DNA of 64,000 nucleotides from Candidatus Latescibacterota bacterium (GTDB lineage: Bacteria > Latescibacterota > UBA2968 > UBA8231): NCBI GenBank assembly GCA_965203175.1, contig OZ241867.1:3008001-3072000 (forward strand), read 5' to 3'. The notes under the pieces are model-generated. The model did no database searches and was not told where the DNA came from. It was given only the letters and a program-made list of their open reading frames with translations. Of this stretch, positions 1 to 64,000 are shown in pieces. How positions within the stretch are numbered: the stretch's first letter is position 1; every line of letters begins with the position of its first letter. The translations under genes and the position numbers were made by a program.

Positions 1-461
1 TCGATGGTGATGGTGGCTCCTGAGATATCGACTGTCTTGCCGCGAAAAACCTCGGTGATCTGCAAGACCTCGGTGCGTTCTTCGACCGAGCAGCCGACCT
101 TGAAGAGAGCCAACTCGCGGGTGATGGCATCGTCGTTCGAGTGGTCTTTGGCGTGGATGACATCGACTAACTTGTTGAGTTGCAAGATGATTTGGTTCAG
201 CTCGGCGGCCGGGCCAATGCTGGTGATGGTCATGCGCGAGCACTGGGGGATATGGGCCGGCGAGACAACTAGGTTCTCGATGTTGTAGGCTCGGCGAGCA
301 AAGCACTGGGCGATTCTCACCAATACGCCGGGACGGTCGTTGACCAATAGGCCGATGGTAGTCTTCTGTTGGGGTTCGGTCGGCCTGAGTTGTGGTGCGT
401 CCACCGCCTCTTGGCGGGCATTGAGGTCTGCGGCGGCAAAGTCGATGGCAGTCGTAGACAT
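1..461 (-). CDS. ilvN: Acetolactate synthase small (regulatory) subunit, truncated by the window edge
   Basis: Manual translation from ATG at 461 (overlaps the ilvB stop, TAATG): MSTTAIDF...TIGLLVNDRPGVLVRIAQCFARRAYNIENLVVSP...QLNKLVDVI...RELALFKV, an ACT-domain IlvN/IlvH signature; absent from the ORF track because it runs off the window. Confidence 0.93.
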   Translation of the reverse strand, partial: MSTTAIDFAAADLNARQEAVDAPQLRPTEPQQKTTIGLLVNDRPGVLVRIAQCFARRAYNIENLVVSPAHIPQCSRMTITSIGPAAELNQIILQLNKLVDVIHAKDHSNDDAITRELALFKVGCSVEERTEVLQITEVFRGKTVDISGATITI

Positions 462-2179
462 TAGGTGCTTCCTTTGGGTTGGGCCAGTTTCTGCTTGGGA
501 GCCTCGATCAGCATATCGGTGAGCGCGGCCCCGGCGGGGATCATGGGGAAGACATTGTCTTCCTTTTCGCACTCGGCGTGGATGACGCAGGGGCCTTCGT
601 CGTGGTCGAGGGCCTGCTTGAGGACTTTGTCAATGTCGGCGGTGCGCCGGATGCGAAAGCCCTTAGCGCCGTAGGCTTCGGCCAGCTTGACGAAGTCAGG
701 ATTGCCCTCTAGGTCAACCCCGGAGAGGCGATTGTCGAAGAAGAGATTTTGCCACTGGCGAACCATACCTAGGTACTTGTTGTCGAGGACTAGGATCTTA
801 ATCGGCAGCCGATGGACGACGGCGGTGGCTAGTTCGCACAGGGTCATCTGGAAGCCGCCGTCGCCGCAGATGGCGACTACGGTCTCTTCGGGGCGGCCAA
901 ACTGAGCACCGACGGCTGCGGGAAAGCCAAAGCCCATGGTACCAGCGCCGCCGGAGGAAAGCCATTGGCGGTGGTGGGCTGTCTTGTAGAACTGAGCGGC
1001 CCACATCTGATGCTGGCCGACGTCGGTAGTCACCACGGCGCGGCCAGCGGTCAGCTCGTACAGGCGGTCGATGATAGTCTGCATCTTGAGGCCACCGCGT
1101 TTGCCGTATTTGAGCGGGTACTTCGTCTTCCATTCGTCGATTTGGGCCAGCCAAGCGGCCGTGTCTATCGGCTCGACGTAGTTGATTAGTTCTTCGAGCA
1201 CTTGGCGCGCATCGCCTTCGATAAAAACGTCGGGCATGACCACTTTGCCGTATTCGGCCGGGTCGATGTCGATGTGGATCTTTTTCGCGTCCGGGCAGAA
1301 TTCCGAGAGCTTGCCGGTGATGCGGTCGTCCCAGCGTCCGCCGACCGACATAATCAGGTCGCAGCCGACGACGGCTTTGTTGGCATAGGCCGTGCCGTGC
1401 ATGCCGAGCATACCCACTGAGAGCGCGTGCTGCTCGGGGAACGCCCCCTTGCCGAGCAGGGTGTTGGTCACTGGCATCCGCGTCTTTTCGGCAAAGGCCT
1501 TGGCCACCTCGTGCGCGCCCGAGGCGATGCAGCCGCCGCCCAAGTAGAGCAGGGGGCGCTTGCTGCGGCGCAGAAGAGTGGCGGCGGCTGCGAGCAGTTC
1601 GGGCGCGGGCTTGGTCTGCCAAGTGTAACCAGGCAGGTACACTTTCTCGGGAAAGTCAGTGGTGCATTCGGGGAAGGGGTCGCCTTGGGTGACGTCCTTG
1701 GGCAGATCGACGAGCACTGGCCCCTGGCGGCCGGTGGTGGCGATGTGGAATGCCTCGGTCATCACGCGGGGGATGTCGTTGGGGTCCCTGACCAGATAGG
1801 AATGCTTGACGACGGGCATGGAGATGCCGAAGACATCGGCCTCCTGAAAGGCGTCTTTGCCGAGCATGGGAGTGACGGTTTGGCCGGTGAGGGCGATGAC
1901 GGGCGCAGAATCCATCAGCGCGGTTAGCAGGCCGGTGATGGTGTTGGTTGCGCCCGGGCCGGAGGTTACGAGGACGACGCCGGGCTTGCCGGTGGCGCGG
2001 GCGTAGCCGTCGGCCATGTGGGTCGCGCCTTGCTCGTGCCGGGTGAGGACGAAGCGGATCTGCTCGGAGTTGAGCAGTGCGTCGAAGATGGGCATGGCCG
2101 CGCCGCCCGGATGGCCAAAGACGTACTCGACGCCGAAGCGATCGAGCGCTTCGATGACTTTGTCGGCTCCTCTCGCCAT
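461..2179 (-). CDS. ilvB: Acetolactate synthase large subunit, biosynthetic type
   Basis: VFGHPGGA, RHEQGATHMADGYARATGK, TSGPGATN, TTDVGQHQMW, ThDP motif GDGGFQM...N; adjacent to ilvN. Confidence 0.97.
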   Translation of the reverse strand: MARGADKVIEALDRFGVEYVFGHPGGAAMPIFDALLNSEQIRFVLTRHEQGATHMADGYARATGKPGVVLVTSGPGATNTITGLLTALMDSAPVIALTGQTVTPMLGKDAFQEADVFGISMPVVKHSYLVRDPNDIPRVMTEAFHIATTGRQGPVLVDLPKDVTQGDPFPECTTDFPEKVYLPGYTWQTKPAPELLAAAATLLRRSKRPLLYLGGGCIASGAHEVAKAFAEKTRMPVTNTLLGKGAFPEQHALSVGMLGMHGTAYANKAVVGCDLIMSVGGRWDDRITGKLSEFCPDAKKIHIDIDPAEYGKVVMPDVFIEGDARQVLEELINYVEPIDTAAWLAQIDEWKTKYPLKYGKRGGLKMQTIIDRLYELTAGRAVVTTDVGQHQMWAAQFYKTAHHRQWLSSGGAGTMGFGFPAAVGAQFGRPEETVVAICGDGGFQMTLCELATAVVHRLPIKILVLDNKYLGMVRQWQNLFFDNRLSGVDLEGNPDFVKLAEAYGAKGFRIRRTADIDKVLKQALDHDEGPCVIHAECEKEDNVFPMIPAGAALTDMLIEAPKQKLAQPKGST

Positions 2180-2341
2180 GTCAATTTCTCCCTAAAAATG
2201 GATGATTTGAAGATTATTATGTAACTAACTTGAGCAAAGTATAGGAAAAAATAGCAATAATGACAAGAAGGAGAAAAATTTTTGAACGATTTGTAACGAA
2301 AAAGAAGAGTATGTAGAGATAGGCTTAGATGTTGTTGCGCA

Positions 2342-3430
2342 TCAAGAGCGGCTCCACACGTCCTTGAAGAACCGGATCCAGTTGTCGGAGAAGATGCCTG
2401 CGATGTCTGCTGGCGAGTAGCCACGGCGCGCGAGGATGGGCTGGAGTTTTTGCAGATCGGCGATGGTGTTGAGATCGCGCGGGGCTTGCTCGGTGCCGAA
2501 GCCGCCGTCGAGATCGGTGCCAATGCCGCAGTGGCGCGAGGTGCCCAAAAGCTGACAGATGTGGTCGATATGGTCGGCGACGGTTTCCAATGTGGCGCTG
2601 GTCAGTTGTTCAAAGGCGGGGACTTTGCGCTGCCAGCCTGGGTCGAGCATCCAGGCGTCGAAGGCCGCGCCGATGACTCCGTCGCGCTCGGCGATGGAGT
2701 GGATCATTTCGTCGGTAAGCTGGCGCTGGCCGGGAACCAAGGTGCGACAATTGTGGTGGGAAGCGCAGACCGGGCCGTCGTACAATTCCAAAAGTTCCCA
2801 GTGGGCTTGGTCGGTCAAGTGGGTCAAGTCGACGATGATGCCGGCCGCTTTGAGCGCGTCGAGCAGGGGTTTGGCCGGCGGCAGCAGTCCGCCTTCGGTG
2901 CCGGTGCCGTGTGAATAGGTGCTGGTGCCGTAATGCGAGATCGACACTAGGCGCAAGCCGAGTTCGCGCCATTCGGGCACTTGGTCCGGGCCTAAAATGG
3001 GATCGGCGCTTTCCATGGCGAGGATTAAGCCGAAGGGAGTGGTTGGGTCGGGGTTTTGCCAAGCGGCGATGGTTTCGTCTAAATCCGCGATGCTTTTGAC
3101 GAAGCGAAGCAAACCCTCGCGTTCGAGTGCTTGATAGTAGGCCAAATGTCCGCGGCCGACGCCGTGGCATTGGGCTTGGCAGTACATGCCGGTGCGAGTC
3201 CAGCGGTCGTTTGGGTCCAAGCGCGACATCACTGTACCGCAGACGAGGCCGACCTTGCCACGGCGCAGCTCGGGGAAGGTCACCGTGCAGGAGCCGAAGC
3301 CCTCCATAGTCTGCACGGAGTCGTGGACGCGCACGGTGGTCGCCTTTTGCGTTAGGTCGCGGTTGATTTGCAGGGCGGAGAAGGCTAGATCGAGGTGGCT
3401 ATCGAGGATTAGCGGGCGCGCGTCGGTCAT
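2342..3430 (-). CDS. Membrane dipeptidase family (peptidase M19) protein
   Basis: DSHLD, MESAD, VDLTH, ASHHNCR, GIGTDLDGG metal-binding motifs. Confidence 0.9.
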   Translation of the reverse strand: MTDARPLILDSHLDLAFSALQINRDLTQKATTVRVHDSVQTMEGFGSCTVTFPELRRGKVGLVCGTVMSRLDPNDRWTRTGMYCQAQCHGVGRGHLAYYQALEREGLLRFVKSIADLDETIAAWQNPDPTTPFGLILAMESADPILGPDQVPEWRELGLRLVSISHYGTSTYSHGTGTEGGLLPPAKPLLDALKAAGIIVDLTHLTDQAHWELLELYDGPVCASHHNCRTLVPGQRQLTDEMIHSIAERDGVIGAAFDAWMLDPGWQRKVPAFEQLTSATLETVADHIDHICQLLGTSRHCGIGTDLDGGFGTEQAPRDLNTIADLQKLQPILARRGYSPADIAGIFSDNWIRFFKDVWSRS

Positions 3431-3434
3431 TGTA

Positions 3435-4568
3435 TTAGCTCCAGGCTTGGCGGAAGAAGCGCGAGAGGTTGCCGTGGGCTATGGCCGCAATGTCGTCGGT
3501 CGAGTAGCCCCGCCGGTCGAGGATGTCGAGGAAGCGCTGTAGGTCGGCGATGGTGTCGTAGTCGATGGGTGCCATTTCGCGGCCGAAGCCGCCGTCTAGA
3601 TCGGAGCCGATGGCGACGTGGTCGCAGTTGCCGACGAGCTGGCAGATGTGGTCGATGTGATCGACGACAGCCGACATGGAGCGCCGAGCGGTTTGCGGAT
3701 AGGTCGCCGGATCGTCGAAGTCGATCTCGGGATTGAGCATGAACTCGGCGAAGACCGCGCCGATGACACCGCCGCGCTCGGCGATGGCTTGGATCATCTC
3801 GTCGCTGAGGTGGCGCTGGCCGGGGACCAAGGCGCGGCAGTTGCAGTGGCTGGCGTGGACCGGCCCTGACCAGTGGTCCAAAAGCTGCCAGAAGACCAAG
3901 TCCGAGGCGTGGGTCAGGTCGAGGGCGATGTTCGTTGCGGCGAGCGCGTCGAGCAGGGGATAGGCATCGGCGTACAGCCCGCCGCGAGTGCCGGTGCCAT
4001 GACCCCAAGTATTGGCACCAAAATGCGTCAGCCCCACCGAGCGCAGGCCCTGTTCCCACCACCAGCTTACTTGCTCGGGATCTAAGATGGGGTCGGCGCT
4101 TTCCATACTCAGTATCAGGCCAATCGGGGTCGTTGGGTCGGGGTTTTGCCAAGCGGCAATGGCCGCGTCGAGGTCGTTTGTGTCGCGGATGAAGCGCAGT
4201 TGGCCCTCGCGCTCTAGTGCTTTGTAATAGTAAAGATGCGATTGGCCGACGGAGTGAGCCGCTTCTTGGGTCCTCATGCCGTCGTCGAGGAGGCCGGTGG
4301 GCATTTGCACTCGGCACATGACGGTCGAGAGCGCGATGCCGACGCAGCCTTGGCGCATCTGCGGTAGGGATACGGTGGCCGTGCCGCGCGAGGTGCTTTC
4401 GGGGCGCTTTCTGTCGCGCAGCGAGTCGGGGTGGGAAGGGCCTGGAGGTTTGGGGTCTTCGCGCTCGCGCAGGACGTGGATGTCTTGGGTGAGGTCGCGA
4501 CGGTGGTACAAGGCGTTGAAGGCCAAGTCGAGGTGGCCGTCTATAATGAGCATGGGTTGATCGGGCAT
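3435..4568 (-). CDS. Membrane dipeptidase family (peptidase M19) protein, tandem paralogue
   Basis: DGHLD, MESAD, LDLTH, ASHCNCR, AIGSDLDGG; collinear with 2342..3430. Confidence 0.9.
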   Translation of the reverse strand: MPDQPMLIIDGHLDLAFNALYHRRDLTQDIHVLREREDPKPPGPSHPDSLRDRKRPESTSRGTATVSLPQMRQGCVGIALSTVMCRVQMPTGLLDDGMRTQEAAHSVGQSHLYYYKALEREGQLRFIRDTNDLDAAIAAWQNPDPTTPIGLILSMESADPILDPEQVSWWWEQGLRSVGLTHFGANTWGHGTGTRGGLYADAYPLLDALAATNIALDLTHASDLVFWQLLDHWSGPVHASHCNCRALVPGQRHLSDEMIQAIAERGGVIGAVFAEFMLNPEIDFDDPATYPQTARRSMSAVVDHIDHICQLVGNCDHVAIGSDLDGGFGREMAPIDYDTIADLQRFLDILDRRGYSTDDIAAIAHGNLSRFFRQAWS

Positions 4569-4617
4569 GATGGGAAACCCCTTGGGTTAATTCGCTAGGT
4601 ATTTTTCTACTATCTCT

Positions 4618-5841
4618 TCATTGATCGTCGCGCTTAGCTACTAAGTCCTGGGTCAGGCGCTGAGCTAAGGAACCTTCTTGGGCCAACGCATAGACCATTA
4701 CATTGATGGCGAGCATCAGCTCGGCTTCATCACTAGCCCACTGCGAAGATTCCAAGGGATTTACAAAGACGAGTCGATCCTTTATAAAATGTCCTTTTAG
4801 GCCCTTAGTAATGTAACATGCTATAGATGGGTCTGGATGAGGTTCCAAGAAGTACGATTGGAAACCAATAGTAAAAAAAGCGTTGTAAATGGGATGGTCC
4901 TCTAGCAGTGCCTCCGACCAGAAGTCTTTCCTTTCTACCAAGCCTCCGTTCACCAATACTTGGGAAAGATGTTTTTCCACATCACCAATGCCTCCCATAA
5001 TGAATCCCCCCTGAATTAGGTACTGGAACTGGTTGGCTTCTTCAATCTCATTCAGGTGTAAGCTGCGGTATATGGAACCAATGAGCAGGGGAAATTTAAA
5101 TATGCGATCGTCATCAAACGAGATCGGGCCGAAGGCTTCTGCCCGCAAATTAGTGTATTTATTGATCCCATCGGCCAACGCATCAATACGCCTACTTAGA
5201 GCTATCCCTCGCATATCCAGCGCTTTTCTCGGCACCACAAGGGGCAACTTGATAAATCCCTTAAGTGATTTCGGATCGTCGGGGTCTTGGATGACGACGG
5301 CCTGATGCTGCCCAGTGTCTAGACTGTTTACGTCTAGCATCTCCAAGGCGAGATCAATTTTGTTTTCGGATTGGCGGGTGATTCCTATTGCGCGTTCCCC
5401 GAAGAGGTGATCGGCTCCTAGTTGCCGCTCGGCATCTAGCGGACGCGGTGTACTGCTGTGGGGTAGGCTGACAAGAGACAGGGCACCCGGTATAGAGCCC
5501 TGCTTCATGGGAGCTTCTGTAGTGACGTTTGTAGTCAGATGGACGGGATCTGTGCGGATCGGCGTGGGTTGTCTCTTGCGGACCATCGGCTGTTGCTTAG
5601 GCTGTGAAATTTTACGCACAGACAACGGCTTAGTTGGGCGCGGCTGACGCTTGATGTACTTGACGGTCGGCGGATGAGGCGCACTCGGCACAACGCGCCC
5701 AAACGGATCAATAAGCGCTAGTGCCGCAAGCAAGACCGCTGACAAAGCCACACTGTACCACAAACTCCGACGCTGGGGACGCAACAAAGCATCGAGGTCG
5801 AAGGAGGTCGAAAATGATGCAAACCGACGGGAGGCTTTCAT
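4618..5841 (-). CDS. Membrane-anchored protein with Pro/Lys-rich linker and C-terminal DUF4159-like domain
   Basis: One N-terminal TM, then PPTVKYIKRQPRPTKP linker; paralogous to 52267..53643 (EMLDVNSLDTGQHQAVVIQDPDD vs ELLNVGDLDIGRYQAILIQDPDN; INVMVYALAQEG vs VNLIVYALTQPG); ATG at 5841 is preceded by GAGGAG. Confidence 0.7.
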   Translation of the reverse strand: MKASRRFASFSTSFDLDALLRPQRRSLWYSVALSAVLLAALALIDPFGRVVPSAPHPPTVKYIKRQPRPTKPLSVRKISQPKQQPMVRKRQPTPIRTDPVHLTTNVTTEAPMKQGSIPGALSLVSLPHSSTPRPLDAERQLGADHLFGERAIGITRQSENKIDLALEMLDVNSLDTGQHQAVVIQDPDDPKSLKGFIKLPLVVPRKALDMRGIALSRRIDALADGINKYTNLRAEAFGPISFDDDRIFKFPLLIGSIYRSLHLNEIEEANQFQYLIQGGFIMGGIGDVEKHLSQVLVNGGLVERKDFWSEALLEDHPIYNAFFTIGFQSYFLEPHPDPSIACYITKGLKGHFIKDRLVFVNPLESSQWASDEAELMLAINVMVYALAQEGSLAQRLTQDLVAKRDDQ

Positions 5842-5852
5842 GGAGTGGCTCC

Positions 5853-6965
5853 TCACGGAACTAGGTATCGTTCTACTATCTCTTCGTTGATGGTCACGCC
5901 CAACCCCGGTCCCTCCGGCACGTGAACGTAGCCATCGACGACCGCGAATTTTTCGTGCGTCAGGTCGTGGCGCAAAGGCGATTCGGCCATGCAGTATTCG
6001 AAGACCTCGCCGTGGGGAACTGCCGCAAGTCCGTGCAGGGAGGCGGCGATGGTGATGCCGCTTTTGAACGAGTGGTTGACGACCTTGCGGTGCAGGCGGT
6101 GGGCGAGGCGGCCGACCTCGACCATGGTCGAAAGCCCGCAGCGGCCCGGGTCCGGCTGAACCCAGTCGATGCGGCCATTGACGAGCAGCCGCTCAAAGTC
6201 CTGATAGCGCGACTCGGCCTCGCCCGTGGCGATCGGCACCGGGCTGCGCTCGCAGAGGTGTGCATAGCCTGCGACATCCTCGGGGTGCAAAGGTTCTTCG
6301 AGCCAGAATATGCCGTATTCGGCAAACTGCTCGGCGCGCTTGAGGCCGGTCTTCCAGTCCCACACTTGCCCAGCATCTACCAAAATGTCCACATCCGGCC
6401 CGGCCCCCTTCCGCGCTTCGCGCACCAAGGCGATGTCGTTTGCCTCGCTCTGTCCCATCGGTCCCCAGCCGAACTTGATGGCTGTGAACCCTTCACCAGC
6501 AAAGCGGCGGGCCAGTTCGCCGGTCTCTTGTGGTGTGTCGCCGAAGAGGATGGAGCAATACGCGCGGAATTTGGTTTGATGGGGACCGCCGAGCAGTTCG
6601 TAGGCCGGGCAGTTGCGCACTTTGCCGGCAATGTCCCACAACGCGAGGTTGACGCCGGCCATGGCGTGCGTGCCCACGCCGACGCGACCGTAGTAGTTGG
6701 CTGCTTCGAGCATGCGCGCACCGCATACGTCGATGGCTAGCGGGTCCAGGCCCTCTAGTGCATTGGCGAGGCCGTTGCTAATCTGGTGGGAGAGCGGGGC
6801 CTCGACGACGGCCTTGACCACGGTGGGAGCCGAATCAACTTCGCCCCAGCCGGTGATGCCGGCGTCGGTTTCTATTTGGATTAGACAGGTGTCCTGCGTG
6901 CCGTCGCAGCGAGTGGTGACATCGGGCAGGCGCAGATAATGGGCTGATACGCGAGTGATTTTCAT
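5853..6965 (-). CDS. Mandelate racemase/muconate lactonizing enzyme family (enolase superfamily; probable sugar-acid dehydratase)
   Basis: ETDAGITGWGE, ALWDIAGK, LVDAG, WLEEP, ATGE, PGLGV. Confidence 0.92.
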   Translation of the reverse strand: MKITRVSAHYLRLPDVTTRCDGTQDTCLIQIETDAGITGWGEVDSAPTVVKAVVEAPLSHQISNGLANALEGLDPLAIDVCGARMLEAANYYGRVGVGTHAMAGVNLALWDIAGKVRNCPAYELLGGPHQTKFRAYCSILFGDTPQETGELARRFAGEGFTAIKFGWGPMGQSEANDIALVREARKGAGPDVDILVDAGQVWDWKTGLKRAEQFAEYGIFWLEEPLHPEDVAGYAHLCERSPVPIATGEAESRYQDFERLLVNGRIDWVQPDPGRCGLSTMVEVGRLAHRLHRKVVNHSFKSGITIAASLHGLAAVPHGEVFEYCMAESPLRHDLTHEKFAVVDGYVHVPEGPGLGVTINEEIVERYLVP

Positions 6966-6967
6966 AA

Positions 6968-8596
6968 TTAAAAGTCGAATACGGTTTCGAGGGTCATGAT
7001 TTTGTGGCGTTGCAGGTGCCGATTGGCGGAGCGTTCGAATACGAAGCGAGTATCCCAGCGCACGGAGGTGCCTTCTTTCATGTTCAGTCCGACGTCAAAG
7101 CCGTAGAAAGTGTCCTCGGTCGGCTCGAAGAAGTCGTCCCGCCCAGTGCCGTCTTCGTTGGGGTTCCGGCCGATGTTGTTCTTGTGGAAATAAGCATATG
7201 CGCGCTTGAGGCGGGGGAAGTATTTGAGCAGTTTGCGCGACAGGGATGCGCTGGCGATGAGCTGCTGTTTTGGGTCGCCAGTGCCCGTCAAATACTGATA
7301 GGAGACCGAGGCGTACGCGTACGAGCCGAGTTCCGTGCCCAAGTGACCGAAGAAGCCGGAGAGATTGTTGCTGTAGCCGAGCCGCGCGTCCTTGGACTGG
7401 GCCTGTCCGGTGGCGAGGTCGAGGTGAGCGCGGTCGAGTTCGTACAGCTCGTCGAAGTAGCGCGAGTCGAAATCGCGGCGGAAGTGGCGGAAGTCCAATT
7501 GGCCGTTGAGCGGGCCTAAAGCCAGCCACAGGCCCGGGGCGGCGATTCCGAATCCGGTCGCTTGGCGGTTGCCGGGGGAGACGCCCTGCTGTTGCGCCTC
7601 GAAGCTGGAGAGGGCGTCGTCGTCGTCGATCAGCATGGCGAATTGGCCGTAGAGCTTGAGCTCTAAGCCTAGATCGCGGATGAGTGGGTAGGCTAGGTCC
7701 ACGCCCAAGATCGAAAAGAAGTCTTGGCCAACGCGGTTTTTGTTGAAGGGCTTGTGGCGGTCCACGTCTTGGTCCACTGGGAAGGCGTTGCCATAATTGG
7801 CGTTGAGTCCCAACAAAGCGGAGGCGATATCGGCGGAGAGGCCGCTGCCGGCGTCGGCGTCGATGATGCCGTCGTTGTCGTCGTCGCTGTCGATGTGGTC
7901 GGGTACGCCATCGGCGTCGTTGTCGAGGGCAAAATCGCCGTCTTCTGGGAAGGCGTCAATGGGGTCGGGCACGCCGTCGGAATCGCTGTCGCGCAGGCCG
8001 CTGTACTGGTCGAGATCGGCGACAAAGGTTACACCCACTTCGAGATCGGCGGCGTAGCCAAAGGTTCGCAGCCCGATGAGGGCACCGCCCTCTTGGAAGT
8101 CTTGGAGGTTGTTGATCACTCCTTCGAGTCCGATATTAGTGCTGGCAAAATTGGCGATGCGGAACTGGAATCCGGTTTTCTTGATGCCGGGATAGTGCAG
8201 GGTGTTGCGGTAGTTGTCCATGATGAGGCCGTACCCCAACGTCACATCGTCGAGTGCGCCAATTTTGACGTACACCGCGTCATTAGGACGCCCATAGCGC
8301 ACGTAGTAGATTTTGCGCAGGATCGAGTCGAAGGTTTGGGTTGACGAGCCAGCCTCCCAGCCGCGTGAACCAAGATCGCCATTGCGCTCGACAAACAGCT
8401 CTAAGTCGAGGCCAATACCCAAGCGGCCCAAGGGAAAGTCGGGCCGGAGGCTGAGGCGATACAACTGCTCTTGATCGACGGTGACGCTACCCATGCTGAG
8501 TGAGTAGCCAAACATGGCCACCGAGGGCTGAGCTGAGGAGGCGACCGGGTAGGACAAGAGCAGTAAGACCAAGACGAGGTTACAGCGAGAATTCAT
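6968..8596 (-). CDS. Putative outer-membrane beta-barrel protein with inserted thrombospondin type-3-like Ca-binding repeats
   Basis: Start reassigned to ATG 8596 (signal peptide MNSRCNLVLVLLLLSYPVASSA); amphipathic strands; DSDSDGVPD/DNDADGVPD/DDDNDGIID motifs; C-terminal aromatic (TLETVFDF). Confidence 0.65.
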   Translation of the reverse strand: MNSRCNLVLVLLLLSYPVASSAQPSVAMFGYSLSMGSVTVDQEQLYRLSLRPDFPLGRLGIGLDLELFVERNGDLGSRGWEAGSSTQTFDSILRKIYYVRYGRPNDAVYVKIGALDDVTLGYGLIMDNYRNTLHYPGIKKTGFQFRIANFASTNIGLEGVINNLQDFQEGGALIGLRTFGYAADLEVGVTFVADLDQYSGLRDSDSDGVPDPIDAFPEDGDFALDNDADGVPDHIDSDDDNDGIIDADAGSGLSADIASALLGLNANYGNAFPVDQDVDRHKPFNKNRVGQDFFSILGVDLAYPLIRDLGLELKLYGQFAMLIDDDDALSSFEAQQQGVSPGNRQATGFGIAAPGLWLALGPLNGQLDFRHFRRDFDSRYFDELYELDRAHLDLATGQAQSKDARLGYSNNLSGFFGHLGTELGSYAYASVSYQYLTGTGDPKQQLIASASLSRKLLKYFPRLKRAYAYFHKNNIGRNPNEDGTGRDDFFEPTEDTFYGFDVGLNMKEGTSVRWDTRFVFERSANRHLQRHKIMTLETVFDF

Positions 8597-8696
8597 ATAG
8601 GGAAGATGCGGTCGCCGGGCCGCGCATGCAATGGCAAGGCGGTCCTTTTGGGCACCGCAAACGACAACGATATAACTCACCAGAAAGAGGTTTGCG

Positions 8697-10535
8697 ATGG
8701 GACAGACGCTAAGAGATTTGCTCGACCATAGCTTCGCAACCTGTGCCGAACAGACGGCCATTCGAGAACTCAAGCCCGTAGAGGGCAGCCGCACATTGAG
8801 CTACCAGCCCGTGACCTACGCTGAGCTCAAAAGCCGCCGCGATCGGCTCGCGGCCGGCCTTGCAGCGCAGGGTTTGGCCAAGGGCCAGCGCGTGGGCATC
8901 CTCACCGATGGTGGCAGCGAGCCGCTTTTGATCTTTCTGGCGACCGACTGCATTGGGGTCAGTGCAGTGCCGCTGTGCATCCAGTCGCCTAACGAGCCGC
9001 TCGCCCACAGCATCGCACACTCTGCGGTTGAACTACTGGTCGTAGATCGCAAAGGATACGAGCGGTTTGACACCATCCGAGAGCGACTGGACAAGACACC
9101 GCGGATTGCGTTGACCGAGGGCGAGGGCGAGGGCGCGATTCCTTGGGAAGAGCTGGCGGAGAGCAGCGCGGCCGTGCCCGAGGTCGAGGTGCTGCCGGAA
9201 GATGAGTCGAAAATTCTCTATACCTCGGGTTCAACCGGCCTGCCCAAGGGCGTGATCCAGACCCATGCCAACATCGTCGCCAACGTCGAAGAGGTTTGGG
9301 ACGTGATTAGCAAGCGCGAGCCTCTGCGCATGTTCAAGTCTGCGCCCGACTACCACTCTATGGGAATTCTCAACATCTACTATCCCTTGGCCAAGGGGTG
9401 GATTTTGGACTTGGCGCGCTCGCCCGACCGCGTCCTCAGCGACATTCGCCTCTCAGAGCCGGAGGGCTTCCTCACCGTGCCGCTGATACTCGACAAAGTG
9501 TACGGCAATGTGCGCAAGGAAATCGACGGCGGCGGCCTCAAGGGGAGCTTGATCCAGCGCTCGGTTGCGGCCAAAGAGCGGTCGGCACACGGCCAGGCTG
9601 GGCTAGGCGACAAGCTCTTTTTGGCTGCCATCGGCCGTTCAATCATTGGCAAAATTCGCGCTCAACTCGCCACGCGAGTCGGGCCTCATCTAGAGCTTTT
9701 GATCGTCGGCTCGGCCAAGGCCGATCCCAAGGCATTGGACTTCTTTCACGAAGTGCTCGATATCACCACGTACGAGGGCTACGGCACGACCGAGTGCGCG
9801 CCGCTGATTGCTGCCAACCATCTCGAAGGGCGCAAAAGCGGTACGGTGGGGAGGCCGTTGCAGGCAGTGAAGATCGTAGCCGAAGACGGGTCGGAAATTG
9901 GGTACAACGATCCAGCGCAGGACAAGTGCCGATCTAGCGGCGATCAGGTCGGGGAGCTGTGGACTAGCGGCCCCAACGTCATGCGCGGGTATTTACACGA
10001 CCCCGAGCAGACCGAACAGGTGCTAGTGGAAGAAGGCGGTCAGATCTGGTATCGGACCGGCGACTTGTTCAGCATGGATGACGAGGGTTTTCTCTCGTTC
10101 CACGGGCGAGTTGGCCGACAGTTCAAGCTGCGCAACGGCGAGTTTGTCAATCCCGAAGCCTTGGAGCGGATTTTCGCCCGAGTGCCCCTAGTCGAGCACG
10201 TGATCGTGTACGGCGACCAGCAGCGCGACTATCCTCTGCCGTTGGTGACGGTGGATGTGGAGGAGGCAAAAAACAGCGGCATCGACGGGTTGCCGCTAGA
10301 GGACGAGGACGCCCTGCGCACGCATCCGAGCTTGGGCGAGCGGATCCGCGAAGGGTTCCTCGCCGAGGCTACGGCTGCTGGCCTGCCGAGCTACCAGCGG
10401 CCGCAGCGCGTCGCGCTCTTGCCCGAGCCGCTGAGCGAGGACGCCGGAACTTTAACCAAGGGCCTGAAGAAAATCGTGCCCAAGGCGATCGTCGAGCGGT
10501 ATCGCACGATCGTCGAACAGACCTACGCATCCTAG
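8697..10535 (+). CDS. Long-chain acyl-CoA synthetase / AMP-binding enzyme
   Basis: YTSGSTGLPKG, YEGYGTTEC, GPNVMRGY, YRTGDL. Confidence 0.92.
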   Translation: MGQTLRDLLDHSFATCAEQTAIRELKPVEGSRTLSYQPVTYAELKSRRDRLAAGLAAQGLAKGQRVGILTDGGSEPLLIFLATDCIGVSAVPLCIQSPNEPLAHSIAHSAVELLVVDRKGYERFDTIRERLDKTPRIALTEGEGEGAIPWEELAESSAAVPEVEVLPEDESKILYTSGSTGLPKGVIQTHANIVANVEEVWDVISKREPLRMFKSAPDYHSMGILNIYYPLAKGWILDLARSPDRVLSDIRLSEPEGFLTVPLILDKVYGNVRKEIDGGGLKGSLIQRSVAAKERSAHGQAGLGDKLFLAAIGRSIIGKIRAQLATRVGPHLELLIVGSAKADPKALDFFHEVLDITTYEGYGTTECAPLIAANHLEGRKSGTVGRPLQAVKIVAEDGSEIGYNDPAQDKCRSSGDQVGELWTSGPNVMRGYLHDPEQTEQVLVEEGGQIWYRTGDLFSMDDEGFLSFHGRVGRQFKLRNGEFVNPEALERIFARVPLVEHVIVYGDQQRDYPLPLVTVDVEEAKNSGIDGLPLEDEDALRTHPSLGERIREGFLAEATAAGLPSYQRPQRVALLPEPLSEDAGTLTKGLKKIVPKAIVERYRTIVEQTYAS

Positions 10536-11578
10536 CTACGCCGCAACTGGTGCAAGCGGTGGCTTAGCTCGGTTGGCGAGGCCGTGCCGGTCGTGCCAAC
10601 CTGCTGAGCGGTAATTGACGCGGCCAAGCAGGCTATCGCCGCCGCTTCCGTCAGTTCAGCACCTGCCGCCAAGGCCGCGCTGAGGGCAGCCGCACAAGTG
10701 TCTCCGGTGCCGACTGGGTCAACGGGTGCAGTGAGACACACGGCCGGCACGTGCTCGACCCTGCTGCCGTCGGCTACGAGGATCCCCCTATTGCCAAGCG
10801 TTAGAAACACCGGGCGACCAGTCTGGTTACTGAGTACGTGGGCGTGGTGGCGCGCTGCCTTGAGCGACAGGCTCCCTTGGCCGCCGAGTGCGGCCCAAGC
10901 TTCGCGCTGGTTGGGTTTGAGGATGGCGCGCTTAAAGAACCCAATGCGCGTGCGCGAATCGGCGAGGACCACGAGCTTGGGCTGAGTATCGAGCGCAGCG
11001 GCGATGGCGCGGCGCACGAGCGAGGTAAGGACGCCGCAATTAGTTTCGGTGACTTGGTCGATGAGTACGAGCCCGTCCCAGTGGCTCAGGCGCTGATGGA
11101 CGTGATTGATGAGATTGCGTTGGAGACTGGTCGGGGTCGGGCGGCGGTTTTTGGCATCGAGCCGCTCTAGTTCCTCGAGGACGGGTCGGCCGCGCTGGCT
11201 GCTATCGACGTAGCAGGGCTTGTCATAGGTCGGGGTCAAGCGGCCCGGAGCTGTGAGAAATCCCGTCAAATCTAGGCCCAGCCGGCGCATGGCTCGCCGC
11301 AACTCGTAGCCTTCTCCGTCGTCGCCGCAATAACCTACGCCCTCGACTGCTCCTACGCCGAGGGCGCGCAAGTTGGCGGCGACATTGCCGGCGGCCCCAG
11401 GTTGGCGGCGATAGCCGATTACCTGATAGCAGGTTTTGCCGGTCTCCAGCGACTTTTCGTCGAGGACCGGGTCGCATTCGCGATAGGAGTCGAGGAAAAA
11501 GTCTCCAACTACGCCGATGCGTAGCGCGGGAAATGCTGCCATGAGGGCGCGCAGGCGAGTTGGGGACAAGTTAAACAT
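10532..11578 (-). CDS. PfkB-family sugar kinase, RfaE/HldE kinase-like
   Basis: VVGDFFLD, PGAAGNVAANL, LKPNQRE, DPVGTGDT; convergent 4-bp overlap sharing CTAG with the acyl-CoA synthetase gene. Confidence 0.85.
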   Translation of the reverse strand: MFNLSPTRLRALMAAFPALRIGVVGDFFLDSYRECDPVLDEKSLETGKTCYQVIGYRRQPGAAGNVAANLRALGVGAVEGVGYCGDDGEGYELRRAMRRLGLDLTGFLTAPGRLTPTYDKPCYVDSSQRGRPVLEELERLDAKNRRPTPTSLQRNLINHVHQRLSHWDGLVLIDQVTETNCGVLTSLVRRAIAAALDTQPKLVVLADSRTRIGFFKRAILKPNQREAWAALGGQGSLSLKAARHHAHVLSNQTGRPVFLTLGNRGILVADGSRVEHVPAVCLTAPVDPVGTGDTCAAALSAALAAGAELTEAAAIACLAASITAQQVGTTGTASPTELSHRLHQLRRS

Positions 11579-11611
11579 AGGATTGGCGGCGCAAGGGCGG
11601 GTAAGTCGGGC

Positions 11612-11640
11612 TTGATTTAGTACCTATAGCTTCCTATTTT
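11612..11640 (+). promoter_or_regulatory. Possible sigma70 promoter for the galU operon
   Basis: TTGATT-N17-TATTTT in an AT-rich divergent intergenic region. Confidence 0.4.
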
Positions 11641-11700
11641 CACTAGGTGCTATATTTAGTTATGTCCTTGATTCTCTTAAACTTAAAATAAAAAGAGAAC

Positions 11701-12570
11701 GTGCCGATTCGCAAAGCCGTATTCCCCGTAGCAGGTTTGGGCACCCGCCTGCTGCCAGCGACCAAGTCCCAACCCAAGGAGATGCTGCCCGTTGGTTGCA
11801 AGCCAGTCGTGCAGTACGTGGTCGAAGAGATGATCGAGCAGGGGTTAGACAAGTTTCTCTTTGTAACGGGCCGCAAGAAGCGCTCGATTGAGGATCACTT
11901 CGACGACGATCCAGAGCTTGCGGCGCGCTTGGGCGATAGCGCGATCGGCGAGGTTGACTACGCAGCCGCAGGCGTTGAATTCTACTATGTGCGGCAGCGA
12001 CGGCCGGCCGGCAATGCCGATGCCGTGCGTCAGGCGCGGGAATTCGTCGGCGACGAGCCGTTTGTGGTGGGGTTTGGCGACACGATCATCTCCTCGCCGC
12101 GGGTGCCAGGCGTGGTCGGCCGGATGATGCAGTCGCATGTCCAGCGGGGTGCGGCCGCCACTATTGCCGTATGGGAAGTGCCGCGCGAAGAGACCTACAA
12201 GTACGGGGTCGTCACACCGCAAGGCGAGGCCGACGACGACTTTGCCATCGCCGATATTGTTGAAAAACCGCCGGTGGAAGCTGCGCCGAGTTGTCTTGCG
12301 GTTGCGGCCCGCTATATTTTTTCACCGGAGATTTTCGCCGCTATTGATGAGATTGAGCCTGGGGTTGGCGGTGAGTTGTGGTTGACCGATGCTATCCGCG
12401 TCCTGATCCAGAGCGGGGCTGAGGTCCGCTGCACACGCCTTGCAAGCGATGAGGCGCGCTACGACATAGGAACGCCGCTCACATACTATCGGGCCTTCGC
12501 GGATTTCGCCTTGGCCGACCAGGAGTTCGGCGCGGCGTTTCGCGCCTATCTAGAGGACAAATTGGCTTAG
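11701..12570 (+). CDS. galU: UTP--glucose-1-phosphate uridylyltransferase
   Basis: KAVFPVAGLGTRLLPATKSQPKEMLP, VEKP, GELWLTDAI. Confidence 0.92.
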   Translation: MPIRKAVFPVAGLGTRLLPATKSQPKEMLPVGCKPVVQYVVEEMIEQGLDKFLFVTGRKKRSIEDHFDDDPELAARLGDSAIGEVDYAAAGVEFYYVRQRRPAGNADAVRQAREFVGDEPFVVGFGDTIISSPRVPGVVGRMMQSHVQRGAAATIAVWEVPREETYKYGVVTPQGEADDDFAIADIVEKPPVEAAPSCLAVAARYIFSPEIFAAIDEIEPGVGGELWLTDAIRVLIQSGAEVRCTRLASDEARYDIGTPLTYYRAFADFALADQEFGAAFRAYLEDKLA

Positions 12571-12579
12571 GCATACGCA

Positions 12580-13854
12580 ATGAAAGTAAAGCTCGACTAT
12601 GGCCGCGACGGCCTCAAAATCGAAGTGCCCAACTCGGCCGCGGTATTGCAGATGGCTCCGAGTGAGGGGCTCGACCGGATCGAGGAGCGGATAGATCACG
12701 TGCTGGCCCGCCCGATAGGGACTCCGTCTTTGCGGCGGCTGGCGCGGGGACGCAAAAACGCCTGCATAGTCATTGCCGATATTACCCGCCCGGTCCCCAA
12801 CGCCGTTATTTTGCCACCAATGCTGCGGATTCTCGAAGAGGAAGGCATCGCTCGCGAGGATATTACTCTGTTGGTCGGCACTGGCCTGCACCGGCCCAAC
12901 GAAGGTGAGGAATTGGTACAGCTCGTCGGGGCTGACATCGCCTGCAACTATCGCATTGTCAACCACACCGCCCGCCGCCGCGAGACCCTGACGTATCTGG
13001 GGGAAACCTCGGGGGGTGCCCCAATATGGATCGCCGCGCTTTATGTAGAGGCCGACCTGAAAATCGCTACCTCGCTGATCGAGCCGCACTTGATGGCTGG
13101 GTACTCGGGTGGCCGCAAGGCCATTTGCCCAGGATTGATGGGCATTGAGACGATGCGCGTCCTACACGGCCCCGAATTGTTGAGTCACCCTCGGGTGTGC
13201 GAAGGCTCTATTGAAGGAAATCCCTTCCACCGCCAAGCCCTCGAAGTGGCGCAGCGCGCTGGCGTTGATTTTACATTTAATGTGGCCATGAATGACCAGC
13301 GGCAAATCACCGGCCTGTTCTGCGGCGACCTAGAGAAGGCCCATGCCGAAGGGGCCCGCTTCGTCGAGCAACAGAACGGCGTCTTGGTTGACGAGCCGGT
13401 TGACATCGCGGTCACTAGCAGCGCTGGCTGGCCGCTCGACCTGACGTTTTACCAAGCCGTCAAGGGTCTGACGGCGGTGTTGCCAATCGTCAAAGAGGGT
13501 GGGACGATCCTCATTGCTGCCCGCTGCGCCGAGGGTTTGGGCAGTGCAGAATTTGTAGCGATGCTGTTAGGCGCATCCGGTGCCGCCGAATTCTCGGACC
13601 TCCTTGCGGACTCCGATTTCTTCGCCATCGACCAATGGCAATTACAAGAGCTGTGCAAGGTACTCGACAAGGCGGAGGTTATGTTCTACTCGGAGGGGAT
13701 TGATCCTCAGTACCGCGACAAGGTATGGGTCGAGGTCATTCCCTCTGTGGAGCAAGGGCTAGCTGCGGCGCTAGCGCGGCACGGTATCGGAGCGCGCATA
13801 GCGGTCGTGCCCCAAGGCCCTTACGTACTCACGCAAACCAAAGGAGAGCACTGA
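12580..13854 (+). CDS. larA: Nickel-pincer-dependent lactate racemase family (LarA-like) racemase/epimerase
   Basis: DITRP, GTGLHR, IEPHLMAGYSGGRKAICPG, DLTFYQAVKG. Confidence 0.88.
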   Translation: MKVKLDYGRDGLKIEVPNSAAVLQMAPSEGLDRIEERIDHVLARPIGTPSLRRLARGRKNACIVIADITRPVPNAVILPPMLRILEEEGIAREDITLLVGTGLHRPNEGEELVQLVGADIACNYRIVNHTARRRETLTYLGETSGGAPIWIAALYVEADLKIATSLIEPHLMAGYSGGRKAICPGLMGIETMRVLHGPELLSHPRVCEGSIEGNPFHRQALEVAQRAGVDFTFNVAMNDQRQITGLFCGDLEKAHAEGARFVEQQNGVLVDEPVDIAVTSSAGWPLDLTFYQAVKGLTAVLPIVKEGGTILIAARCAEGLGSAEFVAMLLGASGAAEFSDLLADSDFFAIDQWQLQELCKVLDKAEVMFYSEGIDPQYRDKVWVEVIPSVEQGLAAALARHGIGARIAVVPQGPYVLTQTKGEH

Positions 13855-14936
13855 TGTCCGCTAGACACAGGTGGTTTTTGCGAGGGGGACTTGCTTTGTT
13901 GGCCGCGCTGTACTGGGGGGCAGACGGAAGGGCGGCTGTGGTGCCGATTATGGGGTTGGGCGATCAAAAGGAAGAGGAGGAAGCTCCAAAGGATTCAGTG
14001 GTCAGCGACAGCGCCATCTCGGAGGGGCTGAAGCAGCGGCTGCTTTTCATGCCCTTTCGCGACAAGTCGAAATATAAGGGCGAGTGGGACATATACTCGG
14101 CCATACCCCGAGGCTTGGCCGATTCGTTGCGCGGCAGTGCCTTTTTCAGCACTGTGTCTATTGATTCGGCGCTGGTGCGATTAAAAAAGAAAGAATTGCA
14201 GGGCAAGCTCGATGTTGGGCTCGCCTTGGCCATTGGCCGCGAGGTGGATGCCGACTACGTCGTCTTGGGGCAGATCGACGAGATGAGTATGAAGCGCTTT
14301 CGCGCCACCGTGCCCATCGGCGGCTATCGCAGCTATCAGGGTCTGACCACGGTGCGGCTGTATCCCTATAAGGTCATAGACGGGGAAGCAGCCGGCGAGG
14401 TGATGCGGGAAGTAGCTGAGGACAGCAAGCGCTATGGGATCACCAATCCGGCGGCCTTCGTGCCACTGGAAAAAGAGTACTTTCTCTTGGGACAGATGGA
14501 GTGGGGGAGCGAGGAATTCCACAATACCTTGCTAGGCAAGTCGGTGGGTCGATGTCTAGATCACTTGGCCGCCGGGCTAGATAGCCTCATCCAACCTCCC
14601 GCCGCACTCAAGGTCTCCGAGCCGAAAATCATAGAAGTGGTGGCTGACACGGTGCAGGCTGATACAGGGGAAAACGGCCAATCTGTGCGAGTGCGATTGA
14701 GCGCTTATATTAATGTGGGATTAGCCGATTCAGTGCAGAAAGGCAACAAGTACGGCGTGTGGGACAAGGGGCGGGAACTGAAAGATCCAGATACCGGCGA
14801 GGTGTTGGGAACGTCCCTGCCGCGCCGGGTCGGCGTCGTGCAAGTCGAACAGGTGCTCAGCCAACACCTGTCGCTGGTGAGGATTCTGCAAGGGGAAGAC
14901 GCCGTGCAAAAAGACTACGGAATTCGCGCCGAATAA
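13854..14936 (+). CDS. Exported CsgG/TolB-N-like protein with FlgT C-terminal-like domain
   Basis: Start ATG 13854 overlaps the larA stop; N-terminal hydrophobic signal; LALAIGREVDADYVVLGQI (CsgG-like) and YINVG...ELKDPDTGEVLG (FlgT_C-like). Confidence 0.65.
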   Translation: MSARHRWFLRGGLALLAALYWGADGRAAVVPIMGLGDQKEEEEAPKDSVVSDSAISEGLKQRLLFMPFRDKSKYKGEWDIYSAIPRGLADSLRGSAFFSTVSIDSALVRLKKKELQGKLDVGLALAIGREVDADYVVLGQIDEMSMKRFRATVPIGGYRSYQGLTTVRLYPYKVIDGEAAGEVMREVAEDSKRYGITNPAAFVPLEKEYFLLGQMEWGSEEFHNTLLGKSVGRCLDHLAAGLDSLIQPPAALKVSEPKIIEVVADTVQADTGENGQSVRVRLSAYINVGLADSVQKGNKYGVWDKGRELKDPDTGEVLGTSLPRRVGVVQVEQVLSQHLSLVRILQGEDAVQKDYGIRAE

Positions 14937-14946
14937 AGGTCGAGAT

Positions 14947-15402
14947 ATGAACGCACTACGAACGGCATGGACGACGGGCTTGGTCTTGCTGCTAGTCTCA
15001 GCGAGTGGAACTAGCAGCGGTCAGATTTATGACCTGCCGGAAGACAGCCGCGTATTCTACGTCTTCTCGCACGATAGGACCCCGCAGCGCCAGCGGATTT
15101 TGCAGCTATGGCAGCAGTTTAGCGCGCAAGATGCTGAGCAGCGGTTTATCGCCATTGCCCGCGACGAGCAAGTGCTAGCGATGGCCGAGGGCCTGACCTT
15201 GTGGTCGGCCGCTATGGCCGCGCAATCGCCGGAGGTACCTGCGTACATTAAGGCGCGGTTGGACGCCGACGGGGATTATTTCGCAGCCATAGATTCCGAG
15301 GGCACTTTGTACTTGGCCGGCCTAGGACAAGACCTGCTGCAACCCTTGTCCACGGAAGTGGATGAAAGCACTTGGGGCAAGGTAAAGGACTTGTTCAGAT
15401 AG
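14947..15402 (+). CDS. Small secreted protein (degenerate thioredoxin-like fold, no CxxC) with C-terminal TWGKVK motif
   Basis: Signal peptide; ends STEVDESTWGKVKDLFR*. Confidence 0.7.
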   Translation: MNALRTAWTTGLVLLLVSASGTSSGQIYDLPEDSRVFYVFSHDRTPQRQRILQLWQQFSAQDAEQRFIAIARDEQVLAMAEGLTLWSAAMAAQSPEVPAYIKARLDADGDYFAAIDSEGTLYLAGLGQDLLQPLSTEVDESTWGKVKDLFR

Positions 15403-15406
15403 GATC

Positions 15407-16090
15407 ATGTCCGCCGAGTCTGAGCATAAAGACTTCTCCATTAAGCGCATAGATGCTTTCGCCTGCTGTGCCCGCTTGCTCGCGGCAGGAGCCATGCGGT
15501 ATCACCGTTTGGCGGTCGAAGGTAGTCGCAATCTGCCGCGCGAGGGGCCGGCCCTGATTTTGCCCAAGCATTGCGCGTACCGCGACATTCTGCTCGAAGG
15601 GGTCTTGCTGTATAGGTTCACCCGGCGCTATGCCAACTACATTATGAAGGTTGGTCTGTGGGGGGTGCTAGAGTTGATGGGGGGGGTCAAGGTGGTAAGG
15701 CCCAAAGACATTAGGCGGATCGCCGATCGGGAGCAACGCCGCGCTGAGATTCGGCGCGCGCGCGCGGCCAACCAACAGATGCAAGACTATTTAGATGGGC
15801 TGTACCAGCGCGGGGAATTGGTCGTTTCACACCCGGAAGGCATGCGCTATCAAGACAAGTTAGGACCCCTGCAAAAGGAAGTAGTCGAGCATCTGGTACA
15901 GGCCGAAGAGCGGTTGGGGATGCGCGTGCCGTTGATTCCCATCGGCTTGGAGTACGATAGCTACGCTCGGCCTGGGGCGCAGGTGTACTTTCGGGTTGAC
16001 GAACCGCTCTACGCGGATTCCTTCGCCAATGTTAACGAACTGATGGATCATCTCGGCAATCGCTTGCGAATACTCAGCGGTCTAGCCTGA
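15407..16090 (+). CDS. 1-acyl-sn-glycerol-3-phosphate acyltransferase family protein
   Basis: HxxxxD (KHCAYRD), HPEG, VPLIPIGL. Confidence 0.85.
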   Translation: MSAESEHKDFSIKRIDAFACCARLLAAGAMRYHRLAVEGSRNLPREGPALILPKHCAYRDILLEGVLLYRFTRRYANYIMKVGLWGVLELMGGVKVVRPKDIRRIADREQRRAEIRRARAANQQMQDYLDGLYQRGELVVSHPEGMRYQDKLGPLQKEVVEHLVQAEERLGMRVPLIPIGLEYDSYARPGAQVYFRVDEPLYADSFANVNELMDHLGNRLRILSGLA

Positions 16091-16124
16091 TGGCTGAGTG
16101 TGCAATACCCAGTAAGGAGAATAC

Positions 16125-17300
16125 ATGTTCAAGCTATTTGCACTGGTTTTAGCCGTCGCGATCGCAGGATGTGGCTCGAACCAAGTTAAAATCGAGATCA
16201 AGGGCGGGGACGGCCAGCTCGTGCGCTTAGATGCCAATGACGTCCAATACAAATTCAACCACTTGGTCAAAGCTGGAACCTACGTCTTGCCCGAACCGGA
16301 CAGTAAAATCGAATTGGGCGGTGGTGCGTACGCCGTCAATGTCGCCGCGGGGGATTATCTGGGGAATGAGGTCTTGCAAGTGGAATCGCCGCCGCTATGG
16401 GGCATGCGGACCTACGAGGCGATATTCGATATTCCCGCTAGTAGCAATGCCCCTTTCAAGCGCGAGGGCACGATTCTCTACGCCTCGACTAAGAAAAACG
16501 TCCGCAACTGGGACTTGTTCATCATTAAGGCCGATGGCAGCGACCGCCAGCAGCTAACCAACACTCCCGAACCCGAGCAGCATCCCTCTTGGTCGCCCGA
16601 CGGCAAGAAGATTCTCTTCACCCGCGGCGACGTGATGAGCAACATCGACCTCTACGTCATGGATGCCGATAGCTCTAATGCCGTGCGCCTAACCGAACAC
16701 CCCGAGCGCGACCAGCGCGGTGTTTTTTCGCCCGACGGCGAGACGATCGCCTTCGTCAGCCAGCGCGACGGCGATGTGGCCGTCTGGCTCATGGACGCCG
16801 ATGGGGCCAACCCGCGGAAGTTGGTCCAAGGTGATCAGCCTTCGTTTTCGCCTGATGGCCGCCGCATTGCCTTTACTTCTTCGGCCTTCGACGACAATGC
16901 CGAGATCTACCTCATCGATCTCGACGGGTCGAATCGGACTCGCCTCACCGAGAATCGGCGCAAGCTCGACTTGTTCGCGTCGTTTTCTCCAAAAGGCGAC
17001 CGCTTGGTTTACAACTCGGAGGAGTTTGGTGGTCAAGAGCTGATGCTCATGCGGCCCGACGGGCAAGGGCAGACTCGCATCTCCATTGCCGAGAAGACCT
17101 ACGAGCAAGAGCCAGTCTGGTCACCCGATGGCAAGGGGATAGCTTATGCGGGCAGGATGGGCGACGATGAATACGACATTTACTTGGTCGGAACGGCTGG
17201 ATTCGACTTGGACGAGATGGACGCGCCACCGCTGATGCCCATCAACCTGACCGACAACGACGACCGCGACGATATGTCGCCGAGTTGGCGCTCCTACTGA
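16125..17300 (+). CDS. TolB-like beta-propeller lipoprotein (PD40 repeats)
   Basis: Lipobox IAGC; repeated PSWSPDG/FSPDG units. Confidence 0.88.
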   Translation: MFKLFALVLAVAIAGCGSNQVKIEIKGGDGQLVRLDANDVQYKFNHLVKAGTYVLPEPDSKIELGGGAYAVNVAAGDYLGNEVLQVESPPLWGMRTYEAIFDIPASSNAPFKREGTILYASTKKNVRNWDLFIIKADGSDRQQLTNTPEPEQHPSWSPDGKKILFTRGDVMSNIDLYVMDADSSNAVRLTEHPERDQRGVFSPDGETIAFVSQRDGDVAVWLMDADGANPRKLVQGDQPSFSPDGRRIAFTSSAFDDNAEIYLIDLDGSNRTRLTENRRKLDLFASFSPKGDRLVYNSEEFGGQELMLMRPDGQGQTRISIAEKTYEQEPVWSPDGKGIAYAGRMGDDEYDIYLVGTAGFDLDEMDAPPLMPINLTDNDDRDDMSPSWRSY

Positions 17301-17306
17301 TCTGAC

Positions 17307-18917
17307 ATGCAAGCGAAGGGGGCTACGGGCGTTTCTTATCTCTATATCGTCCTTGCCCTGGGGCTGGCCCTGCGGCTTGTGAACCTGCAAGCGCCCCTGA
17401 CCGACAAGCAGGCTTGGCGTCAGACGGACACGGCCGCCATTGCCCGTAATTTTTACGAAGAGGGCTATTCGCTCTTCTATCCACGCGTCGATTGGCGCGG
17501 CACCACCCCTGGGTACGTGGAGACGAATTTGCCGCTGTACCCCTTTGTCGTTGCCCTACTCTATACCATAGCCGATGGTTCCTATGAGTGGCTCGGGCGC
17601 CTCGTGGCGGCACTGTGTTCGACGGCGGCCGCGGCATTTCTCTATTGGCTGGGTCTGCGATTGGGCATGGGGCGGCTGGGCGCGCTTTTAGCTGCTCTGC
17701 TCTATTTGCTTTTTCCCATGAGCATCTACTACGGGCGCACCTTTATGCCCGAGGCGCTGATGATCCTTTTGAGCGTGGGCGCGCTTTGGGCTTTTGCTCG
17801 GTGGATTGACAGCGGTCGCCGATGGGACTTCGCGCTGGCTGCACTGTTGGCCGCCCTGTGTTTCCTCGTCAAAATACCTACCCTCTATCTCGGTTTTCCG
17901 CTGGTCGCCTTAGCGTGGATTCGCTGGGGGTGGCGCTTCTTCATCAGGCCTGCGCTTTGGCTCTATCTCGCGCTGGTCTTAGTGCCTTCTATACTCTGGT
18001 ACTGGCATGCCAACCTGCTCTTTGAGGAAACCGGCCTGACGTTTGGCATCTGGAATCGCTACGGCTATGACAAGTGGGACCACAGCCTGCTCTTTACGGC
18101 GGATTTCTACTGGACGCTATTGAAACGCTTCTGGCATAGCGTCTATACGCCTGTGGGGGCGGTCCTGGTTTTGGCGGGACTCGCCCTCGCGCCTGTCCAA
18201 CGGCGCGAGTGGACACTGTGGGTGTGGATGGGAGGGCTGGTACTCTACTTCTTTGTCGTCCCCGAGGGCAATCGCAGGCTGCATTACTACCAGTTACCCT
18301 TTGTCCCGGTGGGGGCCCTGCTAGCCGGGCGGGTACTCGAAGCCGTTATTGAGACAGATGCCGCATCGGCCGGGTGGTGTAGATTCGCGCGGAACTGGAA
18401 GCACCGCTGGCGCGTCGCTTTAGTATGTACGCTGGTCGTTGGGGTTACCGCCTACAGTGCTTGGGCGGTTGGACCGTATTACGCACAGCCCAACAATTGG
18501 CACAATTACTACCAGAGCTGCCATTTGGTGGGTCGGATAATCGACGCCAAGTTGCCGCAGGATGCGCTGCTGGTCATCGGTGACGAGGACGAAAACACCG
18601 GAGTGCCGCACCGGTCGCAAAGCCCGACCTTGCTCTATTACTGCCATCGCAAGGGATGGCAAATAACTCCGCCCGAATTTGCGCCAGAGCGGCTCGACAG
18701 CCTAGCGGCCGAGGGTGCAGACTATTTTCTAGTCGCGGCTGGCTTCGCCGTGGATAACGAGCCTTTTTGGCAAGATCTCTTGCGCCGGGGCGTGACGATC
18801 CCTTCAGCGCACCCGCGTCAGTGGCACGACAGAGCAGAGTTCATGCGCTTTGTTACCCGGCAGCCAAGAAAGGATCGTCACTTCATTCTCGTATCTCTTG
18901 CAGCCGACGGCGAATAG
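17307..18917 (+). CDS. GT-C fold glycosyltransferase (ArnT/PMT-like, GT39/83)
   Basis: Polytopic membrane protein; WRQTDTAAIARNF, PLYP, GRTFMPE, LVK. Confidence 0.85.
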   Translation: MQAKGATGVSYLYIVLALGLALRLVNLQAPLTDKQAWRQTDTAAIARNFYEEGYSLFYPRVDWRGTTPGYVETNLPLYPFVVALLYTIADGSYEWLGRLVAALCSTAAAAFLYWLGLRLGMGRLGALLAALLYLLFPMSIYYGRTFMPEALMILLSVGALWAFARWIDSGRRWDFALAALLAALCFLVKIPTLYLGFPLVALAWIRWGWRFFIRPALWLYLALVLVPSILWYWHANLLFEETGLTFGIWNRYGYDKWDHSLLFTADFYWTLLKRFWHSVYTPVGAVLVLAGLALAPVQRREWTLWVWMGGLVLYFFVVPEGNRRLHYYQLPFVPVGALLAGRVLEAVIETDAASAGWCRFARNWKHRWRVALVCTLVVGVTAYSAWAVGPYYAQPNNWHNYYQSCHLVGRIIDAKLPQDALLVIGDEDENTGVPHRSQSPTLLYYCHRKGWQITPPEFAPERLDSLAAEGADYFLVAAGFAVDNEPFWQDLLRRGVTIPSAHPRQWHDRAEFMRFVTRQPRKDRHFILVSLAADGE

Positions 18918-18946
18918 TTGACAGCAGCCGAGGGCCTATATATTAT
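18918..18946 (+). promoter_or_regulatory. Sigma70-type promoter
   Basis: TTGACA-N17-TATTAT, about 50 bp upstream of an AAGGAGG RBS and ATG 18997. Confidence 0.75.
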
Positions 18947-18996
18947 GGCTCTTAGGTAATTGTCCGTTTTCTACGGTCCGTCACAAGGAGGGAGAG

Positions 18997-19692
18997 ATGG
19001 CGTCGAAGGTCGAATATACCCAGGTGCGAAAGTGGCTTCTGGTCGGTGCTCTAGCGGCTGTTGTAGCTGGCTGTGCCACCACCGGAGGCAGCGGAGGTGG
19101 TTATGGTCTGCCGCCCATTCCCGAGGGCAAGGGGCGGCTCATGTTGGAGACGGGAGGGATCAACGAAGTAAATTACTACGTACTCGACGGAGAGACTGGC
19201 GAGGAGGTCCACTCGGAATCGCCGCGCATGGCCGCGAGTTCACCCATAGGATACGAGACGGGCTACCGCTCTCTGCCGCAATTCGTCGATCTAGACCCTG
19301 GCAGCTATACCGTTGTGGTCAATACGGATATCGATGACAGTGTTGAGAAGGAAGTCGATGTCCTGATGGGACAGGAAATGTACGCGACCATACCCATCGG
19401 TCGTTTTCAGGTCATTTTTTCTGACGCACAGGGTCGCAGTCAGGTGCCTTTCCTGATTTTTGACTACAATTTGCGGACTATGCTAGGCCGGGGCATGACC
19501 TCGACAGAGGTGCGATACTTTATCGTGCCGGTGGGCGAGTATAAGGTTCGAATTGAAAATTCCCCCACTGGTTTGGACGAAATCAGGCCCGTACAGGTGA
19601 GCATGGGACAGACCCAAAACATTCTCATCGGCCCGCCGCCTTCGCCGGCACAACCGGGCGAAAGTGGGAGCGAAGGGGCCGCACAGCCTTAG
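18997..19692 (+). CDS. Lipoprotein of unknown function (two beta-sandwich/PEGA-like modules)
   Basis: Lipobox VAGC; LDPGSYTVVV and VPVGEYKVRI motifs. Confidence 0.75.
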   Translation: MASKVEYTQVRKWLLVGALAAVVAGCATTGGSGGGYGLPPIPEGKGRLMLETGGINEVNYYVLDGETGEEVHSESPRMAASSPIGYETGYRSLPQFVDLDPGSYTVVVNTDIDDSVEKEVDVLMGQEMYATIPIGRFQVIFSDAQGRSQVPFLIFDYNLRTMLGRGMTSTEVRYFIVPVGEYKVRIENSPTGLDEIRPVQVSMGQTQNILIGPPPSPAQPGESGSEGAAQP

Positions 19693-19712
19693 GCTTATCG
19701 CGGAGCAATACC

Positions 19713-20618
19713 ATGAAGCGCACAGGACTATGGAGTGGGGTTGCACTCTTGGCCGCGTTGTGGGTATCGGCCAGTGAAGCTGCTACTTCCCCTCTCAAGG
19801 CGACCATTATCGATCGCTATGGCAACCAGCACCAAGTAGATAAGTTCACCTTTCAGGGGCGTCAGGATTTGGAAATCTACTTCCAAGGGCAGCGTCGTTT
19901 GGTGAAACTAGTCAAGGTGGCTCGGTTGCGCTTTGAAGGGGAACGCAGCGACGAGGAACAGCGCGTCGTGCTCGTATTCCGGAATGGCGTCCAAGAAGCG
20001 GGTTTGATGGTGACGGGAGGCTCTTCTTCGCCCCACCAGGATGCCGTCGGTGGTGGAAGCAGCGGGCGTCGCTTTGCTGGGGTGACCGAGTTGGGGCCTT
20101 TCTTCATCCTCGCCAGCGATGTGCAAGAGATTGTCTTGCGCCATCCCGTCGGCGAGGAGCCGCCGGCAGAAAAAATCCTCAAGGCCACGATCATCACGAC
20201 AAACGGCAGACGCTTTGAGGTGGAAGATTTGCGCTCTCACGGCAAGAAGCGGCTCGACTTTTTCAAGGGACGCAACAAGCGCTTTATCCCTTTAGATAAA
20301 GTGGCGCGAATCGACTTTGAAGACAGCGGGACGGGCGATGAGTTCAGGCCGATAACGGCTACCTATTGGTCGGGGAAAACCGTTATGGGCACGGTCGAGG
20401 CGAGCCTAGTTCGCCTTTCGGGCGAGACCGACAAGAGCTATTTCGAGCGCGTCAACCAAGCCTTTACAGGCGTCGTGGGCTCAAGTCCGTTTGCGATTGG
20501 TATGCACGACATAAAGCACATTCGCTTTCGGAAGGATAGTGATGAAGAGAGAGCTGACGATAAGGCCGAAGACAGCACCGACGACAGTGATAGCAACGGT
20601 GCCGGAGATTCTCAATAA
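19713..20618 (+). CDS. Secreted protein with internal two-fold domain duplication
   Basis: Signal peptide; LKATIIDRYG...VARLRFE repeated as LKATIITTNG...VARIDFE. Confidence 0.75.
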   Translation: MKRTGLWSGVALLAALWVSASEAATSPLKATIIDRYGNQHQVDKFTFQGRQDLEIYFQGQRRLVKLVKVARLRFEGERSDEEQRVVLVFRNGVQEAGLMVTGGSSSPHQDAVGGGSSGRRFAGVTELGPFFILASDVQEIVLRHPVGEEPPAEKILKATIITTNGRRFEVEDLRSHGKKRLDFFKGRNKRFIPLDKVARIDFEDSGTGDEFRPITATYWSGKTVMGTVEASLVRLSGETDKSYFERVNQAFTGVVGSSPFAIGMHDIKHIRFRKDSDEERADDKAEDSTDDSDSNGAGDSQ

Positions 20619-20701
20619 GTAAATGGCCTCACTCCCCTCTCGATAAATTTCTTATCGGGCGCATGGCCAACAGGCCAGTCTCATGCAAGAATGTAAAATA
20701 C

Positions 20702-20730
20702 TTGCAGACCAGGGGAGATTTCTCTATATT
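20702..20730 (+). promoter_or_regulatory. Sigma70-type promoter
   Basis: TTGCAG-N17-TATATT upstream of a structured leader and gene 20906. Confidence 0.6.
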
Positions 20731-20743
20731 GCCTCGACTACAA

Positions 20744-20885
20744 GCCCTCTGCAGCAGTTCCGACTGGTCAGGAAAGAGTCGGAGCGGTTGCTAGTGGGCG
20801 TAATTTTTCACAGGGAAGACAGACCTACGGTAGATCGTAGCCGAAAAGGTCGCCGTCCCAAACCACCACTCTCCCAATAGGGAGT
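20744..20885 (+). other. Structured 5' leader (three stem-loops), possible cis-regulatory RNA
   Basis: GCCC..GCAGC.GTTCCGACT pairs with AGTCGGAGC.GTTGC..GGGC (20744-20799); GGGA..GACCT..CTACG/CGTAG..AGGTC..TCCC (20813-20859); ACTC.CCC/GGGAGT beside the RBS. Confidence 0.5.
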
Positions 20886-20905
20886 ATGAGAAGGAGTCGT
20901 AGCTT

Positions 20906-21808
20906 ATGAAACGTCTATATGGCCTCCTCGCTATGGGCCTAATAGTGGGCCTGACGAGCGGTGCCAGTGCGCATATTGGCGAACAGGTTTACCTGCTCTT
21001 TGAGATCTCTGAGGCCGATCTGGCTGACATTGACTTGCGCGATGCCGATATAGCCGACTGGGAAGATGTCGTTGGTGATGCTTCGCTGATCACCACTGAC
21101 TTTTTTCAGGATCCGACTGTGGGCGACGGTGCCCAGTACGATCCGGCGGATCTAGACTATCGCATCTGGCTAGGCTGGAACGGCAATCTCGGCACCATGT
21201 GGATGGCTATGGAGCGCATCGACAACGTGTACATTAACGAGTACGCTGGCGGTGACTTAGGTAGCTTGTGGAGGCAAGATGCCATTGAGTTCATGCTTGA
21301 TGGCGACCACACTGGTGGCGATTACACTGGTTCGGCTGATGAGAACTGGACCGACGAAGAGAAAGACCTGAATAACAACCGCACGGCTCAGCAGTACGTG
21401 GCTATCGGTGATACTCCTGATGGCCGCCACGTCGGCTATCTGGGCAAAGGCACCGAGTGGGTCAATGCACTGCCCTATGCTGACGGCGGTGGAGGGTCAA
21501 CCGGCGATGGCCCGACGACCACAATCATTGAGTTCTTCGTCACGCCTTTCGACGACCTGATCTGGAACAGCCCGGACGATAGCGTAGCTTCGGAGCTGGT
21601 CGATGGCAAGATCATTGGTTTCCAGATTTCGGCTCAGGACATGGATGAGGGGCCGAGTGACTACCGCGCTTTTCACACCTTGTCTGGTCAGGCCGCGACT
21701 TGGCGCTTTGCCGAGCGCTTCGTCGATGGTCGCTTGGTCGGCGTTGGTGGTGACGGTACGGCGGTCGAAGAAGACTCTTGGGGTCGCATCAAGGCCGCGT
21801 TTGAGTAA
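20906..21808 (+). CDS. Secreted CBM9/DOMON-like sugar-binding-fold protein with C-terminal SWGRIK motif
   Basis: Signal peptide ASA/HIG; DW, LGWN, DAIEFMLDGDHTGG, IEFFVTPFD, IIGFQI; ends TAVEEDSWGRIKAAFE*; very acidic. Confidence 0.75.
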   Translation: MKRLYGLLAMGLIVGLTSGASAHIGEQVYLLFEISEADLADIDLRDADIADWEDVVGDASLITTDFFQDPTVGDGAQYDPADLDYRIWLGWNGNLGTMWMAMERIDNVYINEYAGGDLGSLWRQDAIEFMLDGDHTGGDYTGSADENWTDEEKDLNNNRTAQQYVAIGDTPDGRHVGYLGKGTEWVNALPYADGGGGSTGDGPTTTIIEFFVTPFDDLIWNSPDDSVASELVDGKIIGFQISAQDMDEGPSDYRAFHTLSGQAATWRFAERFVDGRLVGVGGDGTAVEEDSWGRIKAAFE

Positions 21809-21833
21809 CAGTAGCGTCCTGCTGTTTTCCTAA

Positions 21834-21873
21834 ATTTTAAGGAGAGGGGGAATATTCCTCCTCTCCTTAAAAT
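21834..21873. terminator. Strong stem-loop (terminator or mRNA-stabilising hairpin)
   Basis: ATTTTAAGGAGAGGGGGAA..TTCCTCCTCTCCTTAAAAT near-perfect inverted repeat just after the stop at 21808. Confidence 0.75.
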
Positions 21874-21986
21874 CATCTTATGGCTATCGCATAGCTTGGG
21901 TAGCACCTTCCTCGCGTCATAATACCTCGCTCCTAGTTGCCCATGTGAAAACCTAGGCAGCGCAAATTCTACCGGGGAGTAACGGA

Positions 21987-24464
21987 ATGAGAATTGGGAT
22001 TTGTGTCGCCGTGCTGGTTTTGACAGGTTGGGTCGTAAATGCTGTTGCGGAGTTGCGTCTGTTCGCCATTCCGGGCAACACAACTTGGGCCGATGCTAAG
22101 CAGGGGCCGCTTTCAGAGAGTCGCTTCATTGAAGTAATCGACTTTGAAAGCTATGAGAATGGCATTGGACCCATCACGCCAACGCGCGTAGTGCCCGTTC
22201 CCGAAATTCCTCTCACCGCCGCCGAAGTGGACGCGGCAATCGATTCCAGCCTCTTTGCCTTCTCGCTTAATGTAACTAGAGCCGATGTAGTAGCACCGAC
22301 TGATATCGAACTCGAAGATGGTGAGATCGTAAAGGCGGGTACGGTCTTGATTCCTCGTTGGAATCCCTTTCCGCGTAACCTAGAGGCCGTCCAGTTATTG
22401 CGTCGGGCTGGCATCAGCGAGATTGAGGCCATGATTAATGTGGCCGAATCCTTTCCCCGCCCTCCCAGCGGTGACAAGTACAACAAGGGGCTCAACCTCA
22501 CGCCTCACGGCATTTTTGAAAGGGCTTTGACTGACCAGCGACTCCAGGAGGGCCTCTGGCACGTTTTCGATGGCGATCCACAGACCCATTTCGAGCGCAT
22601 CGACCGAGTTGGGCAGGACGTCAAACAGCAATGGAGCCTCTATATCGACTTGGGACGCTACTTTCCAGTTCGCTTGTTTCGCCTCTATCCCAGTCTTGAA
22701 GAGCCCTCGCGCGTTTCCGCGTATACCTTCTCTAGGGGGCTGCCTGGGACTGAGAAGGTAATCGCCGGTCTTAGTCTCGACGATCCGAGTGTTGGGCAGT
22801 TGGCATTCCCTAGGTTCAATAAGATAGCTTCGACTTTTCCGACCTTCGTTCTCGAGGCGAGCGCACCGGTCAATGTGGAAGACACCATTGCCGTGGCCTT
22901 TGAGCCGCAGGCCTACATGCGCTATGCGCGCTTTGAGTTTCAGACTCCACTGGATTACGATTTAGCTGAAATGGAGTTTTTAGCCGACGGTTTTGTGCCT
23001 GAAGCGATTTATACTTCCAACGCACTACCGCTGCCCCCAGCGACCTTGGGGCGGATCTTCTGGGACGAGCGAAAAATTGGCGATCCCACCAGATCGCGCG
23101 CTATCGTGCGCGTACAGACAGGCGTTAATACCGAGACGGAGGTCCTTTTTCGCGTCAACAAATTCGAGCGCTCGGTGGAGTGGAAAGAGGAAGGGGCGAT
23201 CATCACCGACCAACGGCTTGGCTCTAAGACCTTCGGCCAGGAAGTGGACCTAAACGATGAGGCTTTCAATCTGGAGGCCCGTGAGATTTTCAGTGCTGCC
23301 TTGTCCGAGGACCGAGCGCGAGTCCGCCTGACCCGCGACGAGTACAAGAAGCTGCCGGGCAATGAGCGGCGTCACGTCGAACCCGATCTCGAGTTTTGGA
23401 GCGGCGTCCAGTTGGCCAACAATGGCCAGTTGATCAATGCGCCGGGTGGTCGGCCCTTCATTCAGATTGAGGTTGAGTTTCTGAGCGAAGAGCCCGAGGC
23501 GGCCACGATTATTAGCAACTTGCGCTTTGAATACTCCGCTCCGCAGATCACAGAGCAGGTCTTCGGCGAGATTGCTCCGGCCGTGGATGTGATTGCTGGC
23601 CGCGACACCACCTTTGTGCTGGTCCTCAATGCTGGGTTAGGGGCTGAGAATAACGGGTTCAACCGCTTGCAGGTTTTCACGCCGGCGCGTGCGGAGGCCA
23701 TTGAGGGGGTGGAGGTGGATCTAGGCGACGGAGAGTTCCTGAACTTGGAACGAGTGGATGGCGACGGCGAGATAGGGGAGGGGCAGTTTCGAGCGTTGTA
23801 CGTTGCCGACGATCAGTTCGTCGTTGGTTTCCCAATCATAGGCCCAGCCGAGGAAGATCAAGTCCGCAACGCATTGGTAAAGGTCCGCTTTCAAGGCCGG
23901 GTCATTGACTTCCGCACCAACTTTGCTGCCAATGTCTTTTTAGACACTTTAGGTGCAGAAGCAGAACGACGCTTTACCAGTAGCGGCATTTTGGCACTCG
24001 GGGGTAATGAGAGTGCGCTCGATACGCTGGCCATTTTCTTGCCACAGCGGGTGGAGGACAATGACGTGGTGGATTTCGCGGCGACGGACCGGCTCTCAGA
24101 TCGCAATTCCCTAGCGGTGATTGCCGATATTTCAGCGCAGAGCGAGAGCCTAGTGACCAATTTCAAGGTCGTGCCCAATCCTTTTACGCCCAATGGCGAC
24201 GACGTCAACGACGAAGTAGTCGTGACTTTTGACGTCCAGCGGCTACTAACGCCGAAGCCTGTGCAGTTGGAGATATTCGATCTGAACGGTCGGCGTCTGC
24301 GCCTCATTGAGCGCCAGCTATCGTCGGGGGGATATTCGCAGCAGTGGGATGGCCGCGACGATGTTGGACAGGTAGTGCCTCCAGGACTATACCTATTGCG
24401 CATTTCGGCCGAAGCCGATCGTGCAGGTGAGGCCCAGACGCGCGTCGTTTCCGTAGCGTATTAG
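21987..24464 (+). CDS. Large secreted protein, discoidin-like domain plus C-terminal FlgD-Ig/T9SS CTD-like domain
   Basis: Signal peptide; FDGDPQT, IDLGRYF; C-terminus PNPFTPNGDDVND...IFDLNGR...WDGRD...PPGLYL...VSVAY*. Confidence 0.8.
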   Translation: MRIGICVAVLVLTGWVVNAVAELRLFAIPGNTTWADAKQGPLSESRFIEVIDFESYENGIGPITPTRVVPVPEIPLTAAEVDAAIDSSLFAFSLNVTRADVVAPTDIELEDGEIVKAGTVLIPRWNPFPRNLEAVQLLRRAGISEIEAMINVAESFPRPPSGDKYNKGLNLTPHGIFERALTDQRLQEGLWHVFDGDPQTHFERIDRVGQDVKQQWSLYIDLGRYFPVRLFRLYPSLEEPSRVSAYTFSRGLPGTEKVIAGLSLDDPSVGQLAFPRFNKIASTFPTFVLEASAPVNVEDTIAVAFEPQAYMRYARFEFQTPLDYDLAEMEFLADGFVPEAIYTSNALPLPPATLGRIFWDERKIGDPTRSRAIVRVQTGVNTETEVLFRVNKFERSVEWKEEGAIITDQRLGSKTFGQEVDLNDEAFNLEAREIFSAALSEDRARVRLTRDEYKKLPGNERRHVEPDLEFWSGVQLANNGQLINAPGGRPFIQIEVEFLSEEPEAATIISNLRFEYSAPQITEQVFGEIAPAVDVIAGRDTTFVLVLNAGLGAENNGFNRLQVFTPARAEAIEGVEVDLGDGEFLNLERVDGDGEIGEGQFRALYVADDQFVVGFPIIGPAEEDQVRNALVKVRFQGRVIDFRTNFAANVFLDTLGAEAERRFTSSGILALGGNESALDTLAIFLPQRVEDNDVVDFAATDRLSDRNSLAVIADISAQSESLVTNFKVVPNPFTPNGDDVNDEVVVTFDVQRLLTPKPVQLEIFDLNGRRLRLIERQLSSGGYSQQWDGRDDVGQVVPPGLYLLRISAEADRAGEAQTRVVSVAY

Positions 24465-24505
24465 CCTTTAGCGAGAACGAAAAACGCGGGAAGAAAGGAA
24501 ATGCT

Positions 24506-27500
24506 ATGAAACGGTTGCTAAAGTGGCAGATGGCTCTCTTCGTCCTACTATCCCTGCCTAGTTTTTGTGTGGCCCAAACGGATGCCTATCGAATTTTCGG
24601 CAGCTCGATCCGCGTAGATAGGGCTTCGCACTGGAGAAACTGGATTTATCAGAACGATCTAGTCACAAATTTAAACGTACCAATCCGCGATGCGGACATT
24701 TTTCAGGTTGAGGCCGATGGGCTGCGGCCGACTTTCTTTCGCCGCAATATCAACGTGGCTCCGACGGCTGTCGATTTCACCTATCCCGATTTGGTCCGCG
24801 CTAACGGCGATCTAGTCTCTGGGGGTGCAACGGCCAAATCCAACGATGCCTTGGCCAATAATATCATTGATGGCGACTTGAATACCTTCTGGGAGCCGGA
24901 CACGCCGGTCAGTTATGCAAGCCGCTTGACCCGCCCTGGAGATTTCAATCCCGACGGTCTGCGCAACTGGGAAATTGAAATCGATCTGGGGCGGCTGGTC
25001 TTTGCCGATAGCCTGACGATCATTTTCCCCGCTGGTCAGTTCGAAGACGAGTTCCTCGGCGAGCCGGTCAAGTCCTTCGTGCTTTTCGCCTCGATGGGTG
25101 AGCGCTTCCCCTTTCCCTTGGGTAACAACCTCAAGTTTTCCGTCATCGGTCAAGTCTCTACCGGCTTTGTCGCCGGCAAATTGGCCCAGTGCGTACGCGA
25201 TGAAAGCGCGGGCTACGCTGGCGAGACCCGCTGTGCAGAAGAGGAAGTAGGTGAGACCGGTGAAGTGACGCTGGTTCCGATGCCTGGGACTGAGGGTCGC
25301 TACGCGCAGATGACCTTCTCGCTCTTGCCGCTGGATCGAGCTGACTGGGACGAGGATGGCCGACCCGATATTAGCGGAGCTTTCATCCATTACGTCCGCA
25401 TTAAAGTTACGGATTCAGACCTCTGGCGCGACGCCTTTTTGGGAACGGGGGAAGAGGCGCGCCTCGCCTATGAAGCATTGCCCCAAGAACAGCGCGGTGC
25501 GATCCTCTATCAGCGCCAGACTGCCGGCGGCCTACTCGTCGATCTTCAAAACGACGATAACCTGACGGCTGAAGAAAAGTATCAAGTTCTGCCCGAGGAA
25601 AAACGCGGTCCGATCCTCTATTATAGCAGGGAGGTTCCCCGGATTGCCGAGGTTCAGGTCTGGGCCAAGGGCGACAACTACGCGCTGCAACCCGAAAGGC
25701 GCGGGGGGGCCTCGTTTGAAAACGGCGGTTTGGGTGCGCCCAATTTGTCCACGGATGGGCTGTACGACTCGGAGTGGGTGGCCAATACATGGTCGCCGGT
25801 ATACCTCAAGGGCACGGCTTGGTACGACTTAGGAGCCGTGTTTTGGGTCGACAATGTCTCAGTGGTCAACAAGCGCATTAACCAGAGTCACAAAGGTGCC
25901 TTTTTGGGACCGGATATTTTGGTTTCCGACGGCACGTTGCTCAAACCCGTGAGTATGAACGATCGCGACGACTTCCCCCAGCTGGAAGAAGCGCTCAAGT
26001 GGGACAACATCATCAGCGAGGAGCACGTCGATAACCGCGATCCGGTAGTGCGCATTTTTCGCGAGACTTTTCCCTACCGCAAGATTCGCTTTCTACAAAT
26101 CCGCGACATTGACGTCACCGGGCAGCAATCCGGTCGCTATGGCGCGCTAGCGACGTTGGGCGAGATTCAGCTTTACGGCGAGGGATATCCAGTCAGCGTG
26201 TGGGCGTACTCGCCACCGATCACGCTGACTGATTCGCGTGGCAATTTCATTCGCAAAACCCTGCCGCGCATCGCTTGGGAAGGCGATGTCATCGTCCACG
26301 AGACCGATCCGCTCACCGGCCAAGCCATCGAACGCATCGAGCCGTTGAATCTTCACCCAGATGTCCGCTTACAGGTACAGACTCGCACTTCGGATCAGAC
26401 TGACACCAATTTCACGTATTACCAAGTCGTGACCGTCGCTGGCAACGAAGAGCGCACGGAAGTGACGAAAGAGGTTTACGACGAGATCGCCTTGGAGTGG
26501 ACGGCCTGGGAGATCTGGCAGACCCTGCCCGCCAGCCAGAAACACGCCTCGCGCACCGACGACGACGGCGACGGTCTGGTGGACGAGGATCGGATTGACC
26601 TGATTGACAACGATGGCGATGGTCTGGTGGACGAGGACGGCAGGAAGCTGCGCCGGGCACCGCGCTCGAGCTTTGCCAAGGACGGCGAACTGGCGTTTGT
26701 CGGCTGGAGCGAGTGGAGCGAGAGCTACCTGCCGACCCATGGCGTCAACGAGGCGACCATCACCTCACCCAACCCGCGCAAGTTCGTTCAGGTGCGGGTC
26801 AATCTCTCTTCAGAAGATCCCTTCAAGACGGCGCGCATCCGCAGTTTGCGCATTGAGTTGGCACCACCGCTGTCGCTTGAACTGGCTGGCGAGTTGGCGC
26901 TCCTCACCGACGAGGGAGTAGCGCGCGTGCCGACCGATTTGGGTGTCCTGGTTTCGGACTACACGCCGCCGCGCAATATCGATCCGCTCGCGCCGCAGCA
27001 GTTTTCTTATTTCATCCGCGCTGCCGCGCCCGACCCGACCGATGCAACGGTGCGCGACGGCTTTAACGAGGTGCTGGTTGTCGCGCCGCGCGATGCGCGC
27101 TTGACCGGTGTGCGCTTGGGGCAGGTCGCCATCGCCCAGACGCCTTCGCTCCTCAACCCGGAGGAAGTGCTGACCTCGGCGACGACTACGAAGTTCGACC
27201 GCGCCTTTGTCCCCGGTGACGACGGGGTCTTGCGCGATGCAGACGGCGCAGTGTTGGAACGCATGGCGACCGGCGCGGATTCGATCTGGGTGCGTTTTCC
27301 CTTTTCGCTCAATGCCGACCTGCCGGCTGGCCAGCATGCCCTCATTGAGGTGCAGTTTGAATCGCAGAGCTTCCGCGAGGGCATTGAATTCGCCTCGTTT
27401 GTGCGCTCTTCAGATTCAGAAGAGGGCCTATTCCAACGGGTGGACACCGCCGATAAGGATGCGACCGAGTTGGTGGATTCTTCGACGGCGCAGGTCAGCT

Positions 27501-27841
27501 TGATGGCGCTGCCGGGGTCTTTGATCCAAGACGTAGTGCTAGCACCGGTCTTTACGCCCAACGGCGATGGGATTAACGATGAACTCTTGGTGCATTTCGT
27601 TTTGTTGAAGGTACAGGAGGAGCGTCCGTTAGACGTTGCATTTTACGATTTGGGAGGACGCTTGGTAGGTCAAGGGCAGGGCTCGGCGGTTGGTGGCAAG
27701 GTAGGGACGCAGGCGTTTGTGTGGGATGGACGGGATATGAATGGTCAGATTGTGCCACCGGGGATCTATCTCTGTCAGATCAAGCTAGAAGCCGACGATC
27801 AAGCCAGCAAATTGACGCGCCTTGTTCACGTAGCTTATTGA
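24506..27841 (+). CDS. Large secreted protein, two discoidin-like domains, Asp-rich repeats and C-terminal FlgD-Ig/T9SS CTD-like domain
   Basis: Signal peptide; IDGDLNTFWEP, IDLGR, YDLGA; D(D/N)DGDGLVDED x2; PVFTPNGDGIND...YDLGGR...WDGRD...PPGIYL...VHVAY*. Confidence 0.8.
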   Translation: MKRLLKWQMALFVLLSLPSFCVAQTDAYRIFGSSIRVDRASHWRNWIYQNDLVTNLNVPIRDADIFQVEADGLRPTFFRRNINVAPTAVDFTYPDLVRANGDLVSGGATAKSNDALANNIIDGDLNTFWEPDTPVSYASRLTRPGDFNPDGLRNWEIEIDLGRLVFADSLTIIFPAGQFEDEFLGEPVKSFVLFASMGERFPFPLGNNLKFSVIGQVSTGFVAGKLAQCVRDESAGYAGETRCAEEEVGETGEVTLVPMPGTEGRYAQMTFSLLPLDRADWDEDGRPDISGAFIHYVRIKVTDSDLWRDAFLGTGEEARLAYEALPQEQRGAILYQRQTAGGLLVDLQNDDNLTAEEKYQVLPEEKRGPILYYSREVPRIAEVQVWAKGDNYALQPERRGGASFENGGLGAPNLSTDGLYDSEWVANTWSPVYLKGTAWYDLGAVFWVDNVSVVNKRINQSHKGAFLGPDILVSDGTLLKPVSMNDRDDFPQLEEALKWDNIISEEHVDNRDPVVRIFRETFPYRKIRFLQIRDIDVTGQQSGRYGALATLGEIQLYGEGYPVSVWAYSPPITLTDSRGNFIRKTLPRIAWEGDVIVHETDPLTGQAIERIEPLNLHPDVRLQVQTRTSDQTDTNFTYYQVVTVAGNEERTEVTKEVYDEIALEWTAWEIWQTLPASQKHASRTDDDGDGLVDEDRIDLIDNDGDGLVDEDGRKLRRAPRSSFAKDGELAFVGWSEWSESYLPTHGVNEATITSPNPRKFVQVRVNLSSEDPFKTARIRSLRIELAPPLSLELAGELALLTDEGVARVPTDLGVLVSDYTPPRNIDPLAPQQFSYFIRAAAPDPTDATVRDGFNEVLVVAPRDARLTGVRLGQVAIAQTPSLLNPEEVLTSATTTKFDRAFVPGDDGVLRDADGAVLERMATGADSIWVRFPFSLNADLPAGQHALIEVQFESQSFREGIEFASFVRSSDSEEGLFQRVDTADKDATELVDSSTAQVSLMALPGSLIQDVVLAPVFTPNGDGINDELLVHFVLLKVQEERPLDVAFYDLGGRLVGQGQGSAVGGKVGTQAFVWDGRDMNGQIVPPGIYLCQIKLEADDQASKLTRLVHVAY

Positions 27842-27887
27842 TAAAGCAGTAGTTCGGACCGGAATTCGACAACAAGGGAGGGTATTT

Positions 27888-30638
27888 GTGAATATAGTTA
27901 GGAGTTTCCGCATCGGTGTGGTGGCAATCGTGATGTTAGGAGTGATGGTGGAAGACCTCCCCGCACAGGAAGATTTCGGCTCGCGCTTGGGCGTGCGTCG
28001 TGGCGGGGAGGTTTTTTACGACCCCATCGGGCCAGGGGTACTTTTCGATGCGTTGGATCCAGCGGTGAAGAAGTGGTACGTGCCGCAGGAACTCTTCAAC
28101 GAGTACCAATGGCGGCAACAGGACTATACCAATTACGCCCGGCGGCACTATTCGCGCTATGTGAACACAAGCCAAGAAGGCGATTATTTTTACGATCTGT
28201 ACGGGAATTACATCACCCGCGGCGAACTCATTTACGACTGGAGCATTGCAGCGCCGCAGACCTCGGGTAGCAGCCTGTTTAAGACCACCCGATTCAATAG
28301 CTGGTTTACGAACTTGGTCATCGCCTCGGATCAGAAGGGCCAATACGCCTATGCCCTGACCATTGGCGACCGCATCCGCACGACGCTGACGCCGATGACC
28401 TTTTCCAAACCGACCTTTGCCGGTATTCAGTTTGACCTAGCTACGGACAAATACGAGGCGACCTTTCTCGCCTCGCGCCCTAGTGCGCCTGGTTACGTCG
28501 GAGCCTCAGCAACGGCTACTACCGGTCGTTTCCGCTCGAATGACACCAACTTGATCGGCGGACGCGGCACCATGCAGGTCGGCGACTTTGTCAAGTTGGG
28601 AGCGACCTACATCAATGCTTTCAACTCTTCGACCAAAGGGCAGGCATTTCAGGGCAACCCCTTCAAGGGCACGCTCACCGAGGGCCAGAACAACGCAGAC
28701 GTTTCGCGTATTGAAGTGCGCTTGAGCGACGATTCGCCCGAGGATGGCAGGGCGGGCGCGGCCTTCTTTCAGGAGGAGATGATCATTACGACCATCGATG
28801 GCGAGCGCATCAGCAACCGTCGTCGCATCGGCAATAGCAACATACTCGCCTTCGGCCCCGCGGTACAGGGCGGTTTTCGCCGCGAGGGTTTCCTCGCGGC
28901 CGATGGCAACGAGGTCATCGTACTAGTGTACGATTTAGAAGGCCCTCAGTACCGCAACTCCTTCGGCCCCCAGCCAGAGCAGATCAAGAGCATTGAGTTC
29001 CTGTTGCTTTTGGCCAACGACTACCGGATCGACGTTACCTCCAACCGCCAGCTCAACGCCAACGGCCAGCCGGTCTTGATCTCTGAGGGCATTCCCGAGC
29101 GCACGATGCGCGCCGACGGCAACGTGCAGGATGGCTCGAATCAGGGATTTGTGAGCGTCAAATACGGGTTGCCGGTAGCCAATGAGATCTTCGGCTTTAC
29201 GCTCGATATTATGGATGTCAGCGGATTTTACTTATCGGGGGAATACGACCGCAATCGCCAGCACTTTCGCTATCCACGGCGGTCGGAAACCGACGTGACC
29301 CAGCATACGGCGTACAACAGCTCGGCCGACGCTTGGTTTGTCAATGTGTATAAACGCGCTTATCCCTACTTTGGCTTCGGCGAAGTCTATAATGTTGATC
29401 CCGACTACAGCACTAGTTCCTTTCTAGCTGGTACCCAAAACGATGCAGCGGACATCAATTACGACGATGACATCCGTTTCGTTTACGAATTCGTCGATGA
29501 CAACGACGATCAAGATCGCAATCCCGACTGGCTTCGGGCCAATTTCTCGCAGGATAGGGAAGTCTTCCCAGGGTTCGACGAAAACAACGACTTCATCAAC
29601 GACTTCAATCAGAACGACTCCGAGTGGCGCGAGAACACAGTGCCTGATTACGAGGAGCCGTTTCTGCGCTACGCATCCGATCGACCTGAGTTCCTCTTTG
29701 GTCTTGATATGAACAACAACGGTATCATTGACCGCTTTGAAAACGACATTTTACCAGACTATCTGTACAAACGGGATCGGCGCGGCTACAACATCTATGT
29801 AGGTTCTCATTTAGGGCCGGAGGCACGGCTGACTGTCGGTCGCCTCGACGAACGCCAGCTAGCAGACGCTCGCGAGAACGCCACCAACTACGCCTTGCTG
29901 ACCTTTGACAAGGACTACGCCAGCAAGGGGCGCGTGCAAATATACAACAACTATCGGCAGGTCCGCGACGATATTCGCGACAATGTGATAGAGTGGGTTG
30001 TGCGCGAGGGATCGCGCGGCGACCTAGTGCCCTATACCGACCCTCTCCCTCTGCGCGATGGCTGGGCTAATACCTTGTATCTCGGCTATCAGTACCAGAG
30101 CGACCACATCCACTTTAAGAACCGCCTTAAGTGGGAGGTTTTCAAACAGGACAATTTCGGCGAGCGACCGCTTGATGAACAGGACATCCGCGAGACGGCG
30201 TCCTTCTTCGGAGTCCTCAACAAGATCGATTATACGTTCAACCTCGGGATCCTCAAGTTCCAGCCGCGCTGGAAGAGCGAGTTCCAGCGCCAGCGGCCCT
30301 CGCGCCGCCAGGATACGCAGGTGCGGGTAGCGACCACCGAGTTGCACGAGCTGTGGTCGCTGGTTGTGCACGTCCCAATTCTGTCGCGCACCCAATTGCA
30401 GACCGGCCTAGAGTACCTGCTCGTCGAGCAGTTCCGCGAGGAGTTGGAAACCCATTTGCTGCGCTCGGACCGCAACGAGTTGGTCTATGCCTTGCAGTTT
30501 ACCAACAACGCCGAATACCTAGGCTACAACCTGTGGACCCAGACTGGATTTCGCGTGTCGCGGATTGATCGCGCTTCGGCCGAAAGGGCACGCACTGAAA
30601 CGGCCATATTCGTCACTGTGTACGCCGGTCTTGAGTAG
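27888..30638 (+). CDS. Large exported protein, probable outer-membrane beta-barrel with Asp/Asn-rich Ca-binding insert
   Basis: Signal peptide; many alternating aromatic beta-strands; DDNDDQD, DENNDFIND, DMNNNGIID; C-terminal strand AIFVTVYAGLE. Confidence 0.65.
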   Translation: MNIVRSFRIGVVAIVMLGVMVEDLPAQEDFGSRLGVRRGGEVFYDPIGPGVLFDALDPAVKKWYVPQELFNEYQWRQQDYTNYARRHYSRYVNTSQEGDYFYDLYGNYITRGELIYDWSIAAPQTSGSSLFKTTRFNSWFTNLVIASDQKGQYAYALTIGDRIRTTLTPMTFSKPTFAGIQFDLATDKYEATFLASRPSAPGYVGASATATTGRFRSNDTNLIGGRGTMQVGDFVKLGATYINAFNSSTKGQAFQGNPFKGTLTEGQNNADVSRIEVRLSDDSPEDGRAGAAFFQEEMIITTIDGERISNRRRIGNSNILAFGPAVQGGFRREGFLAADGNEVIVLVYDLEGPQYRNSFGPQPEQIKSIEFLLLLANDYRIDVTSNRQLNANGQPVLISEGIPERTMRADGNVQDGSNQGFVSVKYGLPVANEIFGFTLDIMDVSGFYLSGEYDRNRQHFRYPRRSETDVTQHTAYNSSADAWFVNVYKRAYPYFGFGEVYNVDPDYSTSSFLAGTQNDAADINYDDDIRFVYEFVDDNDDQDRNPDWLRANFSQDREVFPGFDENNDFINDFNQNDSEWRENTVPDYEEPFLRYASDRPEFLFGLDMNNNGIIDRFENDILPDYLYKRDRRGYNIYVGSHLGPEARLTVGRLDERQLADARENATNYALLTFDKDYASKGRVQIYNNYRQVRDDIRDNVIEWVVREGSRGDLVPYTDPLPLRDGWANTLYLGYQYQSDHIHFKNRLKWEVFKQDNFGERPLDEQDIRETASFFGVLNKIDYTFNLGILKFQPRWKSEFQRQRPSRRQDTQVRVATTELHELWSLVVHVPILSRTQLQTGLEYLLVEQFREELETHLLRSDRNELVYALQFTNNAEYLGYNLWTQTGFRVSRIDRASAERARTETAIFVTVYAGLE

Positions 30639-30648
30639 GAGGTTTCCC

Positions 30649-31407
30649 ATGCTGAAATATTTCACACCACTGCTTTTGGTCGGGTTACTTTTTCCGGGCT
30701 GCTCCTATCGCTACTATGCCGAAGACCTCAAACCACTGAGCGAGGCCGAGCAAGGAGCCAACAAGACGGTGGCCGACGATGGCACCGTATCCTATACCCA
30801 GGCTCGCCTTGAGATCAGCCTGCGGCCGATGACCGACGCGGAGTTGAACCGTCAGTTCAGCGCGTACTCCAACGAGGGGCCCAACTCACAGAACCCCTAC
30901 ACGTTTGGCAACTCGACGTACTTTCGCACTGGGGACACCCCGCAGCGCTTCACTGTTTTCCGCATGTATGTTTCCAATTACGAATATCCCAAAGTCTATC
31001 TCGATCCCAAAAAGGTCTATGTAACCACTCCTAACGGGCGCAAGTACTACGCGTTGAGATTCGAACAGCTCTCAATATACTATCGTCGCTACGTCGGCAG
31101 CGGCAAAGGCGGTGGGGAGCCTGGGATGCCCGGCAATGCCATGTTCACTTGGAAAGAGCGCGAAAGCATCTTGCGGCGCACGATGTTTCCCGATGAGGAT
31201 GTGTTCAGCGCTCAGGAGAACGAAGGGTATATCGTCTTCAAGCCACTGGCCCCGGATGTGGAGGAACTGACTGTTCATATCCCCGATGTGGTAGTGCGAT
31301 TCGACTATAAGGGGGATCCGATAGAGGACGTGGATATCGAAATGCACTTTGAGCGCGAGATTGGTCGCATCTATCCCGACGGACGCAAAGTGGCGACCAG
31401 CCAATAG
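30649..31407 (+). CDS. Lipoprotein of unknown function (Ig-like)
   Basis: ATG 30649 with AGGAGG RBS; lipobox FPGC; close paralogue of 46075..46821. Confidence 0.8.
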   Translation: MLKYFTPLLLVGLLFPGCSYRYYAEDLKPLSEAEQGANKTVADDGTVSYTQARLEISLRPMTDAELNRQFSAYSNEGPNSQNPYTFGNSTYFRTGDTPQRFTVFRMYVSNYEYPKVYLDPKKVYVTTPNGRKYYALRFEQLSIYYRRYVGSGKGGGEPGMPGNAMFTWKERESILRRTMFPDEDVFSAQENEGYIVFKPLAPDVEELTVHIPDVVVRFDYKGDPIEDVDIEMHFEREIGRIYPDGRKVATSQ

Positions 31408-31490
31408 GGCAGCGCGGAACTCACAATTGAACTTTAACTAGCTGCGCGGTGCCAAAGCGGTACCGCGCAGTTTTGTACTGGGAAAAACGT

Positions 31491-33152
31491 ATGTCTTGGC
31501 GATTTTTTGTCTGCGGCATCTCCTTAGCCGTTGCAGGTTGCGCGTCGGAGAATGAACCGGCCACCCCAGAGACGGTTTTGGCCACGGTGGGGGAGGAGAT
31601 GATCACGGCTTTGGACCTCCACCGCTACGAGCAAGCGCTGCCCGACTATCTGCACTCGAAGAAAGAGGGGGTAGCCGCCCGCGGCGAAAACCTACAGACC
31701 CTAGTCGACAAGGAGCTCATGCTGCGCGAGGCCTACAAGCGGGGGTTGGACCAGTTGCCTGGGCTCGCCTATACGCTGTCCGACATGGTCAATAAGCGCT
31801 TGGCCGAGAAACTATCGCGCGAGTGGATCGACGCCCGGCTCAAGGTGACCGAGGAGGAACTGCGCGCCGCGTACGAGGAGCATTTGCTCGGTTGGGAAAT
31901 CTGGCCGGCGCACATTCTCTCGGCTACCGAAGAAGACGCTTGGGCCATCATCCGCCAATTGGAAGCCGGGGCCAACTTTTCCGAATTGGCACGCCAGCAC
32001 TCTCTCGCCGACGACGCAGACAAAGGCGGCAACCTCGGTGCCTTCTTTGACCAAGCTGGTGCTGTACCTAGCCTGCGCGATGGCACCTTTCACTTAGAGG
32101 AAGGCCAAGTCAGCGAGCCGATCCGCACGATTGACGGATACGAGGTCGTCAAGGTCCTTAAAAAACGACGCATCCCCTTTGAGAAATTGCGCGCTGATAT
32201 CGCCGAGCAGGTTGGCCAACGCAAGTGGGCGCAGCGGCGACGGGTGGTAATTGACTCGCTCAAGGAGGTGCGCAGCTTGCGCTATCACCGCGACCGCATC
32301 CACGCCGTGCTCGCCGCGTTGCACGGCCGTGCGTTGGACCAACCCCACGCACCGCTGATTGAATATGAAGGGGGAGGCATTGGTAGCGGTGACGCCGTGC
32401 GGGGGCTCCGCTCGCTTAAGAAGGGAGCGCTGCCGCCCGACAGTGCAGCCGCGGTTTTGGCTGTTGAACGGTGGATTCTCCCGGATTCCCTGTTGGCTCT
32501 CGAAGCCCGTATGCAGAGGCGGCATCTATGGCCCGCTGTGGTAGCGTGGGCCGAGGGACAGAAGCAGTCGCTGCTCGTGTCGCAATTGCGCCTAGACGCG
32601 GTGGCGGGAAAGGTCTCAGTGACGGAAGCAGAGGTGCGGGATTACTACGAGCAACACTTGGAAACCTACCGCTCCCTGCCCGGCGTCATCGAGATGACCG
32701 AGGTGCTGGTCGATACGCGCATGGAGGCCGAAGAAATTCTCGCGCGGGCGCGCAGCGGGGAGAGGCTGGCGGAGTTGGCCCAGCGCCACTCCGTGCGACC
32801 CAGCATGAAGCCGGTAGGCGGCCACACTTTCTCCGACAGCGGTCGGGTTACTATCAAGTCGCTTTATCAGTCGCCGTACCGCACCTTTTTTGGCGACAGC
32901 AATTCCAAAGACGTCGGGGTCTTACAAGGGCCGATGGAAGTCCAGGAGAAATACAGCGTGTTCCGCCTCGACCAGCCTTACGGGATGGCGTTGCTGCCCT
33001 TTAAGCAGGTGCAGCGTCCCATTCGCGTTAAGATCCACAAGCGCCGTGAAGGTGTACTCTTCGACGCGTTCCTCGACTCGCTGCGCCAAGCATACGCGGG
33101 CGAGGTACACATCAGCCAAGACGCCCTCACTCGCTACACTGCCGCCTTTTAA
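31491..33152 (+). CDS. PpiC-type peptidyl-prolyl isomerase / SurA-PrsA-like foldase lipoprotein (two rotamase domains)
   Basis: Lipobox VAGC; AHIL, GANFSELARQHS, GGNLG, VSEPIRTIDGY; second domain with LAELAQRHS. Confidence 0.85.
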   Translation: MSWRFFVCGISLAVAGCASENEPATPETVLATVGEEMITALDLHRYEQALPDYLHSKKEGVAARGENLQTLVDKELMLREAYKRGLDQLPGLAYTLSDMVNKRLAEKLSREWIDARLKVTEEELRAAYEEHLLGWEIWPAHILSATEEDAWAIIRQLEAGANFSELARQHSLADDADKGGNLGAFFDQAGAVPSLRDGTFHLEEGQVSEPIRTIDGYEVVKVLKKRRIPFEKLRADIAEQVGQRKWAQRRRVVIDSLKEVRSLRYHRDRIHAVLAALHGRALDQPHAPLIEYEGGGIGSGDAVRGLRSLKKGALPPDSAAAVLAVERWILPDSLLALEARMQRRHLWPAVVAWAEGQKQSLLVSQLRLDAVAGKVSVTEAEVRDYYEQHLETYRSLPGVIEMTEVLVDTRMEAEEILARARSGERLAELAQRHSVRPSMKPVGGHTFSDSGRVTIKSLYQSPYRTFFGDSNSKDVGVLQGPMEVQEKYSVFRLDQPYGMALLPFKQVQRPIRVKIHKRREGVLFDAFLDSLRQAYAGEVHISQDALTRYTAAF

Positions 33153-33154
33153 AA

Positions 33155-35173
33155 ATGCGCGGTCGGCTCGCGGCGCTGCTGCTCGGCTTGGTTTTGGTCG
33201 CGCTCATTGAGGGAGGGTTGCGGCTGATCCCGGCGTTGGATCCGCCAGCGTTTGCCATCCAATTAGCGCGCGTCGAAAACCGGGCGCTCCACGCGGTCAA
33301 CCCGGATTATGCCCGTCGCTTCTTCGCCGACATGGCCGAGCCTATCCGGCGCGGCATCCGCATGACCCCGAGGCCCTATATCGAACCCGCGCCCGAGGGT
33401 GCATTGCGCGTGCTCTTTGCCGGGGGTTCGACCGTACAGGGCTACCCTCACCCCAAACGTTTATCGGCTCCGTCCTATCTCCAAGAAATGCTCGGCGATC
33501 TTTTCCCAGCGAGCCAGATCGAAGTCTTTAACGCTGGGATCACCGCTGCGTCGAGCTTTGCTGTGGCCCGTGCGGTAGAAGACGGCACTGCCGCACTCGG
33601 GGCGGACTTGGTCGTAGTCTATACTGGTCACAACGAGCTATACGGGGTTTATGGGGCGGCCTCGTTGGCCCAAGGAGGGCAAGCAGTGTGGATGAAGCGG
33701 GTCCACTACGCGCTGGTGCAGTGGCGGCTGAGACCCTTGGTCGGCAAGCTGATAGGGCCGTTGGGCAAAGAGTGGTCGGATGGGCCCTTGATCGAGGTGA
33801 TGTCTAAGGCAGGCGCGATCCCGGCGTCCGATCCGCGGCGGGCGCAGGCGGCGGCAAACTTAGAGACTAATCTCCGCGACGTGGCGGCCTTTTGCCGAGT
33901 CCGGCGCATTCCCTTGGTGCTCTGTACGGTGACCAGCAACGAGCGCGGTTTCGCGCCAGCGCGCATGGAGCCGCCGTTGCCGGATGGGGAGCGCGCGCGC
34001 TATGTGGATTTTTTGGCGCAGGGCCATAGGGAGCAAGCGTCGCCGGCCGCCCTGGCGGCCTTGGAACAGGCCGAGGTGCTCTATGCAGACGACGCCTACT
34101 TGCACTTCTTGCGCGGTTATCACTTAGAGCAGTTGGGCCGTGGGGCTAGGGCACGGGCGGCTTATGTGCAGGCTCGCGAGTTAGATCCTCGGCCTTGGCG
34201 GGCGCCGGCCGCCCTAAACGAGGTCGTGCGCCGAGTTGCGGCTGAAGAAGGGGTACTTCTCGCCGATGTGGAGGCGCGCTTCCGCGCCCACAGCTCGGAG
34301 GCAGGCGTGGGTTGGGAACTGATGGCCGATCACTTGCATCCGGCGGTGGTCGGCCAAGTGCTCTTGGCTCGATCTATTGTCGCTGCGCTGGAAAAGGCAC
34401 CGACCCCTTGGATGGTCGCACCCGATGCTGCGGATCGGTTGGCGGCAGCCGATGAATACCGCCGTAGACTCGGTGATCTGCCCGTCGAGCGGCTAGCCGT
34501 GCTGCGGGCCATGGTTGTGCTCTTGGCCACGCCGCCTTTGGATGAAGGCAACGAGCATCGAGTGCAGACCTTGCGCGAGCAGGCCACGGCCCTGTGGGAC
34601 GAACTGAGTGCTGGAGAGCAGAGCGGAGTCGAGCGCTGGCAAACGGGAGAGGGACCGGAGCTATTGGCGCTGAACGTGGCTGACGCGTGTTACGACGCTC
34701 AGGAGTACGCGCGCGCGCGGGCTTATTATCGCGCGGCCCGTTTGGAGAATCCTTATACAATATGGGGCGATTTGTGGAGCACGTTGCGCCAGATGCATTG
34801 TGGCCAACTCGCGGGAGATTCCATTGGACCGACCGACCGCGCCGTACTCTCTGCCCTGCTAGATCGCTTGCGCTTCTTGAGCGCGGCCCCAGATTTTTCT
34901 CTAGGGTTACAGGACTTTATCCGCGGCTATGCCTACCATTTGCTCGGAGAGCATATCAGGGCGTTAGCAGCGCTAGAAAGCGCAGCGCAAGACGCGAACA
35001 TCCGCAAGATGTTTACGACGGACTTGCTAGAGCTGCTCGTCGCCGAACTGATGAGTGCAGGTCGCTTGGCCGACGCCGAGCGGTACGCCGTGCAGATAGC
35101 TGTCGAGCAGCAGCAAGAGGCGTTCGGTCGGGCACTCATCGAGCAGATTAGGGCGGGTCAGAAGCCGCGCTGA
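33155..35173 (+). CDS. Membrane-anchored SGNH/GDSL-like hydrolase with TPR repeats
   Basis: GGSTVQG, NAG, YTGHNE, DHLHP blocks; TPR-like helices. Confidence 0.8.
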   Translation: MRGRLAALLLGLVLVALIEGGLRLIPALDPPAFAIQLARVENRALHAVNPDYARRFFADMAEPIRRGIRMTPRPYIEPAPEGALRVLFAGGSTVQGYPHPKRLSAPSYLQEMLGDLFPASQIEVFNAGITAASSFAVARAVEDGTAALGADLVVVYTGHNELYGVYGAASLAQGGQAVWMKRVHYALVQWRLRPLVGKLIGPLGKEWSDGPLIEVMSKAGAIPASDPRRAQAAANLETNLRDVAAFCRVRRIPLVLCTVTSNERGFAPARMEPPLPDGERARYVDFLAQGHREQASPAALAALEQAEVLYADDAYLHFLRGYHLEQLGRGARARAAYVQARELDPRPWRAPAALNEVVRRVAAEEGVLLADVEARFRAHSSEAGVGWELMADHLHPAVVGQVLLARSIVAALEKAPTPWMVAPDAADRLAAADEYRRRLGDLPVERLAVLRAMVVLLATPPLDEGNEHRVQTLREQATALWDELSAGEQSGVERWQTGEGPELLALNVADACYDAQEYARARAYYRAARLENPYTIWGDLWSTLRQMHCGQLAGDSIGPTDRAVLSALLDRLRFLSAAPDFSLGLQDFIRGYAYHLLGEHIRALAALESAAQDANIRKMFTTDLLELLVAELMSAGRLADAERYAVQIAVEQQQEAFGRALIEQIRAGQKPR

Positions 35174-36869
35174 CACCCTCGCCTTCGACGAGCGCGATGT
35201 CTTGGTTGGCTGCAAAGGGGCCGAATCGCTCGGTTCGGCCCGAAGGCCAACGTACTTCTAATGCGTCGAGTTGCGGTCGTTTCCCCAGTCCCAAACAGAT
35301 GTGGAGTTGACTCTGCGATAGGTACGAGCGACTGCCGCGTAGTTCCCTAGTCTGGACCAAGTCGCCGCTAGTTGCCGTCAGCCGGGCACCGATGCCATTC
35401 GGGTTGCCGTTGGTCCCAACGAGCCGGATGGTCATCCAGTGATTGGCCTCGCCTTGATCGTTGCGCAGCAAGCTGAGCGGTTGCCCTGAATTAAAGACTA
35501 GTAGATCGGGATCGCCGTCGCCGTCGTAGTCGCCAGCGGCACTTCCGCGACTGACGCGCTCTAAAGAGAAACCGGGACCGGCCGCTGTGGAAATCTCGGC
35601 GAAGCGGCCGCCGTCGTTGCGGAAGAGCAAATTGCGCTGCCCATAACTGGTGGATTGGTCGATGTCGCGGACGTTGTCGAGAACGTGGCCGTTGGCGGCA
35701 AACAGGTCGAGATCTCCATCGAGGTCGGGGTCGAAAAACTGGGTGCCAAACCCGAGGAAGGGCAACGACGGAAGGCCTATCCCGGCGACAAAGGTTGCAA
35801 CCGAGAAGAAGCTACCTTCGCCCCGATAGAGTGCGTTAGGCTCGGCCTGGAAGTTGGTCACCGTTAAATCGAGTACGCCGTCGCCGTTGTAGTCCCCCCA
35901 ATCTACCCCCATGCCCGCTTCCATTTGTCCGTCTTGGCCATAAGCTACCCCGGCCAGTCCCGCTCTTTCGGCAAAGGTTCCATCGCGGTTGTTGTGGTAG
36001 AGGAAGTTGCGCACTGCATCGTTGGCCACGTAGATGTCGGGCCAACCGTCGCTGTCGTAGTCGCCAAAAACTACCCCTAGCCCCTTGCCGCTCGCATCGG
36101 CGATGCCCGCTCCTGCCGATACATCGACAAATCGTCCTGCGCCGTCGTTGCGGTAGAACAAATCAGCTTGGCCTTGGAAGTTGTCTGGATGCGGATAGCC
36201 GACAGGAGCTTGGCCACCATAGCTTTCGTAGCTGGCCATATAGGGCACTTGGTCGGCGCGGGCCGCGGCTGGATCGTAGGCTACGTAGTTGGCGACATAG
36301 AGGTCGAGGTCTCCGTCGCGGTCATAATCGGCAAAGGCACAACTCGTGCCCCAGCGCGCATCGGCAACGCCTGTATGCCGTCCGATTTCAGCAAAGTGTC
36401 CGTCGTCGTTGCGAAAGAGTGCGTTGGGGCCAAAGTTGGTCAAATAGAGGTCGAGGTCTCCGTCGCTGTCGTAGTCGGCCGCGGCTACTCCCATGCCAAC
36501 ACCTGGGTGGGCGACCCCAGCCGCGACTGAGACAAAGCGCTGGCCGTCGTTGAGAAAAAGACTATTGACAGGGGCCGCATCTCGTGGGTCGGCGGCGATA
36601 AAAGCGCCGTTTACGGCGTAAACATCTAAATCGCCATCGCCGTCGTAGTCGAAGAAAGCACCTCCGCCACCCATAGTCTCGGGGAAGTAGCGCTGAGGAC
36701 TGCGGCCGTTTTCGTGCTGCCAAGTCAGGCCGACGGCAGATGCTACTTCGACGAAGTAGAGAGACGAAGCTGCAGGTGCGGCGTGTTGCAGCGGTGCAGG
36801 TGGCACGGTCTCTTCGGTGGAGTTACAGGCTAGACAGAGAAAGCAGATGAGAAGGACTAGTATGGACAT
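35148..36869 (-). CDS. CRTAC1-family lipoprotein (FG-GAP/VCBS repeats plus ASPIC/UnbV)
   Basis: Start ATG 36869, lipobox CLAC; repeated DYDGDGDLDLYV; IGAR..., HICLG, VRWPSG. Confidence 0.92.
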   Translation of the reverse strand: MSILVLLICFLCLACNSTEETVPPAPLQHAAPAASSLYFVEVASAVGLTWQHENGRSPQRYFPETMGGGGAFFDYDGDGDLDVYAVNGAFIAADPRDAAPVNSLFLNDGQRFVSVAAGVAHPGVGMGVAAADYDSDGDLDLYLTNFGPNALFRNDDGHFAEIGRHTGVADARWGTSCAFADYDRDGDLDLYVANYVAYDPAAARADQVPYMASYESYGGQAPVGYPHPDNFQGQADLFYRNDGAGRFVDVSAGAGIADASGKGLGVVFGDYDSDGWPDIYVANDAVRNFLYHNNRDGTFAERAGLAGVAYGQDGQMEAGMGVDWGDYNGDGVLDLTVTNFQAEPNALYRGEGSFFSVATFVAGIGLPSLPFLGFGTQFFDPDLDGDLDLFAANGHVLDNVRDIDQSTSYGQRNLLFRNDGGRFAEISTAAGPGFSLERVSRGSAAGDYDGDGDPDLLVFNSGQPLSLLRNDQGEANHWMTIRLVGTNGNPNGIGARLTATSGDLVQTRELRGSRSYLSQSQLHICLGLGKRPQLDALEVRWPSGRTERFGPFAANQDIALVEGEGVSAASDPP

Positions 36870-36870
36870 G

Positions 36871-38373
36871 TCAGGGACTCGGCAGTTGAGCGAGCCGCTC
36901 GCGGGCTTGGCGCAGGAAGTCTGGGTCGCCTTGCCACTTGTCGATAAAGGTTTGATAGCAACGGCGTGCCTCCAAGACCGCGCCCTGGGCTTGGTACACG
37001 GTTGCCAGTGCGTAATAGGTTCGCGCAAAAGTCGAATCAGCCGAAAGCGCCGCCTGATAGGCTCGTTGTGCTTGAGCTAGCTGCCCTTTTTGCAAGAAGA
37101 GGCTGCCGAGATTATAGTGGGCATCGGCCAGAGTTGAGTCAGCGGCAATGGCCGATGCCAACGCCCGTTGCGCCGCCACTTCTTCGCCTAAGCTTAGCTG
37201 GACATGGCCGAGGTTATTCCAAGCTGTGGCCGAAGACGAATCCAGTGCCAGTGCGTGCTCGAAGGCCGTGCGGGCCTCTTGATACTGGTCTCGCCGCATA
37301 TAAACATAACCACAGGTGAAATGGAGCTTGCTAGTGCGCACATCCTCTGGGTGCTGAGAGATGCCTCGGCGGCATAGTTCGAGCACTTCTTGATCTTCTC
37401 CCTGCGTCAATAAAAGTCCGCTTAGCGAAATTAGGGCCTCTAAGTCGTTCGGGTCAGCTAGCAGTATGGCCCGATAGTGGGTGAAAGCGTCGTCGTCTCG
37501 ACCCAGTTGTCGATAGTGGTAGGCTAGTTGCAAGCGAGTCTCACGGTGGTCGGGCTCGGTGTCGAGCTGGCGACGCAGGTGCGCGATTTGAGCAGCGTGG
37601 GCAGCGAGGGTCTCAAAACGTGCCAGCGCCGCCTGCGCTTGAGTTGGCTGTCTCAGTCCCAAAAGCGCCGAAGAAAGATTGTAGTGAGCCTCGATTAAGT
37701 GCGGGTCGAGCGCGAGCGCGCGGCGAAAGGTCGCCAGCGCCTCTGGGTAACGCCGCTCGGCTAGGTGCAGCAAACCCAGCAGACGATGACTCTCGGCTAG
37801 GGTCGAGTCTTGGGCGAGGGCTAGGTCGAGCGCGGCTCGGGCCTCGTCGTAGCGTCCTTGACGCACATAGAGCCGGCCGAGTTGTTGCCGCACGTCAAAG
37901 TCTTCCCCGCCCCCCTCTAATGCAGCGTGCAGTCCTTTTTCGGCTAGGTCGTAGCGCCCTTGTTTGGCATAGAAGAGGGGCAGAGTGCGGAGGGCTGGGA
38001 CGTAGGTTGGAATGCGTTCGAGTAACTCGATGGCCAACGGCAGGTGGCCCCGGTCGGCCTCGACCACAGCTAGGTTGTGTCGGGCGCGATGATAGGTGGA
38101 GTCGGCTGCGAGCGCGGCTTCGTAGGCTTGGACGGCCCGCTCCACGTGCCCGAGCCGAGCGTCAAGATCACCCAATGCACAGTGCGCTGCGGCGTCGAGC
38201 GAGTCTATGGCTAGCGCTTTTTCAAAAGCGCGGCGTGCCTCGGCGTAGCGGTGTTCTTCAGCGAAGTCACGCCCGGCCTGCACCAAGCGGTCGCTTTCTT
38301 TTTTGGGGACGGGATCTACGCCGCAACCACTCAACGTCACCCATAGTACGGCGATCGGGACAACCAAGCTCAT
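36871..38373 (-). CDS. TPR-repeat lipoprotein
   Basis: Lipobox LSGC; continuous TPRs (AHYNL, AWNNLG). Confidence 0.88.
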   Translation of the reverse strand: MSLVVPIAVLWVTLSGCGVDPVPKKESDRLVQAGRDFAEEHRYAEARRAFEKALAIDSLDAAAHCALGDLDARLGHVERAVQAYEAALAADSTYHRARHNLAVVEADRGHLPLAIELLERIPTYVPALRTLPLFYAKQGRYDLAEKGLHAALEGGGEDFDVRQQLGRLYVRQGRYDEARAALDLALAQDSTLAESHRLLGLLHLAERRYPEALATFRRALALDPHLIEAHYNLSSALLGLRQPTQAQAALARFETLAAHAAQIAHLRRQLDTEPDHRETRLQLAYHYRQLGRDDDAFTHYRAILLADPNDLEALISLSGLLLTQGEDQEVLELCRRGISQHPEDVRTSKLHFTCGYVYMRRDQYQEARTAFEHALALDSSSATAWNNLGHVQLSLGEEVAAQRALASAIAADSTLADAHYNLGSLFLQKGQLAQAQRAYQAALSADSTFARTYYALATVYQAQGAVLEARRCYQTFIDKWQGDPDFLRQARERLAQLPSP

Positions 38374-39704
38374 TGCGGGGAGTTCTCTTGCGCGGATAGC
38401 TGTCGTCGGGCTTCGGCGATTTTGGCTTGCAAAGCCTCATTGGCCGCCCCACCAGACGGAACGTTCTCCCAGAGCGCAATGGCCCGTGCGAATTCGCCTC
38501 GGCGGGCGTGGATATCGCCGAGCAGTATGCGGGCACTATAGAGCTTCTCATCCAGTTCGATGGCCCGCTCGACGGCCGCCTGCGCTTGGTCCAGTTGATC
38601 CATTTCGAGGTACACATTGCCGAGATTGGAGTAGTAGAAACCCGTAGATGGGGCAAACCGCACAGCCCGATCGTATTGTCTGAGGGCCTTTTCTAGTTGG
38701 CCTTGCTTGTGAAAGATCAAACCCAGATTGTTGTGGCTTTCGGCTAGGGTTGAGTCGTGGCTCAATGCTTCGAGGTAATAGCGCGCCGCTAAATCGTCCT
38801 TGCCCCGGCGCTGGAGCAGCGTGCCCAGCCCTTGGTACCCCAAGCCATAGGTCGAGTCGATAAGGATGGACTGGCGATAGTGCTCGACAGCTAGTTTGAG
38901 ACGTCCAAAGCGACTGTAGAGGGCGGCAAGATTGGAGTGGGTTTGGGGTTGGTCGGGGTGCTGGCGCAGCGCATCTTGATGGGGCTTGAGTTGGGCGTTT
39001 TGTTCGTCCAAGACGCTCGCTCGCTCGAGGGCGCGCTGCCCTTCCGCATCGCGGCCCATGCGCAACAGAGCCTGCCCGATTCCAAGGAACGCGGCCGGCT
39101 CGTGAGGACTGAGACGCGCGACTTGGCGCAGTTGGCGCTCGGCCTCTTGGTAATTGCCCAATTTTAGGTCTGCTAGACCTAGCTGTAGTCGAGCTTGAAG
39201 GTGGGTGGAGTCGGCAGTGGCGATGGCGGCAAAAACCTCGCGGGCTTCTTGTAGCTGGCCTTCGCGTTGGTGGATCACGCCTAGAATATACCGCGCTTCG
39301 ACAGCGTTAGGGGCTAGTTCCAGTGCCTCGGTGAGGAGTTGGCGAGCCTCCTCTATTTTTCCGTGTACATCGTAGAACATTTTGCCCAAGGCGATGCGGG
39401 GCCCGGCGTAGTCGGGTTTTAGCTCAAGCGCCTTCTCAAATTGGGTCTGCGCCTCGGCAAAACGACTCTGGGCGTGCAATACAACGCCGAGATAGTAGTG
39501 GTATTGGGGGTTGTCTGGAGCTTGTTGCAGCGCTTGGCGATAGGCTTGCTCGGCTTGGGAGAAGAGGCCGCGGGCTTGGAGTGCGCGACCGGCGGCAAAA
39601 GTCTGAGCCGCTGGGTCGGCGGGCGATGCGGGGGCTTGCGTTGTATCAGGAGTTTCGCCATCGCAGGCAGCGAATACAAATAAAAAGACTAGGGCAAGGC
39701 GCAT
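38370..39704 (-). CDS. TPR-repeat lipoprotein
   Basis: Start reassigned to ATG 39704 (GGAG RBS; MRLALVFLFVFAAC lipobox); continuous TPRs. Confidence 0.88.
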   Translation of the reverse strand: MRLALVFLFVFAACDGETPDTTQAPASPADPAAQTFAAGRALQARGLFSQAEQAYRQALQQAPDNPQYHYYLGVVLHAQSRFAEAQTQFEKALELKPDYAGPRIALGKMFYDVHGKIEEARQLLTEALELAPNAVEARYILGVIHQREGQLQEAREVFAAIATADSTHLQARLQLGLADLKLGNYQEAERQLRQVARLSPHEPAAFLGIGQALLRMGRDAEGQRALERASVLDEQNAQLKPHQDALRQHPDQPQTHSNLAALYSRFGRLKLAVEHYRQSILIDSTYGLGYQGLGTLLQRRGKDDLAARYYLEALSHDSTLAESHNNLGLIFHKQGQLEKALRQYDRAVRFAPSTGFYYSNLGNVYLEMDQLDQAQAAVERAIELDEKLYSARILLGDIHARRGEFARAIALWENVPSGGAANEALQAKIAEARRQLSAQENSPQ

Positions 39705-39829
39705 AAGTTTACTCCGATATGAAGCGATTGATGCTTTGATTCCGTCGGTAAAGAGCGGCCCAGCGCTGAGAATGGGTGGCGCGCAAGCAAAGATCAAAAG
39801 AGCTTGGAAGTAGCTAGACAAAGGGCCTC

Positions 39830-41920
39830 CTATGGCGCTTCGAGCCGGCGATAGGCTTCATCGAGCAGACGCTGCGCGTGAGTGGAGGGCCCTCTTGCTA
39901 GCACTTGGAGCAGCCGGTCAATGGCCGCGGCGTGGTTCCCATTTTCGAGTTCGATGAGCGCGAGGTTGACGTGGACATCTGGGTTGTTTGGATCCAGTTC
40001 TAGGGCTTGAAGGAAATGCGTCTGTGCCGCTTGTGTGCGCCCAGCGAGTAAGTGCAGGGCACCGATGGCATTTAGGGCTTCGGGCTGCCTTGCGAGGGAC
40101 AAAGCCCGGTGGTACTGGACGAGTGCGGCCTCGACTTGCCCGGCCTGCTGTAAGGCCCTCCCTAGTTCGTAGTGCAGCCAGAAATCCCGTGGCTGCCAAG
40201 CAAGTGCCCGCTGCAAGTGAGTTGCGGCCGTGGCGTAGTGTCCTTGGCGGTAGAGTAGGCGGCCGTAGTAGTAGTGGGCCATGCCGGACTCTGGATCGCG
40301 TTGGAGAGCGCGGCGCAGATATGCTTCGGCCTGCTGTGGCTTATTGGTCGCTAGATAAATCCGGCCTAGGAGTATGCGAGTGTCGGTGCGTCGAGGATTT
40401 TGCGCTAGAGTCTGCAAGGCCTCGCGTTCGCCTTCCCCATAGCGCTCTTGATGAAAGTATGCCGCGGCTAGATTGTGGCGGGCGTAGTTGTACTCTGGGT
40501 CCAATTCCAGCGCCCGGTGCGAGTAACGCGCAGACAGGGCGTAGTTTTGCTTGCGCAGATGCACCTCGCCTAGGTCGAAGTAAAGTTGGGCGTCTTCTTC
40601 GGTCGGCGTGGCTTCGGCGAGATTGCACAGGACCAATAGGCCCCCGAGAGGTAGGGCAAGCACTGTGGTGCGGATATAGGCTCTGCGGCGCATGCCTAGA
40701 TAGAGTTGAAAGGCGGCAAAAGCAGCAAAAGCAATCAGCACCGGCACGACCGGTATGCGGTAGCGGGCCGCTGGAAAGAAGAGTACGACCGAGGCTGTGT
40801 ACACTAGCGCGTAGAGCCGCAGCAAGGCAATCGGCGGCGTCCACTCTCTCCTCATGCTCAGCGCCAAGCCGAGCAAGCTCAGCGGGCCGATCAGGCCGAA
40901 GGGAATAGACACGCGCCAATCCCAGAGCAAGAGGCTCAAGATCCGCGAGTGTTGGCGGGCGTAGTATATGTCTTGATTGCGCTTGGTCTCCGGGCCGCTC
41001 CAAAAATGGAGTACTTTCTTGCCGAGTAGTCCGAGATAGTCGAGGGGGCGCGCGGTTATGTAATCAAGGGCTTTGTAAAAGAAAAAGGCCGATTGAGCGG
41101 CCGCGGTTTCATGTTCCGAGATCGCCGCTTCGGCGATCATGGTCTCCCACTGCATACCTGGACGCAGCGAGACCGTGCGCTCGTAGTCGGCGTTGTTGCC
41201 GATGTAGAAATTGATGCCGGCATTGGAGGAGATGAATACGAGATCTGGCTCAATAGTCCAGTTGCGATAAGTGATGGGCAAAATGACCAACGCTATGGGA
41301 ATGACAAAAGAGAGCAGGGGACGGTAGGCAGATGTGCGCCGGTACCATAACGTCCAAGCGCAAAAGGCCGGGATAAAGAGCAAGATAGTAGGGCGAGTCA
41401 GAGCCGCAAGGCCCGCGATGAGGCCGGCCAGTACCCAGTTGCGCCCGCGATCACCTCTCCACGCCAGCAACAGGCTGTACAGGAGCAGGAGATTGAGGAA
41501 GATTTCCACCGGCACGGCCAATAACTCGCCCTCAAAGTAGAGCAAGGAGCCACACAAGGTCGCTGTGATGCTGGCGATGCGGCCAACCTGCTCGCCAAAG
41601 GCGTGCCGAGCCAATGCATACACTAATAGGCAGGAAAGGACGCCGAGGCTCGCGTGTACGAGCCTGATGCCGACGAAGTACGAGGCTGGCATAAGCCAGC
41701 AAACGAACGTCAGTAGGTAGATGTAGAGGGGGGGTTGCCAGTACGGTTCGTCCCCTCCCCAGAATGGGCCACTGGCAAGGGCCTGCTTGAGAAAGGTCTG
41801 GGCGTCAACTATGGGCGCGTCGAAGAAGGGACTGGCGCGGTGTTCCCACAGATAGCCCAGCCGCAGTGCGAGAGCGACTAGCAGGAGCGCGCCTAAAAAA
41901 AAGCGGGTGCTGCGCGCCAT
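39830..41920 (-). CDS. GT-C (PMT/ArnT-like) glycosyltransferase fused to C-terminal TPRs
   Basis: Polytopic N-terminal domain (IVDA, QPPLY, LTRP, NFYIGNN, RYRIP) followed by TPR repeats. Confidence 0.85.
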   Translation of the reverse strand: MARSTRFFLGALLLVALALRLGYLWEHRASPFFDAPIVDAQTFLKQALASGPFWGGDEPYWQPPLYIYLLTFVCWLMPASYFVGIRLVHASLGVLSCLLVYALARHAFGEQVGRIASITATLCGSLLYFEGELLAVPVEIFLNLLLLYSLLLAWRGDRGRNWVLAGLIAGLAALTRPTILLFIPAFCAWTLWYRRTSAYRPLLSFVIPIALVILPITYRNWTIEPDLVFISSNAGINFYIGNNADYERTVSLRPGMQWETMIAEAAISEHETAAAQSAFFFYKALDYITARPLDYLGLLGKKVLHFWSGPETKRNQDIYYARQHSRILSLLLWDWRVSIPFGLIGPLSLLGLALSMRREWTPPIALLRLYALVYTASVVLFFPAARYRIPVVPVLIAFAAFAAFQLYLGMRRRAYIRTTVLALPLGGLLVLCNLAEATPTEEDAQLYFDLGEVHLRKQNYALSARYSHRALELDPEYNYARHNLAAAYFHQERYGEGEREALQTLAQNPRRTDTRILLGRIYLATNKPQQAEAYLRRALQRDPESGMAHYYYGRLLYRQGHYATAATHLQRALAWQPRDFWLHYELGRALQQAGQVEAALVQYHRALSLARQPEALNAIGALHLLAGRTQAAQTHFLQALELDPNNPDVHVNLALIELENGNHAAAIDRLLQVLARGPSTHAQRLLDEAYRRLEAP

Positions 41921-42017
41921 GGCGTTAGAATGGTGACGAGGAAGAGGAAATTATGCAAGCATTTCCCGGTGCGGCGTTGCTCGGCTCCGCAGGTTTAGGT
42001 ACAGTCACGCGTTTTGG

Positions 42018-44672
42018 TCAATAGGCCAGCGATAGAGTCCCCGAACGCTCCGTAGAGACGTTGTCCAAGTCGATGGCGAGCCGGTAGAGATAAATACCCG
42101 GCGGCGCGACCTGCCCTTGGCTGTCGCGGCCATCCCACTCAACTTGGAGGTTGCCCGCTGTCGAACCGCCGGTCTGGATCTGGGCAATGCGACGGCCAGA
42201 CAGATCGTAGATTTCGAGTTGGACATCGACCTGATCGAGGACGAGAAAAAGGTCGAAGGAAAAAGTGACTTCGTCGTTGATGCCATCGCCGTTGGGGGTA
42301 AAAGGGTTGGGGGCGATATGAGGCGTCCTGACGATTTGGTTGATCTCGTCGGCAACTACGAGGAGCGCATTGGTGGCGATGTCGGGGGTGGCGTCGCCAT
42401 CCTCGGCTGGTTGCGGGATGGATTCGACATCTGGGTCGCCTTGGTCATTCCACACCGAACTGGTGAACTCTTCTGAGCCGCGGAAGAGCTTGGAGCGGAA
42501 GACGATCTCGATGCTCTGGTCGAATTGGAAATGCTCGGCACCCATCAGGGGCAGCTTAATGTGCAGTTTGGACGAGCCGGTGCGCGGGTTGGTGACTACG
42601 CTTTGGGCAAATTGTCCCAAGCTATCGGTGCGGCCTGCTGCTGGGGCAAGGCGGATGGGATGGACGTCGCTCAGGGGATCGGTGCCCGTGCCAGGGGCGA
42701 TTTCGGTCCAGTCTTGGCCGTCGAAGCGCAAGGTGTCGATGCGCGTGTCTGCGCTGGGCACGGCGATCTCGATCCGGTTGAAGGTGGTGGCCTCGCCTGT
42801 TTTGAAGAAGGGTCGGACAAAGTAGCGGAAAGCCGTCTCCTCACCCAAGGGGACGCGCGAGGGGAAAATCTCAGCGACGATCCCCCCTGAGACCAGCGGT
42901 GCGTCGTAGTCGAACTCGATGAAGTCCAACAGCGCTGTGCTGTGCTGGGCGGAGTCGAAGAAGATGCGGAACTGGATGTAGCGAGTGCCGCCGGGCAAGG
43001 GCAGTTGGACGCCGGTGTTTTGCCACTCGGATTCGGGCAAGCTCTCGTCGATGAGGGCGTCTTCGAGCTTGAAAGGTGCCGACCAGAAGCTCCAGCCTAG
43101 GAGGCCGTCGTCGCCTAGGTCAACACCAAGCTCGTTGTATTGCAGTTCGCGCTCGGGGATGCGGCCTTCGGGAATCTTGATCCAGGAAAACAGATCGAGA
43201 AGATTGCCGTTTTCGTCTTGGGTATCCGAAAGGCCTGGTCCCAAGCGGCGGGCGTAGATGTGGGTGTCAAGGGTGTTGCCAACGCGGAATTGGATGCGGA
43301 TGTCGCCGTCGCGGCCGTCGCGGTTTCCGCGCCAGCGCACCTTGCCCCAGTTGACTTGATCGCCGTCAACATCGAGGGGGAACTGGCTTTCATAGGCATC
43401 GCGCTGCGAGCCGGCGAATTGCTCGATCTCGCGGTCGTAGCGCCGGATGCGCGGGGTGGATGTGCCTACGTCGATGATGGCCGAGATATACTGTCCGTCG
43501 ATGGCGTAGCCGTCGCCGAAGTAGCCCGCTTCGGCGGTTTCGACATAGGTGCCCTTGGGATCCGTCGAGACTACGTCGACGCGGCCGGCGACAAAGGGGT
43601 TGACGAATCGGAAATCCTTGACTACCGGATTGAACTGGCCGTTGGTGACGGGAACTAGTGTTCTACTCGCTTGGATGGTTTCGGAGCGGCTGCTGATCGT
43701 GGTCTGGTTGCCGTAGCGGATGTAGTAGTTGGCAATGGTGCTGGCGGGCAAGGTCGGCCGCGGGCGAAAGACAATGCGGTTGAGATAGTAGTAGCCCATC
43801 AAGTTGATGCCAACGCCGCCGCGGTTGTAAATGGCGGAGCCGTATCCTGTGCTAAGGTTGCCATCGACGATCAGTTCTGCGTCGACTCGACCGATTACTT
43901 GGGCAGTCGCCCAGTGATCGGCCGAGATGGGATCGGCGATCTCGCGGCGGAAGCCGTATTCACTCGGCACCACCATAAAGGGACGCTGGGGATCCTTGCC
44001 GGGAATGATGCCGCCAAACTCGCCGGCCTTGAAGCGCTGGTTGAGCAAGTAGGCGAGGTTGCGCAGGCTGTCCAGACGCACCGGCCGCAGCCAAGTGGTC
44101 ACCCCTTGGCCGTGCTCGGGCAGCGAGGGATCTTCGTCGATGAGTCCATCGCCGTCGTCGTCGATTCCGTTGATGGGATCCTCGTTGAGTTGGCCATCCC
44201 AATCGTCGTCAAAGAGCGTGTACAACCCGTCCTCGTTGAGTTGACCATCGCCGTCATTATCGAATTGAGGATCCGGTCCGTCCTCGTTGATGAGTCCATC
44301 GAGATCGTTGTCGATCAGTTCAAGTGGGTCTTCGTCGATGAGTCCGTCGCCGTCGTCGTCGATTCCGTTGGCTGGGTCTTCGTTGAGTTGGCCGTCGTCG
44401 TCGTTGTCCACTTGCTCGTCGGCTGGGTCTTCGTTGATCAGCGCGTCGTCGTCGTTGTCGACTAACTCGACGGGGTCTTCGTCGATGAGTCCATCGCCAT
44501 CGTCGTCGGCGATCAACTCAACAGCCCAACTGCGACCCAAGTCGAGGCGCCCGGTGACCGGCCGCAGGATCCAAGGATGCACATCGTCGCCGACTCGCCA
44601 CCGCTTGATTTCGGCAGAGCCGTTGCTGGACACAAACGCCACGCCGAGTACCGCTACCAACAACCTGATCAT
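42018..44672 (-). CDS. Large secreted protein with Asp-rich repeats, discoidin-like domain and C-terminal FlgD-Ig/T9SS CTD-like domain
   Basis: GGAGG RBS, signal peptide; 8 D(D/N)DxDGLI(D/N)EDP-like repeats; PNPFTPNGDGIND...IYDLSGR...WDGRD...PPGIYL...LSLAY*. Confidence 0.82.
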   Translation of the reverse strand: MIRLLVAVLGVAFVSSNGSAEIKRWRVGDDVHPWILRPVTGRLDLGRSWAVELIADDDGDGLIDEDPVELVDNDDDALINEDPADEQVDNDDDGQLNEDPANGIDDDGDGLIDEDPLELIDNDLDGLINEDGPDPQFDNDGDGQLNEDGLYTLFDDDWDGQLNEDPINGIDDDGDGLIDEDPSLPEHGQGVTTWLRPVRLDSLRNLAYLLNQRFKAGEFGGIIPGKDPQRPFMVVPSEYGFRREIADPISADHWATAQVIGRVDAELIVDGNLSTGYGSAIYNRGGVGINLMGYYYLNRIVFRPRPTLPASTIANYYIRYGNQTTISSRSETIQASRTLVPVTNGQFNPVVKDFRFVNPFVAGRVDVVSTDPKGTYVETAEAGYFGDGYAIDGQYISAIIDVGTSTPRIRRYDREIEQFAGSQRDAYESQFPLDVDGDQVNWGKVRWRGNRDGRDGDIRIQFRVGNTLDTHIYARRLGPGLSDTQDENGNLLDLFSWIKIPEGRIPERELQYNELGVDLGDDGLLGWSFWSAPFKLEDALIDESLPESEWQNTGVQLPLPGGTRYIQFRIFFDSAQHSTALLDFIEFDYDAPLVSGGIVAEIFPSRVPLGEETAFRYFVRPFFKTGEATTFNRIEIAVPSADTRIDTLRFDGQDWTEIAPGTGTDPLSDVHPIRLAPAAGRTDSLGQFAQSVVTNPRTGSSKLHIKLPLMGAEHFQFDQSIEIVFRSKLFRGSEEFTSSVWNDQGDPDVESIPQPAEDGDATPDIATNALLVVADEINQIVRTPHIAPNPFTPNGDGINDEVTFSFDLFLVLDQVDVQLEIYDLSGRRIAQIQTGGSTAGNLQVEWDGRDSQGQVAPPGIYLYRLAIDLDNVSTERSGTLSLAY
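44127..44510 (-). repeat. Eight tandem 16-17 aa Asp-rich putative Ca/metal-binding repeats
   Basis: DDDGDGLIDEDP, DNDDDALINEDP, DNDDDGQLNEDP etc.; near-identical DNA at 44131 and 44329, 198 bp apart. Confidence 0.85.
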
Positions 44673-45055
44673 CGAATACCTCCGCGCAAGAACGTAAGCC
44701 CTTGACTGTCTGCGACGAACATGACGAACATAACAAAGACGCCGGCGGCAGTTGCGCGCTCCATCTCAGTCCACATCTGCCGGGCCAATCTCGTATTTTA
44801 GACGTTTTGTTACCCTAATTATTTTGTTACCTATTATATAGTACAGTGGTGAACAACTCAAGATAGTCAGATCAGGCCGACAGGCACGAAAAAGAGGGAT
44901 CTTTGTCGTCAATCGCTTATGTAATCAGTGGAGGCGAGGCGCAGATCAAGGAACTCGCAGCAATTTACACGAGGATTGAGCACACCTAACTTATTGTTAT
45001 TCATTGATTTTATTAGTTATGAGCCCATTGTTTCTACGGCTGTCTCTAATATATC

Positions 45056-45084
45056 TTGACACGTCTTAGGCTATTGATTATCAT
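45056..45084 (+). promoter_or_regulatory. Sigma70-type promoter of the CBM9-lipoprotein-porV-TPR-exbBD operon
   Basis: TTGACA-N17-TATCAT; the ORF-track TTG start at 45056 coincides with this -35 box. Confidence 0.7.
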
Positions 45085-45133
45085 ACTGCCCTATATATTG
45101 AAAGATATCAAAAAACAGATAAGAAGGCGTCGG

Positions 45134-46078
45134 CTGAGTTACTGGTCGCGTTTGTTGTTTTTAGGGCTGGCGCTACAGACAACAGTAGGCTTAGCTAAAC
45201 CGGCTCTAGGTCACTATCCCGAAGGAACGGCCTACAGAGCCTTTCAATTTCCCGATCACTTGGTCCCCGCTATTGACGGAGATCTGACAGATTGGGAAGT
45301 TGTAGGCGACTCCTACGCCATATTAACGGGTCAGTTTCACGACCTGATTAGTCCAGAAGTTGAGGCGAGCGATTCGGACGACTTTGCTGCTCGTCTCATG
45401 GTAGGGTGGAATAAAGCGGAAAATAGACTCTACGTCGCCGCTCAGGTTCGCGATGATATGCATCAGATTGATCGTCCCGCCGGTAGTGCTGCGGTGCTTT
45501 GGGAAGACGACGCAATGGAATTATTTATCGACGCGGACCACTCGGGTGGACAATTCGCCAATTTCACCGAGTTGAGCCACGAAGAGCGGATACGGCGCAA
45601 CGGAGCTGAAGCCAACCACTTCGTTTTGGCTGGTCCGCCGCCCGACGAGGATTTTTTTGTCAATTTTTCTGCCGCCGCTTGGTACGCACTACCCGACGGT
45701 CCGTATACTAGAGCGGCGATTGAGTTTGTAGGTGTTTTGGGAGGAAAGGGAGTGACGAATTACGAGGTCATGCTCGTACCCTTTGATCGCATCGATGTTA
45801 ATGCGGTCTTTCAAAGCGAAGAGCATCTCTTGCAGGAAAATGAAATCCTTGGTTTTAACGTAGAGTTTAACGATTTTGATGTGCATTCAGAGCTTTTTGA
45901 TGCAAAGTGGTCGCTTTCGGGCCAACACAACTCGTATCGTTTTTCTGATCGCTTCACCGACTTGATCTTGATGCCGCTAGAGGGTACTTTTCAAGCGACG
46001 GTTGTGGAGCTGAGGTCTTGGGGGCGTTTGAAAGCTTCTTTGTTCACAGAGCTGTATCAACGAGGAGTTTCTGAATGA
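45134..46078 (+). CDS. Secreted CBM9/DOMON-like protein with C-terminal SWGRLK motif (paralogue of 20906..21808)
   Basis: IDGDLTDW, VGWN, DAMELFIDADHSGG, LVPFD, ILGFNV; ends TVVELRSWGRLKASLF...; start uncertain (CTG 45134 after AAGAAGG, or TTG 45152). Confidence 0.72.
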   Translation: MSYWSRLLFLGLALQTTVGLAKPALGHYPEGTAYRAFQFPDHLVPAIDGDLTDWEVVGDSYAILTGQFHDLISPEVEASDSDDFAARLMVGWNKAENRLYVAAQVRDDMHQIDRPAGSAAVLWEDDAMELFIDADHSGGQFANFTELSHEERIRRNGAEANHFVLAGPPPDEDFFVNFSAAAWYALPDGPYTRAAIEFVGVLGGKGVTNYEVMLVPFDRIDVNAVFQSEEHLLQENEILGFNVEFNDFDVHSELFDAKWSLSGQHNSYRFSDRFTDLILMPLEGTFQATVVELRSWGRLKASLFTELYQRGVSE

Positions 46079-46821
46079 TGAGTTTCACACGAGTATTATC
46101 TTTGGTTTTGATCGTCGGTTCGGGTGTGCTAGGTTGTGGATATAGCTATTACACGGGCCCATTGCAGCCTGGCCAAGATCAGGCCTCATCTATTAGTGTG
46201 GCAGATGACGGGACCTTGACTTTTGCCCAGGATCGCTTTGAAGTGCGACTCAAGCCGATGACTGACGAGGAGTTGAATCGCCAGTTTTTCAACAATTCCC
46301 AAGCAGGTCCTAAGTCCACAAACCCCTATACCTTTGGCAACACGGTATTTTGGGGGACGGACGAAGAAAAACAGCGATTCACCGTCTTCCGTCTCGGCGT
46401 TAAGAATTACGCCTATCCCAAAGTCAAAATCGATCCGAGCAAAATCGTCGTTAAAGCGAGCAATAAGCGCGAGTATTGGAGCCTCAACTTTGAGCAACTC
46501 GACACGTATTATCGCGCCTATGCCATAGGATATAGGGGCAACGAATATGCGCGCTATCAGGAACGCCGTGACTTGCTGCGGCGAACGATGCTCAAAGACG
46601 AGGAGATCTTCAGCGGCCAAGAGGCGGAGGGCTTCGTCATTTTTCCCGTGCTTCACCCCGACGTGAGTGATATTGAGGTCCAAGTACTCGATGTAATCCT
46701 GCGATTTGACTTTCGCAACGAGCCGGTGGAGACCACCAATATTTCCTATAAATTCGTCCGAGATATCGGCAAGATTTACAAGGACGGCACGATTGTTCCT
46801 AGAGTCGCTAAGGCAAACTAG
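46075..46821 (+). CDS. Lipoprotein, paralogue of 30649..31407
   Basis: Lipobox VLGC; shared VADDGT, PMTDxELNRQF, NPYTFGN, QRFTVFR, NYxYPKV, RFD motifs. Confidence 0.82.
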   Translation: MMSFTRVLSLVLIVGSGVLGCGYSYYTGPLQPGQDQASSISVADDGTLTFAQDRFEVRLKPMTDEELNRQFFNNSQAGPKSTNPYTFGNTVFWGTDEEKQRFTVFRLGVKNYAYPKVKIDPSKIVVKASNKREYWSLNFEQLDTYYRAYAIGYRGNEYARYQERRDLLRRTMLKDEEIFSGQEAEGFVIFPVLHPDVSDIEVQVLDVILRFDFRNEPVETTNISYKFVRDIGKIYKDGTIVPRVAKAN

Positions 46822-46856
46822 CCTTTAAGCGAGACCACCAAGGAGGAGTTGGCATT

Positions 46857-47792
46857 ATGAAATCTCTGAGAATGCTTAGCGTTTTAGTTGGCTTGCTGCT
46901 CATCGTCCAATCAAGCGAGGGTGTTGTCAACATTCAGAATGTGGGTTCGGGCGCTCGTGCGCAGGGGTTGGGCAACAGCTTTGTGGCGGTGGCCGACAAT
47001 GCGGATGCGGTGTTTGCCAATCCGGCGGGGTTGGGTCAGGTGTCTCAGCGTCAGGCGTCGTATACGAATGTGTCGCTTTTGTATGCGGGCATTGAAGGCG
47101 ACGACTTGGGTCAGCACGTGGTGTCCTATGCGCAGCCATTGGGCGACAAGATGGGCTTGGGGTTGGGCTATGAGCGGATTGGTTCGTCTTTAATGAGCGA
47201 GAATGGGGCGTTTGTGTCGCTGTCGTATCAGGTGGAGCGTCGGCTGCAGGTGGGCTTGTCGGCCAAGTATTTATTTTGGAGTGTGGGGGCCATTCCCGAC
47301 GATGATGGTCGGGCGGATCCGTTGTCGAACCAGAGTGCGGGCAACGTCGGCTTGGATTTGGGCTTGTTGTGGCAGAGTCCGGTACAAGGGGCGCAGGTGG
47401 GGGTGTTGTTGAAGAATATCAATCAGCCGAATGTGGCCTTTGGCGAGGTTGCTGGGGATGCGGATGCGGGTGCGTTGCCGATGGATGTGCATGTGGGGGT
47501 TGGGTATCGTCTGAGCAGTCAGTCGTTGCTCTCGATTCAGTATGTGCGTCGCGACTTGACCGGGGAGGGATCGGATGACGGGTTGGTCGTTGGTGGGGAG
47601 ACGCAGTTGGTGGAGGGGTTGTTGTTGCGGGCGGGGGGGCGTCGTTTGTTGTCGGAGGATGCGGGTGGGGGGTTGAATGCGGGTTTGGGCTATCAGTGGA
47701 ACCAGTTGGTGTTCGACTATGCGTATGACATTGGTTTGGATTTGACCGAAACCAATGGCGCCCACCGGTTCTCCTTCGCATACGAATTCTAA
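46857..47792 (+). CDS. PorV/PorQ-family (FadL-like, T9SS-associated) outer-membrane beta-barrel
   Basis: GARAQGLGNSFVAVADNADAVFANPAGL N-terminal signature; LDLGLL, KNINQP, FDYAY, HRFSF, terminal Phe. Confidence 0.8.
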   Translation: MKSLRMLSVLVGLLLIVQSSEGVVNIQNVGSGARAQGLGNSFVAVADNADAVFANPAGLGQVSQRQASYTNVSLLYAGIEGDDLGQHVVSYAQPLGDKMGLGLGYERIGSSLMSENGAFVSLSYQVERRLQVGLSAKYLFWSVGAIPDDDGRADPLSNQSAGNVGLDLGLLWQSPVQGAQVGVLLKNINQPNVAFGEVAGDADAGALPMDVHVGVGYRLSSQSLLSIQYVRRDLTGEGSDDGLVVGGETQLVEGLLLRAGGRRLLSEDAGGGLNAGLGYQWNQLVFDYAYDIGLDLTETNGAHRFSFAYEF

Positions 47793-47849
47793 TACCAAAA
47801 AAGCCCCCGATGAACTCCAAACTAAGAACCTAGACAAGGAGATGCACAA

Positions 47850-50800
47850 ATGACGGTCTGGGCTGGACTTATCGCGCTGGGATTGGGGCTAGGAGCTAGC
47901 CTTTTCCTACCGGTGCCGCAAAATCTGAAAACCAATTTTGACGCCGGACAATCTCTCTACGCCCTCGGCGAGTTTGAAGGGGCGATCATCGAGTATTCAA
48001 AGATCGTCAAATTCAGTAGCAAGGCCGTGCGCACCGATAGTGTACGGGTGACGTTTGGCAACGACCTAGAATTGCCCGTAGTCGCGGCGGCTTGGTACCA
48101 GCTAGGCAATGCCTACAAAAAGAGCGGGCAACACGAAAAAGCGGTGGAAGCCTATCGCCAAGTTATCGACGCAGGGAATGTGACCGAGGATTTTAGGTCG
48201 TTGGTGCAGTTTCAAGTCGCCGAGACCCGGTTCTTCGCCAAAGAGTTCAGCGAGGCAGCAAAGGAATACAAGCGCTATGTCGAGCTATTCCCCGAGACGA
48301 GGGAAGCCGGCAAGGCGTATTTTTACGCGGGCTGGAGCGAGTTTAACACAAAAGAGTACGACCAGTCCATCGAAACGCTCAACGGCATGCTAGCGGCTTA
48401 TCCTCAAGATCGCTATGCGCCGGATTCCCAGTTCCGGATCGCCAGTGCACTTTATGAGAAGGGTGAGTACGGCGCAGCCGTCGATATGACCCAGATAGTC
48501 CTCGACAAATACCCCAATAGTCCGGTCATTGCCCAAGCCCTCTATCTGAAGGCCAATGCCTATGACCAGATGGGGCGAGACGCAGAGGCAATTAAATCCT
48601 ACCGCGATGTGCGCGACCTCTACGACCGGATGTTTGAACTCTTGCGCGGTTCGTTTCGCGAGGGTAAGAATGTCGACTTTGAAAACTATCGACAGCTCTT
48701 TGAGACCTCCTCGTTGCGCGTCGCTGAGATTTTCCGCAAAACAGACAAGTTTGAGGAAGCCTACAGAGAATTGATCGCCGCTCAAGAAACTGCCGAGGAG
48801 CGCTTTTACAAGGCCAAGGTGCAGATGAGAATCGGCGACAACTACATGGAGTGGGATAAGTTCGACCAGGCATGGACTGCTTACAACCAAGTGATTGAAC
48901 TCTACGGAGATACGCCCTATCCATCTAACGCTCAATATCAGAAAGGCGAAGCTAAATACTTTGCCGGAGACTACGACGCTGCCCGTGAAGACTATTTACA
49001 ACTATTGGAGGACTATCCAGATAGCGAGACGGGTTTGCGCTCCGCAGCGCTCTACAGCGCAGGCTGGTCTGCAGAGAAACTCGGCGCGGCGGACCAGGCT
49101 ATTGTGAGCTACACGCAGGCAGTGGACAACTTCCCTCGCTCTGACCAAGCGCCGCTGTGCTTGTTGCGCATCGCTCGGCTCAACTACGAGCAGCAGAAAG
49201 TCCAAGAGGCCATTGAAGCCTACAAGGCCATAACGGAGAGCTATCAGGATACGCGGCATACGGCCGATGCTTACTATGGCCTTGGTATTCTCTACCGGGA
49301 CGAAGGGCGGAAGGATGAGGCCATCGCTGCTTTTTCTAAGGTTGACCGCGATGCCCGCGAGACGTATATCGCTGCGCTGATTGAGGCAGCCAATCTCTAT
49401 ATTTCTCAAGATCGCATCGCCGAGGGGCGTGCGTTGCTCAATCAATTGCTGGAAGGCGTGACCGGCGACCGCGATTTGGAGGCTAGGGCCCATTTCCAGA
49501 TGGCCCAACTCGACCTCAACAATAAAAACTACGTCGACGCAGTCGAGCGCTACACCATGGTGCTTGAAGAGTACCCAGAAAGCGATGTCATTCGCGACAC
49601 CCGCTACGGCCGTGCATTGGCCTACCACTATTCGGGCCGTTACGACCGTGCGCTAGTCGATTACAAGTGGCTGTTGGACACCAAGATTCCCAAGGCGATG
49701 CAGCTAAAGGTCTCGTTCTCGATGGCACTCTCGTACTCGGCGGAAGGCAATGACGACGAGGCGGAGAAGCTGCTGAATGAGGTCATTGCTTCAGGAGACG
49801 AGAGCTTAGTGCGTTCGGCGCGACTGCAGTTGATCTCAATGGCCGAAAAGAAGGGCAATCCAGAGGAAGCGGTGCGCATCTACGAGGAGATGTTGGCTAC
49901 CACTACCTCTAGCGAGGACCGGGAGCGCTTGCTCATTCGCTTGGCCAATGCCTACTTCAAACTAGATAAGTTCCAGCAGAGTATTGAAGCGGCTCAGGAG
50001 CTAATCGACTTGGCCGTCAATGTCGAGAGCATTGCCAATGCGCTTTTCGTCCAAGGCAACTGTTTCTATAGGTCGGAGCAGTTCGTCCAAGCGATTGCCA
50101 CGTATAACACCATTATCGAAAACTATCCGCAGATTGCTTGGGCCAAAAATGCCCAGTTCCAGATCGGCGTAGCTTATAACAGACTATCGGCTAACGGCAA
50201 TGTCGAAGTGCTACCAGCGATGTCAAAGGCGTTTAATACCTATTACACCCAATATCCCGATGACGACCGCGCTGTGCATGCCTATTACTACGATGCTTGG
50301 GCGCATTATCGAATGGGTAAATGGCGTACTGCCAGCGATGTTTTTGCTGGCCTAGCGGATCAGTATCCGCAGTCCCGCTATGCATCTGAAGCGCTTTTTC
50401 GCGCTGGCGATGCCCTGTTTAATATGACCAACGTGAGCGGCTTGGAGGAAAAAAACCGGAATTTCCTAGATGCCATGGTCTTCTATGACCGAATCATTAA
50501 GCGCTATCCTAAGTCGAGCTACGTGGACGATGCGCTTTACAACAAGGCTTGGTGTCTGATCAACCTCGACCGCCAGGAAGAAGCGGTGCCGGTCTTTGAG
50601 CGAATCGTCGCTCAATATCCCAATGGTACTTATGGGGCACGTAGCCAGTTTACGCTCGGAGACTACTATTACGGCCTCAAGGACTACGAGAAGGCCACCG
50701 AGAGCTACCGGGCTTTCTTGGAGCGTTTTCCCGCTGATAAGCTAATTGCCCAAGATCGAGCACTGCCGAAAAAGGCAAGGACTCTGCTCGGACATTTGGC

Positions 50801-51095
50801 TGAGATCGATGCCTACAATATTTATGCAATGGGCGAAAAGCTCTTAGCCGAGAAGAATTACGACGAGGCAATGGCGATCTTTAAGGAAGTGCAGCAGAAG
50901 TACCCCAAGAGCGACCAGGCTGTCAATTCGTTGGTCAACATCGGTGCCGCCCACATGGCCCAAGAGGAATTCCGCCAAGCCGGTGCCGTCTTTCAGGAGG
51001 TCGTCGACAACTATGGCGACAACCCCAAGTACAGGACGCAGGTAGACTATGCCAGAGAGCAGCTACAGGTAATGCAGGAAGCTCGCGTCCTATAA
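47850..51095 (+). CDS. 1081-aa membrane-anchored TPR solenoid protein (CpoB/BamD-like repeats)
   Basis: N-terminal hydrophobic segment, then continuous TPRs with YPxS-type linkers. Confidence 0.88.
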   Translation: MTVWAGLIALGLGLGASLFLPVPQNLKTNFDAGQSLYALGEFEGAIIEYSKIVKFSSKAVRTDSVRVTFGNDLELPVVAAAWYQLGNAYKKSGQHEKAVEAYRQVIDAGNVTEDFRSLVQFQVAETRFFAKEFSEAAKEYKRYVELFPETREAGKAYFYAGWSEFNTKEYDQSIETLNGMLAAYPQDRYAPDSQFRIASALYEKGEYGAAVDMTQIVLDKYPNSPVIAQALYLKANAYDQMGRDAEAIKSYRDVRDLYDRMFELLRGSFREGKNVDFENYRQLFETSSLRVAEIFRKTDKFEEAYRELIAAQETAEERFYKAKVQMRIGDNYMEWDKFDQAWTAYNQVIELYGDTPYPSNAQYQKGEAKYFAGDYDAAREDYLQLLEDYPDSETGLRSAALYSAGWSAEKLGAADQAIVSYTQAVDNFPRSDQAPLCLLRIARLNYEQQKVQEAIEAYKAITESYQDTRHTADAYYGLGILYRDEGRKDEAIAAFSKVDRDARETYIAALIEAANLYISQDRIAEGRALLNQLLEGVTGDRDLEARAHFQMAQLDLNNKNYVDAVERYTMVLEEYPESDVIRDTRYGRALAYHYSGRYDRALVDYKWLLDTKIPKAMQLKVSFSMALSYSAEGNDDEAEKLLNEVIASGDESLVRSARLQLISMAEKKGNPEEAVRIYEEMLATTTSSEDRERLLIRLANAYFKLDKFQQSIEAAQELIDLAVNVESIANALFVQGNCFYRSEQFVQAIATYNTIIENYPQIAWAKNAQFQIGVAYNRLSANGNVEVLPAMSKAFNTYYTQYPDDDRAVHAYYYDAWAHYRMGKWRTASDVFAGLADQYPQSRYASEALFRAGDALFNMTNVSGLEEKNRNFLDAMVFYDRIIKRYPKSSYVDDALYNKAWCLINLDRQEEAVPVFERIVAQYPNGTYGARSQFTLGDYYYGLKDYEKATESYRAFLERFPADKLIAQDRALPKKARTLLGHLAEIDAYNIYAMGEKLLAEKNYDEAMAIFKEVQQKYPKSDQAVNSLVNIGAAHMAQEEFRQAGAVFQEVVDNYGDNPKYRTQVDYAREQLQVMQEARVL

Positions 51096-51138
51096 CCCTG
51101 ATTTCTTTGCGTCCTAACTTTAAGGAGGGAGAAAGAAA

Positions 51139-51792
51139 ATGATTGAACTTTTTCGAGAAGGCGGACCTTTCATGTATCCTTTGATGCTCTGGTCTATGCT
51201 GTCTATTGCGTTCTTTCTCGAGCGCATCTGGACGTATGCACGGCTGCGCTCTGAGGATCAATTGGCCGAAATCACCAACGATATCAACTCGCGTATCGAC
51301 TCGGGTGCTTCCCTTGACCAACTCAGAGAGTACTGCGCCGAGGTTGGCAAGCTCGAAGGCGAGGTGTACGGCGAGGGGATCGAGCGCTTTGAGCACTTAT
51401 CGCGCGAGCAACGCACGATGGAGGAGATGCGCGAGGAAATGAACGGCACGGTTGAACGCGCCGCCTTGGGGTATCTCGAACGGTATCTGGCCGTTATCGA
51501 CTTCGTGTCCAAATCCGTGGTGTTGCTCGGTCTACTAGGCACGGTCAACGGTATGATCAACGCTTTTGAAGGTATTGCGGAAAAGGGTCTCGGTGAGCCG
51601 ACGATCGTCGCCGCAGGTATTTCCGAAGCACTGATCACTACAGTTACAGGTCTGGTGATCGCCGTGCCTTCAATCGCCATCTTCACGTACTTTAGCAACC
51701 GCGCCACGGGCAAGTCCGTTGAGTTTGAAGCATATGGCCACGGTTTCGTCGACGCCCTATTGCGCCGTTGGCAAGGCACCCAAGCTGCCTAA
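51139..51792 (+). CDS. exbB: MotA/TolQ/ExbB proton-channel family protein
   Basis: GGPFMYPL, LLGLLGTVNGMI, GISEALITTVTGLVIAVP. Confidence 0.93.
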   Translation: MIELFREGGPFMYPLMLWSMLSIAFFLERIWTYARLRSEDQLAEITNDINSRIDSGASLDQLREYCAEVGKLEGEVYGEGIERFEHLSREQRTMEEMREEMNGTVERAALGYLERYLAVIDFVSKSVVLLGLLGTVNGMINAFEGIAEKGLGEPTIVAAGISEALITTVTGLVIAVPSIAIFTYFSNRATGKSVEFEAYGHGFVDALLRRWQGTQAA

Positions 51793-51821
51793 GGGCGGCC
51801 TTTTTAGGAGGCATGAAATAG

Positions 51822-52229
51822 ATGGCTGAGAGAGTAGAAAAAAAAGAACTGAACATGCCCGATCTGACGCCGATGATCGATGTGGTCTTTCAGCTACTCA
51901 TCTTCTTCATGGTGACTGCTGTGTTCGCCATTACTCCGGGTTTGGACATCAAATTGCCCGAGGCCGAAGAGGCTCAGGCTCCGGAGAAGGAAAACCTCTT
52001 TATCGTTGTGGATCAGGACGGCAACATGAAGCTGAACCACAAGTCGGTGACCTTTGCGACCCTCAAAGAGGAATTGCAGGCGAAGAGACAGCTACTAGAC
52101 AACACCACGATGATTATCATCCAAGGAGATGAGCGCTCCACGCACGGACAAATCGTCCAGATCATGGACATCGCTCGCCAAGTGGGTGTCATTGATCAGG
52201 TCATCGCCACGGAACCGCAGCGCAACTAA
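51822..52229 (+). CDS. exbD: ExbD/TolR family protein
   Basis: DLTPMIDVVFQLLIFFMVT with the conserved Asp; IQGD..., IMD. Confidence 0.95.
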   Translation: MAERVEKKELNMPDLTPMIDVVFQLLIFFMVTAVFAITPGLDIKLPEAEEAQAPEKENLFIVVDQDGNMKLNHKSVTFATLKEELQAKRQLLDNTTMIIIQGDERSTHGQIVQIMDIARQVGVIDQVIATEPQRN

Positions 52230-52266
52230 GTGAGGGTTCTAGGCCCTTCCAAGAGGGGGAAGAACT

Positions 52267-53643
52267 GTGGTAGACGAGTATAGAGTAGACGAATATAAAA
52301 AAGCAGTACAGGCCCAGCGCCAAAAAACGGCCTATATAGCGGTCGGCGCAGCCTTTCTCATTCACGTACTTTTCATCCTGTCCAAGTGGGTGGTAATCGC
52401 CGCCGGCTTGGCGGGTGCCGGGGTGCTGGTATATGCCCTGTATTCAGCTACCACCGGCCGTCGGCTGAACATGGGCGTGGCCTTTATGCTCTCGGTAGCT
52501 ATTCACGCTGGCGTCTTCGTTTACGATCATCTCTTTGGCATTGGCGAAGAAGAGACAAAGGAGGCGCTAATCATTTTCCGTGCTCCTCCGCCAATTCTCG
52601 AAAAGAACTTCGACTTAGCCAAACGTCCCGAGATATCCGAAGTGCAGATGGAGATGCTGCAGTCGATGGCACCGCCGGATTTGCCGCAGGATATATCGGC
52701 GATAGCCGATGTTAGCGCGGTAGGTAGCGACCTGCTGAGTTCGGTCTTGCCTGGTACGCAGGTCTTGGGTGCCTTTTCAGGTGCCAAGGCCGAAGAACTA
52801 GCCTTCGACGAGGTCGCGATGATCGAACTGGCTGAAACGTCGGCACCGGTGCAAGAGGCTCTGAGTCTGAGACACGAATTACTCAATGTCGGCGACTTGG
52901 ACATCGGTCGCTATCAAGCGATCTTGATTCAGGACCCAGACAACAAACGCGCTATCCGCGGCTTCTTTAACATGACAGTCATTGACTACGACATCGCAGA
53001 CAAGAACCGCGATCGGTTCCCAACTGCGGTAGAGGAGTTGATGCGCTATATGCGCGATCATACCCAAATTAATGCCCGAATTGAGGGCACTACCTTGGAA
53101 TTTTCGGATCCGCGCATCATGGACGCCCCCATGATTTACGTGACGGGCAATGATGCCGTCTTGCAAATCAGCAATACAGAGAAGACCAACTTAGGTGATT
53201 ATCTCAAGAACGGTGGTTTTCTCTATGCCGAGGAGATTCGCCAAAGCGACGCTGAGAACGGACTTGATGGCAAGGAAGCTGGAGTTTCGGGTACGCCGTT
53301 TGACCGGCAGTTCAAGGCCCTGATGAAAGATCCGCTGGTGCTGGGTAGCGATGGCTCCAAGTGGCAGAAAGTGCCCAAGAGCCACGATCTCTACTATAGC
53401 TTCTGGGATTTTCCCGATGGCCCGCCGATGGGAGGCGCACCCGCTGGCAATGTGTTCGACTTGGAGATGCTGGAACTGCGCGGTCGGGTTGCAGTGGTTT
53501 TCAGCGACCTGAATATTAGCTGGTACTGGGGAGACCCGCTGGCCGATGCACGAGAGCGCGGATTGCAGTTTGGGGTTAACCTAATCGTCTACGCGTTGAC
53601 CCAACCGGGTGGCATCGCCAATGTGACCCAATTTACCCAATAA
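52267..53643 (+). CDS. TonB/TolA-like membrane anchor (SxxxH) plus linker and C-terminal DUF4159-like domain
   Basis: TM segments incl. MLSVAIHAGV; acidic/Pro linker; PMIYVTG, LGDYLKNGGFL, HDLY.SFWDF, GRVAVVFS, FGVNLIVYALT. Confidence 0.75.
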   Translation: MVDEYRVDEYKKAVQAQRQKTAYIAVGAAFLIHVLFILSKWVVIAAGLAGAGVLVYALYSATTGRRLNMGVAFMLSVAIHAGVFVYDHLFGIGEEETKEALIIFRAPPPILEKNFDLAKRPEISEVQMEMLQSMAPPDLPQDISAIADVSAVGSDLLSSVLPGTQVLGAFSGAKAEELAFDEVAMIELAETSAPVQEALSLRHELLNVGDLDIGRYQAILIQDPDNKRAIRGFFNMTVIDYDIADKNRDRFPTAVEELMRYMRDHTQINARIEGTTLEFSDPRIMDAPMIYVTGNDAVLQISNTEKTNLGDYLKNGGFLYAEEIRQSDAENGLDGKEAGVSGTPFDRQFKALMKDPLVLGSDGSKWQKVPKSHDLYYSFWDFPDGPPMGGAPAGNVFDLEMLELRGRVAVVFSDLNISWYWGDPLADARERGLQFGVNLIVYALTQPGGIANVTQFTQ

Positions 53644-53666
53644 ACACCTCCCATACGGCAAGAGGT

Positions 53667-53706
53667 ACAGGTGCCCTACCGATGAACTGATCGGTAGGGC
53701 ACCTGT
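53667..53706. terminator. Perfect 17-bp stem-loop between convergent genes
   Basis: ACAGGTGCCCTACCGAT-GAACTG-ATCGGTAGGGCACCTGT followed by GTTT. Confidence 0.8.
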
Positions 53707-53741
53707 GTTTCGGCCGTTCCTCCACCAGCTTCGGCCTTTTT

Positions 53742-55031
53742 TTAGGTCGATCTTCTTATCTGGTCCCAGACGTCGAAGTATGTTGGAAAGGTTTTGCCGA
53801 CGCATCTCGGGTCATTGATGCGGATTCCGGGCACTCGCAATCCGACTAGGGCAAAACTCATAGCTACTCGGTGATCCTTATAGGTATCGATGGTGCTGCC
53901 TTTAGGCTTAGACGGCGCGATGGTAACGCCATCTCTATGCTCTTCTACTTTCACGCCGAGCCGACGCAATTGGGCGACCATAGCAGCAATCCGGTCGGTC
54001 TCCTGCCAGCGCGTGTGCTCGATGTTGCGGATACGCACTGGATTCGTGGCAAAGGGTGCAATCGCGGCCAGCGTAAGCGAAGTATCCGATATAGCCTTCA
54101 TATCGACGTCTATTCCCCTGAGTCGATTTGGGCCGATCACCTCAACTCCGTGGGCGTAACGGTTGACTGTGCATCCCATCTTCTCGAGCACATCGATGAA
54201 GTGGATATCGCCTTGGGCTGAGTCGGCGGAGATATCGACTACGCGCACCCGGCCGCCATTGAGCGCAGCGGCAGCAAAGAAGTACGAGGCGTTGGAAGCA
54301 TCCGGTTCAATGGCGTAGGCACGGGGCTTATAGCATTGGCCGCCGGCGACGCGAAAACGCCGGTAATCGTCGTGTTGTACCTCGATTCCGAATGCCTGCA
54401 TTACCGCCATAGTGATGTCGATATATTCGGTTTTGAACTCGCCGACCATCTCGATTTCCAAGCCGTTGTCCGTGTAGGGTGCGACTAGCAGCAGCGAGGT
54501 AAGGAACTGGCTGCTCTTGCTGGCGTCGAGCTGGGTTTTTCCGCCTTTGAACCCCTTGGCTTGCACCTCTACTGGCAGGCATCCGTTGGCAAAGCGCGAA
54601 CGTGCGTCGATACCGAGTTGGCCGAGCGCGTCGAGCAGGTCGGAAATCGGCCGGCTCTGGCGCATGGGCGCGTCGCCGTCGATGATGAAAGTCCCGTTGC
54701 CGAGCGCGACATAACTCGTGATCGACCGAGAGGTAGTGCCCGAATTGCCAATGTACAGCTCGGCACCATTGGTGGGGATCCGTCCACCATTGCCTGTGAC
54801 TGTAAAGCTGGCCGCCTTTGGATCGGCCTCTATAGAGACGCCGAGTTTGCGCAATGCTTGAACCATGTAGTCGGTATCGTCGCTAAAGAGTGCACCCGTA
54901 AGGTGCGATTCTCCGTTGACTAGTGCTGCAACTAGCAACGCCCGGTTGGTGTAGCTTTTGGACCCGGGTACGGCGACCACGGCATCGAGTGGCTCTTGCA
55001 GAGGTTGTATTTCGAGCGAATCGGCGTTCAT
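53742..55031 (-). CDS. aroA: 3-phosphoshikimate 1-carboxyvinyltransferase (EPSP synthase)
   Basis: PGSKSYTNR, GNSGT, SSQFLTSLL, EPDAS, ETDRI, DHRVAM, KTFP. Confidence 0.97.
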   Translation of the reverse strand: MNADSLEIQPLQEPLDAVVAVPGSKSYTNRALLVAALVNGESHLTGALFSDDTDYMVQALRKLGVSIEADPKAASFTVTGNGGRIPTNGAELYIGNSGTTSRSITSYVALGNGTFIIDGDAPMRQSRPISDLLDALGQLGIDARSRFANGCLPVEVQAKGFKGGKTQLDASKSSQFLTSLLLVAPYTDNGLEIEMVGEFKTEYIDITMAVMQAFGIEVQHDDYRRFRVAGGQCYKPRAYAIEPDASNASYFFAAAALNGGRVRVVDISADSAQGDIHFIDVLEKMGCTVNRYAHGVEVIGPNRLRGIDVDMKAISDTSLTLAAIAPFATNPVRIRNIEHTRWQETDRIAAMVAQLRRLGVKVEEHRDGVTIAPSKPKGSTIDTYKDHRVAMSFALVGLRVPGIRINDPRCVGKTFPTYFDVWDQIRRST

Positions 55032-55170
55032 GTTTAGCTGACAGCGGTGGTTGGGTGGTATTACGCGTGCGGCACAAGGCCGCTACATAATCTGGTATTT
55101 CGCGGAGCTTTGAGCAATGCTGGAGGATGCTGGAGTTTTCCGCTACCTTTATTCGCGAAAGGAGCGCGCC

Positions 55171-56067
55171 ATGCCGTCAGACAAGACGCCGGACGAGATC
55201 AAAAACTTACTTGAGGGTCCGGTCAACTCCATTCCCACTACCTTTTTGCCCAATGGTCAGCTAGACTGGGAAGGCATCGGTCGCATAATCGACGTCGGCA
55301 TTGCCAGCGGCAGCAGGATCAGCTTGCTGACCTACGGGGACAGCCAGTTCGAGTTCCTCAGCGACGAAGAGGTTGCTCAGCTCACCCGCTTTTTGGTCGA
55401 CCGGGTCGCCGGACGGGCGTTGACGGTGGCGGCTACTCGGCGCTGGCCGGATGATCGGGCGGTCCAATTCGCCGAGTATTGCCGCAGCTGGGGAGCCGAC
55501 GTGCTGATGGTGCTGCCACCGGAACAAGCCCAGCCACAAGGCAAAATCATCCAATACCGCAAAGTAGCCCAAGTAATGCCCCTGATGTTGGTGGGGTATC
55601 CTCCCTATGAAATCCTCGACGCGCTACTCGACGTGCCCAACATCTGCATCTTCAAAGAAGACGGCACACTCGAATACGCAAAGGCGACTGTGCACCGCTA
55701 TGGTGATCGGTGGAAGTTCATGACCGGCGGGGGTCTATGGCGCAATTTCGCACAATGGCCCTGCGGTATCCGCGCCTTTTTCTGCTATCCATCTTCGTTT
55801 GCTCCCCATATAGCACAAAGCTACTGGCGGGCCTTCCAAGACGGCGATGCCAAAACGGCCCAGACCATCATCACTCAAATCGAAGAACCCTTCTGGGGAG
55901 TGGCCACAGATGTGCTAGGCGGCGGTCAGGCCGTATGGCGCACTGCGCTCGAACTCAACGGCATTGCCTCGCGCTGGTTGCGCCCGCCTATGGTGACGGC
56001 CACAGCCGAGGAGGTGGAGAAGATCGGTGCCGTCTTGGATGCCATCGGGCTTATAAATCCCCTCTGA
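55171..56067 (+). CDS. Dihydrodipicolinate synthase / N-acetylneuraminate lyase family aldolase
   Basis: PTTF, LSDEE, GADVLMVLPP, Schiff-base Lys in IFKED, LRPP; start ATG 55171 after AAGGAG. Confidence 0.82.
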   Translation: MPSDKTPDEIKNLLEGPVNSIPTTFLPNGQLDWEGIGRIIDVGIASGSRISLLTYGDSQFEFLSDEEVAQLTRFLVDRVAGRALTVAATRRWPDDRAVQFAEYCRSWGADVLMVLPPEQAQPQGKIIQYRKVAQVMPLMLVGYPPYEILDALLDVPNICIFKEDGTLEYAKATVHRYGDRWKFMTGGGLWRNFAQWPCGIRAFFCYPSSFAPHIAQSYWRAFQDGDAKTAQTIITQIEEPFWGVATDVLGGGQAVWRTALELNGIASRWLRPPMVTATAEEVEKIGAVLDAIGLINPL

Positions 56068-56139
56068 GCGAAACCCCCTTCTTCCGGTAACTGAATCTCG
56101 GTTCAATTACCTAGTTTGTCTGCTTCGCTCTAAGACGGA

Positions 56140-58311
56140 TCAGATATCCACACAGTGTATCACCGCCACCTCGCCGAACCCTAGCGTCAGCTTGAAGGCC
56201 CCGTCGTCGAGTGCGAGGTCTCGTTTCCCGAGCAGGTCGCGGGCCGCGCCTATCTGCCAGCGCGGTTGCACCCGCGTCCGCGCGGTGCGCTGTTCTACGT
56301 TGAGCGCGAAGATCAGCGACCCTCCCTGCCGAGAGCGGCGACGAAAGGCAACGACGCGGTCGCCGGTAATCGCAAACCACGGCTCGACGCTGGCGGTTGC
56401 CAGCAGCGCGACCGCTACCTCATCGTGGACCAGCCCCGCAGGTGCTGGTGCTCCAGGTTGCCCGGTCACTTGCGACGAGGCTGTAGCCGAGAGCGCAAAC
56501 CCGTACCAGGTAAAGCGCCCGTCGGCCGAGCGTACCCCAACCACTTCATCGCCGATGGTAGCGATGGGCGCAGTATCGCCTTGGGCTTCTAAGATTGAAT
56601 AGGTCGTCCCCGCCGGCAGGGCAAAAGTGCCACACTCCATCTGCACGACGTTTTTGCCAGCCCGAACATCGAAATCGGCGACGACATCAAAATCGGCGAT
56701 CCGGCAATCGATGAGATCACTGAGTCCCTCGGGGGGCTTGAAGCTCCAGTGGCCCTTGCCAGCAAAGGTGCCAAAGTGGCCGTCGGCTACGAGGTGGGGA
56801 CCGTTGGCTGCTTGCAGCAGACCGCGCAGGCGGGCGATGGCCACCTCGTCGAGGACCGCGAAGTGCGGTAGGTAAACTAGCACGTACTCGGACCAATCCA
56901 TCGCCGGGGTCACTAGGTCCATCGCCACGCTTTGTGCCCACAGGGTGCGGTAGAGCGCCCGGTGGTGCTGGATGAACTGGACTCCCTGGTCGTTAAAATC
57001 AAATGCATCGTCGCTTGGGCCGCTGTAGGCAATAGCTACATCGGCGCGCGGAATGGCCAGCGGCAGATGGTCAGCAATATGGTCGATCTGGGCGATAGTC
57101 GCCGTTGCCGCGTGGAGCCGCTCGGTCGGCTCGCCATCGAGTGCGGCGATGTTGAGTCCGGGTGCTTCGTAGGTCATGTACTCCGGCCGATACTGCCAGA
57201 ACATGGCCCCGGCACCGCCTTCGATCAGGGTCAGCCAGATATAGAGAGCTGACTCTCGGCCGAGGGTCTTCTTCTCGGTCGGATGCAGCCCGCCGACGAA
57301 GCTGCCGTAGATCTCCTCGTTCCACCATCGATTGTTGCGCCCCATGGCGCGGCACCATTGGAAGCCGTAGGCCTCGCAGGCGATGCTGTATGGCTCGTCG
57401 GTGGTCAGCCGATTGGACGAGTGGTGCGAAAGGCCCCAACTGTCGATTTGCGGACTGACCGTCTCGTGGTGAGGTGCTGGGTACGAGCCGCCGTGCGAGC
57501 GCTGCTCGTGCGTCCCATCGAGCCGGTCGATCAAGTCGGCCATCCAGCCTAAGTGATCGGCCATGTTTTCGCGATGGAACTGCAAGTACAGCCCCATCTC
57601 CACTGGCGCGGCTTTGCTGCGCGGCGCATCGACATCCTCCCACGAGCGGTAGCGACGCAGCAGCCGCTCATTGAGCTCGTCGAGCGTGTAGTTGCAGTAG
57701 AGCCAGTCCTTGTACTTGGCGATGGTGTAGTCGTTGTAGGGGGGATATGGCTCAGGGGCCGTCCACGCGCCGGCGTAGCCAATGCCGTCCCAAGTGCCCC
57801 AGACGCCCAAAGCTTCGTGATCCTTGTAACGCGGCACAAATTGGCGCAAATAGCGTTCGACATAGACTCGCCACATTGGGTGGTCGAAGTTGTGGGTCAT
57901 CGCTCCGTGTGCGGCGAACGCGCCGGTCGTATTTTGTTGCACACTACCGTCGCGGCGGACGACCCGCATGTCCGGATGGGAGCGCAGCATCCAGGCCGGG
58001 CAGGCCATGTGAGTGCCCAGCGGGGTATCGACCCAGACTTTTAGACCGTGTTGGGCAGCGAGGTCGAAGAGCCGGTCCAGGTCGTCGAATTCGTAGTGGT
58101 TGGGCAAGGTCTCGACCCAGTCCCAAGAGTACCAGACGCGGACGATGCTCATACCAGCGGCGCTAATCCGGCGAAAGTCCTCGTCCCAGTACTCCGGCGG
58201 CGGCACGGGCGGGCGGTAGTATTCGACGCCGACCGGAAAGGGCCGGTCGAATGCCTGATCGAGGGTTTTGTCGCGGCTGCGCAACTGCATCCATTGATCA
58301 CCGATGTGCAT
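56140..58311 (-). CDS. GH42-like beta-galactosidase family glycoside hydrolase
   Basis: GVEYY, WDEDF, YSWDWVE, PAW, MFWQYR, C-terminal trimerisation-like domain; no signal peptide. Confidence 0.8.
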   Translation of the reverse strand: MHIGDQWMQLRSRDKTLDQAFDRPFPVGVEYYRPPVPPPEYWDEDFRRISAAGMSIVRVWYSWDWVETLPNHYEFDDLDRLFDLAAQHGLKVWVDTPLGTHMACPAWMLRSHPDMRVVRRDGSVQQNTTGAFAAHGAMTHNFDHPMWRVYVERYLRQFVPRYKDHEALGVWGTWDGIGYAGAWTAPEPYPPYNDYTIAKYKDWLYCNYTLDELNERLLRRYRSWEDVDAPRSKAAPVEMGLYLQFHRENMADHLGWMADLIDRLDGTHEQRSHGGSYPAPHHETVSPQIDSWGLSHHSSNRLTTDEPYSIACEAYGFQWCRAMGRNNRWWNEEIYGSFVGGLHPTEKKTLGRESALYIWLTLIEGGAGAMFWQYRPEYMTYEAPGLNIAALDGEPTERLHAATATIAQIDHIADHLPLAIPRADVAIAYSGPSDDAFDFNDQGVQFIQHHRALYRTLWAQSVAMDLVTPAMDWSEYVLVYLPHFAVLDEVAIARLRGLLQAANGPHLVADGHFGTFAGKGHWSFKPPEGLSDLIDCRIADFDVVADFDVRAGKNVVQMECGTFALPAGTTYSILEAQGDTAPIATIGDEVVGVRSADGRFTWYGFALSATASSQVTGQPGAPAPAGLVHDEVAVALLATASVEPWFAITGDRVVAFRRRSRQGGSLIFALNVEQRTARTRVQPRWQIGAARDLLGKRDLALDDGAFKLTLGFGEVAVIHCVDI

Positions 58312-58320
58312 GGTAATCTC

Positions 58321-59409
58321 CTAGTGGTCCGCTACGCTAATCCGCAGCCAGCGGATGTTGTGAATGTGGTCCTCGCGGCACCAGAAGGCCGCTAGCACGT
58401 CGCCATCGGGCAGGCGCAAGAGGTTGGGAAAGCCAAAGTGCAGTTCGGCCAGCTCGGTAGCTGCGTCTCGCTCGCCAAGCATCCGCGATGCCGCGCCCTG
58501 CCACAGGGGAGCCTCTGCCAGATGGACCCACTCGTCGCCTTGTATCTGCGCGAGCACTGCCCACAGGCCAGCCGCATCGGTGCGGCGCGTCAGGCACAGG
58601 ACCCGGTCGCCGCCTAAGTGCAGCAACTTGGTCGTCTCGCCGGCGATTTCGGTCGAGCCACGGACGCTGAACGTTTTGCCGTCTGGCGCTATCGCGTAAG
58701 GCACCTTTATCAGGGTCTGGCCTACTACCGAGTTGAAAGGCCAAGCCACCGCGAGGAGCCGCCCGCCCTCCAATTCCACGAGACTGACCTCGTGGTAGAT
58801 CACCTCGCCTTGGGGATCGGCGAACAGCTCGATATATTCGGGCCAAGTCTGGCCTTGGTCGCCAGAGACCAACGCCAGGGTTTTGAGTCCGTCGGGTGCG
58901 GCCCCTTCCCAAGTCCGCAACAAGCCCGTGGGCAAGAGCAGTCGGCCATCGCCGGTCTCGACAAAGGCGTGGCAAACCTCGTAGGGAGCGGCCAGTGGCG
59001 GGTCGATCTCCTGCGGCCCTTGCCAGTGGGTCCCGTCGCGGCTGCGGAGCACGAACCAGTCGCCTTGCTCTACGCCGTACGTCTGGGGATTCCAGCCGCT
59101 GGTCTCGGGGTGGTGGCAATAGCTGCGTCGTCCCGCGCCGATCAAGGTTCCGTCGGCTAGGGTGCTGATGCGGACAGTGCGGCGAGCGGGCGCGGCAACG
59201 GGATCAGTGAAAAATGCCACCGGCTCGCTCCACGACTGTCCGCCATCAGTCGATCGCGCAAGATAGGTACAATAATCAAGGGCACCGATAGTCTCGCCCA
59301 AGTCGTAGGCGGCCAATAAGTCGCCGTTGGGCAATAGCGCTAGGGTTGGGTGCCAAGCGTGGAGCGTGGGATCGCGGTAGATGAGGCCAGTGGCGCGGAG
59401 TTCGATCAT
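58321..59409 (-). CDS. Sialidase-like (BNR/Asp-box) beta-propeller protein
   Basis: Asp-boxes RSTDGGQSW, RSRDGTHW, VSGDQGQTW; FGFP. Confidence 0.8.
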   Translation of the reverse strand: MIELRATGLIYRDPTLHAWHPTLALLPNGDLLAAYDLGETIGALDYCTYLARSTDGGQSWSEPVAFFTDPVAAPARRTVRISTLADGTLIGAGRRSYCHHPETSGWNPQTYGVEQGDWFVLRSRDGTHWQGPQEIDPPLAAPYEVCHAFVETGDGRLLLPTGLLRTWEGAAPDGLKTLALVSGDQGQTWPEYIELFADPQGEVIYHEVSLVELEGGRLLAVAWPFNSVVGQTLIKVPYAIAPDGKTFSVRGSTEIAGETTKLLHLGGDRVLCLTRRTDAAGLWAVLAQIQGDEWVHLAEAPLWQGAASRMLGERDAATELAELHFGFPNLLRLPDGDVLAAFWCREDHIHNIRWLRISVADH

Positions 59410-59497
59410 GGGGGTTCCTAAGGTGGGGTGATTGACCGGGGGAATAATACGGTTTTAGGTTTTTCGCACCAAATTTTAATACGCGGAGGATACACTC

Positions 59498-61057
59498 ATG
59501 CCCAAACCCCGCTTGATGTTTGAAAACGACTCGCGCCACACCTTGCTCTACATGTGTGAGCCACCCGTCGCGCGAGAAGGGTGCGAGGCTGCGGTCGATG
59601 AGCTGTTGGGAACGCCGATTGAGGCATTGGTTTTCAATCTCGGCTTCGGCAATGCCTTTTTGCACGACACCCAAGTGGCCGATCACTGGGGCCCAGAAAC
59701 GGCGGCTACCGCTCAGTTTCGGCCGGAGGACGACCACCATTGGGATCACCTCGTCTTCCAGCGCGCCTATCGCAATGCCCAGCAGTTCATCGCCGAGGGC
59801 CGCGATCTGCTGCACATCGTCTGCGACCGCGCTCGGGCCAAGGGACTGCTGATCTACCCCTCGCTCCAGGTGCAGGCCGACTTAGGCGAGGGCTTGCGGA
59901 TCAGCGATACCCAGTTGGCCGATTTTGCGCGACCAGAAGTCCGCGAGATGCGCTTTGCTCTGATTGAGGAAACCCTGCAAAACTATCCGGTGGATGGCTT
60001 TGAGCTCAACCTCAATCACTACGCTGGCGGTGCCTTCTTCCATCCAGACGACATGGAGCGCGGCCGGAGCATCTTTACCGACTGGCTCCAGCGCGTCCGC
60101 GAGGCCGTTAAGCAAAGCGGCCCCGACCGCGAGCTGGCCCTGCGCATCCCCACTAGTATCGTCGGTTGCCGGTCCCTTGGCCTGGACCCAGAAACGTGGA
60201 TCCGCGAGGGGATTGCCGATGTTTTGGTCGCGGAAAACTTTGCGTCTATGTTCCTGATTGACGCGACCGCGGATTTTCGGCCCCTGATCGCGGCGGCTCA
60301 AGACGCGGAGTGTCGAATCCACGGCGTCATCCGCAACAACGTGGATTCGGACCGGCTGGGCGCGGCTCCCATTGCCATGATACGCGCCGCTGCAACCAAT
60401 TACTGGGCGCAGGGCGTCGATGGGCTGAATTTGGTCCACTGGGCCGGCAATTGGCCGTACGGCCCATCTTTCTACGAACAACTCCGCGAACTGCCGCACC
60501 CGGACGTAATGGCGGTCAAAGACAAAATCTATGCGATCCCCACGCCCACCGGGCGTTCAGCCGCACAGCCGAAGACCGAGCCGGGATTCGTCATGCAGCT
60601 ACCGGCCTCGCTGTCGCTAGAGCAGCCCGTAGCACTAGAACTGCCGATCAGCGACGACTTGCCTCGCTGGGGTGCGGCCGGACGAGTCCACGAGGTTATC
60701 TTGCGGATACGGCTGATGCGCGCTACCGACCGCGACCGCCTCAGCTTCAAGCTGAACGGGGACGAGCTGCCAGCGCATCTTACGCGCAAGATCGACCACA
60801 TCTATCAAATGACTGCGCCGCGCTACCGCTCGCATTCGAGTTACTGGTTTGTCTTCCGGCTGGACGAGGCCCACTGGCCGGTGCAGGGAACCAACGTCGT
60901 AGAGGTCACTCTGCACGACCGCGACCCGGAGGCTACGCCGCTCATCTATGTGCGGGACGTGGAATTGGAGGTGCGCTATCTGCGCGGCAAGAGCACGTAT
61001 CGCGGTGTTCACAACACCGATCCGGACTTGGGGCCTTATGAGTGCGGTGTTACTTGA
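59498..61057 (+). CDS. Glycoside hydrolase-like TIM-barrel protein (GHL10/DUF187-like)
   Basis: DFARPEVRE, YPVDGFELN, GLDPETWIREG, YWAQGVDG; C-terminal beta-sandwich. Confidence 0.6.
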   Translation: MPKPRLMFENDSRHTLLYMCEPPVAREGCEAAVDELLGTPIEALVFNLGFGNAFLHDTQVADHWGPETAATAQFRPEDDHHWDHLVFQRAYRNAQQFIAEGRDLLHIVCDRARAKGLLIYPSLQVQADLGEGLRISDTQLADFARPEVREMRFALIEETLQNYPVDGFELNLNHYAGGAFFHPDDMERGRSIFTDWLQRVREAVKQSGPDRELALRIPTSIVGCRSLGLDPETWIREGIADVLVAENFASMFLIDATADFRPLIAAAQDAECRIHGVIRNNVDSDRLGAAPIAMIRAAATNYWAQGVDGLNLVHWAGNWPYGPSFYEQLRELPHPDVMAVKDKIYAIPTPTGRSAAQPKTEPGFVMQLPASLSLEQPVALELPISDDLPRWGAAGRVHEVILRIRLMRATDRDRLSFKLNGDELPAHLTRKIDHIYQMTAPRYRSHSSYWFVFRLDEAHWPVQGTNVVEVTLHDRDPEATPLIYVRDVELEVRYLRGKSTYRGVHNTDPDLGPYECGVT

Positions 61058-61148
61058 GGGAGCCGATGTTGGCGATGGAGGTTTTGAGCCTAAAACTTGA
61101 GTATGTAGATTTACCTTACCATTCCCCATTATAGAGAGGAGACCTGCC

Positions 61149-61823
61149 ATGCTACTCCGTATAGCTATTCTATGCATTCTATGGGTCTTGCCCGTCGCTG
61201 GTCAGGACGGACTGCTGGGCACTTGGAAACATAGTCAAGAAGGTATTGAGGGGTTCCGCTTTACTTGGATCGACACCCTAGAAAAGAAGACCTTTGAAAA
61301 CGCCACTGTTTTTTACGACACGGTGGCAGGCCAATCCTCCCGCCGCGTGACTTTCCGAGAAGACGGGACCGCCCACCTCAATTCCGTGAGGGTTTCTGAC
61401 CTCAGCTACCTCCCTGACGAATTGTTGACGGACTTAAAAGAACGGGGCCGCCTCTTCGACTCTAGGACCTACGACGGGATAGGTACTTGGCGTACTGCTG
61501 GCGACAGTCTGTGGATCGGATACGACGAATTCATCATGTATGAAGGCGATACTGAGATCCGGCTCTCCGAGTTTTCTGCTGAGGATTTTATTCGCGAGCA
61601 AGATGCTGGGGAAGAGATATCTGAGGAGGACCGCGCCGCCGTAGAAGCATTCTATTCCCATTTCTTCAACCTCACTAAAGAGCAAATGGAGTTCGCCGGC
61701 ACGTACCAGCTCGCAGGTGATAGTCTTTTTCTCACTTCTCTAGGCGTGGACGGTGCAGACCGCACCCGTGCGTACACTCGTACTACCGCTGTTACCGAAC
61801 CCACACCAGTTGAGGGACGCTGA
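61149..61823 (+). CDS. Secreted protein (lipocalin-like beta-barrel), C-terminal motif apparently decayed
   Basis: Signal peptide; LLGTWK, GTWRTAGDSL, GTYQLAGDSL; ends TTAVTEPTPVEGR*. Confidence 0.7.
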   Translation: MLLRIAILCILWVLPVAGQDGLLGTWKHSQEGIEGFRFTWIDTLEKKTFENATVFYDTVAGQSSRRVTFREDGTAHLNSVRVSDLSYLPDELLTDLKERGRLFDSRTYDGIGTWRTAGDSLWIGYDEFIMYEGDTEIRLSEFSAEDFIREQDAGEEISEEDRAAVEAFYSHFFNLTKEQMEFAGTYQLAGDSLFLTSLGVDGADRTRAYTRTTAVTEPTPVEGR

Positions 61824-61865
61824 AGGCCACGGTAAACATATCGGCCAATTAATACGGAGGGAATC

Positions 61866-62327
61866 ATGGCCAGCCATCTCGAAGACGTCGAGTACAAAGA
61901 CGGCAAAAAACACGGCCCTTGGGTGCTGTACTACGCCGACGGCGGCAAGCGGCGCGAAGGCGCTTTTGATATGGACAAAAAGACGGGCAAATGGGTCGAG
62001 TACCACAGAAACGGCCAACCCGCTAGTATCAATCACTACCGAGAGAACCAGCTTACCGGCGACCACGTAGCCTACTATGAAAACGGCAAACGGAAACAGG
62101 CCGGGCGATTCAATGAATACCGCGGCAAGAGCTCGGACGGGCGCAAGACGGGCACGTGGACCTTTTACGCCACGGACGGCGAGACGGTCTGGCGGCGCAT
62201 TACCTACAAAGACGGTCGCCGCAGCCGCGAGGACGAGCATCCCCTCGGCTTGTGCCCGGATTGCGACAAGCCGGTAGAATCGCCCGCGTGGGAACACTGT
62301 CCTCGCTGCGACTCCGAGTTGATCTAA
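61866..62327 (+). CDS. MORN-variant repeat (YwqK-like) protein with C-terminal CxxC...CxxC zinc ribbon
   Basis: KHGPWVLYYADG, KTGKWVEYHRNG, YYENG repeats; CPDC...CPRC. Confidence 0.75.
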   Translation: MASHLEDVEYKDGKKHGPWVLYYADGGKRREGAFDMDKKTGKWVEYHRNGQPASINHYRENQLTGDHVAYYENGKRKQAGRFNEYRGKSSDGRKTGTWTFYATDGETVWRRITYKDGRRSREDEHPLGLCPDCDKPVESPAWEHCPRCDSELI

Positions 62328-62352
62328 AGCTCATAGAGTGAGGTAAGCAGCA

Positions 62353-63162
62353 ATGGAATTGGTCCTACTGGAGGAGCAACAGCGCCGCTTCTTCGACGAC
62401 AACGGCTATCTGGTCGTCCCCGGGGCGCTGACGGAGCAAGAGGTGGCGCAGCTAACGACAGTGTGCGACCGGATGATCGATGAATTCGGACGTGAAGCAG
62501 ACCAATACTACGTTCAGCGGCGGCCGGGGATCGTACAAGAGAAAGTGTTTCACCCGCTGCTGACCCATTCTTCGACGGTACCGCTAGTGGTACAGTTGCT
62601 GTCGCCTAATATCCATCTGCATACCACGGCGATTATCTATAAATTCCCACAGGACGATGCCGGCGAAGGGACGCGGGGGTGGCATCGCGACATCGGCATG
62701 ACCGAAGATTTGGGCCATGAACGCATCGTCCGCGCTGGCATAAAAGTAGGCTATTGCCTCACGGATTTTCCCGCGCCGCAATCGGGTTTTACTATGTTTG
62801 CTCCCGGCTCGCATCTGCTGGCGACGCCGTTGCCCATTCCTCGGGGCCAAGTCGATCCAGAGGGAGCGGTGGATTTGTGTCTCAATGCTGGCGACGCCTT
62901 TTTGTTTGAGAACCGCGTCTTCCACACGGCGGCACCCAATGTAAGCCAGCGCACAGCGAAAGTGGTCATACTAGGCTACAGCTATCGCTGGATGGGAGGG
63001 CTACGAGATAATATGAACCTCGTCCAGCCGGGCGACGAGGTGCTGGATCAAGTAGATGATATTGGCAAGCAATTATTGGGGGGATCGAGCTATGGCTTGG
63101 TCGAATGGGCCCAAGAGAAAGGTATCGCCCCCGAGCCGATTGAGTGGACTAAACAGGTTTAA
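62353..63162 (+). CDS. Phytanoyl-CoA dioxygenase (PhyH) family 2OG-Fe(II) oxygenase
   Basis: FDDNGYLVVPGAL, WHRD, PGSH, GDAFLFENRVFH. Confidence 0.9.
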   Translation: MELVLLEEQQRRFFDDNGYLVVPGALTEQEVAQLTTVCDRMIDEFGREADQYYVQRRPGIVQEKVFHPLLTHSSTVPLVVQLLSPNIHLHTTAIIYKFPQDDAGEGTRGWHRDIGMTEDLGHERIVRAGIKVGYCLTDFPAPQSGFTMFAPGSHLLATPLPIPRGQVDPEGAVDLCLNAGDAFLFENRVFHTAAPNVSQRTAKVVILGYSYRWMGGLRDNMNLVQPGDEVLDQVDDIGKQLLGGSSYGLVEWAQEKGIAPEPIEWTKQV

Positions 63163-63183
63163 AGAATCGACAAGGAGAACGCC

Positions 63184-64000
63184 GTGAGCGAGCATAGTGC
63201 CGTACCCGTACCCATGACCGAAGAGCAGAAGTTTTTTTTCGACCTCCAAGGTTGGATTTTGTTACCCTCGGTACTGTCCGAAGCGGAAATCAAGGCGATG
63301 AAGGCCGAGGTGTACGACGGCGCTAAACAGGGCTATCAAGGTGCCTTGCAGGGACTGTTGGACCATCCGGCGGTGGTCGGCATTCTCACCGAAATCCTCG
63401 CCGAAGAGCCGTATCTCGGGGACGAGTACTACAGCTTCCGCTGTGAAAATTCCTTTATCACAGTGCGACACGCTGGCTGGAAAAGCACCGACAACGGGAC
63501 CGGACTGCCGCATGTGGTGCGGCCCCCGCAACAAGCCAATGCCATGCGCTACCAAGTGGCGGGGAACAAGATATTTTCCGGGCTGACGCGGGTGGTGTGG
63601 GAGCTTGAAGAAGTGAAAGCCGGCCAGGGGGGCACCACGTTTCTCTCCGGCTCGCACAAGGCCCATTTCAACTACGGCGGCCCCGACCCCAACCGGCCCA
63701 ATATAGGCGAATCGCCCTGGGAGGAACGCATGAGGGTGGCGATGGCCCAATATAGCTGCCCGCCCGGCTCGGCCATTGTCTTCACCGAAAGCCTGCTACA
63801 CGCAGCCAACGATTGGCGCAATTCAGACAATCCGCGCTGCGCCGTCTTCAATTGCTACAATTCCCTGTGGGCGCAATGGCACCGGCTCAGCCTCAGCCAT
63901 GAGGTCATCGAGGCCATGCCGCCCAAGCGCCGCTCGCTGTTCCGCGGCACGTGGCAAATAGGTGGTGAGAACCGTGCCTATTCGCTAGATAATCGTTCGG
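63184..64000 (+). CDS. PhyH-family dioxygenase-like protein, truncated by the window end
   Basis: Manual translation from GTG 63184 (AAGGAG RBS): MTEEQKFFFDLQGWILLPSVL...LLDHP...GGTTFLSGSHK...GSAIVFTESLLH...R; absent from the ORF track. Confidence 0.85.
   Translation, partial: MSEHSAVPVPMTEEQKFFFDLQGWILLPSVLSEAEIKAMKAEVYDGAKQGYQGALQGLLDHPAVVGILTEILAEEPYLGDEYYSFRCENSFITVRHAGWKSTDNGTGLPHVVRPPQQANAMRYQVAGNKIFSGLTRVVWELEEVKAGQGGTTFLSGSHKAHFNYGGPDPNRPNIGESPWEERMRVAMAQYSCPPGSAIVFTESLLHAANDWRNSDNPRCAVFNCYNSLWAQWHRLSLSHEVIEAMPPKRRSLFRGTWQIGGENRAYSLDNRS

Follow-up and report, generated by a model that had tools for sequence, protein, structure and literature searches.

A seven-gene operon of a sponge-associated Latescibacterota bacterium that may encode a proton-motive-force-driven envelope machine with a DUF4159-headed transducer

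Background

To our knowledge, TonB and TolA were for a long time the sole known proteins by which ExbBD/TolQR-type motors do work at the outer membrane. The class of vWA-headed transducers was published only in 2025 (PMC12204202). The genome of a sponge-associated Latescibacterota bacterium (contig OZ241867.1, GCA_965203175.1) carries an exbB-exbD pair followed by a gene for a membrane-anchored protein ending in a DUF4159 domain, which raises the question of whether this third protein transmits motor work in the manner of TonB and TolA, and to which partners. An initial annotation of the window (the whole 64-kb stretch of DNA analysed) had read it as a new force transducer linking the proton-motive force (PMF) to a secretion or assembly step at the outer membrane. 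The conserved histidine of its helix, its DUF4159 domain and its synteny in three subfamilies support the force transducer, while the word new must be qualified in view of the vWA-headed class and the secretion or assembly step is conjectural. The operon is here taken, with a probability of about 0.62, to encode a PMF-driven, envelope-spanning machine with a DUF4159-headed transducer.

Results and discussion

Layout of the operon

The operon (45056-53643) comprises seven close-packed genes on the same (+) strand, with intergenic gaps of -4 to 57 nt. They code, in order, for a CBM9-like protein, a lipoprotein, a PorV/PorP-like barrel, a 1081-aa TPR protein, ExbB, ExbD and the 458-aa DUF4159 anchor. 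The five genes that had been annotated at 46857-53643 are all found at these positions, and the operon starts two genes further upstream, with P6 and LIPO7.

45056..46078, + strand: P6, secreted CBM9-like protein (Pfam CBM9_1, 31.2 bits, cut-off 23.4)
46075..46821, + strand: LIPO7, lipoprotein of an unnamed family (Cys21 kept by all 20 aligned sequences)
46857..47792, + strand: PorV/PorQ/PorP-like outer-membrane beta-barrel, 311 aa (signal peptide, C-terminal Phe)
47850..51095, + strand: 1081-aa TPR protein of the TPR1080 family (N-terminal hydrophobic anchor; TPR_6, 282.5 bits)
51139..51792, + strand: ExbB/TolQ-family proton-channel subunit (Pfam MotA_ExbB, 81.6 bits, cut-off 22.9)
51822..52229, + strand: ExbD/TolR-family subunit (Pfam ExbD, 97.2 bits, cut-off 25.4)
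52267..53643, + strand: ANCH, proposed force transducer, anchored in the manner of TonB/TolA and headed by DUF4159, 458 aa (Pfam, AF2 model, alignments)
53667..53706, no strand: perfect hairpin with a 17-bp stem and a 6-nt loop, between convergent genes (arms 53667-53683 and 53690-53706)

Both the tight packing and the hairpin of the initial annotation are borne out. The 102-nt stretch containing the hairpin has a folding energy of -50.4 kcal/mol (z = -6.19), which none of 200 shuffled versions matches. In the promoter/terminator scan, the numbers of sites were no higher than in shuffled sequence (5 vs 7.4; 11 vs 9.7). The claim that neither a TonB-dependent receptor nor pal lies nearby also held: the 64-kb window contains no Plug-domain match, the closest being at genome position 3005329, upstream of the window start, no OmpA/Pal family occurs among the genes flanking the operon, and the family search returned no Pal- or TolB-type gene in the operon or its flanks.

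Contigs of four metatranscriptome runs, from four studies, cover positions 45114-53591. They start within the bin 45114-45427 in all four runs, with next to no coverage in 44800-45113, and past 53592 coverage falls to zero in two of the four. A single 1651-nt RNA contig (51051-52700) joins the end of the TPR gene, exbB, exbD and the start of the anchor gene. The operon is present in RNA libraries, and the contigs are compatible with several transcripts or with carried-over DNA.

The motor subunits and the accessory proteins

ExbB and ExbD reach none of the NCBIfam equivalog cut-offs for tolQ, exbB, tolR and exbD. ExbB scores 80.4 bits with tolQ and 55.9 bits with exbB, both far under the cut-offs, and for both subunits the tolQ/tolR models score higher than the exbB/exbD models, all below cut-off. 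The transmembrane Asp20 of ExbD is invariant in the 21 aligned ExbD sequences. A canonical exbB-exbD-exbD-tonB set is encoded elsewhere in the genome, together with four TonB_C matches and 32 Plug-domain receptors.

The partner genes named in the initial annotation, a PorV-family barrel and an anchored TPR protein of 1081 aa, are both present in the operon, the former with scores below every curated NCBIfam cut-off (PorV/PorQ family 73 bits, cut-off 90; PorP/SprF 48.8, cut-off 90.55; PorQ 42.4, cut-off 220); it is therefore described as PorV/PorP-like, a distant relative only. The TPR protein scores 294.4 bits with YbgF/CpoB-type models in nine stretches, 235.7 bits with BamD-type models and 117.2 bits with PorW/SprE (cut-off 250), and has five paralogues above 700 bits in the genome. 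LIPO7 matches no Pfam or NCBIfam family and only unnamed lipoprotein clusters in the atlas search. Its AF2 model (pLDDT 87.4) is an Ig-like beta-sandwich interrupted by a helical insert, for which 1lmi (MPT63) is the best Foldseek match (E 3.7e-4). The start codon of P6, a TTG at 45056, is uncertain.

The DUF4159-headed anchor

Three features of ANCH bear on its role:

52471..52536, + strand: transmembrane helix with S76-x3-H80, residues 69-90 (residues 76-80 are S-V-A-I-H)
52561..52647, + strand: conserved post-helix basic/Pro motif, residues 99-127 (F104, P109, K113, L117, K119, R120, P121)
52984..53598, + strand: DUF4159 domain (PF13709), residues 240-444 (Pfam, 89.4 bits, cut-off 25.9; profile positions 6-202 of 202)

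Some 65 extra residues precede the S-x3-H helix, and with AF2 helices at residues 2-63 and 66-90 this N-terminus is probably a two-helix hairpin. The S-V-A-I-H motif lies in the transmembrane helix as initially annotated, and its histidine, on the conservation of which the annotation had staked its reading, is kept in 74 of the 85 aligned relatives with a residue in this column (59 of 70 without the 15 close orthologues). It is nearly invariant in a 34-row alignment of the anchor family and conserved down to about 22% identity. Four residues before the histidine, 77 of 81 rows have a small residue (A 43, S 27, G 7). The helix also aligns with its counterpart in the canonical TonB of this genome (E 0.013). 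The S-H-L-S motif is given with L and S at +7 and +11 from the histidine in the available text of PMC12204202. ANCH has the S and H of this face, while the other two positions are occupied by D87 and G91, in columns that vary among its relatives, and the presence of S and H only counts against a TonB-like coupling.

The post-helix motif is nearly invariant among ANCH orthologues and is recognisable in distant relatives (F in 55/66, P in 64/67, K in 54/68 and P121 in 62/80). It may be a motor box or a site at which a partner binds. The linker of about 110 residues (91-200) is predicted to be disordered, with pLDDT below 50 for residues 123-199; of the Pro/acidic linker initially described, the linker and its disorder stand, while its composition is only moderately Pro/acidic. 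The globular head occupies approximately residues 200-455 of the AF2 model, where pLDDT exceeds 90 for most of residues 210-450, and corresponds to the DUF4159 structure PDB 4i66 both in sequence (E 1.1e-26) and in fold (Foldseek E 2.5e-9, TM 0.76 on target), while ThuA-like folds and the IFT52 N-terminal fold are only weakly similar. DUF4159 is the sole Pfam family that ANCH matches, and in NCBIfam there is nothing at E<=0.01; TonB_C, TolA and, in Pfam, vWA are thus all missing. The best Foldseek match is 4i66, and the assignment of the C-terminal domain to DUF4159 rather than to TonB_C or TolA_C was thus correct. A complex prediction made with fragments only (two copies of ExbD 42-135 with ANCH 88-140) scored 0.02 (mark 0.32) and gives no answer either way.

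Conservation of gene order and paralogous modules

Related loci were found with a 13-row anchor alignment, and the best 80 were compared; these are mostly close orthologues with little reach beyond the phylum. Counts of neighbours use all ORFs and only those loci with room upstream (at least 500 nt for ExbD). A full-length anchor is present in 68 of these best 80 loci, which span down to 48-57% identity and include other Latescibacterota families. Of the 67 loci with room, 65 have ExbD immediately before the full-length anchor, and ExbB, the TPR1080 protein and the barrel are found upstream in 60/62, 49/50 and 36/38, respectively; these counts are not independent because the loci are mostly close kin. 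LIPO7 occurs in 28/35 loci and P6 upstream in 28/34, and two ExbDs are encoded in four of the 68 full-length loci, most orthologous loci having one.

Anchors also follow exbB-exbD in two further subfamilies, each approximately 30% identical, making three in all. One such anchor is encoded in the same genome at 6.17 Mb, and another in locus L112. The order TPR1080-ExbB-ExbD-ExbD-anchor-LIPO7 recurs once in each of the four sampled genomes of family f10 (L129, L131, L132 and L133), which are the four loci with a motor among the 20 sampled from seven genomes of other families. For the remaining 16 of these 20, neither ExbB nor ExbD is encoded within some 9 kb, and two of the five TPR1080 modules of the genome (5.63 and 6.50 Mb) lack an adjacent motor, both of which count against the motor reading; LIPO7 is present in all five modules. 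The neighbours of the orphan anchors (M19 dipeptidases, an enolase-superfamily enzyme, HEAT and FG-GAP proteins) share no theme. The anchor family reaches at least 12 copies in some genomes, and in a cluster look-up of ten representatives the named members were from Latescibacterota only.

A proposed machine and its alternatives

The gene content, domain identities, conservation of the histidine and the post-helix motif, synteny and presence in RNA libraries are observed. From these we infer that the helix docks on ExbB, that force is transmitted and which partners the head meets, as follows. Judging from family membership and the conserved Asp20 of ExbD, ExbB and ExbD would form a 5:2 stator in the inner membrane. 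ANCH would take the role of TonB or TolA, its S76-x3-H80 helix lying at the rim of the ExbB pentamer and its post-helix motif touching the periplasmic part of the motor or the TPR protein. The disordered linker would span the periplasm and bear the DUF4159 head, which, in place of TonB_C, would meet the outer-membrane side, where other products of the operon (the TPR scaffold, LIPO7 and the PorV/PorP-like barrel) are its likely partners.

In a different role, ANCH would not transmit force but act in the periplasm, anchored in the membrane, as a sensor, regulator or scaffold; its histidine would serve helix packing or signalling, and ExbBD would work with the TPR protein or with a canonical TonB encoded elsewhere. 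DUF4159 is fused behind ECF sigma regions 2 and 4 in three representatives and to BlaR1/M56 sensors in two, fusions that would suit a sensor or a binding protein no less than a mechanical part; standalone secreted DUF4159 proteins are encoded in the genome (for example at 3350298-3350957 and 1053738-1054643), and the canonical exbB-exbD-exbD-tonB set with the four TonB_C matches would supply the alternative partner. Orphan tonB paralogues are also common, however, and the 16 of 20 copies outside the orthologue group without a nearby motor are for this reason not a strong argument. Against a sensor stand the position of ExbD just upstream of the anchor in nearly all of the loci with room and in two further subfamilies, and a helix motif of the TonB/TolA type that resembles the helix of the genome's own TonB, and this role is considered unlikely.

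Two further readings keep the motor but give it another task. In one, the module is a stand-in for Tol-Pal, tethering or reshaping the outer membrane and cell wall with a CpoB/YbgF-like TPR coordinator. The YbgF/CpoB and BamD scores of the TPR protein, the leaning of ExbB and ExbD towards the tolQ/tolR models (all below cut-off) and the lack of a TolB above cut-off in the genome (best 179.1 vs 343.15 bits) are consistent with this, but Pal/OmpA- and TolB-type genes are absent from the operon and its flanks, five paralogous modules in this one genome and anchors in a dozen or more copies in some genomes are unlike a housekeeping Tol system, and no orthologue of P0005 turned up in two sister families (0 of 30 and 0 of 19 genomes), which makes a Tol-Pal role very unlikely. 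In the other, the module imports a substrate through the PorV/FadL-like barrel much as TonB opens its receptors. Ton systems are import systems and the barrel gene is conserved beside the motor; the barrel nevertheless has no Plug domain, the head, not being TonB_C, offers no known pairing with a TonB box, and the genome already has its canonical TonB set for 32 Plug receptors. Import through the barrel is accordingly regarded as highly improbable.

For the PMF-driven machine preferred here, a task other than import through TonB-dependent receptors is envisaged, more probably the export, attachment or movement of surface proteins, since the P6 and LIPO7 families adjoin T9SS-type CTD genes across the genome. 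A CHU_C-type match lies no more than 5 kb away from 32 of 42 P6 copies and 10 of 18 LIPO7 copies, against 16% of random positions, while none of 13 anchors, six ExbB and five TPR1080 genes lies within 5 kb of a CHU_C-type gene, which counts against the surface-protein link. At least 150 matches to CHU_C-type C-terminal domains are listed in the genome, nearly all above cut-off, and the T9SS translocon SprA is found in 146 of 151 sampled Latescibacterota genomes. GldL and the first GldM domain have no match in the genome, and GldM has none in the 151 genomes, a weak blank because the model matched no control genome either. The TPR-ExbB-ExbD-DUF4159 modules, together with the PorP/PorV-like barrel and with LIPO7 and P6, whose families adjoin cargo genes elsewhere in the genome, could in principle be the missing proton-driven energiser or cargo arm of the T9SS and do the work of GldLM (PorL/PorM). 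This seems quite unlikely; strong anchor matches are absent from families f2, f3, f4 and f8 despite SprA, arguing against a simple one-to-one co-occurrence. In a phylum with SprA, well over a hundred T9SS-type cargos and no recognisable T9SS motor, the module is nonetheless a testable candidate.

If the proposed machine is correct, it would provide the first functional context for the uncharacterised DUF4159 family, which in the literature searched appears in the 2016 Pfam paper only, and would imply that ExbBD/TolQR-type motors accept interchangeable heads. The DUF4159 class would have its own TPR scaffold, lipoprotein and barrel, with up to a dozen copies per genome. A DUF4159-headed transducer was not found in the literature searched, although the supplementary tables of PMC12204202 might list some.

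Comparison with known systems

With the Ton and Tol systems, the operon shares the motor families and the ExbD aspartate, the place of the third gene, the S-x3-H helix and a long periplasmic linker. It differs from them in the lack of TonB_C or TolA_C, of a nearby TonB-dependent receptor, TolB or Pal and of the last two residues, L and S, on the S-H-L-S face, and in the additional N-terminal helices.

In the gliding machinery Agl-Glt of Myxococcus, which the initial annotation had invoked as a parallel, a TolQR-type motor is joined to lipoproteins, barrels of the outer membrane and large TPR proteins. The parallel holds in part: the AgmX/PglI (GltG/GltJ-type) domain is found on the LIPO7 proteins of two paralogous modules (61.8 and 48.6 bits, cut-off 40), while it is absent from the operon's own LIPO7 and from the rest of the operon. 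The transducer head here is DUF4159, and the GltG and GltJ equivalog models score far too low (32 and 18.7 bits vs cut-offs of 650 and 450).

In Fibrobacter succinogenes, FSU_2396-2403 code for OmpA, two TPR proteins, ExbB, two ExbD and a TonB-family protein, found more on cellulose according to the available part of PMC6851124. This FCB-group cluster, which is associated with a cell-surface protein complex, resembles the operon in bringing together an outer-membrane protein, large TPR proteins and the succession of ExbB, ExbD and a third protein. The third protein in F. succinogenes is annotated as TonB family, and the likeness is one of gene content only.

The closest published relatives are described, on the available text, by Williams-Jones et al. 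(Mol Biol Evol 2025, PMC12204202). They are motor-driven force transducers with a vWA head, known from PVC bacteria, Bacteroidetes and others, which are encoded behind TPR-tolQ-tolR-tolR and whose SHLS helix was docked on the motor by AF3. The two classes differ in their heads, vWA there and DUF4159 (the 4i66 fold) here, in the single ExbD of most orthologous loci here in place of a heterologous pair, in the barrel, lipoprotein and CBM9-like protein that this operon adds, and in lineage, here Latescibacterota. Common to both are a TPR gene, a tolQ/exbB-like gene and one or more tolR/exbD-like genes followed by that of a single-pass protein, in which a TonB-like helix with a histidine leads, by way of a conserved element close behind it and a disordered linker, to a globular alpha/beta head that is not TonB_C.

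Operon organisation and expression

The window belongs to a single-contig genome of 6.58 Mb and its DNA is found mainly in sponge metagenomes, while public records of close relatives carry the label Candidatus Latescibacterota. Between 45056 and 53643 it encodes seven forward-strand genes, spaced -4 to 57 nt apart:

45056-46078, +, P6, CBM9-like protein (CBM9_1, 31.2 bits)
46075-46821, +, LIPO7, lipoprotein without family
46857-47792, +, PorV/PorQ/PorP-like barrel (PorV_fam, 73 bits, below the cut-off of 90)
47850-51095, +, TPR protein, 1081 aa (family TPR1080)
51139-51792, +, ExbB (81.6 bits)
51822-52229, +, ExbD (97.2 bits)
52267-53643, +, anchor, 458 aa (sole family match DUF4159, 89.4 bits, residues 240-444)
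53667-53706, perfect 17-bp hairpin between the anchor gene and the convergent EPSP synthase gene

Gene and family assignments agree with the initial annotation on the five genes from the barrel to the anchor and on the terminal hairpin, and the window holds no Plug-domain receptor, which confirms the observation that no TonB-dependent receptor lies nearby. The operon starts, however, two genes earlier than had been proposed, with P6 and LIPO7. A second, weak hairpin (53712-53743; 5-bp GGCCG/CGGCC stem, then seven T) overlaps the end of the EPSP synthase gene. The barrel gene has a near-identical second copy at G000:C1:4466216-4467226 (618 bits versus 663 for the self match), far from any module.

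Metatranscriptome contigs from four runs in four studies cover every bin of 45114-53591, with coverage next to nil in 44800-45113 and, in two of the four runs, nothing beyond 53592. Single contigs cross gene junctions (e.g. 51051-52700, 50459-51563, 51769-52279, 46726-47498 and 47666-48118). A single transcription unit reaching from P6 to the anchor would fit this pattern, but contigs are also compatible with more than one transcript and with carried-over library DNA. The operon is real, expressed and conserved.

Structure and conservation of the DUF4159 anchor

In the AlphaFold2 model of the anchor (mean pLDDT 78.9), residues 2-63 and 66-90 are helical, confident structure is lacking at 123-199, and an alpha/beta head modelled with confidence takes up approximately 200-455. 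Both the sequence (E 1.1e-26) and the fold (E 2.5e-9, TM 0.76 on the target) of this head match 4i66 (Hoch_4089), a structural-genomics entry. The fold matches that come next, to ThuA-like proteins and to the N-terminal domain of IFT52, are weak. Together with the Pfam match, the similarity to 4i66 bears out the DUF4159-like C-terminal domain initially proposed.

The helix at 69-90 reads ...LSVAIHAGVFVY... and more distant orthologues (~390-420 aa) begin just before it, so that the first ~65 residues are an addition in the close relatives; the extra hydrophobic region (window 52267-52465, residues 1-66) is specific to these. The addition probably forms a hairpin of two helices, by which the head would stay in the periplasm; the charges fit this topology (K/R-rich N-terminus, RR ahead of the third helix). 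The first helix of the addition, with an A-x3-H pattern conserved among 14 aligned close homologues, can likewise be aligned with the TonB helix and so may be a duplicated TonB-like helix.

The representative library contains 743 anchor relatives at E<=0.001. The histidine of the SxxxH motif noted in the initial annotation is indeed conserved in orthologues: His80 is nearly invariant in a 34-row alignment (21-63% identity), and in a 139-row alignment 74 of the 85 rows with a residue in this column have His (59/70 without close orthologues). Of 81 rows, position -4 is occupied by A in 43, S in 27 and G in 7. The distal part of the S-H-L-S face is not conserved. A motif following the helix (F104, P109, L111, K113, L117, K119, R120, P121) is conserved family-wide, almost invariant in orthologues and better kept than the helices. 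It occupies the same place as the "motor box" strand of TonB and TolA described in PMC12204202, and may do the same job.

Of the 151 genomes sampled from the phylum, 149 have the anchor family at E<=1e-10. Strong matches (1e-90 or better), often in at least 12 copies, are confined to some families; in f2, f3, f4 and f8 the matches are weak and number one to four. A search for the P0005 orthologue recovered 92/151 genomes, including 63/63 of f1, the close relatives, 0/30 of f2 and 0/19 of f3. The window has a second anchored DUF4159 protein (4618-5856, -), an orphan that lacks a nearby motor and is surrounded by M19 dipeptidase and enolase-superfamily genes. The representative proteins P0144, P0149, P0174, P0213, P0251 and P0247 show DUF4159 in fusions, C-terminal to ECF sigma regions 2 and 4, to BlaR1/M56 or to a CarboxypepD_reg domain.

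Synteny and module variants

A 13-row anchor alignment identified 80 related loci, 68 with a full-length anchor.

Genes upstream of the anchor, among loci with enough upstream room
ExbD (directly upstream): 65/67
ExbB: 60/62
TPR1080: 49/50
PorV-like barrel: 36/38
LIPO7: 28/35
P6: 28/34

The two loci lacking ExbD are distant paralogues (L106, L113), and four loci have two ExbD genes. As the loci are mostly kin, these counts overstate independence, and recurrence around anchors only ~30% identical is the more telling evidence. Such an anchor lies in the order barrel ... TPR1080-ExbB-ExbD-anchor-anchor-LIPO7 in L112, in TPR1080-ExbB-ExbD-ExbD-anchor(-anchor)-LIPO7 in four genomes of another family (4/20 sampled loci, the other 16 having no motor within ~9 kb), and among the same gene set in the 6.17-Mb module of the genome itself. 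The transmembrane Asp of ExbD is kept in 21/21 sequences. The predicted coupling of the DUF4159 protein to the motor is well supported by this comparative evidence.

Of the genome's six ExbB loci, the one at 3.503 Mb is a canonical exbB-exbD-exbD-tonB set and three lie within TPR1080 modules. Modules of this kind number five in all, and every one has a ~1080-aa protein scoring >700 bits:

2.80 Mb, TPR1080-ExbB-ExbD-ExbD-LIPO7, anchor 12 kb away
3.06 Mb, the operon under study
5.63 Mb, TPR1080-anchor-LIPO7, no motor
6.17 Mb, TPR1080-x-x-anchor-LIPO7-x-ExbB-ExbD-ExbD
6.50 Mb, TPR1080-anchor-LIPO7, no motor

LIPO7 of the 5.63- and 6.50-Mb modules ends in an AgmX/PglI domain (61.8 and 48.6 bits; cut-off 40). 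Elsewhere, adjacent 586- and 767-aa proteins (L034:7699-11886, -; G000:C1:3333699-3337886) combine BlaR1/M56 and ExbD-like periplasmic domains with a FlgD_ig/CHU_C-like tail.

Possible link with type 9 secretion

At least 150 matches to the T9SS-type C-terminal domain CHU_C are listed in this genome; as 150 of 243 candidates were scored, the true count may be higher. Among the matches listed, 32/42 P6 and 10/18 LIPO7 copies lie within 5 kb of one, far above the 16% seen for random positions. Within the window, P6 (20906-21808) and LIPO7 (30565-31407) copies flank three large proteins (21987-30638), two with a T9SS-type C-terminal match. Divergent from the operon, the gene at 42018-44672 (-) encodes an 884-aa protein with a T9SS-like end of CHU_C/FlgD_ig type (36.1 bits, cut-off 27); in NCBIfam its scores for type A and type B fall under the cut-offs.

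SprA, the translocon of the T9SS, is encoded at G000:C1:2481570-2487959 (618 bits together with a neighbouring match) and in 146/151 sampled genomes of the phylum. GldK gave no match at cut-off, and Bacteroidota-trained models without a positive control found GldM in 0/151 genomes and neither GldL nor the first GldM domain in this genome. The phylum looks as if it has a T9SS without a recognisable motor, though the GldM model lacked a positive control. The P6 and LIPO7 proximity, SprA and the GldM/GldL blanks suggest, as a bold and distinctly unlikely reading, that the TPR-ExbB-ExbD-DUF4159 modules are the missing proton-driven energiser or cargo-handling arm of type 9 secretion. Against it, among the matches listed, anchor, ExbB and TPR1080 genes are not near CHU_C genes, families with SprA but without a strong anchor exist, and the blanks stem from those same models. 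In G000:C1:2958213-2969087, the genome's highest-scoring PorV-like match (147.5 bits, below the cut-off of 250) lies between genes for 1249-, 908- and 1038-aa proteins, and the group may represent a PorU/PorV-type attachment set.

Proposed function and known relatives

On the best reading, the operon encodes a Ton/Tol-like machine whose third, force-carrying component would be the DUF4159 protein. That this protein is instead a sensor or scaffold is unlikely; the fusions to sigma factors and BlaR1 and the many orphan anchor copies are the grounds for retaining this rival. The CpoB-like repeats of the TPR protein and the lack of a TolB match over the cut-off in the genome would suit a Tol-like housekeeping system, which the paralogy of the modules fits poorly and which is very unlikely; import through the PorV-like barrel, where no plug or TonB-box logic is seen, is highly improbable.

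The claim that the force transducer proposed for this Ton/Tol-like machine is new stands in part. No description of a DUF4159-headed transducer was found in the main texts of the literature, where the term DUF4159 was met in the Pfam paper only, but a parallel is already published: the vWA-headed transducers behind TPR-tolQ-tolR-tolR (PMC12204202, section 8) are its closest published relatives, although the fold of their head differs from DUF4159. Among force transducers other than TonB, a kind recognised only recently, the operon represents a variant headed by DUF4159, with a barrel and a lipoprotein as likely partners.
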